A stretch of DNA of 53,702 nt from Chlamydiia bacterium. Lineage in GTDB: Bacteria; Chlamydiota; Chlamydiia; Chlamydiales; JAYUZV01. The notes under the pieces were generated by a model. The model made no database searches, was not told the origin of the DNA, and saw nothing but the letters and a program-made list of their open reading frames with translations. The stretch is taken from contig JAYUZV010000011.1 in the NCBI GenBank assembly GCA_043751475.1, positions 1 to 53,702 on the forward strand, given 5' to 3'. Of this stretch, positions 1 to 53,702 are shown one piece after another. The translations under genes were made by a program, and so were the position numbers. Position 1 is the stretch's first letter. Each line of letters starts with the position of its first letter.

Positions 1-137
1 CTGCTTTGGCGCCTCTTTTTATACTCAGATTTGCGACTCAAATTTTAACTGGTAGCGACTCTAATTTTTCCTCCTCTTTATTCTTTATCTCCTTTCGTAT
101 ATAATGAAGCGTGAAAAATATGTAAAAAGAGAATATT

Positions 138-2243
138 ATGAGTAAAGCATTAGAAAAAGTTTCAGAACCATTACAAGAACAAATTAAACTTTATCTTGAT
201 GGTGACGAAGAATTACAAAATATAACTGCCAGTGCCGTTAAAACCTATACAAGGGGACACTGTGGTCTATTTTTGTGCGATCTGATTGTCCGTATTTGGA
301 ATCTTTTTCTTATTTTGGTAAGAGTAGTAACCTGCGGATGTACTCCTGGCTCAAAGTGGCAGCGTGCTTGCCGTAAGCTTGAGGAGTCTGGCAGATTAAA
401 AAATGGGAGGAATCCAAGCGATCTTTTACGGATCTGTATTAGTTTAAACCGTAAAGAAAATAGTGGAAATAGCGATAGACTAAAAGTGCGATTTGCCGAA
501 TACTTTGCGCCACCCGCTGTAGCACGCGGGAGTTTAGCCGAGAGCGCCAAAGCGCTTGCCATGGCTAATATGAGCGGTGAGGAAATTCAGAGTCTAACAA
601 ACATGGCAAACTCCGCTGTCGGAAAATATAAAACTGCTAACGACTTTTTAACCAGCGCTCTTGAGATAGCCGACGCCTTAAAAGCAAATGTGGTAAACCG
701 TCCCGAAACAGCCCAAGCAAAAGCTGCTTTCCAAGCACTTTCTGAGCACCCGCTTGCTGCAATGGTTACTGCTTCTCTCACCAACGCCTGGACAGCCGCT
801 ACGGCAAAACCCGGCGAGGGCGATGTTACTTTTGTTCAAAGAGGTGAACAAGCTATTACAGCTCATGCTGACCGCCAAGAATTACTTACGTATTTAGTCG
901 GTACAAAGAACGAGTGCTTCTTGACACCTCAAGAATTTGTACGCCTTACCAGAATTAGCCAAGAGATTAATAAATTAATAATCGCATTATCACCACAAAA
1001 CGATAAAAAAGAATTAGGAGAGGAAGAGCTCTCAAAATTAAGTGTCCAATTAACTAAAAAAGTGGACGAGTTGATTGCGCTATTTGACAATAGATATCCT
1101 GATCAATCTGAAGAATCCGTAAAACTACTCGCGCTTGGCCAGCAGTTGCTTCTCGTTAAGTCACAAGAAACCATAGGCCCATCAACTACCGAAGCTGAAA
1201 CGGATGCCGAAAAAACAGAAGAGCCTAAGCCGAAGACCCTTCCGCTTAACCAGCAGTTAGCCAAAGCTGCTGATGAGTTAATTTCTCTAGTTAATCAAAA
1301 CACTACGACTCTCTCACCTACAGAAATGGCAAAGCTTGCTTTACTTAACAAGCAGCTGAATGGGGTAGAGGCTTGGATAGATGTTATTGCAAGGGTGGAC
1401 CAGAAAGATAGAATGGATAGCCTGCAACTGCTTCAGCTCATCCAAGAGGATCACCCCTTTGTTCTGCCTATTGTCCTCACCTTCTCGCCAAATATGCAGC
1501 TCGAGTTTGTTAAAGAGATGGTGCGCCTAACAGATGGCAAGGCCTTCGCCTCTACGCTAGAATCTCTTGCCAGAACAGGCAAAAACTTCCTTTGGGGCTT
1601 ATTCTCACCAGAAGTACAAGCGGCTGCTACCATTGCACCAGGGATTCTTCCTAAAGTAGATACGCTTTTAAACAGTTTCCTTTCCGCCACAACCGCTGCC
1701 GCGACTACTGTAGCTATGCCAGTGATAACTGTATCTGCAACTGACGCAGCTGGTTCATCTTCACCCCCACCTCCGGAACCGAAAGGAGCTGGGTGGACTG
1801 GAATGTTCACGCCTGGCGCCGTAAAGGATATAGGTGCAGTTGCTGCGCAGGCTAACGCGCTGATGCCTCAGATTACTGCCACGAGTGGTGCTTTAAGAGC
1901 CGCTATAGCTGCCCTTGCACCTCGAGCGGCAGCGGCTACTCCTCCGGCAGCTGAGCCTACGAAAAAAGCTGAGGTGTTAGAGGCGTTATTTGGCAAACTA
2001 AAAGAGAAGACTCAGCTAGAGCAAGAAAGCGCTCTACAAGAGATCATCTTAGCGCAAACAATTGCGCAGATAAAACAACATTCTCAAGGACAGATAACCA
2101 TTCATACTACGAAAGCAGGAGAGCCGGCTATGAACGAGAGAATTGTACAAGCTGCAAAACACTTGATTGACGCCCCTGTAGGTGAAGACCGCAATCCGGG
2201 GGTCTCGCAGAGACTAGCCGGAACACTGATGGATTCCGTATAA
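138..2243 (+). CDS. Hypothetical Ala/Pro-rich protein, with a short N-terminal hydrophobic segment and a C-terminal PPPPEP/Ala-rich region
   Basis: Long uninterrupted ORF (701 aa) followed by an intrinsic terminator at 2276..2304. I recognise no catalytic motif. The antisense ORFs inside it are short shadow ORFs. Confidence 0.6.
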   Translation: MSKALEKVSEPLQEQIKLYLDGDEELQNITASAVKTYTRGHCGLFLCDLIVRIWNLFLILVRVVTCGCTPGSKWQRACRKLEESGRLKNGRNPSDLLRICISLNRKENSGNSDRLKVRFAEYFAPPAVARGSLAESAKALAMANMSGEEIQSLTNMANSAVGKYKTANDFLTSALEIADALKANVVNRPETAQAKAAFQALSEHPLAAMVTASLTNAWTAATAKPGEGDVTFVQRGEQAITAHADRQELLTYLVGTKNECFLTPQEFVRLTRISQEINKLIIALSPQNDKKELGEEELSKLSVQLTKKVDELIALFDNRYPDQSEESVKLLALGQQLLLVKSQETIGPSTTEAETDAEKTEEPKPKTLPLNQQLAKAADELISLVNQNTTTLSPTEMAKLALLNKQLNGVEAWIDVIARVDQKDRMDSLQLLQLIQEDHPFVLPIVLTFSPNMQLEFVKEMVRLTDGKAFASTLESLARTGKNFLWGLFSPEVQAAATIAPGILPKVDTLLNSFLSATTAAATTVAMPVITVSATDAAGSSSPPPPEPKGAGWTGMFTPGAVKDIGAVAAQANALMPQITATSGALRAAIAALAPRAAAATPPAAEPTKKAEVLEALFGKLKEKTQLEQESALQEIILAQTIAQIKQHSQGQITIHTTKAGEPAMNERIVQAAKHLIDAPVGEDRNPGVSQRLAGTLMDSV

Positions 2244-2275
2244 AGGTAGATTTATTTTGAGGGCTTAAGTTACTG

Positions 2276-2304
2276 TAACTCCTCGGCTACGAGGAGTTAT
2301 TTTT
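2276..2304 (+). terminator. Rho-independent terminator of the 138..2243 gene; its 3' arm contains the GGAG that precedes the next start codon
   Basis: 10-bp perfect stem taactcctcg/cgaggagtta (2276..2285 and 2290..2299), loop gcta, then a T5 run at 2300..2304 that abuts the ATG at 2305. Confidence 0.7.
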
Positions 2305-3798
2305 ATGTTCTGTCATGTGCAATCGGCAGCTTTTGTCGGAATTGAGGCGCTTGCTGTCCATGTCGAGGCCGACGTGCGGCGGTCAGAAAAGTTACAGCTG
2401 ATTATTATTGGCCTACCGGACAGTGCCGTGCGCGAATCGAAGGACCGTGTCCTCTCTGCTCTGCAAAATAGCGGCATGGGCCTCTCAAATGTACAAGCGA
2501 CAATTAACTTAGCTCCCGGAGATCTGCGGAAAGAGGGGTCACTCTATGACTTGCCTATCGCGCTAGCACTCCTTGTCGCTAATGGAAAATTGAAGAGCAT
2601 CGACGACTACCTCTGCATCGGTGAACTTTCTCTATCAGGCCACCTCCGTCCCTTGCGCGGAGGTCTTGCTGTGGCTCTGCTTGCCAAACGCCTCGGCAAA
2701 AAAGGGGTTATTATGCCAAAAGAAGCAGCCGCAGCTGCCGCAATTGTTCCGGGCATTGCACTTTTTGGGGTAAGCTCTCTAACAGAAGCTGTCCATTTCC
2801 TGAACGGCCAGAGGCAAATTTCGCCGGAAAAAGAGATCTCCGTCTTAGAAAAGGAAGGGAAACCCGAGGTCAATTTTGCCGATGTAAAGGGACAGGCGCA
2901 TGTGAAGCGCGCCCTTGAAATTGCGGCAGCTGGAGGCCATAATGTTCTGCTTTATGGGCCACCTGGCTCTGGCAAAAGTCTACTTGCCAAGGCGCTGTGC
3001 GGAATACTTCCCGAAATGACCCTCGAGGAGGCCCTTGAAATTAGCCAGATCCACTCCTTTTCAAAAGGTGAGTCAGGTGGCGGCAACATTGTTAATCAGC
3101 GCCCATTTAGATCGCCCCACCACAGCACCTCCTTTGTCGGTTTAATCGGCGGTGGGAGCCACCCAAAGCCTGGAGAGATCACCCTGGCACATAGAGGTGT
3201 CTTATTCCTGGACGAGCTCCCCGAATTTTCGCGCGTCACGCTTGAGTCGCTCCGCCAGCCTCTGGAGGATGGACGCGTCTCAATTGTGCGCGCTGCGGGC
3301 AAGCTATCCTTTCCGTGCCGCGCCCTCCTAATTGCAGCCATGAACCCCTGCCCTTGTGGATATCTTGGCCATCCGACAAAAGCGTGTAGCGACACGGCGT
3401 TGCAAACAGCGCGCTACCGCAGCAAAATTTCGGGCCCCATGCTGGACAGATTTGACATGCATATCGAGGTGCCAGCACAAAAGATGGAAAAGTTGCTAGC
3501 AGATGAGCAGTCAGAGTGTAGCAGCACTATAAGGCAGCGTGTATCAAAGGCACGCAAGGTGCAGCTAGCCCGTAGCGGCAAGAGCAATAGCGAATTGCAG
3601 CCAGCGGCGCTGAAAGAGGTGTGCGCCATCACGCGATCTAGCAAAGAGCTACTAGAGCAAGCAAGCGCACAGATGAACCTCTCGGCGCGCGCCATTCACC
3701 GCATAATCAAGGTGGGTAGAACCATTGCCGACCTTGAGGGTAGCAAGGATATCACGGATGAGCACCTGATGGAGGCCCTCACCTACCGCCAGCTCTAA
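2305..3798 (+). CDS. comM: YifB/ComM-family Mg-chelatase-like AAA+ ATPase
   Basis: N-terminal Lon-protease-like region (SAAFVGIEA...DLPIALALL), Walker A GPPGSGKS, Walker B VLFLDELPEF, C-terminal ChlI-like region; 497 aa is the typical length. Confidence 0.9.
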   Translation: MFCHVQSAAFVGIEALAVHVEADVRRSEKLQLIIIGLPDSAVRESKDRVLSALQNSGMGLSNVQATINLAPGDLRKEGSLYDLPIALALLVANGKLKSIDDYLCIGELSLSGHLRPLRGGLAVALLAKRLGKKGVIMPKEAAAAAAIVPGIALFGVSSLTEAVHFLNGQRQISPEKEISVLEKEGKPEVNFADVKGQAHVKRALEIAAAGGHNVLLYGPPGSGKSLLAKALCGILPEMTLEEALEISQIHSFSKGESGGGNIVNQRPFRSPHHSTSFVGLIGGGSHPKPGEITLAHRGVLFLDELPEFSRVTLESLRQPLEDGRVSIVRAAGKLSFPCRALLIAAMNPCPCGYLGHPTKACSDTALQTARYRSKISGPMLDRFDMHIEVPAQKMEKLLADEQSECSSTIRQRVSKARKVQLARSGKSNSELQPAALKEVCAITRSSKELLEQASAQMNLSARAIHRIIKVGRTIADLEGSKDITDEHLMEALTYRQL

Positions 3799-3805
3799 AA
3801 AAAAA

Positions 3806-4105
3806 AGAGCAAGAAAGAAAATTGGCACGGATAACAGGATATTCAGGATAAGAAAGAAAGGATAAGGGGTAAGGGGGAGGATAAATGAAAAAACACGGTT
3901 TTTTCATTTGTTCCTCGGATTTCGCAGTCGAAATCCCGCTCCTCCGGAGAGGCGAATCTCTCTGCAGCTTACTCAGACTTAGAAATAAATAGTGGTTTAC
4001 TACTTAATTAATTATTTTTTTCTTATCCTCTTACTTATCCTGAATATCCTGTTATCCGTGCCAATTTTTCTTTCTTGCTTATCTTTCTTATCCTGCTACC
4101 CATCA
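3806..4105 (+). repeat. Palindromic intergenic element R1 (variant-A arms plus conserved core in + orientation)
   Basis: Left arm gcaagaaagaaaattggcacggataacaggatattcaggataag (3809..3852). Its reverse complement lies at 4034..4078, identical except for one extra T. The core lies at 3873..3967. The element sits between the convergent stop codons of comM (3798) and pssA (4116). Confidence 0.9.
3873..3967 (+). other. Conserved core module of the repeat family (copy 1 of 5): GGAGG, then ATG, hairpin A, hairpin B, GCTCCTCCGGA, then CTCTCTGCAG
   Basis: Hairpin A at 3883..3909 (aaatgaaaaaa / ttttttcattt). Hairpin B at 3917..3936 (ggatttcg cagt cgaaatcc). The same module is found at 15684..15780(-), 17559..17659(+), 38855..38951(+) and 40837..40935(-). 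Confidence 0.85.
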
Positions 4106-4115
4106 TCCAATCTTG

Positions 4116-4964
4116 CTACTCGTCCTCATCATCTTCGGGCTCAAAGTCCTCAAGCGTTTTAGACTTGCGGCCAGCAATGAGGCGAATAAGCGAGAGGGTC
4201 CACGCAAGAATCAGGTAAGACCAGGCCAGACCAAAGAAAACGACAGGAAAGAAATGAACAGCACCGTAAAGAAGAAACAAGCTGATAAGAACGGTGAAAA
4301 AGACAAGCTGAAAGGCGGGAACTTTGCGCAGGGAGATGGTTTTTAAGCTGGGAAACTTCCAGGGGCTCACCATAAAGTAGCCAAGCACCAGCATAACAGC
4401 CGATAGTATTAGTGCAATTGTCTGATTTGTAAGGTTTAAAAAAGAGACAAAGGGCGAGTTAAGAATGAGGATAGCCGAAATGGCAGAGAGAGCGCCAGCG
4501 TCAATTGGCAGCCCTGTAAAATTCTTCTTCTGGGCAGATTCGGCGGCATCGTCTCCTTTTGCAGCTGTGGCGGTCACATTATAGCGGACAAGGCGCAAAA
4601 TGGCGCAAATGGAAAAGAGCATGGCGCTACTCATCACAAGAAGCGCTAGAGGTGTTTTAGGTTGCAATTCAAGTGAGCGAATCAGTAGGACAGAGGGGGC
4701 CACGCCAAATGAGACCGCATCGGCAAGAGAGTCGAAGACCAGACCAAACTCGCTCTCGGCGTGCATAATGCGCGCAACAGCGCCGTCGAGCAAATCGGCA
4801 AGGGCTGCAATTAGCAAAAAAATCACACAGCTCTGCAGAATTTCGTAGGTGCCTATGGCTCCTTCCACATTCCGATCGAGCATCGTGATTTTAAAAATCA
4901 CAAAAAGACCACATGCCAGGCCAAAGGCAGTGATGGTGTTGGGAATTAGGTAGATTTTTTTCAT
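4116..4964 (-). CDS. pssA: CDP-alcohol phosphatidyltransferase, probably CDP-diacylglycerol--serine O-phosphatidyltransferase
   Basis: Motif D-x2-DG-x2-AR-x8-G-x3-D-x3-D, read as ADLLDGAVARIMHAESEFGLVFDSLADAV. The profile shows multiple transmembrane helices. Confidence 0.8.
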   Translation of the reverse strand: MKKIYLIPNTITAFGLACGLFVIFKITMLDRNVEGAIGTYEILQSCVIFLLIAALADLLDGAVARIMHAESEFGLVFDSLADAVSFGVAPSVLLIRSLELQPKTPLALLVMSSAMLFSICAILRLVRYNVTATAAKGDDAAESAQKKNFTGLPIDAGALSAISAILILNSPFVSFLNLTNQTIALILSAVMLVLGYFMVSPWKFPSLKTISLRKVPAFQLVFFTVLISLFLLYGAVHFFPVVFFGLAWSYLILAWTLSLIRLIAGRKSKTLEDFEPEDDEDE

Positions 4965-5139
4965 AGCGTACTCCGTAAAAGAACAGCTTAATCATACACC
5001 AAAGAGCAAAAAATAGGCGAGAGAGCAGCACAAAATTCTTCTCATGATTTTTTTTGGAGGGCTAATCCGATGGCATCCAAACGGCTAGCGAATTCAAAAA
5101 AATAAAACGCATTTTCTGTCTGGACGAAATCTCTGTGTA

Positions 5140-5188
5140 ACACTATATATTGTGTAAGAGAAGAAAATAAGAGCACAAGATCTAGTAT
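5140..5188 (+). promoter_or_regulatory. Tandem NrdR boxes upstream of nrdA
   Basis: Box 1, acactatatattgtgt (5140..5155), fits the published 16-bp palindrome acaCwAtATaTwGtgt at every position. Box 2, gcacaagatctagtat (5173..5188), matches about 12/16. The centre-to-centre spacing is 33 bp. The boxes lie 59 to 107 bp upstream of the nrdA ATG. Confidence 0.7.
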
Positions 5189-5246
5189 TTCCTCCTTATT
5201 CTACTGATTACAAGTGCGAAAGAAAAAGAGTTAAAAAAGTAAGCGG

Positions 5247-8200
5247 ATGGACCCTATGTCAAATCAAAGAGCAGATAATAGTAATAGCAGTACAATTGAA
5301 AGAAACTTGGAGTTCACCATTGTTAAACGCAATGGATCGCTTGTCCCCTTTCGGAAAGAGCGAATCGTGATTGCCCTTGAAGCAGCTTTTAAAGAAGCGA
5401 AGAAAATTGAGATGTTAAGTGCTCTTCCATCCGATATCCAGAAAAGTGTCCACCATGTGGCCGAATGCATCATCGATCAGCTACTTGAGCTTGCAGAGAG
5501 CAGCTCATCTGTTACAGTTGAAGGTGTCCAAGATCTAGTTGAATCGACACTTATGCGCGAGCAGTACCACGATGTTGCCAGATGCTATATCATCTACCGC
5601 GATAAGCATAAAGCTCTTCGAGAAGATTCTCCGCGTAACCTGCGCGTGCTGCGCGCCGATGGCTCGCAAGTGCGTTTTAACCCAATTAAAATTGCCTCAT
5701 CTCTTGAGGAGGGTTTTTTACATGCCCAAGAACTCGACGGTTATAGCAGTGATACAATTGTTGAGCTTGTAAACAATTTAACCAAAGAAATTGTCGAGCA
5801 GGTAATGGCCCTTAATAAAGAGAGCAGCGCCCTGACAACTGAACTACTTGAAAATTTAAGCGAAAAAGCCTTAATGCAATCTGGCCACTTTAATGTTGCC
5901 AAGTACTTTATACTTAAGCGCTCAGATGGCGGAAGCAGACCTAATTTCAGCAGATCCTCTAAAAAAGATAAGGTCAGTGGTGACAGATCTTTCAGAGTGG
6001 CTTATCCAGATGGTTCATTCCACCTCATCTCCGAAAAAACAATTGCAGCGCAGATGCGCTTTGCCTGCCGCGGACTTGAGTCGACTACATCTCCGGAACA
6101 GCTCGTTGCCGCCTCTGTCATGAACTTCTACGAAGGAATAAAGAGTAGCGAAATCGATTTAGCCAATATTATGGCCGCACGCGCTAAAATTGAGATTGAA
6201 CCAGCCTATTCGAAAGTTGCGGCAAGACTCTTACTCGATGTGACCTATCGAGAAGCTTTTGAGCGAGGAGCGTCAGACCCTAACCTCGATAGCGCCTACC
6301 GCAAATACTTTAAAAAGTATATCGCTCACGGGGTGACAATCGATAGACTCTCCCCTCTGCTGCTTGAATTTGATTTAGACAAACTTGCACAAGCACTTGT
6401 GCCCGAGCGCGACGACAAGTTTGCCTACCTAGGACTTCAAACCCTCTACGACCGCTACTTTATTCATGAAAATGATAGACGTCTTGAAACCCCTCAAATC
6501 CTCTGGATGCGCGTTGCTATGGGTCTTGCACTTGAAGAGACAAACCGCACAGAGAGAGCGATCGAATTCTACAACATCCTCTCAACATTCCTCTTCACCT
6601 CTGCAACCCCGACACTATTTAATGCGGGAACAACCCACTCGCAGCTCTCCTCTTGCTACCTCTCGACCATTGAAGATGACCTCGCCCATATTTTCAAAGT
6701 GATTTCCGACGACGCGCAGCTCTCGAAATGGGCTGGGGGGCTCGGTAATGATTGGACAAATGTCCGCTCAACTGGCGCTCGCATTAAGGGAACAAATGGC
6801 CGATCTCAAGGCGTTGTTCCGTTTATGAAAGTGGCAAATGACACAGCCGTAGCAGTTAACCAAGGCGGCAAGCGCAAAGGAGCTATGTGCGCCTACCTAG
6901 AAACATGGCACCTGGACATTGAAGATTTCCTTGAACTGCGTAAAAACACCGGTGATGAGCGCCGCAGAACCCATGACATGAATACTGCAAACTGGATTCC
7001 CGACCTATTCATGAAGCGCGTGCTACAAAATGGCAACTGGACCCTATTTAGCCCAAGCGATGTGCCAGACCTCCACCATCTTTACGGCAGCGCCTTTGAA
7101 GAGCGCTACGAGCAGTACGAGCAGATGGTGCGCGATGGCAAAATAGGACTATTTAAAGAGATTGAGGCGATGACTCTCTGGCGCAAGATGCTTAGCATGC
7201 TCTTTGAAACTGGCCATCCATGGATCACCTTCAAAGATCCATCTAACGTCCGCTCGCCACAAGATCACGTCGGCGTTGTACACAGCTCGAACCTGTGCAC
7301 CGAGATTTTGCTGAACACATCAAAAGAAGAAACCGCTGTTTGCAACCTAGGATCGATTAACTTAGCAGCACACACAACAGCCGATGGTCTGGACGAGGAG
7401 CTGCTTGCAAAAACTGTTAAAACAGCCATGCGGATGCTAGACAATGTCGTCGACATCAACTTCTACCCAACTGCCGAAACAAAAGTGTCTAACTCGCTCC
7501 ACAGACCGATCGGCCTTGGTCTGATGGGCTTCCAAGATGCCCTTTATATTCAGAATATTAGCTATGCCAGCCACGAAGCTGTCGCCTTTGCCGACAAGAG
7601 TATGGAGCTGATCTCCTACCACGCAATTTTAGGCTCATCCCAGCTTGCTGCTGAGCGCGGAACCTACCCTAGCTACAAGGGCTCGAAGTGGGACCGCGGG
7701 CTACTTCCCATCGACACAATCGACCTGCTTGAACAGGAGCGCGGAATGTCTATTGAAATGGACAAGTCACAGATACTAGACTGGAATATTGTCCGTGCAG
7801 CTGTAAAAGCAAATGGAATGCGTAACAGCAACACAATGGCTATTGCGCCGACAGCGACCATTGCCAATATTACCGATGTAACCCAGTCAATTGAGCCGAT
7901 GTACAAACACCTCTTTGTTAAATCAAACCTCTCTGGCGAATTCACCATACCCAACCCTTATCTAATTGAAAGACTTAAGGCTGAAAAGCTGTGGGATGCC
8001 GAAATGCTTGATGACCTGAAATATTTTGACGGTTCTATCCAAGAGATTGAGCGTATTCCAGAATCGATCAAGCGCGTATTCTTGACATCGTTTGACATTG
8101 AGCCTGAGTGGATTATTGAGTGCGCCTCACGTCGCCAGAAGTGGATTGACATGGGAGAGTCCCTCAACCTCTACCTAAAAGAGCCAAATGGTAAAAAGTT

Positions 8201-8435
8201 ACACAACATGTATATGCTGGCCTGGCAAAAAGGACTTAAGACAACCTACTACCTGCGCAGCCTTGCCGCTACACAGATTGAAAAATCGACAACTGACACC
8301 AACAAGCGCGGGCTGCAACCGCGCTGGATGAAGAGCCGTTCGGCCTCTAGCAACATCACCGTTAATCGCGAGCAGATAATAACCGCCAAACCCCAGGCGT
8401 GCACCCTCGGCGAGGCTTGTGAGAGTTGCCAATAG
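5247..8435 (+). CDS. nrdA: Ribonucleoside-diphosphate reductase alpha subunit (class I) with an extended N-terminus of three ATP-cone-like repeats
   Basis: Catalytic-core motifs ([20 protein letters not shown], and the C-terminal Cys pair CESC). ATP-cone-like segments [30 protein letters not shown] and [14 protein letters not shown]. Confidence 0.95.
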
Positions 8436-8497
8436 ATTGGTTTATCAACGCTTGTCAGAAAAACAGTATTTATAGAGAAATAATAGGAGAGATGTAA

Positions 8498-9529
8498 ATG
8501 TCAAATAAGAAGAATGTAGCCCGTATGACGGCCGATGATAAGAGATTAATTAACTGCAAACAGATTGATGTTAATCAGCTGATGCCACTGAAGTATACCT
8601 GGGCCTGGGAGCACTACCTAAACGGATGCGCCAACCACTGGATGCCATCGGAAGTGCCTATGTCTAAGGACATTGAGATGTGGAAATCAAATGGCCTTAG
8701 CGCAGATGAGAAGCGAGTGATCATGCGCAACCTCGGTTTTTTCAGCACAGCTGAGAGCCTTGTAGGCAATAACATTGTTCTTGCAATATTTAAGCACATC
8801 ACAAACCCAGAGGCGCGCCAATACCTTCTGCGTCAAGCTTTTGAAGAAGCGATTCACACCCACACCTTCCACTACATCGTCGAATCGCTATCGCTCGACC
8901 AAGGCGAGGTTTTCAATATGTACAACGAGATCGAATCGATCCAAGACAAGGACCAATTCGAGATGAAAATCACCCAAGACATTCTGAAAGAGGACTTTAC
9001 AACAGATACCCTAGAGGGCATGAGACTCTTTCTAAAGAATCTGATTGGCTACTACATCATTATGGAAGGAATCTTCTTCTATAGTGGCTTTGTGATGATT
9101 CTATCCTTTAATAGACAGAACAAAATGACTGGTATTGGCGAGCAGTTCCAATATATCCTGCGCGATGAGACAACCCACCTAAACTTCGGTATTGACCTAA
9201 TTAACGGGATTAAAGAGGAAAACCCGGAGCTATTTTCTCTTGATTTCCAGGCAGAGATTGCAGCGCTTATTAAAGAGGCTGTTGAGCTTGAAATCCGCTA
9301 CGCAGAAGATTGTCTACCGCGCGGCATTTTAGGCCTTACAGCGCCAATGTTCCGCGAATATGTGCAGCATATTGCAGATAGACGCCTTGAGAGAATCGGT
9401 ATGAAGGGAATGTATGGCTCTAAAAACCCATTTCCATGGATGAGCGAAACAATTGACCTTGGCAAGGAGAAGAACTTCTTCGAAACAAGAGTCAATGAGT
9501 ACCAGTCCGCCGCCAGCCTCGCCTGGTAG
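8498..9529 (+). CDS. nrdB: Ribonucleotide reductase beta subunit, class Ic-like (Phe at the radical-Tyr position, Glu at the first metal ligand)
   Basis: [12 protein letters not shown] aligns with the E. coli ETIHSRSYTHI block and places F124 (codon 8867..8869) at the Tyr122 position. STAESLV places E86 (8753..8755) at the Asp84 position. Ferritin-like ExxH pairs are present. Confidence 0.95.
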
Positions 9530-9550
9530 CAAAGATCCACAAGATCAAAA

Positions 9551-9620
9551 AAGCAAGATAAGCAAGGAAGAGGGTTTGCTTATCTTGCTTATCTTCGTCC
9601 AGATCCTATTATCCGTGCTT
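9551..9620 (+). repeat. Degenerate or solo member of the repeat family (R9), probably acting as the nrdB terminator hairpin
   Basis: Perfect 15-bp stem aagcaagataagcaa (9551..9565) / ttgcttatcttgctt (9576..9590), followed by atcctattatccgtgc. That sequence resembles the variant-A arm (atcctgttatccgtgc). Confidence 0.6.
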
Positions 9621-9702
9621 TATTAGAAATTAGTTGAAGTTAATTTGTTATTAAAATAAATTATAATTAGACAATTGACAAAACGCACTGGATAATAACA
9701 TT

Positions 9703-10704
9703 ATGGAAAAATCTCATTTTGATGAACATCAGATCCACGATACAGAAACCATGAAGCAATTTGTCACTGCCTCTGGAAAGTGGGAGATCAGTGCATCGGA
9801 TTTGGCTCACCTCAGCTATAAAGCAGCCGAGCGTATGGCCCAGCACAAAGAGCATATCGACGGTGGCTACAAAGATTATGCCAACCACGCCTTTAACATT
9901 TTTATCCAGATCTATAAATCCCCCTCTGCCACCTACGGCGAAACTTGGCTGAAAAAAATTCAAGATATCTGGCACAGCATTGCAAACCAAACTGAACTAG
10001 ATGAAGATACGCTTGAAGATGCCTTTTATACAAAAGCAAAAACAACTCTTGCCGAATATCCGGCGGCCTGGGCATCAATACTTTACGACTACACACGCTA
10101 TGTCCAGCGCACATCATTTGATAGGAAGTATGACGATCTCTTCATGAGTCTTAATAGAGCGATGTTTGGTAAACTCGTTCTTATAGAGGATATCTACACA
10201 AGACCTGAGCAGCGCGATGTGGAGACCTTTAGAAAGTTTATCCTCTGCGCGCAGGACTCCCCTTGGAGCGCTTATAGCAAGCAAATTGCTGAAATTACCC
10301 TGTTAACAGCTGGCCGAATTGCCACCCACCGCGAGCATATTAATGGCGTCTATACCAATTATATTGACCATGCGGCAGGTATTTTTAGAGCCCTCAATCA
10401 GACCGATAGCAATAAGCATGCTAGATCTTGGTTAAAAGAGATTGCAAGTGCCTATAAGGAGTTTGATGTCTCAGAAGAGATAACAAGAGGAAGTCCGATC
10501 GATTTTCACACGGCAAATAGCCACCTATTTAACAAATATCCAGAAGTTTGGGTGCAAATTGCCTATGACGTGCTGAAATATAACCAGTATGTCGCGGGTC
10601 AAAATGATGAGAGTAAAAAGCTAATGAACACTTTTGACAAGCTGCGCGGCCACATCACCTGGGACTTTAAAGACACCGAACACTTGCGCTTCGAAGCCGC
10701 TTAA
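9703..10704 (+). CDS. Hypothetical protein made of two tandem repeats of about 160 aa
   Basis: Internal duplication: AERMAQHKEHIDGGYKDYANHAFNIF...WLKKI...EYPAAWASILYDYTRY matches GRIATHREHINGVYTNYIDHAAGIF...WLKEI...KYPEVWVQIAYDVLKY at an offset of 160-161 residues. Confidence 0.6.
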   Translation: MEKSHFDEHQIHDTETMKQFVTASGKWEISASDLAHLSYKAAERMAQHKEHIDGGYKDYANHAFNIFIQIYKSPSATYGETWLKKIQDIWHSIANQTELDEDTLEDAFYTKAKTTLAEYPAAWASILYDYTRYVQRTSFDRKYDDLFMSLNRAMFGKLVLIEDIYTRPEQRDVETFRKFILCAQDSPWSAYSKQIAEITLLTAGRIATHREHINGVYTNYIDHAAGIFRALNQTDSNKHARSWLKEIASAYKEFDVSEEITRGSPIDFHTANSHLFNKYPEVWVQIAYDVLKYNQYVAGQNDESKKLMNTFDKLRGHITWDFKDTEHLRFEAA

Positions 10705-10739
10705 TATTAAATGATTAACAAACAAAAGGAGAATAAACT

Positions 10740-11114
10740 ATGGCATTCAATTTGGATGACGCAAAAAAAATTTACGAAAAAGCTAACAAGATCCAAAAAG
10801 AGATTGACGCTGTAGCCGGAGATTCAGATATCGCAGATGAACTTATTAAGTGGAGCGAAGGCTGGTCGAAAGAAAACAAAGATATGCCTAAAGAACTTAA
10901 AACAGCTTTTGACCTCCTGCATAAAATTACGAAGAATTCATTTGCTTGGAGCTCCGCTACAGCTATCCCTCAAACAAAACCAACTTTACTAGCCCTCTAC
11001 GCTTTTGCAAGTAGCCGCGGATTTAAAAACACAAAAGTCCAAGCGCTTCTTCAACAAAAACCGCTTCCAGACCTAACTGCCATGATGAAAGATGCAGCTA
11101 AAAAAGCGGCGTAA
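10740..11114 (+). CDS. Hypothetical small helical protein
   Basis: 124-aa ORF with aaggag upstream (10725..10730), followed by a strong terminator at 11132..11156. I recognise no motif. Confidence 0.55.
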   Translation: MAFNLDDAKKIYEKANKIQKEIDAVAGDSDIADELIKWSEGWSKENKDMPKELKTAFDLLHKITKNSFAWSSATAIPQTKPTLLALYAFASSRGFKNTKVQALLQQKPLPDLTAMMKDAAKKAA

Positions 11115-11131
11115 GCAAGCAAGCTTGATGG

Positions 11132-11156
11132 GGAGGGCGAAAGCCCTCCTTTTTTT
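11132..11156 (+). terminator. Rho-independent terminator
   Basis: Stem ggagggc (11132..11138), GAAA tetraloop, gccctcc (11143..11149), then a T7 run (11150..11156). Confidence 0.8.
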
Positions 11157-11188
11157 ACATAATTAATAAAAAGAATGAGCCTTTATAG

Positions 11189-11698
11189 ATGTCACTAAAA
11201 AAAGAGCTTACCGAAGCAATGAATAATCCCAAGATATTCGATTCTATGAAAATTTCTGGATTTAACCAGATTGTCTCATCTCTTGCCCATATTGAAGATG
11301 ATAAAAGTAAACAACTACCTGGACAAAATAAACATCTTCTTTTTATGTCAGCACCCGCTATTTGGCTTTGCAATACTATAGAAAACAGATATCTATGTAA
11401 TTTCCTTAATGTTTCAAAAGCAACCACCGATTTTGTAAAAAATAGCAATTTACCAGACCCAGCTACACCCTATGAAGGAAAAGGAAATAGGCTAGATCAG
11501 GAAAAAGCTCTATATAACAGCTACCAAAAGTTTTTCTTTTCCGGTATTGGTTCACAAACTCCCTCAACTCGTCTAATTGACCTTTGCAAAATTTGGGCCG
11601 CCTACTACCTCTACCGTCCTGCCATGCCAGGTGACGAGCGGGGCGAGCCAAAAAACCACGCAACCGTTCGGCTGATTACAAAAAAACCATTGAAGTAA
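11189..11698 (+). CDS. Hypothetical protein
   Basis: 169-aa ORF. It is longer than the competing antisense ORF 11155..11448 and is followed by a bidirectional terminator at 11781..11804. I recognise no motif. Confidence 0.5.
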   Translation: MSLKKELTEAMNNPKIFDSMKISGFNQIVSSLAHIEDDKSKQLPGQNKHLLFMSAPAIWLCNTIENRYLCNFLNVSKATTDFVKNSNLPDPATPYEGKGNRLDQEKALYNSYQKFFFSGIGSQTPSTRLIDLCKIWAAYYLYRPAMPGDERGEPKNHATVRLITKKPLK

Positions 11699-11780
11699 TC
11701 TACAAAGCTGTTGAAAAAGCCCAAAAGAGAACAGTTAAAGTAAAAAAAGCTGCTTAATTTCAATGGAGTAGGAGGTAAAA

Positions 11781-11804
11781 GCCGGGAGATTCCCGGCTTT
11801 TTTT
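11781..11804. terminator. Bidirectional intrinsic terminator between convergent genes
   Basis: Stem gccggga (11781..11787), loop gat, tcccggc (11791..11797). It is flanked by aaaa upstream and T7 downstream. The SET-gene stop codon is at 11809. Confidence 0.75.
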
Positions 11805-11808
11805 ATTG

Positions 11809-12558
11809 CTAGAATTTTTCTGGGCGGGAGCCAAGATCTTTCCAGTAATCACTTCCATAGTCATAGAGGAGCTGACTGCCGGCTGGGATGTCGCGAGAGG
11901 CGACAAAAAAGATGTGGCCGAGCCCTTTCCAGAAGAAATATTCGCTATCGATGTTATTCTTTTTAGAGCGCGTACTGGCGTGGTTCATAAACTGGGCATA
12001 GCCCCCTTTGCGCTGCGGATCGATGACCCACGCATTCATCTTTGTCCCATCAAAGCCGAAGAGATAGCCGTTGTCTTCCGCTTCATCATGCAAACAGATC
12101 TCGCCTGGATAGTTGGTGATGACGGATCCCTTCGGGATATCCTCTTTAGTAAAAAGACCATAGCCCACAGCATCACTCACCTTGCGAATCTCCACACGAG
12201 AGGCGTAGACATCGCTTGCATCTTCCTGAACTGTGTCGATCAGCTCAATAAAAGCGCGCTGAAGTTTAGAGGGTCTTTTGGGCACCATTTTTTCCGCAAA
12301 CTTAGCAAAATGTTCGCTAAAGGCGATGCGATATTTTGCCTTTACTGTCACCTTGGAGGTGTATTTAATCTTTGTCTCAAAATTTAGGCGATTTTTAAAG
12401 GTTGCAGAGAGTTCATTGTTTTCAGATTTTATCTCTTTTGCTAGTTCCGCAAGAATGCGAGAACCATTTCCATCTTCTATCTCGAGTTTCTTCTTTCCAA
12501 AAGGGAAGCGGTAGTCGGAAAAAAGCCCCTTGATTGCACTAAAAATCGTCTTTCCCAT
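11809..12558 (-). CDS. SET-domain protein (putative protein lysine methyltransferase, similar to the chlamydial SET/NUE type)
   Basis: GYGLFTKEDIPKGSVITNYPGEI, FMNHAS (NH motif) and SRDIPAGSQLLYDYG (ELxxDY-like) form a SET fold signature in the C-terminal half. Confidence 0.85.
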   Translation of the reverse strand: MGKTIFSAIKGLFSDYRFPFGKKKLEIEDGNGSRILAELAKEIKSENNELSATFKNRLNFETKIKYTSKVTVKAKYRIAFSEHFAKFAEKMVPKRPSKLQRAFIELIDTVQEDASDVYASRVEIRKVSDAVGYGLFTKEDIPKGSVITNYPGEICLHDEAEDNGYLFGFDGTKMNAWVIDPQRKGGYAQFMNHASTRSKKNNIDSEYFFWKGLGHIFFVASRDIPAGSQLLYDYGSDYWKDLGSRPEKF

Positions 12559-12647
12559 ATCGGTTGCCTCTATATTTTATAACTCTTATCTCTAAATAGC
12601 GCACTTAAGCTAATATTAGAAAGATCTTTTATAAGTGCAGGAGTGAT

Positions 12648-15545
12648 ATGAGCAGCAAAAACCTTACAAATAGCCATTTTCTAATAGAAAAAGAGGTGGA
12701 GATAGCCGAAATTGGGATAACGCTCTGCCTATTGCGCCATAAAAAAACAGGGGCACGTATAGTGCATCTGCAAAATCCGGAAGATCCCGAAAATGTCTTT
12801 GCCATATCACTCCTAACAATTCCCGACAGCAGCAACGGCGTTGCGCACATTTTAGAGCATACTGTTCTTTGCGGGTCGAAAAAATATCCGGTTAAAGACC
12901 CCTTCTTTTCTATGACGCGAAGGAGCCTTGCCACATTTATGAATGCCCTCACCTGGCCAGACCACACCTGCTATCCGGCAGCATCAGAGGTCACACAAGA
13001 TTTTTATAACCTGCTCGGGGTCTATCTAGATGCTGTTTTTTACCCACTGCTAAAAAAAGAGAGCTTTTTGCAAGAAGGGCATAGACTTGCCTTCACAGAA
13101 AGTGAAGATCTTGAATATCAAGGAATTGTATACAACGAAATGAAGGGAGCCCTCTCCTCGCCAGATAGCCGTATCTGGGAGGCGATTATGGAGCAATTAA
13201 CACCGGGTTTAACCTACGCGCACAACTCTGGCGGTGACCCGAAAGAGATTCCAAACCTCACCTATGAGCAGCTGCGCGCCTTTCACGCTAAATTCTACCA
13301 CCCGAGCCAAGCCCTATTTTACTTCTACTCCAACTTGCCGAGAGGCGACCTCCTCTCCTTCCTTGAAGAGAAGTGCTTATCGGGCTTTGAAAAAGCAGAG
13401 CCGCTCCCGGAACTCCCCCTCCAGCCGCGCTTTAAAGCGCCTGTTGCGTCAACTTACTACTACCCAGCAAGTAAAGCGGACGAGGAGGCTAAAGAGGCCA
13501 TTTTCACCTTTGCTCTTCTGACCGGATCTGTCACAAATAGCGAGGATCAGCTCGCTTTGATGCTACTCGATGCAATCCTATTTAACAACGACGCCTCACC
13601 TGTAAAGCGCGCGCTACTCGACTCGAAACTCTGCACGCAAGCCGACGGATATTTAAGCCAAGGATCGACAGAGGTTCCCTACATCATTATCTGCAAAGGG
13701 TGCAAGCAGGGATCGCAAGGGGCTTTATGGAATGTTATCCGCAACAGTCTTGAGCAGCTTGTAAAGGATGGAATTGAGCAGGGACTGGTTGATTCTGCTC
13801 TGCACCAGCTTGAATTTGAAAAACTCGAAATCACCGGTGGGAGCGAACCCTACGGCCTATCCCTCGCCTTCCGTACACTTCCTCTGATGCACTACGGAGC
13901 CGCTCCAGAAGATGGCCTCCTTTTTGTGCAGCAATTTAAAGCCCTGCGCAAATCACTTGAAGATAGTGACTTTTTACCCGCACTGATCCGCCGTTATTTC
14001 CTAGAAAACAACCACAGAGCCGACATCACCTTTCTGCCAGATAGCACCCTTTTTGAAAAAGAGAGCGCTGCCGAAAAAGCTAGCCTCTCCAAAATCGAAA
14101 AAGAGCTCTCGCCAGATAGAAAAACCGAAATTATCCAAATGGCTAAAAAACTCGAAAAAGAGGAGGAGGACAAAAGCTTCTTACTTCCCATGCTCCACCT
14201 ATCTGAAGTTCCAGAGAGCGTTAAACCCTACCCCATCACCTCCTCCAAAAGTGGCAACATCGCCCTATTTCATCACAAAACTGTAACAAATGGGATTGTC
14301 TACGCAACTCTTCATACAGATATGCCGGAGCTCACCCATGATGAGCTGGAGCTCTTTCCTCTTTTCCTAGCAATTTTTACCCAGGTTGGGGTGGGCAAAC
14401 TCTCCTACAAAGAGAATCTGCTGCGGCAGGAGGCGAAGCTCGGCGGAATTTCAGCGAAAATGGATTTTTTTGCGCAAACAGCCGATCCACAACAGTGGAA
14501 GCCAAGCTTCATAGTTCAGGGCAAATCTCTTAGCATGAACAGCAAAGATCTTATGGAGCAGATGCAAGAGGCGCTGCTTCAAACGCGCTTTGATGAGAGC
14601 GAGCGCATTTCGGAGCTAATTCTGCAAATTCAGGAGAGTTTAACGCAGAGAATTACCAAAAATGCACCGGGCTATGCAAGAGCTCTCGCGCTTGCCGGAT
14701 TTTCACCGATGCACGCGACGCGCAACCTCTGGCACGGCCTACCCTACTTCAAAAAAATAGGCGCAATCACCCATGATTTAAACGGTAATTTGCCGCACGT
14801 ACTGGCCACTTTAACCTCTATTAAAAGTAAACTGATCGCCCGTAATCCGCAAATGGTCATTAGCTCCTCTGGGGCTGATTTCGAAACATTAAACGAAAAT
14901 CACTTTTACGACCTATCAGAGATAAAAGTAGCGCCCGGAAAACTCTGGACTCCTACCTTTAGAAGCGAAGAAATAGCAGCTCAGAGGGTCCAGATACCCG
15001 CGAGTGTGGCGTTTAACTGCCTTGGACTACCATCCATTTCGTACAGCCACGCGGACGCCCCCCTTCTTTTGCTGAGCTCAGAGCTGATGAAACTAGTGAC
15101 CCTCCATCCAAAAATCCGCGAGGAGGGCGGAGCCTACGGCTCTGACGCCTCTTACGACCCAGGCAGCGCCACATTCACCTTCTCCTCATTCCGTGACCCA
15201 AACATTGACAAGACATTTAATGTCTTTAAAGAGGCGGCAGAGAGCGTCGCAGAAGGGCGCTTTACAGATGAGCAAGTTTCTGAGGCTAAGCTTGCTATAC
15301 TGCAAGATATGGACTCGCCTGTAGCACCTGGGAATAGAGGAAATGTGGGTTATAGTTTGCTGCGCAGCGGCAAAACAGAGACGATGCGCCTCGCATTTAG
15401 GCATAAACTGCTGACAGCTAGCAAGCAAGAGATCGCGCGCGCTGTGAAAGAGCATCTGCTGAGCCAATTTGCTAGCGCCATCCCGATAAGCTTTGCCGGT
15501 AAGGAGCTAAAAAGCTCCCTACTACCCACCACCGACTCTTTCTAG
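12648..15545 (+). CDS. M16C-family (PreP/pitrilysin-like) zinc metallopeptidase
   Basis: Inverted zinc motif HxxEH in VAHILEHTVLCGS, followed by NALTWPDHTCYP. At 965 aa it has the four-domain size typical of presequence-protease-like enzymes. Confidence 0.9.
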   Translation: MSSKNLTNSHFLIEKEVEIAEIGITLCLLRHKKTGARIVHLQNPEDPENVFAISLLTIPDSSNGVAHILEHTVLCGSKKYPVKDPFFSMTRRSLATFMNALTWPDHTCYPAASEVTQDFYNLLGVYLDAVFYPLLKKESFLQEGHRLAFTESEDLEYQGIVYNEMKGALSSPDSRIWEAIMEQLTPGLTYAHNSGGDPKEIPNLTYEQLRAFHAKFYHPSQALFYFYSNLPRGDLLSFLEEKCLSGFEKAEPLPELPLQPRFKAPVASTYYYPASKADEEAKEAIFTFALLTGSVTNSEDQLALMLLDAILFNNDASPVKRALLDSKLCTQADGYLSQGSTEVPYIIICKGCKQGSQGALWNVIRNSLEQLVKDGIEQGLVDSALHQLEFEKLEITGGSEPYGLSLAFRTLPLMHYGAAPEDGLLFVQQFKALRKSLEDSDFLPALIRRYFLENNHRADITFLPDSTLFEKESAAEKASLSKIEKELSPDRKTEIIQMAKKLEKEEEDKSFLLPMLHLSEVPESVKPYPITSSKSGNIALFHHKTVTNGIVYATLHTDMPELTHDELELFPLFLAIFTQVGVGKLSYKENLLRQEAKLGGISAKMDFFAQTADPQQWKPSFIVQGKSLSMNSKDLMEQMQEALLQTRFDESERISELILQIQESLTQRITKNAPGYARALALAGFSPMHATRNLWHGLPYFKKIGAITHDLNGNLPHVLATLTSIKSKLIARNPQMVISSSGADFETLNENHFYDLSEIKVAPGKLWTPTFRSEEIAAQRVQIPASVAFNCLGLPSISYSHADAPLLLLSSELMKLVTLHPKIREEGGAYGSDASYDPGSATFTFSSFRDPNIDKTFNVFKEAAESVAEGRFTDEQVSEAKLAILQDMDSPVAPGNRGNVGYSLLRSGKTETMRLAFRHKLLTASKQEIARAVKEHLLSQFASAIPISFAGKELKSSLLPTTDSF

Positions 15546-15546
15546 C

Positions 15547-15915
15547 AGCACCGATCAGCACGCTAGCAAGCAAGAGAGCAAGAAAGAAAAATTGGCAGGA
15601 TACAGGATGGGCAGGATAAGGCGAGGATAAAGAAAAGGGATAAGTAAGAAGGCAAGGTTTTAATTAATAAAGGGTTAAAGCAGCTACAGAGAGGAGCGCC
15701 CCTCCGGAGGAGCGGGATTTTGCACTTAGCAAAATCCGAGGAACAAATGAAAAAAACGTGTTTTTTCATTTATCCTCCCCCTTATCCCTTATCTTTTCTT
15801 ATCCTTTCTTATCCTGTTATCCGTGCGGATTCTCTTTCTTTCTTACCCCTTTCCCTTATCCTCGGCTGATCCTGCCCATCCTCTATCCGTGCAAACCCTC
15901 TTTCTTGCTTCCCCA
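15547..15915 (-). repeat. Palindromic intergenic element R2 (variant-B outer arms, variant-A-like inner right arm, core in - orientation)
   Basis: Left arm gcaagaaagaaaaattggcaggatacaggatgggcaggataaggcgaggataaag (15578..15632) pairs imperfectly with 15854..15908. The core is at 15684..15780 on the minus strand. Hairpin B is at 15715..15737 (ggattttgc / gcaaaatcc). Confidence 0.85.
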
Positions 15916-16003
15916 CCCACTTATTGTTATAAAACTTGACGGGAGTTAATAGTTTTTATTAGGATGAGCTAATTGATAGTAATTATTAATTGGACGCTTG
16001 TTT

Positions 16004-17464
16004 ATGAAATTATTAAGGCCGATTGCCCTAGCCCTCTCACTCTCTCTTTGCGCGCTTCACGCAGAAAATAGCGCAGATGTTGCCGCACTTAAATCACTCT
16101 CAAATGGCTTTAGAGAAGTCGCAAAAAAGGCAACGCCAGCTGTTGTCTTTTTAGAGGTCCAAGTCGCGGGTGCTAGTGAGGAGATGGGCAGTGCAGGGGC
16201 AACCCCTTTTGAAGATGACGCCCTTGAAAACTTCTTTGGCCACTCATTTAAGCGAGGCAAGCCAAGCTACCAGACTCAATCTCAAGGTTCTGGGTTTTTT
16301 GTCTCGAGCGATGGTTACATTTTGACAAACAACCACGTTGTGGCTAATGCCTCTAAAATTATTGTCCGCACAACACTTAACCGCGACTATGTCGCAAGCG
16401 TTATTGGAACAGATAAATCTAGCGATATGGCACTACTAAAAATTGAGGGTAAAAATTTCCCCTATCTCGAATTTGCAAAGCCGGATACGTTAGAGGTTGG
16501 TGAGTGGGCCATTGCTATTGGCAGCCCCTTCGCCCTTTCAAACACATTCACAGTAGGTGTTGTGAGCGCAAAAGGACGCAGCACCTTGCGCATTGCCGAC
16601 TACGAAGATTTTGTCCAGACAGATGCGGCAATTAACCCCGGCAATTCGGGCGGTCCTTTAATTAATCTCGATGGAAAAATCATTGGAATTAACACGGCAA
16701 TTGCTTCAAAATCTGGCGGCTACAACGGAATTGGCTTTGCAATCCCCGTTAATTTAGCAACATTTGTGATGAATCAACTGAAAACAAATGGCAAGGTCTC
16801 TCGCGGCTTTTTAGGTGTTGGACTACGCGAAATCGATGCTGAAATGGCGTCTAAATTTAAGCTGCAAATGGTTGAGGGAGCCCTTATTTCTGAGGTAGAA
16901 ACAGGCTCCCCTGCCGCTACTGCTGGATTAAAACTCGGCGATATTATCCTCGAATTTAACGATAAGCCGGTGACAGATTACGGAAAATTGCGCAATGAGA
17001 TCTCGATGACCCCTCCTGGACAGAGTGTCGCAATAAAGGTACTACGTGCAGATGGCGCTACTATCACATTAAACCCGATTCTTGGCTCTGCCGCAGGACA
17101 CGCCAGCAGCGCAGCGGGTATGGTTAAAAAATTAGGTTTTACTGTTAAAGATATTTCTAAAGCCTTTAGAAGCAAAATAGAAGCGCAAATCGGTGAGAGC
17201 GCCGGAAGTTTGCAGGGCTGCTATGTCTCCTCGCTTCTTGTCGGGACTCATGCCCAGCACAGAGGTGTCCATGTCGGTATGGTCATTGATGAGGTCAATC
17301 GCACGCCGGTTACAAATGCCGCCGAATTCAATAAAGCCGTTGCCGCCTACCTAGAAGATGTCAAACTCTCGGCTGGCAAGAAAAAACCGGCTCTACTCTT
17401 GCGCGCTGTTTCGATTAAGTCCGGCAAAGCACTCTCCTCCTACATCACCATCCCCACTCCGTAG
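16004..17464 (+). CDS. htrA: HtrA/DegP periplasmic serine protease with two PDZ domains
   Basis: Signal peptide MKLLRPIALALSLSLCALHA. Catalytic triad contexts NNHVV, DMALLKI and GNSGGPL. A C-terminal PDZ-like region is present. The ORF track starts at TTG 15998; ATG 16004 is preferred. Confidence 0.9.
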   Translation: MKLLRPIALALSLSLCALHAENSADVAALKSLSNGFREVAKKATPAVVFLEVQVAGASEEMGSAGATPFEDDALENFFGHSFKRGKPSYQTQSQGSGFFVSSDGYILTNNHVVANASKIIVRTTLNRDYVASVIGTDKSSDMALLKIEGKNFPYLEFAKPDTLEVGEWAIAIGSPFALSNTFTVGVVSAKGRSTLRIADYEDFVQTDAAINPGNSGGPLINLDGKIIGINTAIASKSGGYNGIGFAIPVNLATFVMNQLKTNGKVSRGFLGVGLREIDAEMASKFKLQMVEGALISEVETGSPAATAGLKLGDIILEFNDKPVTDYGKLRNEISMTPPGQSVAIKVLRADGATITLNPILGSAAGHASSAAGMVKKLGFTVKDISKAFRSKIEAQIGESAGSLQGCYVSSLLVGTHAQHRGVHVGMVIDEVNRTPVTNAAEFNKAVAAYLEDVKLSAGKKKPALLLRAVSIKSGKALSSYITIPTP

Positions 17465-17812
17465 CACGGATCAGTAAGATAGCAAGCAGGATCAGTAAGA
17501 TAAAGTAAGAAAACCCGCAGGGATAACAGGATATTCAGGATAAGAAAGATAAGGATAAGGGGGAGGATAAATGAAAAAAACATTGTTTTTTCATTTGCTC
17601 CTCGGATCGCGCATCAAGGGCGCGATCCCGCTCCTCCGGAATGGCACACCTCTCTGCAGTTGCATTAACCCTTTCTCTCTTAAAATCTTACATTCTTTCT
17701 TGTTCTTGTAATTTTTTTTCTTATCCTCTTACTTATCCTGAATATCCTGTCATCCGCGCAAATTCTCTTTCTTACTTTCTTGCTTACTTTATCTTGCTGA
17801 TCCTTGCTCTAT
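17465..17812 (+). repeat. Palindromic intergenic element R3 (variant-A arms, core in + orientation)
   Basis: Left arm ggataacaggatattcaggataag (17521..17544) and right arm cttatcctgaatatcctgtcatcc (17733..17756). The core is at 17559..17659. Hairpin B is at 17604..17628 (ggatcgcgc / gcgcgatcc). Outer tracts rich in gtaag/cttac also pair. Confidence 0.85.
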
Positions 17813-17899
17813 TAGCGTTTTAGGGTGGTTTATACGGGTTTTTATAGCTATTTTCAAAGAGTATATGCTAAAATCGCAACTCCTTAATGAGGTGTTTTT

Positions 17900-18841
17900 G
17901 TGTCTATTTTAGCTGTTATTGCCATGTATGCCCTCTGGTCGAGCTGTTTTGCCATAGGAAAGTATGCCCTTTCGGCCTGCCCACCCTTCTTTTTTACCGG
18001 CTTCCGCATGGCCCTTGGCGGTGCTATTATCTTGGGCTTTATCCTTCTTTTTAGGCGTGCATCGTTAAAAATGACGCGTAAACAATTTTTTCCACTTCTT
18101 CTGCTAGGGTTTTTTAGCGTCTATCTAACTAATATTCTTGAATATTGGGGGCTGCAATACCTGACAGCTGCAAAAACATGCTTCATCTACAGCCTATCCC
18201 CCTTTATTGCGGCACTTCTCTCCTACATCCATTTCGGTGAAAAGATGACACGCGCTAAATGGATTGGAATGGGGGTTGGTTTTTGCGGAATTGCTCCGAT
18301 TTTGCTGATGCAATCGGGCGCTGAGCAGGGGCTTTCGGCTTTTGCTTTTCTATCGTGGCCTGAACTAGCCTTAATGGGGGCTGCTATTGCCTCTGTCTAC
18401 GGTTGGGTGATTCTGCGTATGGTGGTGAAAGAGCAGACATTCTCGCCCTTAACAGCCAACGGCGTAAGCATGCTATTTGGCGCGCTTCTAGCCTTTATTC
18501 ACTCCTTTTTTACCGAGAGCTGGAGCGCCTCATTTGGCCCTGTTACAGACATGGCCCCTTTTCTTAAAGGAGCGCTGCTTACAACCATTATTTCAAATAT
18601 TATCTGCTACAATATCTATGGAATGATGCTGAAGCGCTACACGGCGACATTCCTATCCTTTATGGGCCTTCTAAGCCCCGTATTTGCCTCGTTTCACGGA
18701 TGGGTGCTGCTTGGCGAGACTCCTTCATGGCAAATCTTTTTTGCAACAGCGATCGTTTCCAGCGGCCTGTGGATGGTCTACCGGGCCGAACTACGTCAAG
18801 GTTATATTTTAACAGCAAATAAACCAGCCGAGACGGCTTAA
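17900..18841 (+). CDS. DMT-superfamily (EamA-type) transporter
   Basis: About ten predicted transmembrane helices arranged as two EamA-like halves. GTG start with gaggtg 5 nt upstream. Confidence 0.85.
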   Translation: MSILAVIAMYALWSSCFAIGKYALSACPPFFFTGFRMALGGAIILGFILLFRRASLKMTRKQFFPLLLLGFFSVYLTNILEYWGLQYLTAAKTCFIYSLSPFIAALLSYIHFGEKMTRAKWIGMGVGFCGIAPILLMQSGAEQGLSAFAFLSWPELALMGAAIASVYGWVILRMVVKEQTFSPLTANGVSMLFGALLAFIHSFFTESWSASFGPVTDMAPFLKGALLTTIISNIICYNIYGMMLKRYTATFLSFMGLLSPVFASFHGWVLLGETPSWQIFFATAIVSSGLWMVYRAELRQGYILTANKPAETA

Positions 18842-18855
18842 ATTTTAAATTATAT

Positions 18856-18885
18856 CTGACGCAATAAAAATAAAAGGTGTATAAT
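18856..18885 (+). promoter_or_regulatory. Candidate sigma-70-type promoter for the giant ORF
   Basis: ctgacg (18856..18861), an 18-nt spacer, then tg-tataat with TATAAT at 18880..18885, about 50 nt upstream of the ATG at 18936. Identified by pattern only. Confidence 0.3.
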
Positions 18886-18935
18886 TTAACAAGGGCCTCG
18901 CTTTACTTACAATATTTAAATAAAAACAACTTACT

Positions 18936-21900
18936 ATGACAAACACTGTATTACATAGAAATCCTCATATTACCCAGGTCGGGTTTGAGACCTCGGAAGA
19001 GCTTGCCTTATGGGGAGCTCCTAAAGTAGAGATTATCAATGAGGGGAACAAAGAGAATACAAGCGAATTAAGCTGCGCTTTCGAGAGAAAAAACCCCGCA
19101 GCAAAAGCAATTGCAGGCAGCGCGACCCCAGAGAGCAAGAGTGTTACTACAGTTCAGAGCGACCAGGTACGGGCCCATATCTTACACCACCCGAGCCTCG
19201 CAAAGCTCAGACCGTCCAACAGATCGACCTCCCTAGAGTCGCCTACAATCCGCTTTTTTATTCGGCTCTGGAACTATTTTGCAGACTTTCTGAGTCTGAT
19301 TTTCTTGCCTGTGCGCGCCCAGCTACATGGCTCTGCGATAGTATATGCCGCGGCATTTGGCAGCAGTCGCAATAAAAAAGCACCCCCAATTGACCACCGT
19401 CTTTTTAACTACGTCTGTCTAAATAAGTCGCGCAGCAGAAATTTAGCCGATATCTGCGACCGCAACTTCGACCACCTCCCCGAGTCAGCCCTCCTCTACT
19501 ACATGCGCGATTTTTGCAGGGAGCAGGCCGACATTCCAAGGAGTTTTGTAGATGAGTTGTCAGACTCAGCAAAATGGTCGGCTAAGCTTGAAGAAGCCGC
19601 TGCACTTAGAAGCCAATCTTTACGCTTCTTGAGCTCAAAACATGCCGAGTGCGATGAGATCATCGAAGAAGTTGCCACCGAAATGGAAGCAAAAATTGCA
19701 GCACTTAAACCAAATGAGTCAATCACCGTTCCTTGCCAATTAGCAACCCCTCCGGCTATGCCGAGCCTCGGGGTGCTACTTCCTGGCAGACTCATGGATG
19801 CTGCCCAGGGGTGGTTTGATGGGAACGAGAGCTACCTAGCAGGTATGGCTAATTATATCCCCTCTGCCAAGACAAATTTCCTGATACGCGTCCAAATGGT
19901 CGGTGAGGACAGTTACACCATCACCCTTACCTCGCGCGATGGACTTGTTCATGAAACCGAGAAGGTCTCTCTCATTCCCGCGGGGAAAACAAAGCTGGTT
20001 GCAAGCCTACCATTTAAAGCAGTTTCATTAAAAAAGAGAGAATTTGGTGACAAGGCGTGGTTGCGTGGCCTATGCCTTCTTCGCACGCCCCACGTAGCGC
20101 AAAGCACGGATAGACATGATGGCTCAGTTATAGAAAGCTCTCCTGTAGCGCGTACGGGGAATGAGCTGGCGGAGCTATTTGAACCCTTTATCCACAAGCA
20201 AGGGCCCCCAGATAACCCGAAGCATACAACTGCTGTTTTTACTGCCAATGCCATTAACAACTTAATGCCCCTCATGAAAGAGGATAGTGCGATCCATCCA
20301 AGTGATGAGAAGGTGGCTGCACGCAGAAAACTTACACTTAAAGTAAAGACCCTTTTCGGTTTTTTTGGCAGCGTGGCAAATACCCTCATGCTAGACCCAA
20401 AAAGTGCCGAAATGGAGCGCACCTACTTAGAGGAGGGTCTCCTTTTAATTCAGCAAGATGCCGCTATTCTCGCCTCACAGGGGTGGCTTGACAAACAAGA
20501 GGTGCTAGATCTTAACCACGAATTTAGGCGCATTGAAAAGGCGCTTGAAAGAGCATCTGGAAAAGCACAGACTGTTACCCCTCCTGGCCGGGTAAAAGAC
20601 TCCCCTCCAAACGCAGTCCTTACCCAACCAAACCCACCCTCACCCGCAATAGATATCGATACAAAATCGACAAAGGTCGCCTATCCCACAAAGAAAACCC
20701 CCACACCATGCGAAATCGGTTCGGAAATAAGGCCTCGTATTGCCGGCTACACCTTTGCTGAGAAAATCGACGGATCAAACATCGCAGATCAGATCGATTA
20801 CGCCATTCAAATCTTGGATAGACTTACCGCTGCAACTGAAGCAAAAGATCTTCTAACCGTTCAGCAGCTCGCCATCGATTTTGCCTTTCTCCTGCCCATA
20901 CCAAGCATCTATGAGTTAACGGGTTATAAATTAGAAGAAACAACTATGCCTTGGAGATGCCTTGGTAAACCGCGGGGTGATTTAGCAGATCCGATGGCGG
21001 ATGCGAGCCGTAAACTCTCCCGTCTTGCCAGCGCACTTGCAAAGGCTGCAAGCAGTGAAAAGACCCTCTCACCCGACCGTCTCATCGCAATGGGACGTCT
21101 TGGTTTAATGATTCGCTACCTCGGCTTCATGAATGCCGAGCGCTCTAACCTGACTGGCCATACTGCAATGGGAGATACGACAATTGACACGGTTCTACAG
21201 CTCTTGCAGCCGCTGCACGGCGAGCGCAGCTTCTACATTCCAAGATCTGCAAAAGAGAAGGCAGCTCTTGACCAGTTGAAAGCTAGTAATGCCGATCTAA
21301 AAGCTCACTTTTCCACCTTGCTCGAGGGCGATTACTTATTCGGCCATATCAAACGCCGCGCTGTCCGTGGCGGCAGCGATATTGAATTGACAAAACTGGC
21401 GCTCTCTCACCTTAAAAAGCAGATCAAAGACGATTCAAATAACCCTCTACACCCTGTTCTAGACAACCTCGCCAGTCCAAACCCGGGGGATATACAAAGC
21501 GACACGATTACAGATGCTCAGATTACTACAACAGCGCGTCTTATCAGCTCCAATTTGATGAAGGAGCTCACAAGAGCCCAAGATCAGGAGCCGTTCAGAA
21601 CTCAGGAGCAGATTAAACTTATCGGCCTGCGCGACTACGCTTATAGCCGCATGCGGATCAAAAGAAAAGATGGAACATTTGGTAATGACAATACACAAAG
21701 TCTGCGCAAACGATTCAGAAAGATTAACGGCAATATTGTCGATGACAATCTAAATCCTGTTACCTACAACAAAAAGCTTTATATTGTTATCTCAGAGCAA
21801 ATCTCGAATGAGAAGTCGCAAACAACCTCTGAAACAGGCTGGTTCTTCTTTGACTACATTGGCCGTGAGCTCTCAGCGGATCAAGGAATGCTTGTAAATG

Positions 21901-24900
21901 CTCAGGCAGGGGTGGGCAAAGTTCTTCTGAACGGCAACCCATTGCTCTCGACAGCTACAGACGCTGCACTGATCTCCCATTTGGAAGGCGGAGGTGTTCT
22001 TCAGGTGGGTGTGCAAGCGGTCGATGCTGTCAAAAAAATGGCTGGCACAGAAAATCCGGAAGGATCCCTTAACCAGCAGACTGCCGATGAAAACCAGTTG
22101 ACCCACTGGATAAACTTCTTTCACGACTTTCAAGAGTTAATACCCGACTCCTTCCCCTTTGCTAGTGGATTCGATCTCTCCTCTGAGCTAAAGCGCGAGA
22201 AGCAGATGAAGTGGCTTGCCAGATGGAGGCGCTCCCCTAAAAATGAGCTCTTCACGGCCCTTTATTTCCGTGGAGAGGTTTCTAGAACAGGCAAACCTGA
22301 AACGCTCTACAGGGAAGGCAGCTATCAAAGAGCCAGACGCATGGGGCAGAGCTACATGCAAAATGGCACCGTCACGGTAAAGGAGCAGCCAAAATATCTA
22401 GGTACCGGAATTACAGAACAGGGACTTAAGGATGACCCGCGCTATGTTATTAACCGCTTTTTCCACGTCTGGAGGATCATCAATGGAGAGGATTCGGAAG
22501 GGATCGCCCAAGATGCCAAAACTAAAGCACTGACATTGCCAGACGGCCTCAGAATCGAGCAGTGCGAGCCGCTATTAAAGGCGCTCCACAACCCAACCGC
22601 TATCTGGGAGACAATGGCACTTGTGAGAGGCAGCGATCTGCTGAAATATCCAGAGGTGCGCACACTTCTTCTCGGCCTATTTACAGAGCCAAAAACTTTT
22701 GAAAGCACCGTTATGAAGGGTGGAGAGCGCTTCATTAACGACTTAGTAGAATGGCTAAGCGAAAACTATAAACAGCAGAAAAAATTGGGGATAGAAAACT
22801 CATTTGAACTGCTCTTCTTTGTCTCGATTGCGCAGACTCTACGGCTGATGATTGCCGAAGATGCCATCACATTGACACCTGAATTAAAAAAGGCTGCTTT
22901 AGAGCGCCTACCTGATTTTGAGAAGGAACTAAGGGCTCTTAGTGAAGAGTCTTTTGGCAAACCCGAATATGACAACTACCGCAGACAAATTATTACACAC
23001 CACCTCTTTGCCCTCACTGAAAAAGAGAAGTTAAAGCCAGAGCAGCTCCATGAAATTATCGTCAGACGCTGTCTTTTAAACTGGATGAAGCAGCCCCCTC
23101 TATCTGAGGTCGATCCAATGATAGAAGATAGAATTAACCACAACATCCTGAGGTGGAAGGGAACTCTTGCGGCGTTTTATGAGGTTGATGATTCCACTCG
23201 CATCCAACATACAATGGACGAGATTTTCCATAGAAAAACACCAGAGAAGATCCCCGACTTGACTTGGACGCTAAAATTCCCTATGGCTTCTAACGACCAC
23301 TTCGAAATTAATCTTTTAACAGGCGACACTCGACTTAAAAGCTCGGGTCAACAGCTCACTTCTATATCGGCAAAGGGAGAGAATAAGTATAAAGAGGCTT
23401 TTCCAAAACTTGCAGCTCTAACCGGCGGAAGCGTACAGGGGACAATTTATGCTCACCCTAGAAGCGTCATCTTCGAATTTACCGAAGAGTCCTCGGGCAC
23501 AAACATCCGTATTGAAGAGAGGGATGATGGAAATGTCTATATTTACAGATCTGTCGAGGGAAGATGGTATCAGTGGCAAAAAACAGACGACCTTATCGCT
23601 AAAGGCAGCACCCCTCACCCACTCATGGCTCAACTAGGAAGGATAGCCCCTCCTGGATTACCTATCGGAGCCCTAAGCAGAGCGCGCCCGCAGCTGCCTC
23701 CGGCGATTTTCGGCGATTTTCAGTGTTTCGACTCGGAAAACCCCACCATGATGGCCACCTTTGATGAGAACGGCAAGCCCCTATTTAAAGTGGAGTTTAC
23801 CTACGACAGCCGTGATGCGACTGGCGATTACATGAAAGTAAAGCGAGTCCACGACCTGCGCCAAAAGAGAAGAAAAGGCTGGACAGCCCAGTTCTTTAAC
23901 GACCCCAAAGAACTGCCTATTTTACAAAGACTGAGCGGGTTTGAAGACTCCAGCACCACGATGCTCTGGACAAAAAATGGGGTGCTTCAAGAGATTGAAT
24001 TGATACGTTTTGGCCTCTCTTTTGTCAAAGATGAAAAGGGCGATTTTCTATCGAGTAACCACCGCGGATACCGCCTAGAATTGAACCCCTCATCGCACGA
24101 GAATAAAGGGGTAGAACAAGCAATTGTCTTAGTGGGAATAAGCCCGCCTCACAAGAAAAAAATCCTCATGCCACAAATCGGCAACGAGGCCTACGGCAGA
24201 AAAGCTGTGGCTCTTTTCGGCGTGACAGATCCAAATGCTCAGGCGCTGCTTTCCATGCTGCCTGTTGTTTCAGATATCATGGCAAATCCGAGCGCGCTTT
24301 TTACATCGCGCCTTCCAACGCCTCTTAAACGGCTGCTCAGATATATGATGACAGGAGAGAACCCCTCTTTCCTAGACCTAGCTCCAAGAAGTGGTGGCAA
24401 TATTTGGATTCACGATAAAGCAGGACTAACACGCGGCTATTGGGAGTATGACCTCGGCGCTGATGGGAATCTGCAGTGTCAAGATGAAGCAAAACATGAG
24501 GCGCTGCTTGACCAGCTCGCCTATACAACGCAAAACAGTGGCCACGGCCGCAGGGAAGCGCTTATCCAAATTGAGCCACTGCTAACCGAACTAAATAACC
24601 TCTCTAACTCTCTTTTTGAGAGATATTCAGATCAAGAGGTCAGCAATGTTATCCGCAGATTATGCGGAATTGGCAAATCAGAATCGCTGCTAGGTCTTTC
24701 CGACAGCCTAAAACTACTGACTAGACTGATCCTTCATATGAGTGCCAATGAGACAGGTGTGCTTCTGCGCGTATTGCTGACACTGCGCAAAAAAATCTCA
24801 ACAAGCAGCAAACGCCTTTTAGGGACAACAGGTCAGCCTATTCTGGACGAATTTATTACCCTTATTTACAACGGCTACCTCTCGCATGGCAAACACATGC

Positions 24901-27900
24901 ATAAGGTCGCAAGAATCTCGCCAAAAGAGCTCGAACTTCTAGGCCCTGCAACCCTTTCGGCACAGACGCTAGGCCTTACCCTTCCCGGGCGCAAAGGCAA
25001 GGTCGCTGTTACCCATCAACCTTTTGGGCCGAAAGAGTACACAATTACAGCTCTTGCGCCCACTATCGCCCAAAATAGAGCCAATAGAGCGCATTCTATT
25101 GAAGAGTCATGGATACCGACAGAAAACGTCTATAACCGGGGAAAAAAAGAGGTAAAATCACGCACATTCAGTGCAACGCGTATTAATTTAAAAGAATTTC
25201 ACCGCGACTTTACCGAGATCTATAAAAGAATCAATGAGAACGACCCCTTAAGCAGCGACTTTAGGGATCTAAAAATACTTTTTGCAACAACGCCGGGTGA
25301 TCCACACAACAAGGATGGCAACAATCTGGTTAATTATCTCCGGGTTGTGATGGAAATGCGCGAAGCTAAAGCTGTACGCGCTTTAGGAGAGCAAGGGAAT
25401 GATGTAGAGGCGCTGCCACCGCTACCGCTACTGGCTACCTTAAAATCTTCGGACGATGTTGACTCTGAATTATTTGTCGAAAGTTCTGAAACCGTTCTAA
25501 CGGAAAACAGAGAACGTATTCACCATTTTCTCGAACAGCTCGATCAAATCGTCCTCAACTACCACCTGAAAAGAAAGCCCCTTGAGCACCTAGCAGAAGG
25601 GGCTGAAGGGTATGACCCGAATGAGATGGCCCTAGCCCTTGCCAGAGTCCGGCAGCTCGAGAGAGCGCTAGGAGCGCACCACCCAACCACCGAGCAAGAG
25701 TTAGAGGAGTTTGTGCAGATCTTCTCCGACCTCTCGACTACCACAACAGATGCTGGACTCACTATTATTGATGTGGGCGTCTCTCCTTTCTTAAATAATA
25801 CCCAAGGTCAAGATGAGATTGACTCCTATTTCCAAGAGGTTATACCCCAAGATTTAACAGCAAAACTCAGCCAGTTAACCACAAGACTTGAAGCGATAAG
25901 AAATAACGACAAAAAAGAGCGCTGCGTCCGCAGTAAGATGGAAAAAATTCAGCGGGAGATTACCGTTGCAACAGGGCAGGCCGCAAAAAACAGGCTCCAT
26001 AAAATTGACCAGAAAAAGCTCTACTCACTGACCCACCTAGTAATGGAAAAAACGGATGGGTATAGAGCTGAGGTTGCAAGACTTAAAAAAGAGATTCTCG
26101 GTATTCTGCACTCCAACGGAGACCCCACCCAAGCGCTGATACAGGCGGCTGGTTATGGCAACCACATTCAGTGGGAAGAGCTACTTGCTGCTTTTGCACG
26201 CGATGATTTAAAAGCACTTGAGTCACGCCTTCCTCCCCACACCACTCTAAAAACAATTAAAGACCTGGTGATTAACTACTATGCCTCAAGCGTTGAGGCG
26301 AGTAATGGCGCGAAGATCCTGGACGAGCTTGCCCGGATGCAAAAAGATAAGCTATCCGACTGTCCCCTAACGGGTGAGAACATCTATAAACTCTGTACAG
26401 CACGGCGCTACTTTGATGTTAAGGCCGAGCCCTCACTGCTAGCTATTGAAGGAAAGATGGGCTTTAAATTGCGCAAGCAGCAGCTCGAGATCCTGAATAA
26501 AGGAAATAATTGCCTGATTCAAGCGGCAACAGGTGCTGGTAAAACAACCCTAACTCCAGTAATTGCCCAGCGAAAAGCAACCGGCAAAAACTTTGTTGTG
26601 ATGGCCTATCTCAGCCCGCTGCTAGAAGAGGCCAATACCCACCTTAATGCAATTCTCGGGGACTTTTTAAAACGCGATGTCTCCAAAATTATCCACACTG
26701 GAAAGGATAAGGTGCGCTTTACCGCAATTGATGCAAACCAGCCTGATAAGGGCGAGGTTGAGCAATCGATGTTTAAACTTCACTACAAGCGCATGCTCGA
26801 TATTATGGCAGGAAAAGGAGCTGTTGCAACCGATAGAAAATCCTTTCCTCTGCTTGCACAGCGTCTTATTAAACTTCTTAACGAGTGCTCAATAGCTGTG
26901 CTCGAGAACCACGTAACTCTCGATCAGTTCCAGTACGAGCACCTCTACTACCTTTCAAAAATCTTATTACTCCTATCAAAACGCAGTACAACAACCATCG
27001 ACGAGCATGACGCCTTTCTCGACCCAACTCAGGTCCTCCACCTCCGCTCTGGCAAGGTCGTTTCTGCCCCTACGTTTATGTGCGAGTCTACGCTAGAGCT
27101 TTTCGATATGGCACGTGATGAGATAGAATTGCGTATTGATGAGAACGTTCAGGGTGATATACCAGAAGAGGTGCGCCTCGCCCTTTTGCGCACCGTCGCT
27201 GAAAAGAGCTCTCCACTCTTTTTAGACAGATTAGCCGGCTCTGCAAATAACCCCACCTTGACACCCCAAGTACTCGCTAATTTTAATATTCCAATTTTCA
27301 TCTCAACAGATGAGATCACCACCTATCTGCGCGGTGATGAGGGCTGGAAAGATGTCGAAACCAAGCTGCACGCTAAACAGGCAGAGATCGAGGCTAAAGC
27401 AAATGTTGAAAGAGAGGGTGAACAGGCGGGTTCTGCACAAGATGTTGAGGCACATTTCCTCGATTGGCTCGACCGTCTGGCCTTTGCTAAAGACCAAATT
27501 ACCCTCTATCTTCCCCTTGTTTTTGGCCACACAAAAAATGTAAAGTTTGCGCGCTCGGAAGATGGAATCCATACCATTCCCACAATATCGACAGACAGAC
27601 CGCGCGAGGGAGCGCAATTTGACAATATCTGTGAAAAGATGCCCTTTACAGCTACCGACTGGTGGCAGAGCGGCGTAACCGCTGAATATATGCAAGCATG
27701 GGCTAATGATCTGCACGAAAAAGCCAAGCGAGAGGCCGCTGAAATGGCTGAATGCGGTGATGAGGCTAGTGACCTAGAGACAACGCCATCTGGCAGTGCC
27801 TTTAAGAAAAAATTCCCGCAACTATCGCTTTATACCTACACCGGCGAACTTCTAGCCAAACTGGTTAATGGTGATATTAATACCTACGTCCAGATGATGC

Positions 27901-35838: not shown

Positions 35839-36556
35839 GCGCGATGAAATTACCGAGTTAAAAGCTCAGCTGCTCCTGTTTATCGAAGAGCAAACGGAAG
35901 GTTCTATCCTGCTTACAGAAGAAAATTATCTCTCTCTATTTCCTATTCCAGGTAAAAAAAATATCTCAAAAGTGGTTGCGCCGCCTATTAAGCTCCCTGC
36001 CCCTGCTGCGGAGAGCCAGCCTGAGAAAAAAGCCCCGCCGCAACAGAAAATAGAAGTTGTGCCGGAAATTACCGAAAAAAAGCCGAGCCCCTATTTCGAG
36101 CTCCTTGGAAAAGTTGCACCAAAAATCAAGCTTCATCAGACACTGCTCGATGATAGTACGGCAAAGAGTATGGCCACCCTTTGGGTTGCTAAAAGCAGAT
36201 CTCCTGCACTTGCCATTCTCTATTTCGGAAAAAATAAGGAAGAGCGCCAGCTTCTAGAAAATATCGCTTTTGCCATTTCCAAGATTTTTGATCTCGATAG
36301 TCGCGTTATTAATATGGAAAATGCGGAAGGAGTAGAAAGTGTACAAAAATGGGAGATCCTTCTTGATTCCACGACCCTTCAAAGAGTTATCGCATGTAGC
36401 GATGACATTCAAAAATCGCTCTATTTTGAGAAGTTTCATCAGAATCAGCAGCTAAAAGAGAAACCTCTGCTCATCACTGATCACCCGAAACTCTACCTCA
36501 CCTCACCCATGCAAAAACAGCAGCTCTGGAAGCGTATATGCCTCTTCTTGAATTAA
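35825..36556 (+). CDS. Hypothetical protein with a Pro-rich linker
   Basis: The ORF is open from 35756. ATG 35825 (MEQIKRDE...) reduces the overlap with the previous gene to 14 nt. It contains the linker PPIKLPAPAAESQPEKKAPPQQ. The 3' end overlaps the priA start by 19 nt. Confidence 0.5.
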   Translation: MEQIKRDEITELKAQLLLFIEEQTEGSILLTEENYLSLFPIPGKKNISKVVAPPIKLPAPAAESQPEKKAPPQQKIEVVPEITEKKPSPYFELLGKVAPKIKLHQTLLDDSTAKSMATLWVAKSRSPALAILYFGKNKEERQLLENIAFAISKIFDLDSRVINMENAEGVESVQKWEILLDSTTLQRVIACSDDIQKSLYFEKFHQNQQLKEKPLLITDHPKLYLTSPMQKQQLWKRICLFLN

Positions 36557-38775
36557 CCCAAGCCTACGCAGCGGTTATTTTGGATGATGCGCTAGACAAA
36601 ACGCTTGACTACGCCATTCCAGAGGAAATGATTGGCAAAATAGAGCCCGGCATGCGCGTGGCAGTTCCTCTGCGTAAAGGAATTCGGCGCGGCACTGTTT
36701 TGACACTTAAAGAGCGACCCGATGTGGCAAAAACAGTGCCCATTTCGCACTTGCTATCCGATAGAGCGCTTATTCCGAGCGAGCTAATGACCCTGTCACT
36801 CTGGATGAGCCGCCACTACGCTTCGCCTCTTTCCCAAATTGTCAAATCGATTTTGCCACCGCCCATCCGCGAAGGAATGAAAGAGAAAGTCCAACTCTTT
36901 GTTAAACCGCTTCTCTCAAAAAATGAGATTGCCCTGCTCTGCGAAAAACTGGTGCGCAAAAGAGCCGCCAGCGCGCGCGTTTTAGATGAGATATTGAAAG
37001 CGCCAAGCGGTATTTTTTTATCAGAACTACTTGAAAAAAGCGGCAGCTCTGCCAGTTGCGTGCGCCAGCTCGAGAAAGAGGATGTTTTGCAACTGCTCGA
37101 GATGAGCGTCGATAGGGCCGCTCCCCTTGCCATTGACTTCTTCTCGACAAGCGCAAAACACTTAAGTGCAGAGCAGCAAATCTGCTTAGACGCCATTAAC
37201 AGCAATTTGCATAAGGCTGCATTTAAGACCTTTCTTCTTCACGGCATTACCGGCAGCGGTAAGACAGAGGTCTATATGCAGGCAATGGAACTGGCTTTGC
37301 AGCTTGGAAAGAGTGTTATTATGCTAGTCCCTGAAATTGCACTGACAAGCCAGACAATGGAGCGGCTATCGGCCAGATTTCAGCAGCGCATCGCCATTTT
37401 ACACTGCAGGCTTAGCGAAGGCGAAAAGCGCGATACATGGGAGATGATTAGCCAGGGCAAAATCCAGATTGTCGTAGGTGCCAGGTCGGCTCTTTTTTCA
37501 CCCGTGCAAAACCTGGGTCTAATTATTGTGGATGAAGAGCACGAGAGCTCCTACAAACAGCAAGAGGAGGCCCCCTGCTACCACGCGCGCGACCTGTGCG
37601 TGATGCGCGGCAAGCTTGTTAACGCCACTGTCGTCCTCGGAAGCGCCACGCCAACGCTCGAGAGCTATACCAATGCACTGAGCGGCAAATATGAGCTGCT
37701 CGAGCTAAAAGAGCGCCCGAAAAATGCCCTTCTGCCAAAAAGTACTATCGTCGATATGCGCCGCGAATATGAGCAAAATGGTGGCTATACCCTCTTTTCA
37801 CAAAAACTCCTTGATGGAATTAAAAAACGGCTCGAGCTCGGCGAGCAGATTATTCTCTTTCTCAATCGGCGCGGCTACCACACAACCCAAGTGTGCGGCT
37901 CTTGCGGCGAGGCTGTAGGTTGCCCACACTGCTCTGTCTCGCTCACCTTCCACAGATCACAGGAAAAGCTCTGCTGCCATTTGTGCGGCTACGAGATAGC
38001 GCCACCGCCGCGCAGCTGCACTGCCTGCAAATCGGAAAACACGATGCGCTTTAAAGGGGTTGGAACCGAGCAGGTCGAGCGGGCCATTCACGCCCTATTC
38101 GACGGAATCAGAACGCTTCGTCTTGACGCCGACACAACGCGCCATAAAGGGAGCCACGAAAAGCTCTTGCGCCAGTTTAAATCTGGAAAAGCAGATCTAC
38201 TTATCGGCACCCAGATGATCGCAAAAGGGCTGCACTTTCCGGCGTGTACGCTTGTTGGTATTTTAAACGCAGATTCTAGCCTACATATTCCCGACTTTAG
38301 GGCCAGCGAACAGATGTTTCAGCTGATTACCCAAGTTTCGGGCAGATCTGGCAGATCTGAGCTGCAAGGTGAGGTGGTCATCCAGACGATGCTCCCAGAA
38401 AATGAGACGATTCTCTTCGCTGCTAAGGGCGATTATTTAAACTTTTATAACAGTGAAATTACATCGCGCAAATTTTTTAACTATCCGCCTTACTCCCATT
38501 TTGTCAAATTGACATTTACAGGAAAAGATGAGCGAAAAACAGAATCGCTTGCGAGCCGTTTCCGCGAAATGCTCCTAAAAAAATTACCAGACTCCTTTGA
38601 ACTGCAGCCCGTCTCCCCTTCCGGATACGCCAAAATCAAAGATCTATATCGCTTCAACTGCCTAATTAAAGGACCGCTGACAGCGCCGGTAACAGCCGCC
38701 TACTTAGAGCTAAAACCCCTTTTTACCTCCGCTCGCATCACCATCGATGTCGACCCCACCTCCACCTTCTTCTAG
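36538..38775 (+). CDS. priA: Primosomal protein N' (replication restart helicase PriA)
   Basis: Walker A GITGSGKTEVY, DEEH box, and a Cys-rich zinc-binding insertion CGSCGEAVGCPHC...CCHLCGY...CTAC. Confidence 0.9.
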   Translation: MPLLELTQAYAAVILDDALDKTLDYAIPEEMIGKIEPGMRVAVPLRKGIRRGTVLTLKERPDVAKTVPISHLLSDRALIPSELMTLSLWMSRHYASPLSQIVKSILPPPIREGMKEKVQLFVKPLLSKNEIALLCEKLVRKRAASARVLDEILKAPSGIFLSELLEKSGSSASCVRQLEKEDVLQLLEMSVDRAAPLAIDFFSTSAKHLSAEQQICLDAINSNLHKAAFKTFLLHGITGSGKTEVYMQAMELALQLGKSVIMLVPEIALTSQTMERLSARFQQRIAILHCRLSEGEKRDTWEMISQGKIQIVVGARSALFSPVQNLGLIIVDEEHESSYKQQEEAPCYHARDLCVMRGKLVNATVVLGSATPTLESYTNALSGKYELLELKERPKNALLPKSTIVDMRREYEQNGGYTLFSQKLLDGIKKRLELGEQIILFLNRRGYHTTQVCGSCGEAVGCPHCSVSLTFHRSQEKLCCHLCGYEIAPPPRSCTACKSENTMRFKGVGTEQVERAIHALFDGIRTLRLDADTTRHKGSHEKLLRQFKSGKADLLIGTQMIAKGLHFPACTLVGILNADSSLHIPDFRASEQMFQLITQVSGRSGRSELQGEVVIQTMLPENETILFAAKGDYLNFYNSEITSRKFFNYPPYSHFVKLTFTGKDERKTESLASRFREMLLKKLPDSFELQPVSPSGYAKIKDLYRFNCLIKGPLTAPVTAAYLELKPLFTSARITIDVDPTSTFF

Positions 38776-38789
38776 CACCGATTACACCA

Positions 38790-39050
38790 CAAGAAAAGAA
38801 AGGAAAATTGGCACGGATAACAGGATAAGAAAGGATAAGGAAAGAAAGAGAAAAGGGGAGGATAAATGAAAAAACACGGTTTTTTCATTTGTTCCTCGGG
38901 TTTTGCAAAGAGCAAAACCCCGCTCCTCCGGAGTGGCAACCCTCTCTGCAGTAGCTCTAGCTTTAGAGGTTTTACTATTTAATTATTTTTTTCTTACTTA
39001 TCCTTTCTTATCCTGTTATCCGTGCCAACCCTCTTTCTTTTTTTATCCTT
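38790..39050 (+). repeat. Palindromic intergenic element R5 (short variant-A arms, core in + orientation)
   Basis: Left arm aaattggcacggataacaggataagaaaggataagg (38805..38840). Right arm cttacttatcctttcttatcctgttatccgtgccaaccc (38993..39030). The core is at 38855..38951. Hairpin B is at 38898..38920 (gggttttgc / gcaaaaccc). Confidence 0.85.
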
Positions 39051-39137
39051 TTCAAATCCTGCGATCCTTGCAGAGCTTGAGAATTATCAGGGCTGTCGGC
39101 TATTCTTAAGGCTTATATCTAATTGGAGAAAAGCTCT

Positions 39138-40706
39138 GTGAACTTCCCCCCCCCGCACTACCATACTGAAGATGAATTTCAACAGCGCTCCCGCAAATTA
39201 GAGGAGATCATCGCCCTCGGAATTGATCCCTACCCAGCGAGATGCGCCCCAACAGATTCGGCAAAGGCGGTTCAAACCACATATGCGGGCAATGCAATTG
39301 GCGATAGCGAAGCTGCTGGCAGCGGCAAAACACCAAGAGCCATCCTTGCCGGCCGTATGGTTCTATTCCGCGAAATGGGCAAAAATGCTTTTGCGCAAAT
39401 TGAGGACTCCTCTGGAATCATTCAGCTGATGTTTAACCGCGATATTACGCAAGTTAAAGGACTTAAATTAGATAGCGACATTACCCCAATTAAATTTATC
39501 GAAAAATATATCCATCTGGGCGATTTTATCTCCGTTGAAGGACACCTCTTCCGCACACAAAAAGGCGAGATCACCCTCTTTGTGCACACTTGTACGCTCG
39601 CGTGCAAAGCACTTCTTCCACTGCCCGATAAACATAAAGGGCTGACAGACCCTGAACTGCGCCACCGCAAGCGCTGGCTCGATCTAATTGCTAATAAAGA
39701 TGTGCGCGAAACCTTTATTTTGCGCAGCCGTATTGTCCGCATGATCCGCAACTACTTCGATGAACTCAAATTTATGGAAGTCGAAACACCGATACTCCAG
39801 AACAGTTACGGAGGCGCTGCAGCCAAGCCATTTACAACCAAGCTGCTCGCAAAAGATCAGCCTCTTTTTATGCGTATCGCCCTTGAAATTTCATTAAAAA
39901 AGATTGTGATTGGCGGAATTGACCGAATTTTTGAAATTGGGAAGAACTTCCGCAACGAAGGTCTTGATAGAACCCATAACCCAGAATTTACCATGTTAGA
40001 AGCGTACGGCGCTTATATGGATTACAATGAGATGATGGTGGTGACCGAGAAGTTATTTGAAAAAATTGCCCTGGAACTTTTTGGTAAAACAACCATTGAA
40101 GTGCATGGTGATGGCGATGAGATTATCGAACTTTCGCTAAAAGCACCATGGAAACGCCTGTCGATGAAGGGTGCCATTTTGGAATATGGAAAAATTGATG
40201 TCGATGTTAAGAGCACCGAGCAGCTGCGTGACATTTTACGCAATCTCGGCTCACTGCCTCCTGCCAAGTATGAAAAAGCAGCGCGCGGATCCCTCATTGC
40301 ACTGCTATTTGAAGAGACGGCCGAAAAACATCTGATTCAGCCCCACCACATCATCGACCACCCAATTGAGACAACGCCTCTGTGCAAACTGCATAGCGAC
40401 CCTAAATTGCGCGAGGAGCGCTTTGTTGAGCGATTTGAAACCTTTATTTTGGGACGCGAATTTTGCAACGCCTACACCGAGCTTAACGACCCGGTTCTGC
40501 AGCGCGAACTCTTAATCGACCAGGCGCAAAAGCGCCTCTCTGGCGATGAAGAAGCTGTGCCGCTGGATGAGGAGTTTATCGAAGCGATCTGTCAAGGACT
40601 TCCCCCTTGCGGTGGCCTTGGGGTTGGCATCGACCGGCTGGTGATGCTTTTTGCCAACCGCCGCAACATCGCCGATGTGATCTTCTTCCCCTTCATGGCT
40701 CATTAG
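39138..40706 (+). CDS. lysS: Lysyl-tRNA synthetase, class II
   Basis: FRNEG, NPEFTMLE and GGLGVGIDRLVM class II motifs, plus an N-terminal OB anticodon-binding region. The ORF is open from TTG 39123. GTG 39138 has GGAG 9 nt upstream and is preferred. Confidence 0.9.
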   Translation: MNFPPPHYHTEDEFQQRSRKLEEIIALGIDPYPARCAPTDSAKAVQTTYAGNAIGDSEAAGSGKTPRAILAGRMVLFREMGKNAFAQIEDSSGIIQLMFNRDITQVKGLKLDSDITPIKFIEKYIHLGDFISVEGHLFRTQKGEITLFVHTCTLACKALLPLPDKHKGLTDPELRHRKRWLDLIANKDVRETFILRSRIVRMIRNYFDELKFMEVETPILQNSYGGAAAKPFTTKLLAKDQPLFMRIALEISLKKIVIGGIDRIFEIGKNFRNEGLDRTHNPEFTMLEAYGAYMDYNEMMVVTEKLFEKIALELFGKTTIEVHGDGDEIIELSLKAPWKRLSMKGAILEYGKIDVDVKSTEQLRDILRNLGSLPPAKYEKAARGSLIALLFEETAEKHLIQPHHIIDHPIETTPLCKLHSDPKLREERFVERFETFILGREFCNAYTELNDPVLQRELLIDQAQKRLSGDEEAVPLDEEFIEAICQGLPPCGGLGVGIDRLVMLFANRRNIADVIFFPFMAH

Positions 40707-41030
40707 CAAGATCAGCAAGGATAAAGCAGCAAGAAAGCAAGAAAGAAAAATTGGCACGGATAACAGGATAAGAAAGGATAAAGAAAGAAAAAATTAATTA
40801 AATTAAAAAGCCTATTTACTTATAAAGCTAGACCTACTGCAGAGAGGGTTGCCGCTCCGGAGGAGCTGGATTTCGCTTCTTAGCGAAATCCGAGGAACAA
40901 ATGAAAAAACGTTGTTTTTTTCATTTATCCTACCCTTATCTCCTTTCTTTCTTATCCTCGCCTTATCCTGTCCATCCTGTATCCTGCTAACTCTCTTCCT
41001 TTTTCTTTCTTTTCTTATCCTTGCTGACAT
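40707..41030 (-). repeat. Palindromic intergenic element R6 (variant-A left arm, variant-B right arm, core in - orientation)
   Basis: The core is at 40837..40935 on the minus strand. Hairpin B is at 40868..40891 (ggatttcgc / gcgaaatcc). The terminal inverted pair atcagcaaggataa (40711..40724) / ttatccttgctga (41017..41029) overlaps the last codons and stop of ORF 41015..41332. Confidence 0.85.
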
Positions 41031-41332
41031 AAGATTTTGATGAGGATGGCTCTGCCTCGAGCGGTGAGGGAGATTATGGGCGAGCGGAGACGGTGGTCGC
41101 GTAGACTCTTCTGCTTGTGGTGCATCCGCTCGCTATCTTCCTCATCATCGCTATTCTCTTTTTTATGAATTGCGTTAATGCGGCTTAATGTTTGAATCAC
41201 ATTGGTTGTTTGAACAGGAGTTAGTCCAACTTCTCTTGCAATGATGTCCGAATCGACATACTCTTCCGATTCACCCACATGTTTCTGTAGAGCGATCAGA
41301 TATTTTTCATCGTGCGTCAGCTTTCCGCTCAT
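41015..41332 (-). CDS. Hypothetical small protein, possibly helix-turn-helix-like, co-transcribed downstream of cysS
   Basis: 105-aa ORF that starts 2 nt after the cysS stop. It has an acidic or basic low-complexity middle. Its last 4 codons and stop codon lie inside the arm of repeat R6. Confidence 0.5.
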   Translation of the reverse strand: MSGKLTHDEKYLIALQKHVGESEEYVDSDIIAREVGLTPVQTTNVIQTLSRINAIHKKENSDDEEDSERMHHKQKSLRDHRLRSPIISLTARGRAILIKILCQQG

Positions 41333-41334
41333 TT

Positions 41335-42768
41335 TTACCCTTTACTCACTTTTTTTAATTTGGCCTCGCCATTTGGCAGATCCTCAATTTTATAGCCAAG
41401 CAGTTGGAGCTCATCGCGGTAGCTATCAGCCTCTTTCCATGCTTTGGTGGCCCTTGCCTGCTGGCGCTTCTTTAAAAGAGCCAGCGCCTCCTCTGGAGCT
41501 GCCTCTTCGCTCTCTTTCACAAGAACTCCTAGTACTGAATCAATTTTGGTAAGCCATTGCAGCACAAGATCTGCTTCACCTTTACCAAGACGCTCCTCAT
41601 CGCAAAGCTGATTGACAGCGCGCACCAGATCAAAAAGAGTACTAATTGCAACAGAGATGTTTAAATCATCCGCAAGCGCTGCAGAAAAACTCTCATCTGC
41701 ATCGCGCAGTAAAATTTGCAGTGATGAGGATGGCATCTCATTTTCTATTGCCCTTAATCGCTCGCAAAAATTGTCCAGTCGCATCAGCGCATTACGCGCC
41801 GCTAAAAGCCCCTCAAATGTGAAGTTGAGCTGCTTGCGGTAGTGCACTTGGAGCAGCGCATAGCGCACCTCTCTGCCACTATACCCTTTTGCAAGCAGAT
41901 CGCGTAGGAGGTAGAAGTTGCCTAAACTCTTCGACATCTTGCGATTGTCCACCAGCAAGTGCTCCACATGCATCCAGTGAGCGGCAAAGGTGTGGGCACA
42001 GCCCGAGGAGCACTCCGACTGGGCAATCTCGTTCTCGTGGTGCGGAAAGATCAAGTCAACCCCGCCGGCATGGATGTCCACTGTCTGCCCCAAAAGTTCA
42101 CGCGCCATTGCCGAGCACTCGATATGCCATCCAGGACGCCCTGGCCCAAATGGGCTCTCCCAGAAATTTTCCCCATCGCGCTCCTTATCATAATGTTTCC
42201 AGAGGACAAAATCGGCCGCCTGCTCTTTGTCATACTCATCTTTTGCATTCGCACTTGAAGCATTATCAAGCAGTTCACTTAAGTTTAAGTGCGAGAGCTT
42301 GCCGTAATCTGGAAATTTGCGGATAGAAAAGTAGACGCTCCCATCAGCGCCCTTATAAGCAAAGCCTCTATCCAAAAGCTTCTCTATCATGGCAATCATC
42401 TGCGGCAGATAAGCCGTTGCTTCTGGGTTGTGATGGGCTGGTAGAATATGAAGGGCGTGCAAATCCTCAGCAAAAGCCTTCTTATAGCGCGCTGTAAAGG
42501 CAGCAAGGCTCACCTTTTCTCGCATCGCACCATCAATTGTCTTATCGTCAATATCGGTTAAATTCATCACATGAAGCGGATTTAGCCCAAAGTAGGTCAG
42601 TGTGCGGCGCAGCAGATCGAGCGCGACATAGGTGCGGAAATTGCCGATATGGGCGTAGTTGTAGACAGTTGGACCGCAAGTGTATAGCGTACACCGACCT
42701 TGATGCAGCGGCTCGACAGGTTTAAGGGTTAAGCTTTTTGTGTCGTATAAGTGCACTCTATTTTTCAC
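41335..42768 (-). CDS. cysS: Cysteinyl-tRNA synthetase
   Basis: HIGN (YNYAHIGNFR) and KMSKS motifs. GTG start at 42768, with an alternative GTG at 42756. Confidence 0.95.
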   Translation of the reverse strand: MKNRVHLYDTKSLTLKPVEPLHQGRCTLYTCGPTVYNYAHIGNFRTYVALDLLRRTLTYFGLNPLHVMNLTDIDDKTIDGAMREKVSLAAFTARYKKAFAEDLHALHILPAHHNPEATAYLPQMIAMIEKLLDRGFAYKGADGSVYFSIRKFPDYGKLSHLNLSELLDNASSANAKDEYDKEQAADFVLWKHYDKERDGENFWESPFGPGRPGWHIECSAMARELLGQTVDIHAGGVDLIFPHHENEIAQSECSSGCAHTFAAHWMHVEHLLVDNRKMSKSLGNFYLLRDLLAKGYSGREVRYALLQVHYRKQLNFTFEGLLAARNALMRLDNFCERLRAIENEMPSSSLQILLRDADESFSAALADDLNISVAISTLFDLVRAVNQLCDEERLGKGEADLVLQWLTKIDSVLGVLVKESEEAAPEEALALLKKRQQARATKAWKEADSYRDELQLLGYKIEDLPNGEAKLKKVSKG

Positions 42769-44404
42769 GTCTCACCTGAAAATCTTTTGCTAATTGAATA
42801 TAATTGATCTTGCCAACCAGAGTCAGAGGCAACCCTTTGGAATAGGTAAGAATATCGCTGATGCGCACGAGTGATGAGTACCCTTCCGCCTCTAAAAAGC
42901 TGCCCAGCAGGGCCACATCAATTGTCTCCTCTTTTCTACCTGCTGCAAATCCAATAGAAGCCTGAATTACTCCCTTTTTACCCGCTTCTTCATAGCCGGT
43001 AAGTGCAATTTGAATGCCATCGTCAAAAAGGTTGTGCAAATGCTTGCTAAGATCGCGTTCAACACGGGTGAGCGACACCATTTCACCGCCAATTTTAACA
43101 AAACGCTTAAGGCGTCCCGAAATGACTAAATTGCCATTTGTGTCGATGTAGCCGCAATCACCTGTACGCAACCAATCCCTGCCATCAATAGCTGTAAAAA
43201 CTTTTTTGCGCTCGCCGAGGTAGCCGTAAAAAACAGAGGGCGCCGAGACGCAGATCTCCCCCTCCTGGCCATAGGGAAGTGGAACCTTTGTCTCCCTATC
43301 AATAAAGGCTAGTTCAACACCGGGCAGAGGCGTTCCTACACCCGATTTTGGGCGCTCTGGCCTATTGGATGCGATCACTGGCGAACACTCAGTAAGGCCA
43401 TAACCTTCAAGAAAATAGCCATTTGGGCAGAGCTGCTCTGTTGCTGCATAGAGCTCATTTGGCGCTTTTTCAGAGCCGGAAACAACCAGCCTTATAGAGT
43501 GAAGCGCATCTTGCTGATCGGACCTTTTTACACTCTGAAAAAGGGCCTGCAAAAAGAGAGGGGCGCTCATCAAAATGGTTGCTGAATTCTTCTCAATTAT
43601 CCCCGCAATTGTCTTGCTCTCAAGCGGATTTGGCGTATAGACAGCCCGTACACCGGTAAGAATGGGTAAAAGACCGGTTGTTGAAAAGCCAAACGAGTGA
43701 AAAGGCGGAAGAGCACTTAAAAAAACATCATCTTTAGTAAAAGCGAGCGGCTCTGCAAGAGCTATAAAGTTAGAGAGCAAGTTTGTGTGCGATAGTGGAA
43801 CACCCTTCGGCTCGGCTTCAGTTCCGCTAGTAAATAGAATCACAGCGGGTGCATGAGGATCTATCTCATGAACTCCCAAAAGCTCCAAAATACGCTCCGG
43901 TTCATGGCGAGAGAGCCACCACCCGGAGAGCTTATCCCACCAAGAGATTTTCTCCTTAATCTCTTCAAGAGAAACTACAATCTTCTGAAGCGCTCCTAAA
44001 TCTGGTTTCACCTTTTCAAGAAACTTACTTGACGAGATAATCGTCTCAAAACCGGCAACGGCCTGGGTGGATTTAAGCGGATTTGACCCTAGTGTCCAGT
44101 TGAGCATGACAGGTATTTTTCCAGACAGCAGAATAGCAAAAACAGTCACCATTGCGGCAACCGATGAGGGAAGAAGCACAGCAATCCTATCCCCTGGAAG
44201 TTCTCTGATTTGGCCGGCTAAAATAAGTGCGTGAAGCTGCAACTTTTTGTAAGACAGAAGGCCACTACTCTCATCTTTAATTGCAGACCATTTACCAAAT
44301 TTTTCGCACACACGCAGTAGGGACTCTTGAATAGTAGTGCCCAGCGGAAACGTTGGATCTGGCCTATTGCAATCTGGCCAGCCACTTATTTTCTTATCAT
44401 TCAT
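42758..44404 (-). CDS. AMP-dependent acyl-ACP/acyl-CoA synthetase (adenylate-forming enzyme)
   Basis: FTSGTEAEPKGV (AMP-binding motif), EGYGLTE and GDCGYIDTNGNLVISGRLKRFVKIGGEMV. Confidence 0.8.
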   Translation of the reverse strand: MNDKKISGWPDCNRPDPTFPLGTTIQESLLRVCEKFGKWSAIKDESSGLLSYKKLQLHALILAGQIRELPGDRIAVLLPSSVAAMVTVFAILLSGKIPVMLNWTLGSNPLKSTQAVAGFETIISSSKFLEKVKPDLGALQKIVVSLEEIKEKISWWDKLSGWWLSRHEPERILELLGVHEIDPHAPAVILFTSGTEAEPKGVPLSHTNLLSNFIALAEPLAFTKDDVFLSALPPFHSFGFSTTGLLPILTGVRAVYTPNPLESKTIAGIIEKNSATILMSAPLFLQALFQSVKRSDQQDALHSIRLVVSGSEKAPNELYAATEQLCPNGYFLEGYGLTECSPVIASNRPERPKSGVGTPLPGVELAFIDRETKVPLPYGQEGEICVSAPSVFYGYLGERKKVFTAIDGRDWLRTGDCGYIDTNGNLVISGRLKRFVKIGGEMVSLTRVERDLSKHLHNLFDDGIQIALTGYEEAGKKGVIQASIGFAAGRKEETIDVALLGSFLEAEGYSSLVRISDILTYSKGLPLTLVGKINYIQLAKDFQVRREK

Positions 44405-44437
44405 AACAAGAGAATTATCCTCACATTAACCCTCATT

Positions 44438-45787
44438 CTAACCAAATGGCAGAGAAAACCACAATGCTCTTTGTGCCTCTGCTTGCAGCTCAAACATTCT
44501 GTCGCCACAAATGACGCTGCAGCCGCGTATAAGTGCCGCCTTAAGCAGGTGGGTCTCTTTGGGATTATAGTTGACATCCATCACAAGGACGGGAAAGGGA
44601 ATAGTTACCCCCTCTGGTACTATCCCTGCGGGGAGCGCATTAACCAAAATGTCAAAGGGCGCTTCCATCTCTGAAAAATTACCCCCATGACCGCCAAATT
44701 GCGCGGCTAATTTTCGCGCTTTTTCCCCATCTCTGCCAAAAATTAGCAGATCAGCCCCGCGAAACGCTGCCTCCTGCGCTATTCCTTTTGCCGCACCACC
44801 TGTTCCAAGAATGGCAAGGCGCTTGCCCTCTACAGGCATTTTCTCTTCAATCGCATCAAGTGCCGCTATGCCATCCGTATTTGCACCCACAACCCGACTC
44901 CCAGTAAAAAGCAGCGTATTGACACTACCTCTCTCGCCTAAAAAGGAAGCCACCACTTCCTTCAGCGGCATTGTCACGCTAACCCCTTTAAAACCGAACC
45001 GATTAGCTAGCAGCAGAAAAGTTTCCATCTCGCCTATCTCAAGATCCATTTTTACATAAACAGCATCCTTCCCTTCTTCAGAAAAGCGCCTATTGTGGTA
45101 GATGTGGCCCAGACTATTTTTGGTAGGATTGCCAATTAAGCCGTAGACTTGTGTCGCACCCGAGAGATTTTTGTAGCGGTAAATGGCCACAAAATCAGAA
45201 AGAGTGATCTGCCCAGGATCTGTTTTGCCCCCCTCACCTAAAGCGGCATAGTTGATGACATTGCCATTAACAGCGCCCAAAACGCGCGCAAAAGCACCCC
45301 GTTCCCCCATGCAAATCAGGCTTATTTTAGGCAAAGTCCGCGCAAAAAGAAGGTGGGCAAGTGCCTCATTTGCAGAGTCCAGCTGAATCGCTATTTTGTA
45401 GGTGCAGGCTGGATAGATAGCCATCTGTCGGTAGAGCTCGTCTACCCCCTCCATGCCAATTTTTTTAAAAACGTGGCAAGAGATAACAAATTTAAGATGA
45501 CTAAAGTCATCCATTATCTCGCTAATAAAAGCGGGATCTAAATCATACTCAAGATCCAAAAAGGCGGGGCCCAAACCGGCCATTTTCCAAATAATAGCCT
45601 CTCTATTACCTGTAAAAGCTCCCCCATGCTTTTTACTTCTAAGCGTAAGCATGACAGGGACGGGACAAACCATGATAAAATGGTCAATTTTCGCAAAATC
45701 AATGCGGTCAAGCAGATCAACCCGCACCTCAACCCCATCGCACCCATCAGGCACTTCATCCAAACTCCGCACCACAACAAACAGCAT
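44438..45787 (-). CDS. aroDE: Bifunctional 3-dehydroquinate dehydratase / shikimate 5-dehydrogenase
   Basis: The N-terminal 200 aa or so are type I DHQase-like. The C-terminal half has shikimate dehydrogenase features (LIGNPTKNSLGHIYHN, the GTGGAAKG Rossmann loop, NTDG). Confidence 0.85.
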   Translation of the reverse strand: MLFVVVRSLDEVPDGCDGVEVRVDLLDRIDFAKIDHFIMVCPVPVMLTLRSKKHGGAFTGNREAIIWKMAGLGPAFLDLEYDLDPAFISEIMDDFSHLKFVISCHVFKKIGMEGVDELYRQMAIYPACTYKIAIQLDSANEALAHLLFARTLPKISLICMGERGAFARVLGAVNGNVINYAALGEGGKTDPGQITLSDFVAIYRYKNLSGATQVYGLIGNPTKNSLGHIYHNRRFSEEGKDAVYVKMDLEIGEMETFLLLANRFGFKGVSVTMPLKEVVASFLGERGSVNTLLFTGSRVVGANTDGIAALDAIEEKMPVEGKRLAILGTGGAAKGIAQEAAFRGADLLIFGRDGEKARKLAAQFGGHGGNFSEMEAPFDILVNALPAGIVPEGVTIPFPVLVMDVNYNPKETHLLKAALIRGCSVICGDRMFELQAEAQRALWFSLPFG

Positions 45788-45800
45788 CTATGACTCCTAA

Positions 45801-53702: not shown

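Follow-up and report, generated by a model that had tools for sequence, protein, structure and literature searches.

The question raised by this locus was what kind of element fills the gap between two convergent genes with a long palindrome, and why related palindromes recur in the surrounding DNA. The stretch analysed, here called the window, comprises 53,702 nucleotides from an uncultured lineage of Chlamydiota whose closest LysS is 67% identical. A sequence-only reading had reported nine related intergenic inverted repeats matching no named family, and had considered both terminator-like or mRNA-stabilising hairpins of the REP/BIME kind and MITE-like mobile elements.

A dispersed palindrome family at gene 3' ends

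The observation was confirmed. The window carries a dispersed, alignable and unnamed family of palindromes, located mostly at gene 3' ends. The motif GGATAAG is present in 40 copies against 6.4 expected (the largest shuffle gave 15) and CAGGATA in 33 copies against 5.2 expected, and nearly all of these copies are clustered inside the nine intergenic regions for which their reiteration had been claimed. A repeat search of the window recovered direct and inverted repeat families at the same places. Eight of the loci are solid, while the one at 9551-9620 is degenerate. Twenty aligned arm sequences are fitted by one consensus, AAGAAAGAAAATTGGC-ACGGATAACAGGATAnnnCAGGATAAG. An nhmmer profile built from 19 of these twenty arms returned exactly 19 arms in the window, always in the order plus then minus, a count that is partly circular because the profile was made from those arms. 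The informative part of the search is that no additional matches were obtained within genes (0 in coding sequence). The pairing of the arms is head-to-head (inverted) in every case.

The make-up of the arms was found to be regular. Behind a purine-rich A/G leader lies a clamp of G+C, which reads (T)TGGCACGG or TAGCAGG; 3-6 tandem 8-10-nt units of CAGGATAA / GGATAAG type follow. Single arms are purine-rich tandem arrays without self-complementarity, in which TRF detected tandem periods of 8-16 nt. Arm edges in the window are fuzzy, the arms fading to decayed AGCAAGA-type units. Two arm variants, mixed between loci, had been proposed; variant A is exact at 3819-3852 and some elements do mix variants, but variant B as quoted is a consensus with one mismatch from each real copy, and three alignable variants (A, B and C) are present, the third being AATAACAGGATGGACAGGATATT. 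Copies of variant A differ by whole units (…CAGGATA-TTCAGGATAAG or …CAGGATA-AGAAAGGATAAG), and two loci separated by 27 kb share an identical 41-nt arm.

The elements, 170-380 nt in length with 6 to 190 nt between the arms, all fold as long hairpins, in accordance with the long inverted repeats described earlier; their minimum free energies (MFE) range from -51 to -204 kcal/mol compared to -26 to -89 for shuffles. The AT-rich ttaattaa-type spacer attributed to the centres was found as TTAATTAA in 5/9 elements, not in all. The position at gene 3' ends also held for most copies: a gene 3' end is present in the intergenic regions of eight of the nine elements, with left arms beginning 0-14 nt past the stop codon, the exception being the copy at 45801-45960. 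In the window, the stops adjacent to elements are TAG followed by CA in 6 of 11 cases against 1 of 23 elsewhere. The region 49647-49950, described as one element, was resolved into two nested ones. The individual features are summarized in Table 1.

Table 1. Palindromic elements of the window and their parts (positions are those of the window)
Element	Feature	Position	Strand	Details
e1	long form	3798..4089	.	MFE -137.6 kcal/mol, z -14.5; inverted repeat of 40 nt, 98% complementary; gap of convergent comM-like / pssA-like genes; degenerate arm units run to 4115
e1	left arm, variant A	3798-3868
e1	core	3866-3972	+
e1	AT-rich TTAATTAATTA spacer	around 4005-4016
e1	right arm, variant A	4017-4089
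e2	degenerate fragment	9551..9620	.	under arm-profile threshold; 16-bp palindrome (GCAAGATAAGCAAG...) and one decayed variant-A terminus (GCACGGATAATAGGATCTG, minus strand); 3' of nrdB stop
e3	compound	15559..15910	.	between tandem + genes
e3	outer variant-B arms	15559-15643 and 15847-15910
e3	inner variant-A arm	15788-15845
e3	core	15679-15788	-
e4	long form	17483..17783	.	starts directly 3' of htrA stop codon; decayed outer units span 17465 to 17812
e4	arms	17483-17563 and 17709-17783
e4	core	17552-17664	+
e5	short form without core	30768..30938	.	between convergent genes
e5	left arm, variant C (heterologous)	30768-30839
e5	right arm, variant A (heterologous)	30868-30938		100% complementary to e1 left arm over 41 nt
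e6	long form	38782..39061	.	3' of priA stop; promoter-like site for lysS downstream, 39077-39106
e6	arms	38782-38859 and 38988-39061
e6	core	38847-38956	+
e7	long form	40722..41020	.	between convergent genes
e7	left arm, variant A (heterologous)	40722-40792
e7	right arm, variant B (heterologous)	40942-41020
e7	core	40832-40943	-
e8	short form	45795..45964	.	MFE -100.9 kcal/mol; variant-C arms, near-perfect (52 nt, 94% complementary); sole copy between divergent gene starts
e9	nested (two elements)	49643..49926	.	MFE -204.4 kcal/mol
e9	outer variant-B element, perfect 65-nt arms	49645-49709 and 49861-49925
e9	inner variant-C element, enclosed by outer	49705-49848

The absence of a named family, as stated by the sequence-only reading, was upheld. 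Rfam at the gathering score gave 0 matches in the window, with only sub-threshold noise at E up to 10 on 3780-4130, and 0 matches in ten related loci besides a tRNA. The elements showed no tRNA or tmRNA identity and no plasmid or phage match by blastn, and no paper in the literature searched contained the arm motif. The cyanobacterial repeat HIP1 (GCGATCGC) has 0 copies. Possible resemblances to a DnaA box, a sigma-70 promoter, the 23S rRNA/I-SceI-site (GGGATAACAGG) and FtsK/KOPS were dropped because most of their 6-11 nt were imposed by the search pattern. As a hint only, the last ~13 codons of one gene may be element-derived.

The core module and relatives beyond the window

Five of the elements enclose a conserved, oriented core of ~110 nt, which four elements lack. 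Its copies are 87-94% identical between loci and score 109-126 bits with the core model. The fold consists of three hairpins (z = -4.7). Hairpin H1 is an 18-bp, A/U-rich stem (GAGGATAAATGAAAAAA...TTTTTTCATTTGTTCCTC); H2 has 9 bp and a variable loop, with compensatory double changes at 4/9 pairs among the five copies, and is followed on its 3' side by conserved CCGCTCCTCCGGAG and CCTCTCTGCAG segments. A small protein encoded in the core (GGAGGA-N5-ATG) was rejected; its frame is shifted in 2/5 copies and truncated in one, so this reading frame is non-coding, and the GGAGGA at the core start is the 5' side of stem H1. The core model found no further match in 283 kb of related loci, and a gapped core pattern gave 0 matches in JGI metagenomes and 0 in IMG/VR. 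A core 20-mer searched against 185,579 species genomes gave 24 single matches in unrelated taxa, none with GGATAAG enriched; the one inspected, from a Parachlamydiaceae MAG, was not an element. The sequence-only reading had overlooked the core and its orientation, the nested element, the pairing of heterologous arms and the occurrence of the arm motif beyond this genome.

The arm motif, searched as GGATAACAGGATA-N3-5-AGGATAAG, was found in 31 metagenome stretches, about 22 of them distinct and roughly 15 of those palindromes. Most of the metagenome copies lie between convergent or tandem gene ends, and they share an AAATT leader and an (A/G)CAGGG clamp, both outside the query. Among the hosts are another chlamydial lineage, L045, whose RecA has its best named matches in Chlamydiia/Rhabdochlamydiaceae, and Acidobacteriota (Pyrinomonadaceae). 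An arm of ~35 nt is common to different phyla, which suggests a mobilising enzyme or horizontal spread. On one acidobacterial contig, L070, nearly each intergenic region holds a hairpin made of mirror arrays of a locus-specific heptamer, with variant units at mirrored positions. No copies were found in the 10 kb left of the window, nor does the nearest relative examined (LysS 67%) have such an element in its syntenic region.

All eight other assemblies of the window organism are identical to the window (100%) and so give no evidence of mobility in this genome itself. The short-read assemblies break exactly within elements, as expected of a multi-copy repeat: L026 corresponds to window 4108-15613, L031/L032 to 38999-40764, and L030 and a 76.7-kb contig end at 45959 and about 49673, respectively.

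Filled and empty sites and terminator-like shape

Presence and absence of elements were found to be polymorphic in the L045, L072 and L076 lineage. At the OMP-glk site, an 89-nt element is present in L045, whereas in the sister species L072 (RecA 97%, DNA 87%) a pair of genes overlaps there. The blastn alignment falls into two HSPs that share 6 nt, TTTTAA in L072, and TTCTAA stands on both sides of the element in L045. The recA-ispA site is filled in L045 and L072, the flanks in L045 being AATAG…AATAG, and is empty in L076 (RecA 98%; single AGTAG) and also in L073 and L074. Between L045 and L072 the recA-ispA element differs by a duplicated terminal unit and partly swapped arms. The flanking duplication in L045 contains the stop codon and is 3-6 bp long, its exact length being uncertain because it is short and adjoins T-runs and because the compared species differ by 10-13% in DNA. 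Microhomology-mediated indels are a possible alternative at these sites. In the window, no clean target duplication could be read, partly because CTAG/TTAA-type targets are palindromic, and the borders are also fuzzy.

The elements are probably, though by no means certainly, copies of a non-autonomous, MITE-like mobile element which inserts at TAA/TAG and which may also terminate transcription both ways. The filled and empty sites and the stop-codon duplications support the MITE-like alternative of the earlier reading; they come from related elements in the L045 lineage and not from the window strain, for whose genome we infer transposition. Further points in favour are the identical sequence dispersed between loci, the nested and heterologous arms, the assembly breaks within elements, the element-free syntenic region of the relative and the excess of TAG-CA stops; the copy-free 10 kb on the left, the fuzzy borders and the location of e8 weigh against it. 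As in a MITE, the elements are small and non-coding (their sole ORF is that of the core), and terminal inverted repeats are shared, the 19 arms having one consensus and always forming inverted pairs. The earlier statement that no transposase accompanies the copies was borne out, as Pfam revealed no transposase-like ORF in the window. The cognate transposase suggested for search elsewhere was not found: neither the window nor about 280 kb of related loci holds a transposase or an autonomous partner with matching ends, and no such enzyme or autonomous element is known for this family. TnpB/IS605 was rejected as mobiliser, the TnpB element in L045 being a separate insertion with unrelated ends. 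An IS5-type YTAR preference (pyrimidine before the stop) was likewise rejected, with 8/13 element borders against 12/23 other stops and no enrichment.

In the mechanism proposed, the basic unit would be a palindrome of ~90-170 nt. Its insertion at a TAA/TAG triplet would duplicate several bases, the triplet among them, and would thereby regenerate the interrupted stop codon on either side. Because the stop codon would be regenerated on both sides, insertion would be tolerated even between overlapping convergent genes, and the copies would abut stop codons. New copies may also insert in older ones, at the AT-rich centre; the products would be mosaics of 300-380 nt, nested and with arms of differing variants. 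The core would be an internal passenger segment. Transcripts of both strands would run from an A-tract through a long stem into a U-rich tail (…CCGUGCCAAUUUUUCUUUCUU), the layout of a bidirectional intrinsic terminator or of a protective 3'-end hairpin, and the host probably uses the elements in this way.

The shape and the position point to such a terminator or mRNA-stabiliser role. The stem base GGCACGG/CCGUGCC is followed by AAUUUUUCUUUCUU on both strands; a stable G-C-closed stem leads at once to a U-rich tract downstream of a stop codon. The short elements of L045, with folding energies of -44 to -52 kcal/mol, lead into U7. Strong canonical terminators were found only at element-free 3' ends (2275, 11130, 11777 and 46316), and no intergenic region of the window holds both an element and a canonical terminator. 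Promoter-like sites of downstream genes lie between element and start codon (15936, 39077). The elements were unlisted by the consensus terminator scanner because their loops exceed its limit. The location of e8 between two divergent gene starts fits poorly with efficient termination.

Competing explanations and known repeat systems

A rather unlikely alternative is that the host owns these 3'-end hairpins and selects them as exonuclease barriers or two-way terminators, with gene conversion and not transposition keeping them homogeneous. Slippage of the 7-10-nt unit would lengthen an arm at its locus, and intrastrand template switching would then copy the change to the opposite arm. The tandem arrays of short units, their TRF periods and the whole-unit differences between copies agree with this, as do the terminal unit and swapped arms that distinguish the recA-ispA elements of L045 and L072; the mirrored variant units in L070 indicate growth in place, and the elements sit exactly where element-free loci bear canonical terminators. 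The empty sites of the sister species, however, consist of overlapping genes with no hairpin whatever, and therefore no terminator was available there to expand. The flanking duplications at filled sites and the ~35-nt arm in different phyla also argue against host-owned hairpins, and mixed-arm and nested elements are more easily made by insertion. Counting against the MITE-like reading, the L070 hairpins are of like build with a different heptamer per locus, a pattern left unexplained by a sequence-specific transposase. A broader reading, which we hold to be unlikely, makes the elements a branch of cross-phylum, self-propagating 3'-end hairpins that serve as portable bidirectional terminators without classical transposition. 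Their origin would be an insertion targeted to stop codons, after which units slip and are mirror-copied within the strand; alternatively, repeats would be added at the two ends of a break. The CAGGATAA type is found in Chlamydiota and Acidobacteriota, the locus-specific heptamers in Acidobacteriota. In the chlamydial elements, the core would have been added as a structured RNA/DNA module.

The core itself may instead be the functional part, as a small structured RNA gene or a cis-regulatory RNA merely flanked by the arms, a proposal we find improbable. Its status as the best-conserved stretch, its three-hairpin fold and the compensatory changes in H2 around a variable loop, seen in only five copies, speak for an RNA; hairpin-templated repair of a DNA palindrome can also yield such changes without RNA selection. 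Three copies are sense and two antisense to the neighbouring genes, the core is framed by neither promoter-like nor terminator-like sites, it has no Rfam match and is absent from all other collections searched, four elements do without it, and its SD-like GGAGGA with ATG leads into a non-coding frame. Less probable still is that the CAGGAUA/CAGGAUG/GGAUAAG units are protein-binding sites and the palindrome is secondary, either as a CsrA/RsmA-type GGA-motif sponge in 3' UTR RNA or as a nucleoid or regulatory protein array on DNA. CsrB-type RNAs bear CAGGAUG repeats, and the CsrA SELEX consensus RUACARGGAUGU resembles UUACAGGGAUAA; each arm offers 3-6 GGA-containing units 7-14 nt apart, and a unit conserved across phyla would suit a conserved binding protein. 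In a full transcript, however, each GGA would be buried in a near-perfect duplex, while CsrA-type proteins bind unpaired GGA. Unit spacing shows no helical phasing, the arm-to-arm distance varies, the acidobacterial hairpins are built of unrelated units, and no candidate binding protein was identified.

If the MITE-like reading is true, the compact genome of an intracellular bacterium has been colonised by a miniature stop-codon-targeting element that brings its own two-way terminator. This would explain the shattering of short-read assemblies of these organisms at gene ends, would supply ready markers for strain typing of uncultured Chlamydiota, and would be a concrete case of selfish hairpins turning into host terminators. 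No major concept is changed, since MITE/REP-like repeats at gene ends are well known; the family itself is new.

Bacterial MITEs, such as the Neisseria Correia elements (CREE) and Tourist-type elements (IS5/PIF-Harbinger, TAA-type target), are likewise small, non-coding, multi-copy and intergenic, with terminal inverted repeats forming a long hairpin and with nested insertions; they share with the present family relatives with filled and empty sites and a short duplication, and can supply terminator-like hairpins. Unlike in the named MITEs, the arms here are tandem arrays of 8-10-nt units, and the stop codon itself (TAA/TAG plus 0-3 nt) appears to serve as the duplicated target. None of the families searched showed sequence similarity, the named MITE families being compared by their features. 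Bidirectional intrinsic terminators show the same A-rich tract, G+C-closed stem and U-rich tract directly 3' of stop codons, often between convergent genes; their stems measure 5-15 bp against 40-150 bp here. The present stems, moreover, recur with one and the same sequence, C interrupts their U-tract, and one copy lies upstream of two genes.

The comparison with REP/BIME made earlier failed on the defining features. REP units are imperfect palindromes of 20-40 nt that carry a GTAG or CGTC tag (PMC3733652), whereas a single arm here is not palindromic and has no conserved GTAG/CGTC tag, the window elements are 5-10 times longer, and the 64 kb of host genome covered contain no RAYT (Y1 transposase) gene. 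The likeness to the proteobacterial REP/BIME/REPIN lies in the extragenic location at 3' ends or between cistrons, the mosaics of few inverted motif variants and the suggestion that both terminate transcription or stabilise mRNA. Units of 7-10 nt reiterated intergenically are also known from the cyanobacterial STRR, the TAACTGA repeats of Beggiatoaceae, Cyanobacteria and Bacteroidetes (PMC4679880) and the GGGNATC intergenic short tandem repeats of bacteria (PMC4692102). With these the family shares a unit common to distant phyla with no known transfer mechanism; their arrays run in direct orientation and mostly lie upstream of start codons or form G-quadruplexes, unlike the mirror-image pairs found here as hairpins at gene 3' ends. 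The Rickettsia palindromic elements (RPE) are similarly palindromic repeats of ~100-150 nt spreading in an obligate intracellular bacterium. RPE typically lie in frame within genes, whereas all 19 arms of the window are intergenic.

Anatomy of the repeat family and its core

The large intergenic palindromes that the sequence-only reading had listed at nine places in the window were confirmed as a repeat family by motif excess over shuffles, repeat search, arm alignment and hairpin folds. The window holds 40 copies of GGATAAG, where shuffles predict 6.4 (15 in the highest shuffle), and 33 of CAGGATA, where 5.2 would be expected; nearly all copies lie within the nine regions. The repeat search of the window recovered direct and inverted repeat families at the same coordinates, among them a 65-nt inverted repeat without mismatches (49645-49709 / 49861-49925), as well as an arm of 41 nt at 3818-3858 that recurs unchanged, but inverted, at 30881-30921. 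Alignment of 20 arms gave a single consensus: a leader rich in A/G, followed by AATTGGC-ACGG or AATTAGCAGG and by 3-6 CAGGATAn/GGATAAG units. An nhmmer profile built from 19 of the 20 aligned arms found exactly its 19 arms in the window, all intergenic and always in the order '+ then -'; this count is partly circular, and the informative part of the search is that no gene of the window was matched. Every element folded into a giant hairpin of -51 to -204 kcal/mol, compared to -26 to -89 for shuffles. The family is real, well defined and unnamed, and searches of Rfam, plasmids, phages and literature gave no family or paper containing the window repeat.

The elements are mosaics of arm variants (see table). 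The earlier description stood for the family at its nine loci and for the mixing of variants between them; e2 is only a decayed fragment, the quoted variant B is a consensus, a third variant (C) is present, and the AT-rich centre ascribed to all elements was found as TTAATTAA in five of nine and not in the others. At their outer edges the elements run out into decayed arm termini (TAGCAnGGAT…, AGCAAGATAAG…), and TAG followed by CA was seen at 6/11 element-touching stop codons against 1/23 elsewhere. The last ~13 codons of an M50-peptidase-like gene (30942-30985) resemble such decayed outer units (AGCAAGGATCA…GATAAAG…), so its C-terminus may be element-derived.

Palindromic elements e1-e9, core copies and hairpins of an Acidobacteriota MAG (L070)
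Feature	Position	Strand	Composition
e1	3798-4089		
e2	9551-9620		
e3	15559-15910		B arms enclosing A arm and core
e4	17483-17783		
e5	30768-30938		C arm paired with A arm
e6	38782-39061		
e7	40722-41020		A arm paired with B arm
e8	45795-45964		
e9	49643-49926		C element nested within perfect B element
core copy	3866-3972	+	
core copy	17552-17664	+	
core copy	38847-38956	+	
core copy	15679-15788	-	
core copy	40832-40943	-	
L070 hairpin	4920-5008		
L070 hairpin	8488-8560		
L070 hairpin	15402-15482		
L070 hairpin	16443-16573		
L070 hairpin	17360-17503		
L070 hairpin	18191-18275		

Five elements carry a conserved, oriented core of ~110 nt, which had been overlooked. Its parts are an A/U-rich hairpin of 18 bp, a second hairpin of 9 bp and the conserved segments CCGCTCCTCCGGAG / CCTCTCTGCAG; the 9-bp hairpin showed compensatory double changes at 4 pairs, in only five copies, and a variable loop. 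Searched with a covariance model, the five copies scored 109-126 bits, and 283 kb of related loci yielded no comparable hit. A frameshift in two copies and a truncation in one show that the ORF of the core is not a gene; the apparent Shine-Dalgarno and ATG at the start of the core are part of the first stem. A 20-mer scan of 185,579 species genomes returned scattered single matches only, and the gapped core pattern was matched neither in JGI metagenomes nor in IMG/VR (0 each). A role for the core would be putative.

Genomic position and host

Placement at gene 3' ends, as previously described, held for eight of the nine elements, whose intergenic regions contain such an end (three convergent, five tandem); e8 is the positional exception, lying between two divergent starts. 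The left arm begins 0-14 nt past the stop codon, and in tandem pairs 70-90 nt separate the element from the next start, with promoter-like sites in these gaps at 15936 and 39077. Strong canonical terminators (11-13-bp stems and T-run) were located solely at element-free 3' ends (2275, 11130, 11777, 46316). Either strand of each element reads as an A-rich tract, a G+C-closed long stem and then AAUUUUUCUUUCUU, an arrangement typical of intrinsic terminators that act in both directions and suggestive of termination.

The gene content of the window is ordinary housekeeping (comM-like, pssA, nrdAB, htrA, priA, lysS, cysS, sucCD, ftsY, fabF and others). Among PDB structures, NrdB (8498-9529) was closest to 1SYY and 4D8F (E about 1e-177), entries for the class Ic R2 protein of Chlamydia trachomatis, and by our own reading of the sequence NrdB has Phe at the expected radical-Tyr position. 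This protein and the SET-domain protein encoded nearby (11809-12558) are compatible with a chlamydial host. The nearest match of LysS among 5.8 billion proteins was 67% identical, and the sole homologue with an organism name among those listed was from a Rhabdochlamydiaceae MAG. These matches place the host in an uncultured, deep-branching lineage of Chlamydiota, known from a few metagenome assemblies only, which are 100% identical across the window. Short-read assembly breaks within the elements (contigs L026, 4108-15613, and L031/32, 38999-40764; L030 end at 45959; a 76.7-kb contig end at ~49673), the expected behaviour of genome-wide repeats.

The 10 kb left of the window contained no family copy; accessory-looking genes (AAA_14/DUF4143, MepB-like, PLD) lie there (L035 1-9863), and several assemblies begin or stop at window position ~1, without an element at that point. 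The syntenic region of the chlamydial relative GCA_023265455.1 had no family element. Directly after its priA stop lies a 36-nt-arm hairpin (L033 8870-8953), purine-rich then pyrimidine-rich, which is unrelated in sequence to the window family and the same in build and position. The window also holds a 3943-aa ORF (18936-30767) with no Pfam family on record; inside it, a Glu/Ala-rich hexanucleotide, GCAGAG, is repeated at 29253-29374.

Relatives and insertion sites in other lineages

The arm motif GGATAACAGGATA-N3-5-AGGATAAG matched 31 metagenome stretches against an estimate of about one by chance. Once duplicates and a few matches in coding sequence or microsatellites had been set aside, roughly 15 short palindromes with the grammar of the window arms remained: A-rich leader with AAATT, (A/G)CAGG(G)ATAACAGGATAnnCAGGATAAG, short loop, mirror arm and T-rich trailer. 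The likeness exceeds the imposed pattern because leader and clamp were absent from the query. The palindromes fold at -31 to -103 kcal/mol, lie mostly between convergent or tandem gene ends, and come from hosts of 39 to 66% G+C. L042/65/66 are Acidobacteriota (Pyrinomonadaceae), as assigned via cluster-mates at 90% identity. L045 is chlamydial: its RecA shares 84-86% identity with proteins bearing the names Chlamydiia, Chlamydiales and Rhabdochlamydiaceae, and L045 also encodes Legionella_OMP-family porins. L055 contains nested copies as well as a SycD/LcrH chaperone. An arm motif common to Chlamydiota and Acidobacteriota is worth following up.

Two loci (L043 1467-1592, L067 6018-6135) carry head-to-tail arrays of at least 4 copies of a 34-nt unit (AGACAGGATAACAGGATATACAGGATAAGACAGT); the unit amounts to one CAGGATA arm, and up to the contig end the array lacks an inverted partner. 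The arm pattern also matched L056 1-1877, where a long, imperfect (GGATAAGTTA)n microsatellite takes up most of a 1.9-kb contig; it probably has no relation to the family. In the Acidobacteriota MAG GCA_002058925.1 (L070), hairpins often run from stop to start, with arms that are mirror-image tandem arrays of 4-5 copies. The heptamer differs per locus (GTTCAAA, AAAAGGC, GGATTTT, AAGACTC, AAAAGTG), variant units stand at mirrored positions, and at the corresponding gene end of the related L042 a CAGGATA palindrome takes the place of the heptamer hairpin.

Two elements of ~90 nt are present in L045. Its sister species L072 (RecA 97%, DNA 87%) has no element at the OMP-glk junction, and the convergent genes overlap there; the two blastn HSPs overlap by 6 nt (TTTTAA), and in L045 TTCTAA flanks the 89-nt insert on both sides. 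After insertion the OMP TAA is retained, and the element provides glk with three additional codons and its stop. The recA-ispA junction is filled in L045 (flanks GAATAG…TAATAG) and L072, and empty in L076 (RecA 98%; single AGTAG, overlapping genes), L073 (90%) and L074 (87%). Between the copies of L045 and L072 a terminal unit has been duplicated and the arms partly exchanged, so the elements evolve fast. Whole-element indels at two independent sites, each bounded by a short direct repeat, are the classical signature of transposition, or precise excision. As these repeats contain a stop codon, the copies abut stops; such stop-codon-associated insertion deserves follow-up. A TnpB-only IS605-type element (OrfB_IS605 and Cas12f1-like TNB domains; L045 ~9914-11110) is also inserted relative to L072, and its ends are unrelated to the palindromes. 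L072 has a different palindrome at 16331-16501, with 80-nt arms (80% complementary) and not of CAGGATA type.

Origin of the elements

We consider it reasonably probable that the family is a MITE-like non-autonomous element. A copy would insert at TAA/TAG, further copies would nest into the AT-rich centre of existing elements, and an inserted copy would incidentally act as bidirectional terminator or 3'-protective hairpin. Mobility in the window genome is presumed, as is the involvement of a transposase, for which there is no candidate. Hairpins selected by the host that lengthen where they stand, through slippage of units and mirror copying, would account for arms built of tandem units, and for L070, where locus-specific mirror heptamer arrays fill nearly every intergenic region; such growth probably contributes to arm evolution. 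It leaves unexplained the hairpin-free empty sites, the flanking duplications and the identical arms at distant loci.

A protein-binding array, for example of CsrA-type GGA motifs, was also considered; the repeat units resemble such motifs, which here would be buried in duplex. Covariation speaks for the core as a functional RNA, whereas four elements lack it, framing signals are absent and its orientation is mixed (three copies sense and two antisense to the upstream gene), which is more in keeping with a passenger carried by a transposon than with a strand-specific RNA.

The window repeats, taken as MITE-like, are an unnamed family within an already known kind of element: they work like bacterial MITEs and are similar to BIMEs in mosaic build and position. 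Unlike REPs, they lack the defining 20-40-nt palindromic unit and GTAG/CGTC tag (PMC3733652). The puzzling cross-phylum spread of a short unit is shared with heptamer-repeat systems such as the TAACTGA repeats (PMC4679880), from which the window family differs in forming mirror pairs at 3' ends.

Follow-up and report, generated by a model that had tools for sequence, protein, structure and literature searches.

Correia elements (NEMIS) of Neisseria are small non-coding intergenic repeats with inverted-repeat ends, often found near coding regions and able to form long hairpins, which are co-transcribed and affect the processing, termination, and stability of mRNA. Other bacteria harbor REP/BIME, RPE, and MITE families, which have been reviewed; REP units are G+C-rich palindromes of 20-40 bp with a GTAG or CGTC tag and are linked to RAYT transposases (PMC3733652). 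The BIME/RIP mosaics of enterobacteria combine palindromic units in alternating arrangements, with a non-palindromic motif between inverted units; they occur in either orientation past stop codons, where the neighboring genes converge or run in the same direction (PMC3733652, PMC2817692). Repeats of 100-170 bp, such as bcr1 of the Bacillus cereus group, ERIC, and the pneumococcal BOX, RUP, and SPRITE, are transcribed or predicted to act at the RNA level; BOX is modular, SPRITE is a mobile repeat resembling a Rho-independent terminator, and base-pair compensatory changes have already been described for Borrelia stem-loops and for bcr1, where they hold a cruciform-like RNA structure (PMC3184786). 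High-copy palindromic or MITE families are also present in intracellular bacteria, such as the RPEs of Rickettsia and QMITE1 and QMITE2 of Coxiella burnetii; QMITEs supply promoter or terminator parts and have given rise to sRNAs (PMC5896051). In addition, template switching during replication yields multi-base compensatory changes in one event, without G·U intermediates, and can thus maintain hairpins (PMC8794818), being a mutational mechanism and not an element family.

The DNA analyzed here, a stretch of 53,702 nt (the window), carries a repeat family that is previously undescribed and whose kind is already known. It comprises five elements bearing a conserved core (copies c1 to c5, in window order) and at least three that consist of arms only, and the core is probably the inner module of a species-restricted, high-density family of mosaic palindromic intergenic repeats, non-coding and MITE/BIME-like. 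The MITE definition applies in part, as the elements are small (250-350 bp, below the usual limit of about 500 bp), non-coding, and multicopy, and have inverted-repeat arms, though their ends are not sharp. The REP definition does not apply, since the arms are long and A/G-rich and GTAG occurs only in c2 (CTCTCTGTAG), with GCAG in the other copies. The elements resemble Correia elements as small non-coding intergenic repeats with inverted-repeat ends close to genes, and may also be co-transcribed like them, but Correia elements have a sharp 26-bp inverted repeat, whereas the arms here are modular, purine-rich, and 40 to about 100 nt long; no TA duplication is evident here, and the core of about 95 nt is non-palindromic and contains nested hairpins. 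Correia sequences look unrelated to the present family, from which they are set apart by description. The mosaic of palindromic units around a non-palindromic motif, the position after stop codons, and the use of either orientation recall BIME/RIP, but neither the REP tag (GTAG/CGTC) nor a RAYT gene was seen in the 54-kb window and the 10 kb upstream. The compensated hairpin changes recall bcr1; however, bcr1, ERIC, BOX, RUP, and SPRITE belong to other hosts and were compared by description, and while bcr1 shows 5-bp direct repeats and strain-variable locations, the five aligned flanks have no consistent direct repeat, the ends of the elements being unfixable in A/G-rich sequence. Finally, QMITEs and RPEs often lie inside ORFs, whereas in the window every element of the present family lies strictly between genes.

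Over nearly its whole length, the window matches an ENA metagenome scaffold, and its gene content is housekeeping and chlamydia-like, including a SET-domain protein, a class I ribonucleotide reductase, an M16/PreP-like peptidase, HtrA, PriA, LysS, CysS, and an ORF of 3,943 aa. The host, which is uncultured, branches deeply within Chlamydiota. Its closest HtrA relatives are 65% and 55% identical, and the next ones, named Chlamydiota MAGs among them, about 50%. In the relatives at 65% and 55%, gene order is kept and both the core and the repeat family are absent; the same htrA-eamA position holds unrelated palindromes, one of which, by direct reading, is followed by a T-run.

The sequence-only reading had described five copies of the core, and direct reading agreed with it on coordinates, strands, and stem and loop sequences: c1 at 3873-3967 (+), c2 at 15684-15780 (-), c3 at 17559-17659 (+), c4 at 38855-38951 (+), and c5 at 40837-40935 (-). 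The five copies, which are about 95-101 nt long, were used to build a covariance model, which regained all of them at 107-121 bits (109.6, 116.7, 109.2, 120.6, and 106.9 bits for c1 to c5, respectively) and gave no further match in the window, the 10 kb upstream, or the loci of the two relatives. From the 5' end, the core runs through GGG(G/T)AGGATAA, hairpin A, G(T/C)TCCTC, and hairpin B, and continues with C(C/A)GCTCCTCCGGA, a variable 9-nt patch of the general form NNGGCNNNN, CTCTCTG(C/T)AG, an A+T-rich spacer, and a T-run. In c1, for instance, hairpin A lies at 3877-3916 and hairpin B at 3917-3936; after them come CCGCTCCTCCGGA, GAGGCGAAT as the variable patch, and CTCTCTGCAG. The order of these blocks was as first described, while the exact letters did not hold in every copy: c5 deviates from the consensus with CAGCTCCTCCGGA and GGGTAGG, c2 with CTCTCTGTAG, and c3 with GCTCCTC, and hairpin A of c3 and c5 has a run of seven As. 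The strands of hairpin A, AAATGAAAAAA(A) and TTTTTTCATTT, enclose a loop of 5-6 nt. Stem B reads ggatttcg/cgaaatcc in c1, ggattttgc/gcaaaatcc in c2, ggatcgcgc/gcgcgatcc in c3, gggttttgc/gcaaaaccc in c4, and ggatttcgc/gcgaaatcc in c5, with the loops cagt, taagt, atcaagg, aaaga, and taagaa, in the same order. These loops had been called unrelated, which proved incorrect, as AAG is present in four of the five (T-AAG-T, T-AAG-AA, A-AAG-A, and ATC-AAG-G). The variable patches were considered as possible guides and rejected: their 8-9-mer matches are scattered over the copies, and the sole 9-mer matching its own flank falls within a coding region and could be due to chance. The core recurs far above chance, with nine matches to the 15-mer GGATAAATGAAAAAA at up to two mismatches (0.37 expected in the window) and six to GCTCCTCCGGA at up to one mismatch (0.93 expected in the window).

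Each core is enclosed by a purine-rich left arm and a pyrimidine-rich right arm (5/5), which pair over 32-74 nt with 72-98% complementarity. Two arm types were distinguished, type I (AATTGGCACGGATAACAGGATA) and type II (TTAGCAGGATACAGGATGGRCAGGATAAGRCGAGGATAAG). The element of c1 (3798-4101, +) begins at the stop codon of a comM-like gene, with convergent genes on either side, and has type I arms of 40 nt (3818-3857 and 4029-4068) that are 98% complementary around a spacer centered on TTAATTAA. The element of c2 (15577-15909, -) is composite, its type I left arm being nested within a type II palindrome whose outer arms span 74 nt at 81% complementarity. Type I arms also stand on both sides in the element of c3 (17463-17808, +), whose arms are nested and which begins at the stop codon of htrA, and in that of c4 (38789-39051, +), which lies between the priA stop codon and lysS and has arms of 54 nt that are 83% complementary. 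The element of c5 (40739-41025, -), between convergent genes, is chimeric, with a type II arm on the left and a type I arm on the right. Arm-only elements were located at 30775-30935 (+), with type I arms and an apex of the TTAATTAA type; at 45805-45960 (no strand assigned), a long near-perfect palindrome between divergent genes; and at 49650-49935 (no strand assigned), where an outer type II palindrome encloses an inner type I-like one (49697-49854). Near 9551-9620 there is also a partial arm-only element. Short purine-rich modules (AGGATAAG, AAGAAAG, and GGCACGGATAACAGGATA) make up the arms, whose similarity fades outward gradually into low-complexity A/G-rich modules, with no sharp end. The arm motif AGGATAAGAAAG occurs 26 times in the window, core-less sites included, against 0.44 expected.

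The core-bearing elements usually start 0-35 nt past stop codons. Three elements lie between convergent genes, and the promoter-like sites of htrA and lysS are downstream of elements. The core is found in both orientations relative to transcription, in agreement with the sequence-only reading, which had also correctly placed c2 antisense to both of its neighbors, the M16/PreP-like peptidase gene and htrA, both on the + strand. No gene was called in these spacers by the gene callers. The 9.9 kb upstream of the window contain no element and one tmRNA.

Comparison of core-bearing with arm-only elements supports the core as a discrete insert of about 110 nt (first spacer bases included), placed in the left arm near the TTAATTAA apex, because their alignment leaves a clean gap of about 110 columns. 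The element at 30775-30935 is the empty counterpart that sets the boundaries of the cargo, and the earlier description of the core as a discrete, non-palindromic cargo inside palindromic arms was thereby borne out. The left boundary of the core is ambiguous, given that AGGATAA doubles as an arm motif; the 5' half of hairpin A also pairs with the innermost right arm, and the sequence of hairpin A resembles the arm-only apex. Characters are shared incongruently among copies: the run of seven As unites c3 with c5, a T-A pair of stem B unites c2 with c4, and the spacers group c4 with c5, c2 with c3, and c1 with c5. These incongruent characters therefore indicate exchange between copies or recurrent change.

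The two hairpins of the core differ in their variation. Hairpin A has 16 pairs, 15 of them invariant and the outermost unformed in c5 only, whereas four of the nine pairs of hairpin B have changed on both sides, without any one-sided change or G·U pair; each of the 45 stem-B cells is a Watson-Crick pair or, in c1, missing. It had been proposed that both strands of stem B always change together, and the five-copy alignment upholds this: none of 500 shuffles matched the observed covariation, slid registers gave 0-1 such pairs, and a permutation argument yielded p of about 0.001-0.004. The compensation amounts to 3-4 independent events, in five copies from one strain. At adjacent positions of stem B, c3 shows a double change on both sides, TT/AA to CG/CG. 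Variable columns are concentrated in loop B (7/7), loop A (3/5), stem B (9/18), and the 9-nt patch (6/9), while 56 of the remaining 62 core columns are invariant and six vary; the spacer just downstream of the core is strongly diverged. Hairpin B is thus constrained, or actively re-symmetrised, because all of its stem changes are compensated; the conserved unpaired blocks are constrained or homogenised, and the pairing of stem B is kept while its sequence shifts.

The proposal that this covariation reflects a fold under constraint stands as regards the pairing itself, which is kept beyond what shuffles give. Since G·U intermediates are lacking, the hairpin folds equally well on either strand of the DNA. 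Constraint acting on RNA specifically is not supported as it had been stated, and is neither shown nor excluded by five copies, which cannot decide between RNA and DNA. RNAalifold and single-sequence folds concur on hairpins A and B and differ on a closing stem and a third hairpin. The DNA of the whole c1 element folds at -82 kcal/mol on either strand alike (z about -15 to -16).

As the inner module of a palindromic repeat family, the reading that we prefer, the core would sit near the apex of a stem of 40 to about 100 bp formed by the arms, as a subfamily-specific module. The base of the type I stem is G+C-rich (GGCACGG/CCGTGCC, CCGTGCCAA), and is flanked by an A-tract and, on the opposite side, by TTTTTCTTTCTT; by direct reading, CCGTGCCAA is followed by TTTTTCTTTCTT on both strands of type I arms. 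In its sequence, this arm geometry looks like a bidirectional intrinsic terminator or a 3'-end hairpin, and the elements could be co-transcribed 3'-end hairpins or terminators, with a possible stabilizing role, that may spread as non-autonomous repeats. Scans for sigma-70-like promoters and intrinsic terminators found none in or beside the core; the elements went unflagged by the terminator scan because it accepts only loops of 3-8 nt. Hairpin B would be a small nested palindrome whose symmetry is maintained, with selection on folding and template switching, singly or together, as the likely causes. Selection could act on a read-through transcript or on single-stranded DNA, whichever folds, and template switching during replication would copy a change from one hairpin arm into the other. 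Against this explanation stand the lack of a definable target-site duplication in the fading A/G-rich flanks, of insertion polymorphism among the retrievable contigs, and of a transposase in the window, as well as the greater stability of the top-strand RNA fold described below. The conservation of CCGCTCCTCCGGA and CTCTCTGCAG is unaccounted for by a mere apex or terminator role, and these near-invariant unpaired blocks point to a putative sequence-specific partner, either protein or RNA. Moreover, the arm-only element at 45805-45960, lying between divergent genes, argues against a 3'-end role.

Alternatively, the core could itself be a structured RNA, either an sRNA or a cis-acting 3'-UTR or leader element, that is spread by the palindromic elements, its functional parts being hairpins A and B, a single-stranded CUCCUCC (anti-Shine-Dalgarno-like), and the GGAGGA blocks. 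This is unlikely, although it fares best among the alternatives. The restriction of variation to the loops, the middle of stem B, and one patch, with every stem-B change compensated, is what such an RNA would show, and the core RNA folds with z-scores of -3.9 to -7.3. The top-strand RNA fold is more stable than the bottom-strand one by 0.8-7.7 kcal/mol in all five copies, and by direct reading it is only the top strand that could form G·U pairs, both where hairpin A has its base and within a weak third hairpin (GGAGnGG/CCnCTCT); together, these predicted features lean slightly towards a strand-specific RNA. MITE-derived sRNAs are, in addition, documented in Coxiella (PMC5896051). However, the third hairpin varies on one side only, its position 5 being A/G/T/T/C in front of an invariant T, and the absence of G·U from all stem-B cells counts against RNA-level pairing. 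The mismatches of the arms, 24 G·T and 17 A·C on the core strand, show no strand bias. A promoter or terminator consensus is lacking in or beside the core, and c2, antisense to both neighbors, would need its own promoter. Comparison with Rfam, which had been suggested as a check, left the core without a matching family: in a scan of Rfam 15 nothing reached the gathering threshold, and at E<=5 no match fell on the core. The sub-threshold matches at E<=5 were of miRNA-precursor type on arm-only palindromes, along with a weak snR86 match spanning the whole c4 element.

The absence of the core from the syntenic relatives and from all collections searched also argues against a structured RNA. Searches of 185,579 reference genomes, JGI metagenomes, viral contigs, plasmids, and phages yielded no copy of the core. 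The genome-contig scan with pattern GCTCCTCCGGANNGGCNNNNCTCTCTG gave no match, the viral-contig scan gave two stray matches, and plasmids and phages gave none; metagenome contigs had no match to the core pattern and one to an arm 20-mer, within a coding region and attributed to chance. Pattern TTTTTTCATTTGNTCCTCGG had 30 single matches in unrelated taxa, best read as chance; the one in Parachlamydiaceae was read and is not an element.

It is rather improbable that the hairpins are DNA signals whose folded form, a single strand or a cruciform, would be recognized by a transposase or recombinase from another part of the genome that would move the core into palindrome apices, much as REP hairpins serve RAYT or as the ends of IS200/IS605, with the unpaired blocks as binding or cleavage sites. 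Perfect Watson-Crick stems would serve both strands equally, the core occupies one fixed position, as a discrete insert, within arms of both types, and the REP/RAYT system provides a precedent (PMC3733652). Short perfect palindromes within the conserved unpaired blocks are also in keeping with a DNA signal, namely CTGCAG and CTCCGGAG, the latter contained in four of the five copies although only 0.6 occurrences would be expected in the window. As a special signal, restriction-site-like palindromes were nevertheless rejected, since the counts of CTGCAG and TCCGGA are ordinary for the window. Against a DNA signal, Pfam lists show no transposase, HUH/Y1 (IS200/IS605-like) included, in the 54-kb window or the 10 kb upstream, a consistent GTAG or CGTC tag is absent, and the left boundary of the core coincides with an arm motif. 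No within-window paralogues were found.

A similarly improbable proposal takes the core of about 110 nt as a tiny mobile structured module that inserts by the apex of existing palindromic terminator-like elements, its folded form being recognized by an enzyme or, once transcribed, acting as an anti-Shine-Dalgarno-like RNA. Apex-specific insertion would explain why the core occurs with two arm types, and the invariant unpaired CCGCTCCTCCGGA, CTCTCTGCAG, and GGGGAGGA would then be recognition or catalytic sites.

Still more doubtful is that hairpin B is a functionless quasi-palindrome re-symmetrised by intramolecular template switching, its paired changes being mutational and not selected. The TT/AA to CG/CG change of c3, at two adjacent positions on both sides, is the pattern that one template-switch event would give (PMC8794818); G·U and mismatch intermediates are absent, and the short loops of 4-7 nt favor intrastrand switching. 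However, the long arms that surround the core contain numerous mismatches and gaps, so that symmetry is not restored everywhere, and the near-invariant unpaired blocks, which are beyond the reach of template switching, next to a diverged downstream spacer indicate that the core is under purifying selection or frequent conversion, and not drift.

That the core encodes a small protein from GGAGGATAA-ATG (MKKHGFF...) is very unlikely: all copies have a Shine-Dalgarno-like GGAGGA 4 nt before the ATG and c1-c4 have open frames of 35-68 codons, but an extra A shifts the frame in c3 and c5, c5 stops after 14 codons, the compensated changes of stem B alter the peptide freely, the same SD-ATG on the opposite strand is a by-product of the palindrome, and the gene callers ignored these spacers. 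A small-ORF or type I toxin reading was rejected because frame and peptide are unconserved, including across hairpin B.

The placement of the core within a palindromic repeat family opens no new class of system. If confirmed genome-wide, the family would be the first high-density palindromic repeat family described for this deep Chlamydiota lineage, and a clear natural case of a modular repeat of arms plus cargo in which hairpin pairing is held by compensated changes. A full set of copies would let RNA-level selection be tested against DNA-level template switching. The practical value is modest, as the elements break metagenome assemblies and probably mark transcript 3' ends. The retrievable contigs of the organism represent the same strain, at 99.99-100% identity to the window, and show no insertion polymorphism among themselves. 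Several independent assemblies of this strain end inside elements, as is expected when short reads from a dispersed repeat are assembled, and this indicates that the elements are repeated elsewhere in the genome.

The purine-rich arm modules of the core-bearing elements are also found in the arm-only palindromic element at 30775-30935 of the window, which does not contain the core. Two further arm-only elements lie at 45805-45960, flanked by divergent genes, and at 49650-49935, with one palindrome nested within another, and a partial one is located at 9551-9620. Searches against Rfam at E<=5 matched two of the arm-only elements to generic models of the miRNA-precursor type and returned nothing else on elements of this kind. 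Short-read contigs assembled independently from the same strain end inside elements, at window positions 3837, 4041, 15799, 17556, and 49673. These breaks imply that the genome holds additional copies elsewhere.

Comparisons of the htrA-eamA spacer with those of two relatives, with HtrA identities of 65% and 55%, showed that both carry palindromes unrelated to the window family. The palindrome of the former (locus L040, 1651-1778) has arms of 38 nt that are 74% complementary, and that of the latter (locus L041, 3206-3278) has perfect arms of 12 nt, with a T-run after them. A separate palindrome seems to occupy the 3' end at this spacer in each lineage.

Within the core, a Shine-Dalgarno-like sequence followed by ATG-AAAAAA was observed on both strands at hairpin A (GGAGGATAAATG and GAGGAACAAATG; window 3877-3916 and its equivalents in the other copies), as results from the palindromic nature of this hairpin. 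No conserved reading frame extends from either start on either strand of the core copies.

Among other genes of the window, an ORF of 3,943 aa (18936-30767, + strand) has no Pfam match on record; its position after htrA-eamA is conserved in one relative (L040), where it reaches 3,826 aa. A gene encoding a SET-domain protein of eukaryotic type (PRDM2_PR/SET; 11809-12558, - strand) is consistent with a chlamydia-like affiliation. Upstream of the window, ARAGORN identified a tmRNA gene with the tag peptide AKKATIMQFPSRKANIAAEVAA approximately 8 kb before position 1 (record L043, 1932-2377), the start of which is overlapped by a 58-aa ORF of the gene caller. Two short neighbouring genes of 76 and 40 aa, also upstream (record L001, 3601-3831 and 3857-3979), each match DUF2992 and may represent a single gene broken by a frameshift or stop codon.

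Follow-up and report, generated by a model that had tools for sequence, protein, structure and literature searches.

Proteins with the DUF3638 domain (PF12340) have been described in published papers as widespread among eukaryotic proteins, and the co-occurrence of DUF3638 with DUF3645 (PF12359) has been reported for fungi. The known PF12340 proteins, which also contain PF12359, are about 3,000 amino acids long and are found in fungi, ciliates, microsporidia and giant viruses of the Klosneuvirus type. Many of them carry the automatically assigned UniProt name 'ubiquitinyl hydrolase 1'. In the literature that we searched we found no biochemical data, function, structure or activity for any DUF3638 protein. 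The family is thus already known, as an uncharacterised one, and NCBI already labels a relative of the protein described here (P0125) as 'DUF3638 domain-containing protein [Chlamydiota bacterium]'.

In this work we analysed a stretch of DNA of 53,702 nucleotides (the window) from an uncultured chlamydia known from a metagenome with the accessions ERZ27313706 and SRR14689457, whose LysS relatives include Rhabdochlamydiaceae. Positions 26430-28800 of the window encode the enzymatic core of a probably cytoplasmic protein of this uncultured member of the Chlamydiota. Similarly to the known DUF3638 proteins, the chlamydial protein is giant and its module lies about two thirds along the chain, its best Pfam match is PF12340, and the fold of the whole module matches theirs with an E-value of 2.5e-16 and a TM-score of up to 0.56. 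It differs from them in that the hosts are bacteria, in its length of 3,943 amino acids, in a PF12340 score below the Pfam cut-off, and in PF12359, which was undetected in the bacterial members tested. Taken together, the module is very probably an SF2 ATPase that is a divergent member of the DUF3638 family and has kept its active site intact.

Architecture of the giant protein

The module is carried by a single open reading frame of 3,943 codons (18936..30767, forward strand). Two promoter-like sites (18856..18913, forward strand; 10/12 matches each, consensus matches only) lie inside the 95-bp gap 5' of its start codon. The exact protein is present on 6 metagenome contigs, and its overall architecture is common to relatives of 2.6-3.5 thousand amino acids: a conserved N-terminal region is followed by the ATPase module and then by an acidic linker, and the chain ends with a C-terminal region. 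The conservation profile was derived from an alignment of 62 full-length giants, alongside region-by-region phmmer searches; in this alignment the window protein shows lineage-specific insertions.

The second most conserved region comprises residues 1190-1760 (22503..24215, forward strand), for which phmmer found 49 relatives at E<1e-3. In its AF2 model (pLDDT 77.9) a helical-repeat domain precedes one that is rich in beta structure. The best viral Foldseek match of this region was the N-terminal part of a DUF3638-type protein from Harvfovirus; the match is weak (E 2.8e-3), thus outside the module there is a mere hint of likeness to the viral DUF3638 proteins. Downstream of the ATPase module there is an acidic, low-complexity (EA)n linker (residues ~3448-3480; 29277..29374, forward strand), encoded by 13 tandem copies of GCAGAG, and relatives have an acidic E-V-E or E-x-E stretch at the equivalent place.

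When the giant protein was searched against Pfam in nine overlapping pieces, nothing outside the ATPase module matched, and the NCBIfam search of the protein gave no match. No signal peptide-like or transmembrane segment was found in its sequence. A protease or deubiquitinase domain, suggested by the UniProt name 'ubiquitinyl hydrolase 1' of the viral homologues, was also considered; it is not supported, since there was no Pfam match and in the 62-protein alignment not one Cys or His is invariant.

In the model, the ATPase module spans residues 2482-3300 (26379..28835, forward strand; AF2 model m9a5ac9a76f74, Foldseek and phmmer), its inserted domain standing between two RecA-like lobes, lobe 1 and lobe 2. 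The initial annotation had quoted nine sequence blocks from this part of the protein, and all nine were found at the given residues of the giant frame, on the forward strand. The first, PSLLAIEGKMGFKLRKQQLEIL (residues 2499-2520, 26430-26495), contains a Q-motif-like glutamine, Q2516 (26481..26483), which lies 5' of the P-loop and is invariant in the relatives. It is followed by LIQAATGAGKTT... (residues 2527-2575) with motif I, the Walker A sequence GAGKT (residues 2533-2537, 26532..26546); the lysine of this motif had been correctly identified as K2536. Motif II, the Walker B sequence DEHD (residues 2689-2692, 27000..27011), stands within the block TTTIDEHDAFLD (residues 2685-2696), at the end of model strand E203-208.

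Motifs II and III are separated by the inserted domain, which is mostly helical and about 360-370 amino acids long (residues ~2700-3062; 27033..28121, forward strand). It was delimited from the secondary structure of the model, the conservation profile and the middle matched stretch in phmmer, and around residues 2851-2900 it has a block of high conservation, Y.RS.DG..TIP...P.E..F. Motif III is SAS (residues 3087-3089, 28194..28202), within TSGVSASIG (residues 3083-3091), and reads S/T-A-T in the relatives. The first core strand of lobe 2 (model strand E672-677) is formed by LILIDGSGATRG (residues 3154-3165; 28395..28430, forward strand). A motif V-like sequence, SRGAD (residues 3238-3242, 28647..28661), which is conserved in relatives, falls in HSQSRGADERL (residues 3235-3245). 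After ALLITNG (residues 3251-3257) comes LLQNEGRLR (residues 3264-3272, 28725-28751) with motif VI, QNEGRLR (residues 3266-3272, 28731..28751), whose Q3266, R3270 and R3272 are kept in the relatives.

Assignment to the DUF3638 family

Within Pfam the window matched PF12340 best, with E-values between 2e-5 and 3e-6, below the gathering score of 31 bits: the whole protein scored 24.3, a 901-amino-acid segment 26.1 and a 600-amino-acid chunk 27.3 bits. The match includes the Walker A motif and covers profile positions 4-103 of 225, about half of the profile. When the 901-amino-acid segment was compared by phmmer with 1.84 billion representative sequences, 189 relatives were found at E<=1e-3 and 106 at E<=1e-30, the best E-value being 1.2e-91. 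The similarity of the blocks is far above chance.

The relatives match the family model better than the window does. Relatives with phmmer E-values from 1e-91 to 1e-7, full-length ones included, scored 38-87 bits on PF12340, and eight of the nine tested were above the cut-off. The top-scoring relative (87 bits) is matched from profile position 8 to position 204 of 225, well past the P-loop. For P0002, P0111, P0132, P0137 and P0142 the PF12340 match is precomputed. An hhalign comparison of the window's subgroup with the subgroup scoring 85 bits on PF12340 gave P=100% and E 8e-69 over 662 columns, that is, over the whole module. The DUF3638 assignment of the window is therefore supported, indirectly, by way of the relatives, the profiles and the predicted fold.

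The situation is different for PF12359. Hmmscan detected no DUF3645 match in the window, in the modules of nine relatives or in three full-length relatives, and isolated lobe-2 segments did not match even at E<=10. From the likeness of its blocks the module had initially been compared with the DUF3638/DUF3645 module; the DUF3638 part of this proposal is upheld by the relatives, the hhalign comparison and the fold, whereas the DUF3645 part found no hmmscan match.

Predicted fold and comparison with SecA

The AF2 model of the module has a mean pLDDT of 80.1 and a pTM of 0.76, and bears out the earlier description of a two-lobed, helicase-like NTPase. It has the features of an SF2 protein, namely two RecA-like lobes, motifs I, II, III, V and VI in the canonical order, and arginines in lobe 2 (motif VI) which are likely to be arginine fingers. 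In the Foldseek search of BFVD, in which query and targets were all predicted models, the top seven matches came from giant viruses and bear the names DUF3638 or 'ubiquitinyl hydrolase 1', and the eighth was an unnamed Megaviridae protein. The matches to giant viruses (Klosneuvirus-type) had E-values of 2.5e-16 to 8e-11 and query-normalised TM-scores of 0.43-0.56 over 810-930 columns. Judged from these models, the giant-virus DUF3638 proteins fit the fold of the module far better than any solved helicase does.

The best matches among solved structures were those of SecA (1tf2, 3jv2 and 6itc; TM 0.31-0.39 over ~850 columns, E 1.5e-3, prob 1.0), followed by RIG-I-like helicases. SecA structures were alone among the PDB matches in aligning across all three parts of the module. 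SecA also has two RecA-like lobes, an identical motif order (GEGKT105, DEVDSIL209, GMTGT389, GRGTDI508 and LRGRSGR571 in the E. coli protein) and a domain, the PPXD, which likewise separates motif II from motif III. The more distant subgroup, which scores high on PF12340, has similar spellings of the motifs (for example ADEVDSILD, FGGFTGT and HRIGTDI). It is conceivable that the module is a SecA-like 'DEAD motor' which pushes or unfolds polypeptides, and which descends from the bacterial translocase ATPase or from a specific ancestor common to both; this would make DUF3638 bacterial in origin. We consider this unlikely. The Foldseek E-values to SecA are marginal (1.5e-3), there was no SecA Pfam match, and although the insert occupies the topological position of the PPXD, it differs from it in size and secondary structure, being mainly helical and twice as long (about 360-370 amino acids against the roughly 160-180 of the alpha/beta PPXD). 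The module also differs from SecA in sitting in a giant protein, and a SecYEG-related context is absent. When the family profiles were aligned with authentic E. coli SecA, hhalign gave a probability of 0.4-4% with the P-loop alone aligned, and PriA, an unrelated SF2 control, scored as well as SecA. Homology to SecA at the sequence level was rejected on these grounds.

A bolder form of the same idea would make the DUF3638 modules an unrecognised sister lineage of the SecA motor, acting as polypeptide clamps which are driven by ATP and have their extra domain between motifs II and III, born in bacteria as the engines of proteins of roughly 3,000 amino acids and later passed to giant viruses, fungi and protists. 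If so, the origin would probably lie in Chlamydiota or other intracellular lineages, with transfer inside shared host cells, and a 'eukaryotic' Pfam family would turn out to be a bacterial export. We regard this, too, as improbable.

Distribution and origin

The gene neighbourhood in the window is of the chlamydial type (nrdAB, M16 peptidase, htrA, sucDC and ftsY). Six genomes matched, all of them PVC-group MAGs, five labelled Chlamydiota and one Verrucomicrobiota, and one further relative came from a gammaproteobacterial MAG. A scan of genome contigs with a single protein gave no match, nor did a scan of viral contigs with the high-PF12340-scoring subgroup. Conserved synteny was not found in tblastn searches of the window's neighbours against L003-L008.

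The initial annotation suggested that the module may be eukaryote-like, with a transfer between domains and a host-directed function in an amoeba-associated bacterium; the amoeba association and the host-directed function are tentative. Giant viruses, fungi and protists do have it, but the large bacterial family, whose members are in clearly bacterial gene contexts, shows that the DUF3638 module is not peculiar to eukaryotes. It remains to consider a recent import of the gene from a eukaryotic host, such as an amoeba or fungus, with a product that would be secreted as an effector and imitate a host protein. Such an origin would agree with the reported abundance of DUF3638 in eukaryotic proteins and its association with DUF3645 in fungi, with the presence of DUF3638 in giant viruses of protists, and with one relative that has a Bac_export_2-family gene for type III export next to it. 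We think that it is nevertheless quite unlikely. The GC content of the gene (0.47-0.48) is indistinguishable from that of the flanking housekeeping genes, thus there is no sign of recent import. In bacteria the family comprises 189 divergent clusters, and some genomes carry paralogues. Moreover, no other subgroup resembles the Pfam model as little as that of the window does (24-41 bits, compared with 85 bits in other bacterial subgroups), which speaks for a long stay in bacteria. Within Chlamydiota the family forms an old lineage with multiple copies. Since it is common to giant viruses, fungi or protists and bacteria, gene exchange among the inhabitants of protist cells, in one direction or the other, is likely.

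Comparison with SF2 helicases and conservation of the catalytic residues

The module shares with DEAD-box and RIG-I-like SF2 proteins the Q-motif-like glutamine and the motifs GxGKT, DExD, S-A-T/S, xRGxD and QxxGRxR, and its single lobes superpose on the DEAD-box lobes of UAP56, eIF4A and DbpA (target-normalised TM ~0.45, Foldseek prob about 1.0). RIG-I-like proteins likewise have an inserted helical domain. These similarities, and the fact that DEAD (21.6-23.3 bits) and ResIII (16-22.4 bits) were the next Pfam matches on the same stretch, would fit an ordinary bacterial SF2 nucleic-acid helicase of the DEAD-box or ResIII kind embedded in a large protein, the likeness to DUF3638 being that of any P-loop. 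The profile search of the PDB, which gave weak SF2 matches alone (XPB at E 0.012, then RadD, MDA5 and RecQ), can be read in the same way. No significant PDB match was obtained with the family profile or with the sequences of the window segment, P0137 and P0119.

We find this explanation very unlikely for several reasons. DUF3638 scored above DEAD and ResIII in the window and in all relatives, with up to 87 bits. The window's scores for DEAD and ResIII are both under their cut-offs, and the PDB profile matches have E>=0.012. Ordinary helicases as best matches were what the initial annotation had named as speaking against its interpretation, and this objection falls away because DEAD and ResIII rank below DUF3638. 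The fold of the whole module matches DUF3638 proteins at E 1e-16 and every solved helicase at E>1e-3. An insertion of ~370 amino acids between motifs II and III is not seen in DEAD-box or ResIII proteins, and it is at another position than Hel2i of the RIG-I-like proteins. The nucleic-acid-binding motifs Ia, Ib and IV are unrecognisable in the module.

Conservation of the catalytic residues was counted among those relatives which cover the given position (n=133-142). Q2516, G2535 and K2536 are each present in 133/133 relatives, D2689 and E2690 in 140/140, and D2692 in 139/140. D3158, in the LILIDGSGATRG strand, is kept in 142/142. In the motif V-like sequence G3240 is found in all 140 relatives, R3239 in 121 and D3242 in 128, and the motif VI residues Q3266, R3270 and R3272 are each conserved in 140/140. 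Position 3089 is T in 142/142 relatives and S in the window protein. Loss of the Walker A and B residues in orthologues had been named as an argument against catalysis; they are kept in all relatives. A catalytically dead pseudo-ATPase, retained purely as a structural scaffold, might be suspected from the SAS in place of the family's SAT and from the window's Pfam score under the threshold, but it is highly improbable, as the T-to-S change is conservative and the residues for ATP binding and hydrolysis are all intact and invariant across the 133-142 relatives.

Proposed mechanism

For the module the analysis shows the family relationship, the predicted fold, the order of the motifs and the strict conservation of the catalytic residues. 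Because there is no significant sequence match to solved structures, ideas on the mechanism rest on the predicted model and on generic knowledge of SF2 proteins. By this analogy ATP would bind in the cleft between the lobes, its phosphates held by K2536/T2537, Mg2+ and the attacking water by D2689/E2690, and the adenine read by Q2516, while lobe 2 would supply R3270/R3272 as arginine fingers. Hydrolysis may then drive opening and closing of the lobes, and this would move the inserted domain so that it clamps a macromolecular substrate, either nucleic acid or polypeptide, in the manner of the PPXD of SecA and Hel2i of RIG-I. With such a hydrolysis-driven clamp, the ATPase would serve a giant scaffold protein as its motor or switch.

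Taken by itself, this generic motor mechanism is somewhat more likely than not; the DUF3638-family SF2 ATPase identity taken jointly with the mechanism we consider probable. The giant protein may act in the bacterial cytoplasm or, after type III secretion, in the host. That it is secreted and acts in the host is a tentative suggestion, to which we give rather less than even chances.

Biological significance

Few uncharacterised proteins of fungi, ciliates, microsporidia and giant viruses are as large as the DUF3638 proteins. What is added here is a large and deeply diverged set of bacterial homologues, mostly chlamydial, with a perfectly conserved catalytic site. That DUF3638 is common to many intracellular bacteria, giant viruses and protists or fungi indicates that the chlamydial feature is real and not unprecedented, and DUF3638 joins the candidates for genes that chlamydiae, giant viruses and protists have exchanged. 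The view of the module as an SF2 motor whose insertion topology resembles that of SecA provides a testable biochemical hypothesis for the whole family. For chlamydial biology, the results point to a family of proteins of 3-4 thousand amino acids, often present in several copies, in which this ATPase is the sole recognisable enzyme, and it is plausible that these chlamydial DUF3638 proteins are effectors.

Results

The giant ORF (18936-30767, + strand, 3,943 aa) is the single very long reading frame of the window, and all nine sequence blocks quoted from it in the initial annotation were found at the residues assigned to them there, at nt 26430-28751. Walker A (GAGKT) occupies residues 2533-2537, thus the numbering of K2536 is correct; it is followed by DEHD (2689-2692), TSGVSASIG (3083-3091), LILIDGSGATRG (3154-3165), HSQSRGADERL (3235-3245) and LLQNEGRLR (3264-3272). 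The set and order of motifs Q, I, II, III, V and VI are those of superfamily-2 NTPases, and the distinctive feature of the module is an inserted domain of roughly 370 amino acids that separates motifs II and III. This insert contains the block Y.RS.DG..TIP...P.E..F (around residues 2851-2900), which is among the best conserved of the family.

No part of the giant protein is better conserved than the module. Nearly all invariant columns of a 62-protein full-length alignment fall in it (Q2516, G2535, K2536, D2689, E2690, Y2797, D3158, G3240, Q3266, R3270, R3272). Among the 150 relatives listed, K2536 was retained in 133/133, D2689 and E2690 in 140/140, D3158 in 142/142, and Q3266, R3270 and R3272 in 140/140. 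The Walker residues, whose loss in orthologues had been named as an argument against catalytic function, are thus kept in all of them. The sole oddity is S3089 in motif III (window 28200-28202): the window protein reads SAS, and T (SAT) stands in all 142 relatives that cover this residue. The replacement is conservative and specific to the lineage, and the motif is otherwise invariant.

The proposed assignment to DUF3638/DUF3645 was supported, indirectly, for the first of the two domains. PF12340 (DUF3638) was the best Pfam match of the window protein, ahead of DEAD and ResIII, with 24.3-27.3 bits (E 2e-5 to 3e-6), which is below the curated cut-off of 31 bits and covers profile positions 4-103 of 225. 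The giant protein had no NCBIfam match and the module segment none in a PDB sequence search. Residues 2450-3350, searched exhaustively with phmmer against 1.84 billion representatives, matched 189 proteins at E<=1e-3, of which 106 reached E<=1e-30 (best E 1.2e-91, 35% identity). Nearly all are 2.6-3.5 kaa long, and the match falls into three parts: lobe 1, a middle block and lobe 2. Of the nine relatives whose modules were scanned, eight exceeded the PF12340 cut-off with 38-87 bits and coverage reaching profile positions 8-204 of 225, and the ninth scored 30.0; in the full-length relatives PF12340 is the sole Pfam domain. The window protein belongs to the subgroup least like the Pfam model; the profile of this subgroup matched that of the distant, 85-bit subgroup over the whole module (P=100%, E 8e-69, 662 columns). 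PF12359 (DUF3645) was found neither in the window protein nor in its relatives, even when lobe-2 pieces were scanned separately at E<=10. The module was thus correctly located and correctly sensed as DUF3638-like, and it is a divergent bacterial member of this known, uncharacterised family. PF12340 is listed in precomputed annotations of five relatives. Public annotation had already flagged chlamydial relatives: one (P0125, MEM7174972.1) is named 'DUF3638 domain-containing protein [Chlamydiota bacterium]' at NCBI.

An AlphaFold2 model of residues 2482-3300, built from a 20-sequence alignment (mean pLDDT 80.1, pTM 0.76), shows two RecA-like lobes bearing the motifs, in agreement with the two-lobed, helicase-like NTPase anticipated earlier. 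Lobe 1 holds the P-loop and the DEHD strand, after which the chain makes a long, mainly helical excursion (model residues about 210-580) and re-enters the lobe at the SAS motif; lobe 2 holds LILID, SRGAD and QNEGRLR. Of the eight best matches to structures predicted for viral proteins, seven were giant-virus proteins (Fadolivirus, Hyperionvirus, four from Hokovirus, Harvfovirus) named 'DUF3638 domain-containing protein' or 'ubiquitinyl hydrolase 1', and the eighth was an uncharacterised protein of a Megaviridae environmental sample (E 2.5e-16 to 8e-11, TM 0.43 to 0.56 over 810-930 columns). The module in its entirety, with the insert, is thus predicted to adopt the DUF3638 fold. No solved structure matched at E<1e-3; the best were SecA (1tf2, 3jv2, 6itc; TM 0.31-0.39, about 850 columns), then RIG-I/MDA5/LGP2, and the single lobes matched DEAD-box proteins.

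Outside the module, residues about 1100-1800 form a second conserved region (49 relatives at E<1e-3), and residues 3300-3560, right after the module, have 23 relatives. A model of residues 1190-1760 (window 22503-24215, pLDDT 77.9) consists of a helical-repeat and a beta-rich domain. Among viral structures it matched best, though weakly (E 2.8e-3), the N-terminal chunk of the Harvfovirus 'ubiquitinyl hydrolase 1' protein, the next chunk of which matches the ATPase module. This is a hint, and only a hint, that the sharing extends beyond the module. Directly after the module is an acidic (EA)n low-complexity repeat (GCAGAG x13, nt 29277-29374, residues about 3448-3480). Since the relatives carry an equivalent acidic stretch (E-V-E / E-x-E) at the same place, this linker is conserved across the family and did not merely expand locally. 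Residues about 900-1100, 3001-3050, 3551-3600 and 3701-3750 (window about 21633-22235, 27936-28085, 29586-29735 and 30036-30185) have aligned counterparts in fewer than about 20% of 61 relatives; they are apparently insertions specific to the window protein, which would partly account for the 3,943 aa compared with the usual 2,700-3,100. The giant protein has no transmembrane-like segment and no Pfam domain besides that of the module, and the 62-protein alignment has no invariant Cys or His pointing to a protease. In the alignment of the distant subgroup (A6: P0137, P0119, P0145 and others) a Cys-rich motif, C.LGC..DNCPNY, is conserved in the N-terminal half and TIHEAHG near the C-terminus. 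The window protein has neither motif; in that subgroup they may indicate an additional domain with a metal-binding or catalytic role.

Upstream of the giant ORF are nrdA, nrdB, an M16 (PreP-like) peptidase, htrA and an EamA transporter; downstream and convergent are an M50 peptidase, sucD, sucC and then ftsY, with PriA and LysS further on. This order resembles the CT819-CT828 region of Chlamydia. The 95-bp gap upstream of the ORF (window 18856-18913) contains two sigma-70-like promoter matches (10/12 each, consensus matches only), the strongest of the 14-kb region, which suggests that the giant gene has its own promoter. Two other sizeable ORFs of the window lack a family match, one of 701 aa (138-2243) in NCBIfam and one of 333 aa (9703-10704) in Pfam. 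Six metagenome contigs, among them ENA ERZ27313706 and Logan SRR14689457, encode the identical giant protein, and LysS has no relative above 67% identity, its only organism-named match being from Rhabdochlamydiaceae (63%). On these grounds the source is a chlamydia that has not been cultured, and the amoeba association named in the initial annotation is an assumption. LysS of the window (39123-40706) is the plain 527-aa form; many of its closest relatives are about 760 aa long, with an extra fused B3_4 (PF03483) domain.

Discussion

SecA is the solved protein with an insertion at the same position, between motifs II and III, and authentic E. coli SecA has the motifs GEGKT105, DEVDSIL209, GMTGT389, GRGTDI508 and LRGRSGR571. 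One could read the DUF3638 module as a motor related to SecA that arose in bacteria and later passed to viruses and eukaryotes. We consider this improbable: the family profile matched SecA with 0.4-4% probability, aligning the P-loop alone, and PriA, an SF2 control, scored no worse. SecA is a topological analogue of the module, not a demonstrated relative. From the motif set and order and the position of the insert, we read the module as what would be an ATP-driven clamp or switch: ATP would bind between the two lobes, lobe-2 arginines would sense the gamma-phosphate, and the inserted domain would grip a macromolecular substrate.

The initial annotation took the module, provided that the family assignment was right, to be eukaryote-like and to suggest inter-domain transfer and a host-directed function. 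In published papers DUF3638 figures only as a domain of eukaryotes whose function is unknown: in fungi it is lineage-specific or expanded, it occurs in Tetrahymena and in a large gene family of a microsporidian, and in Aspergillus it accompanies DUF3645; chlamydiae are not mentioned in the DUF3638 literature searched. When one genome per prokaryotic species was scanned, six loci emerged, every one of them in a PVC bacterium (two copies in Parachlamydia sp. BC.030, and one each in Parachlamydiales, Chlamydiae, an uncultured Chlamydiales and a Verrucomicrobiota-labelled MAG), and one phmmer relative, P0111, comes from a gammaproteobacterial MAG. Five relatives lie in clearly bacterial neighbourhoods (rnc; nuoG, rnhB, smc and a Bac_export_2 type III export gene; glgP and pgm; Fic and Wza; a Mur ligase, proC and ruvX), and synteny with the window is not conserved at the relatives' loci. 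On the 2.26 Mb contig of the relative P0142, the DUF3638 giant gene directly adjoins the Bac_export_2 (SctU/FlhB-type) gene (L011 15590-16639), and a phage-integrase gene lies upstream; a second paralogue, P0143, is encoded in this genome. GC within the giant gene of the window (0.47-0.48) equals that of its surroundings, and there is no sign of recent eukaryotic import into the source genome. The eukaryote-like label is thus partly correct: the module is common to domains of life and giant viruses, a distribution that fits gene exchange among dwellers inside protists.
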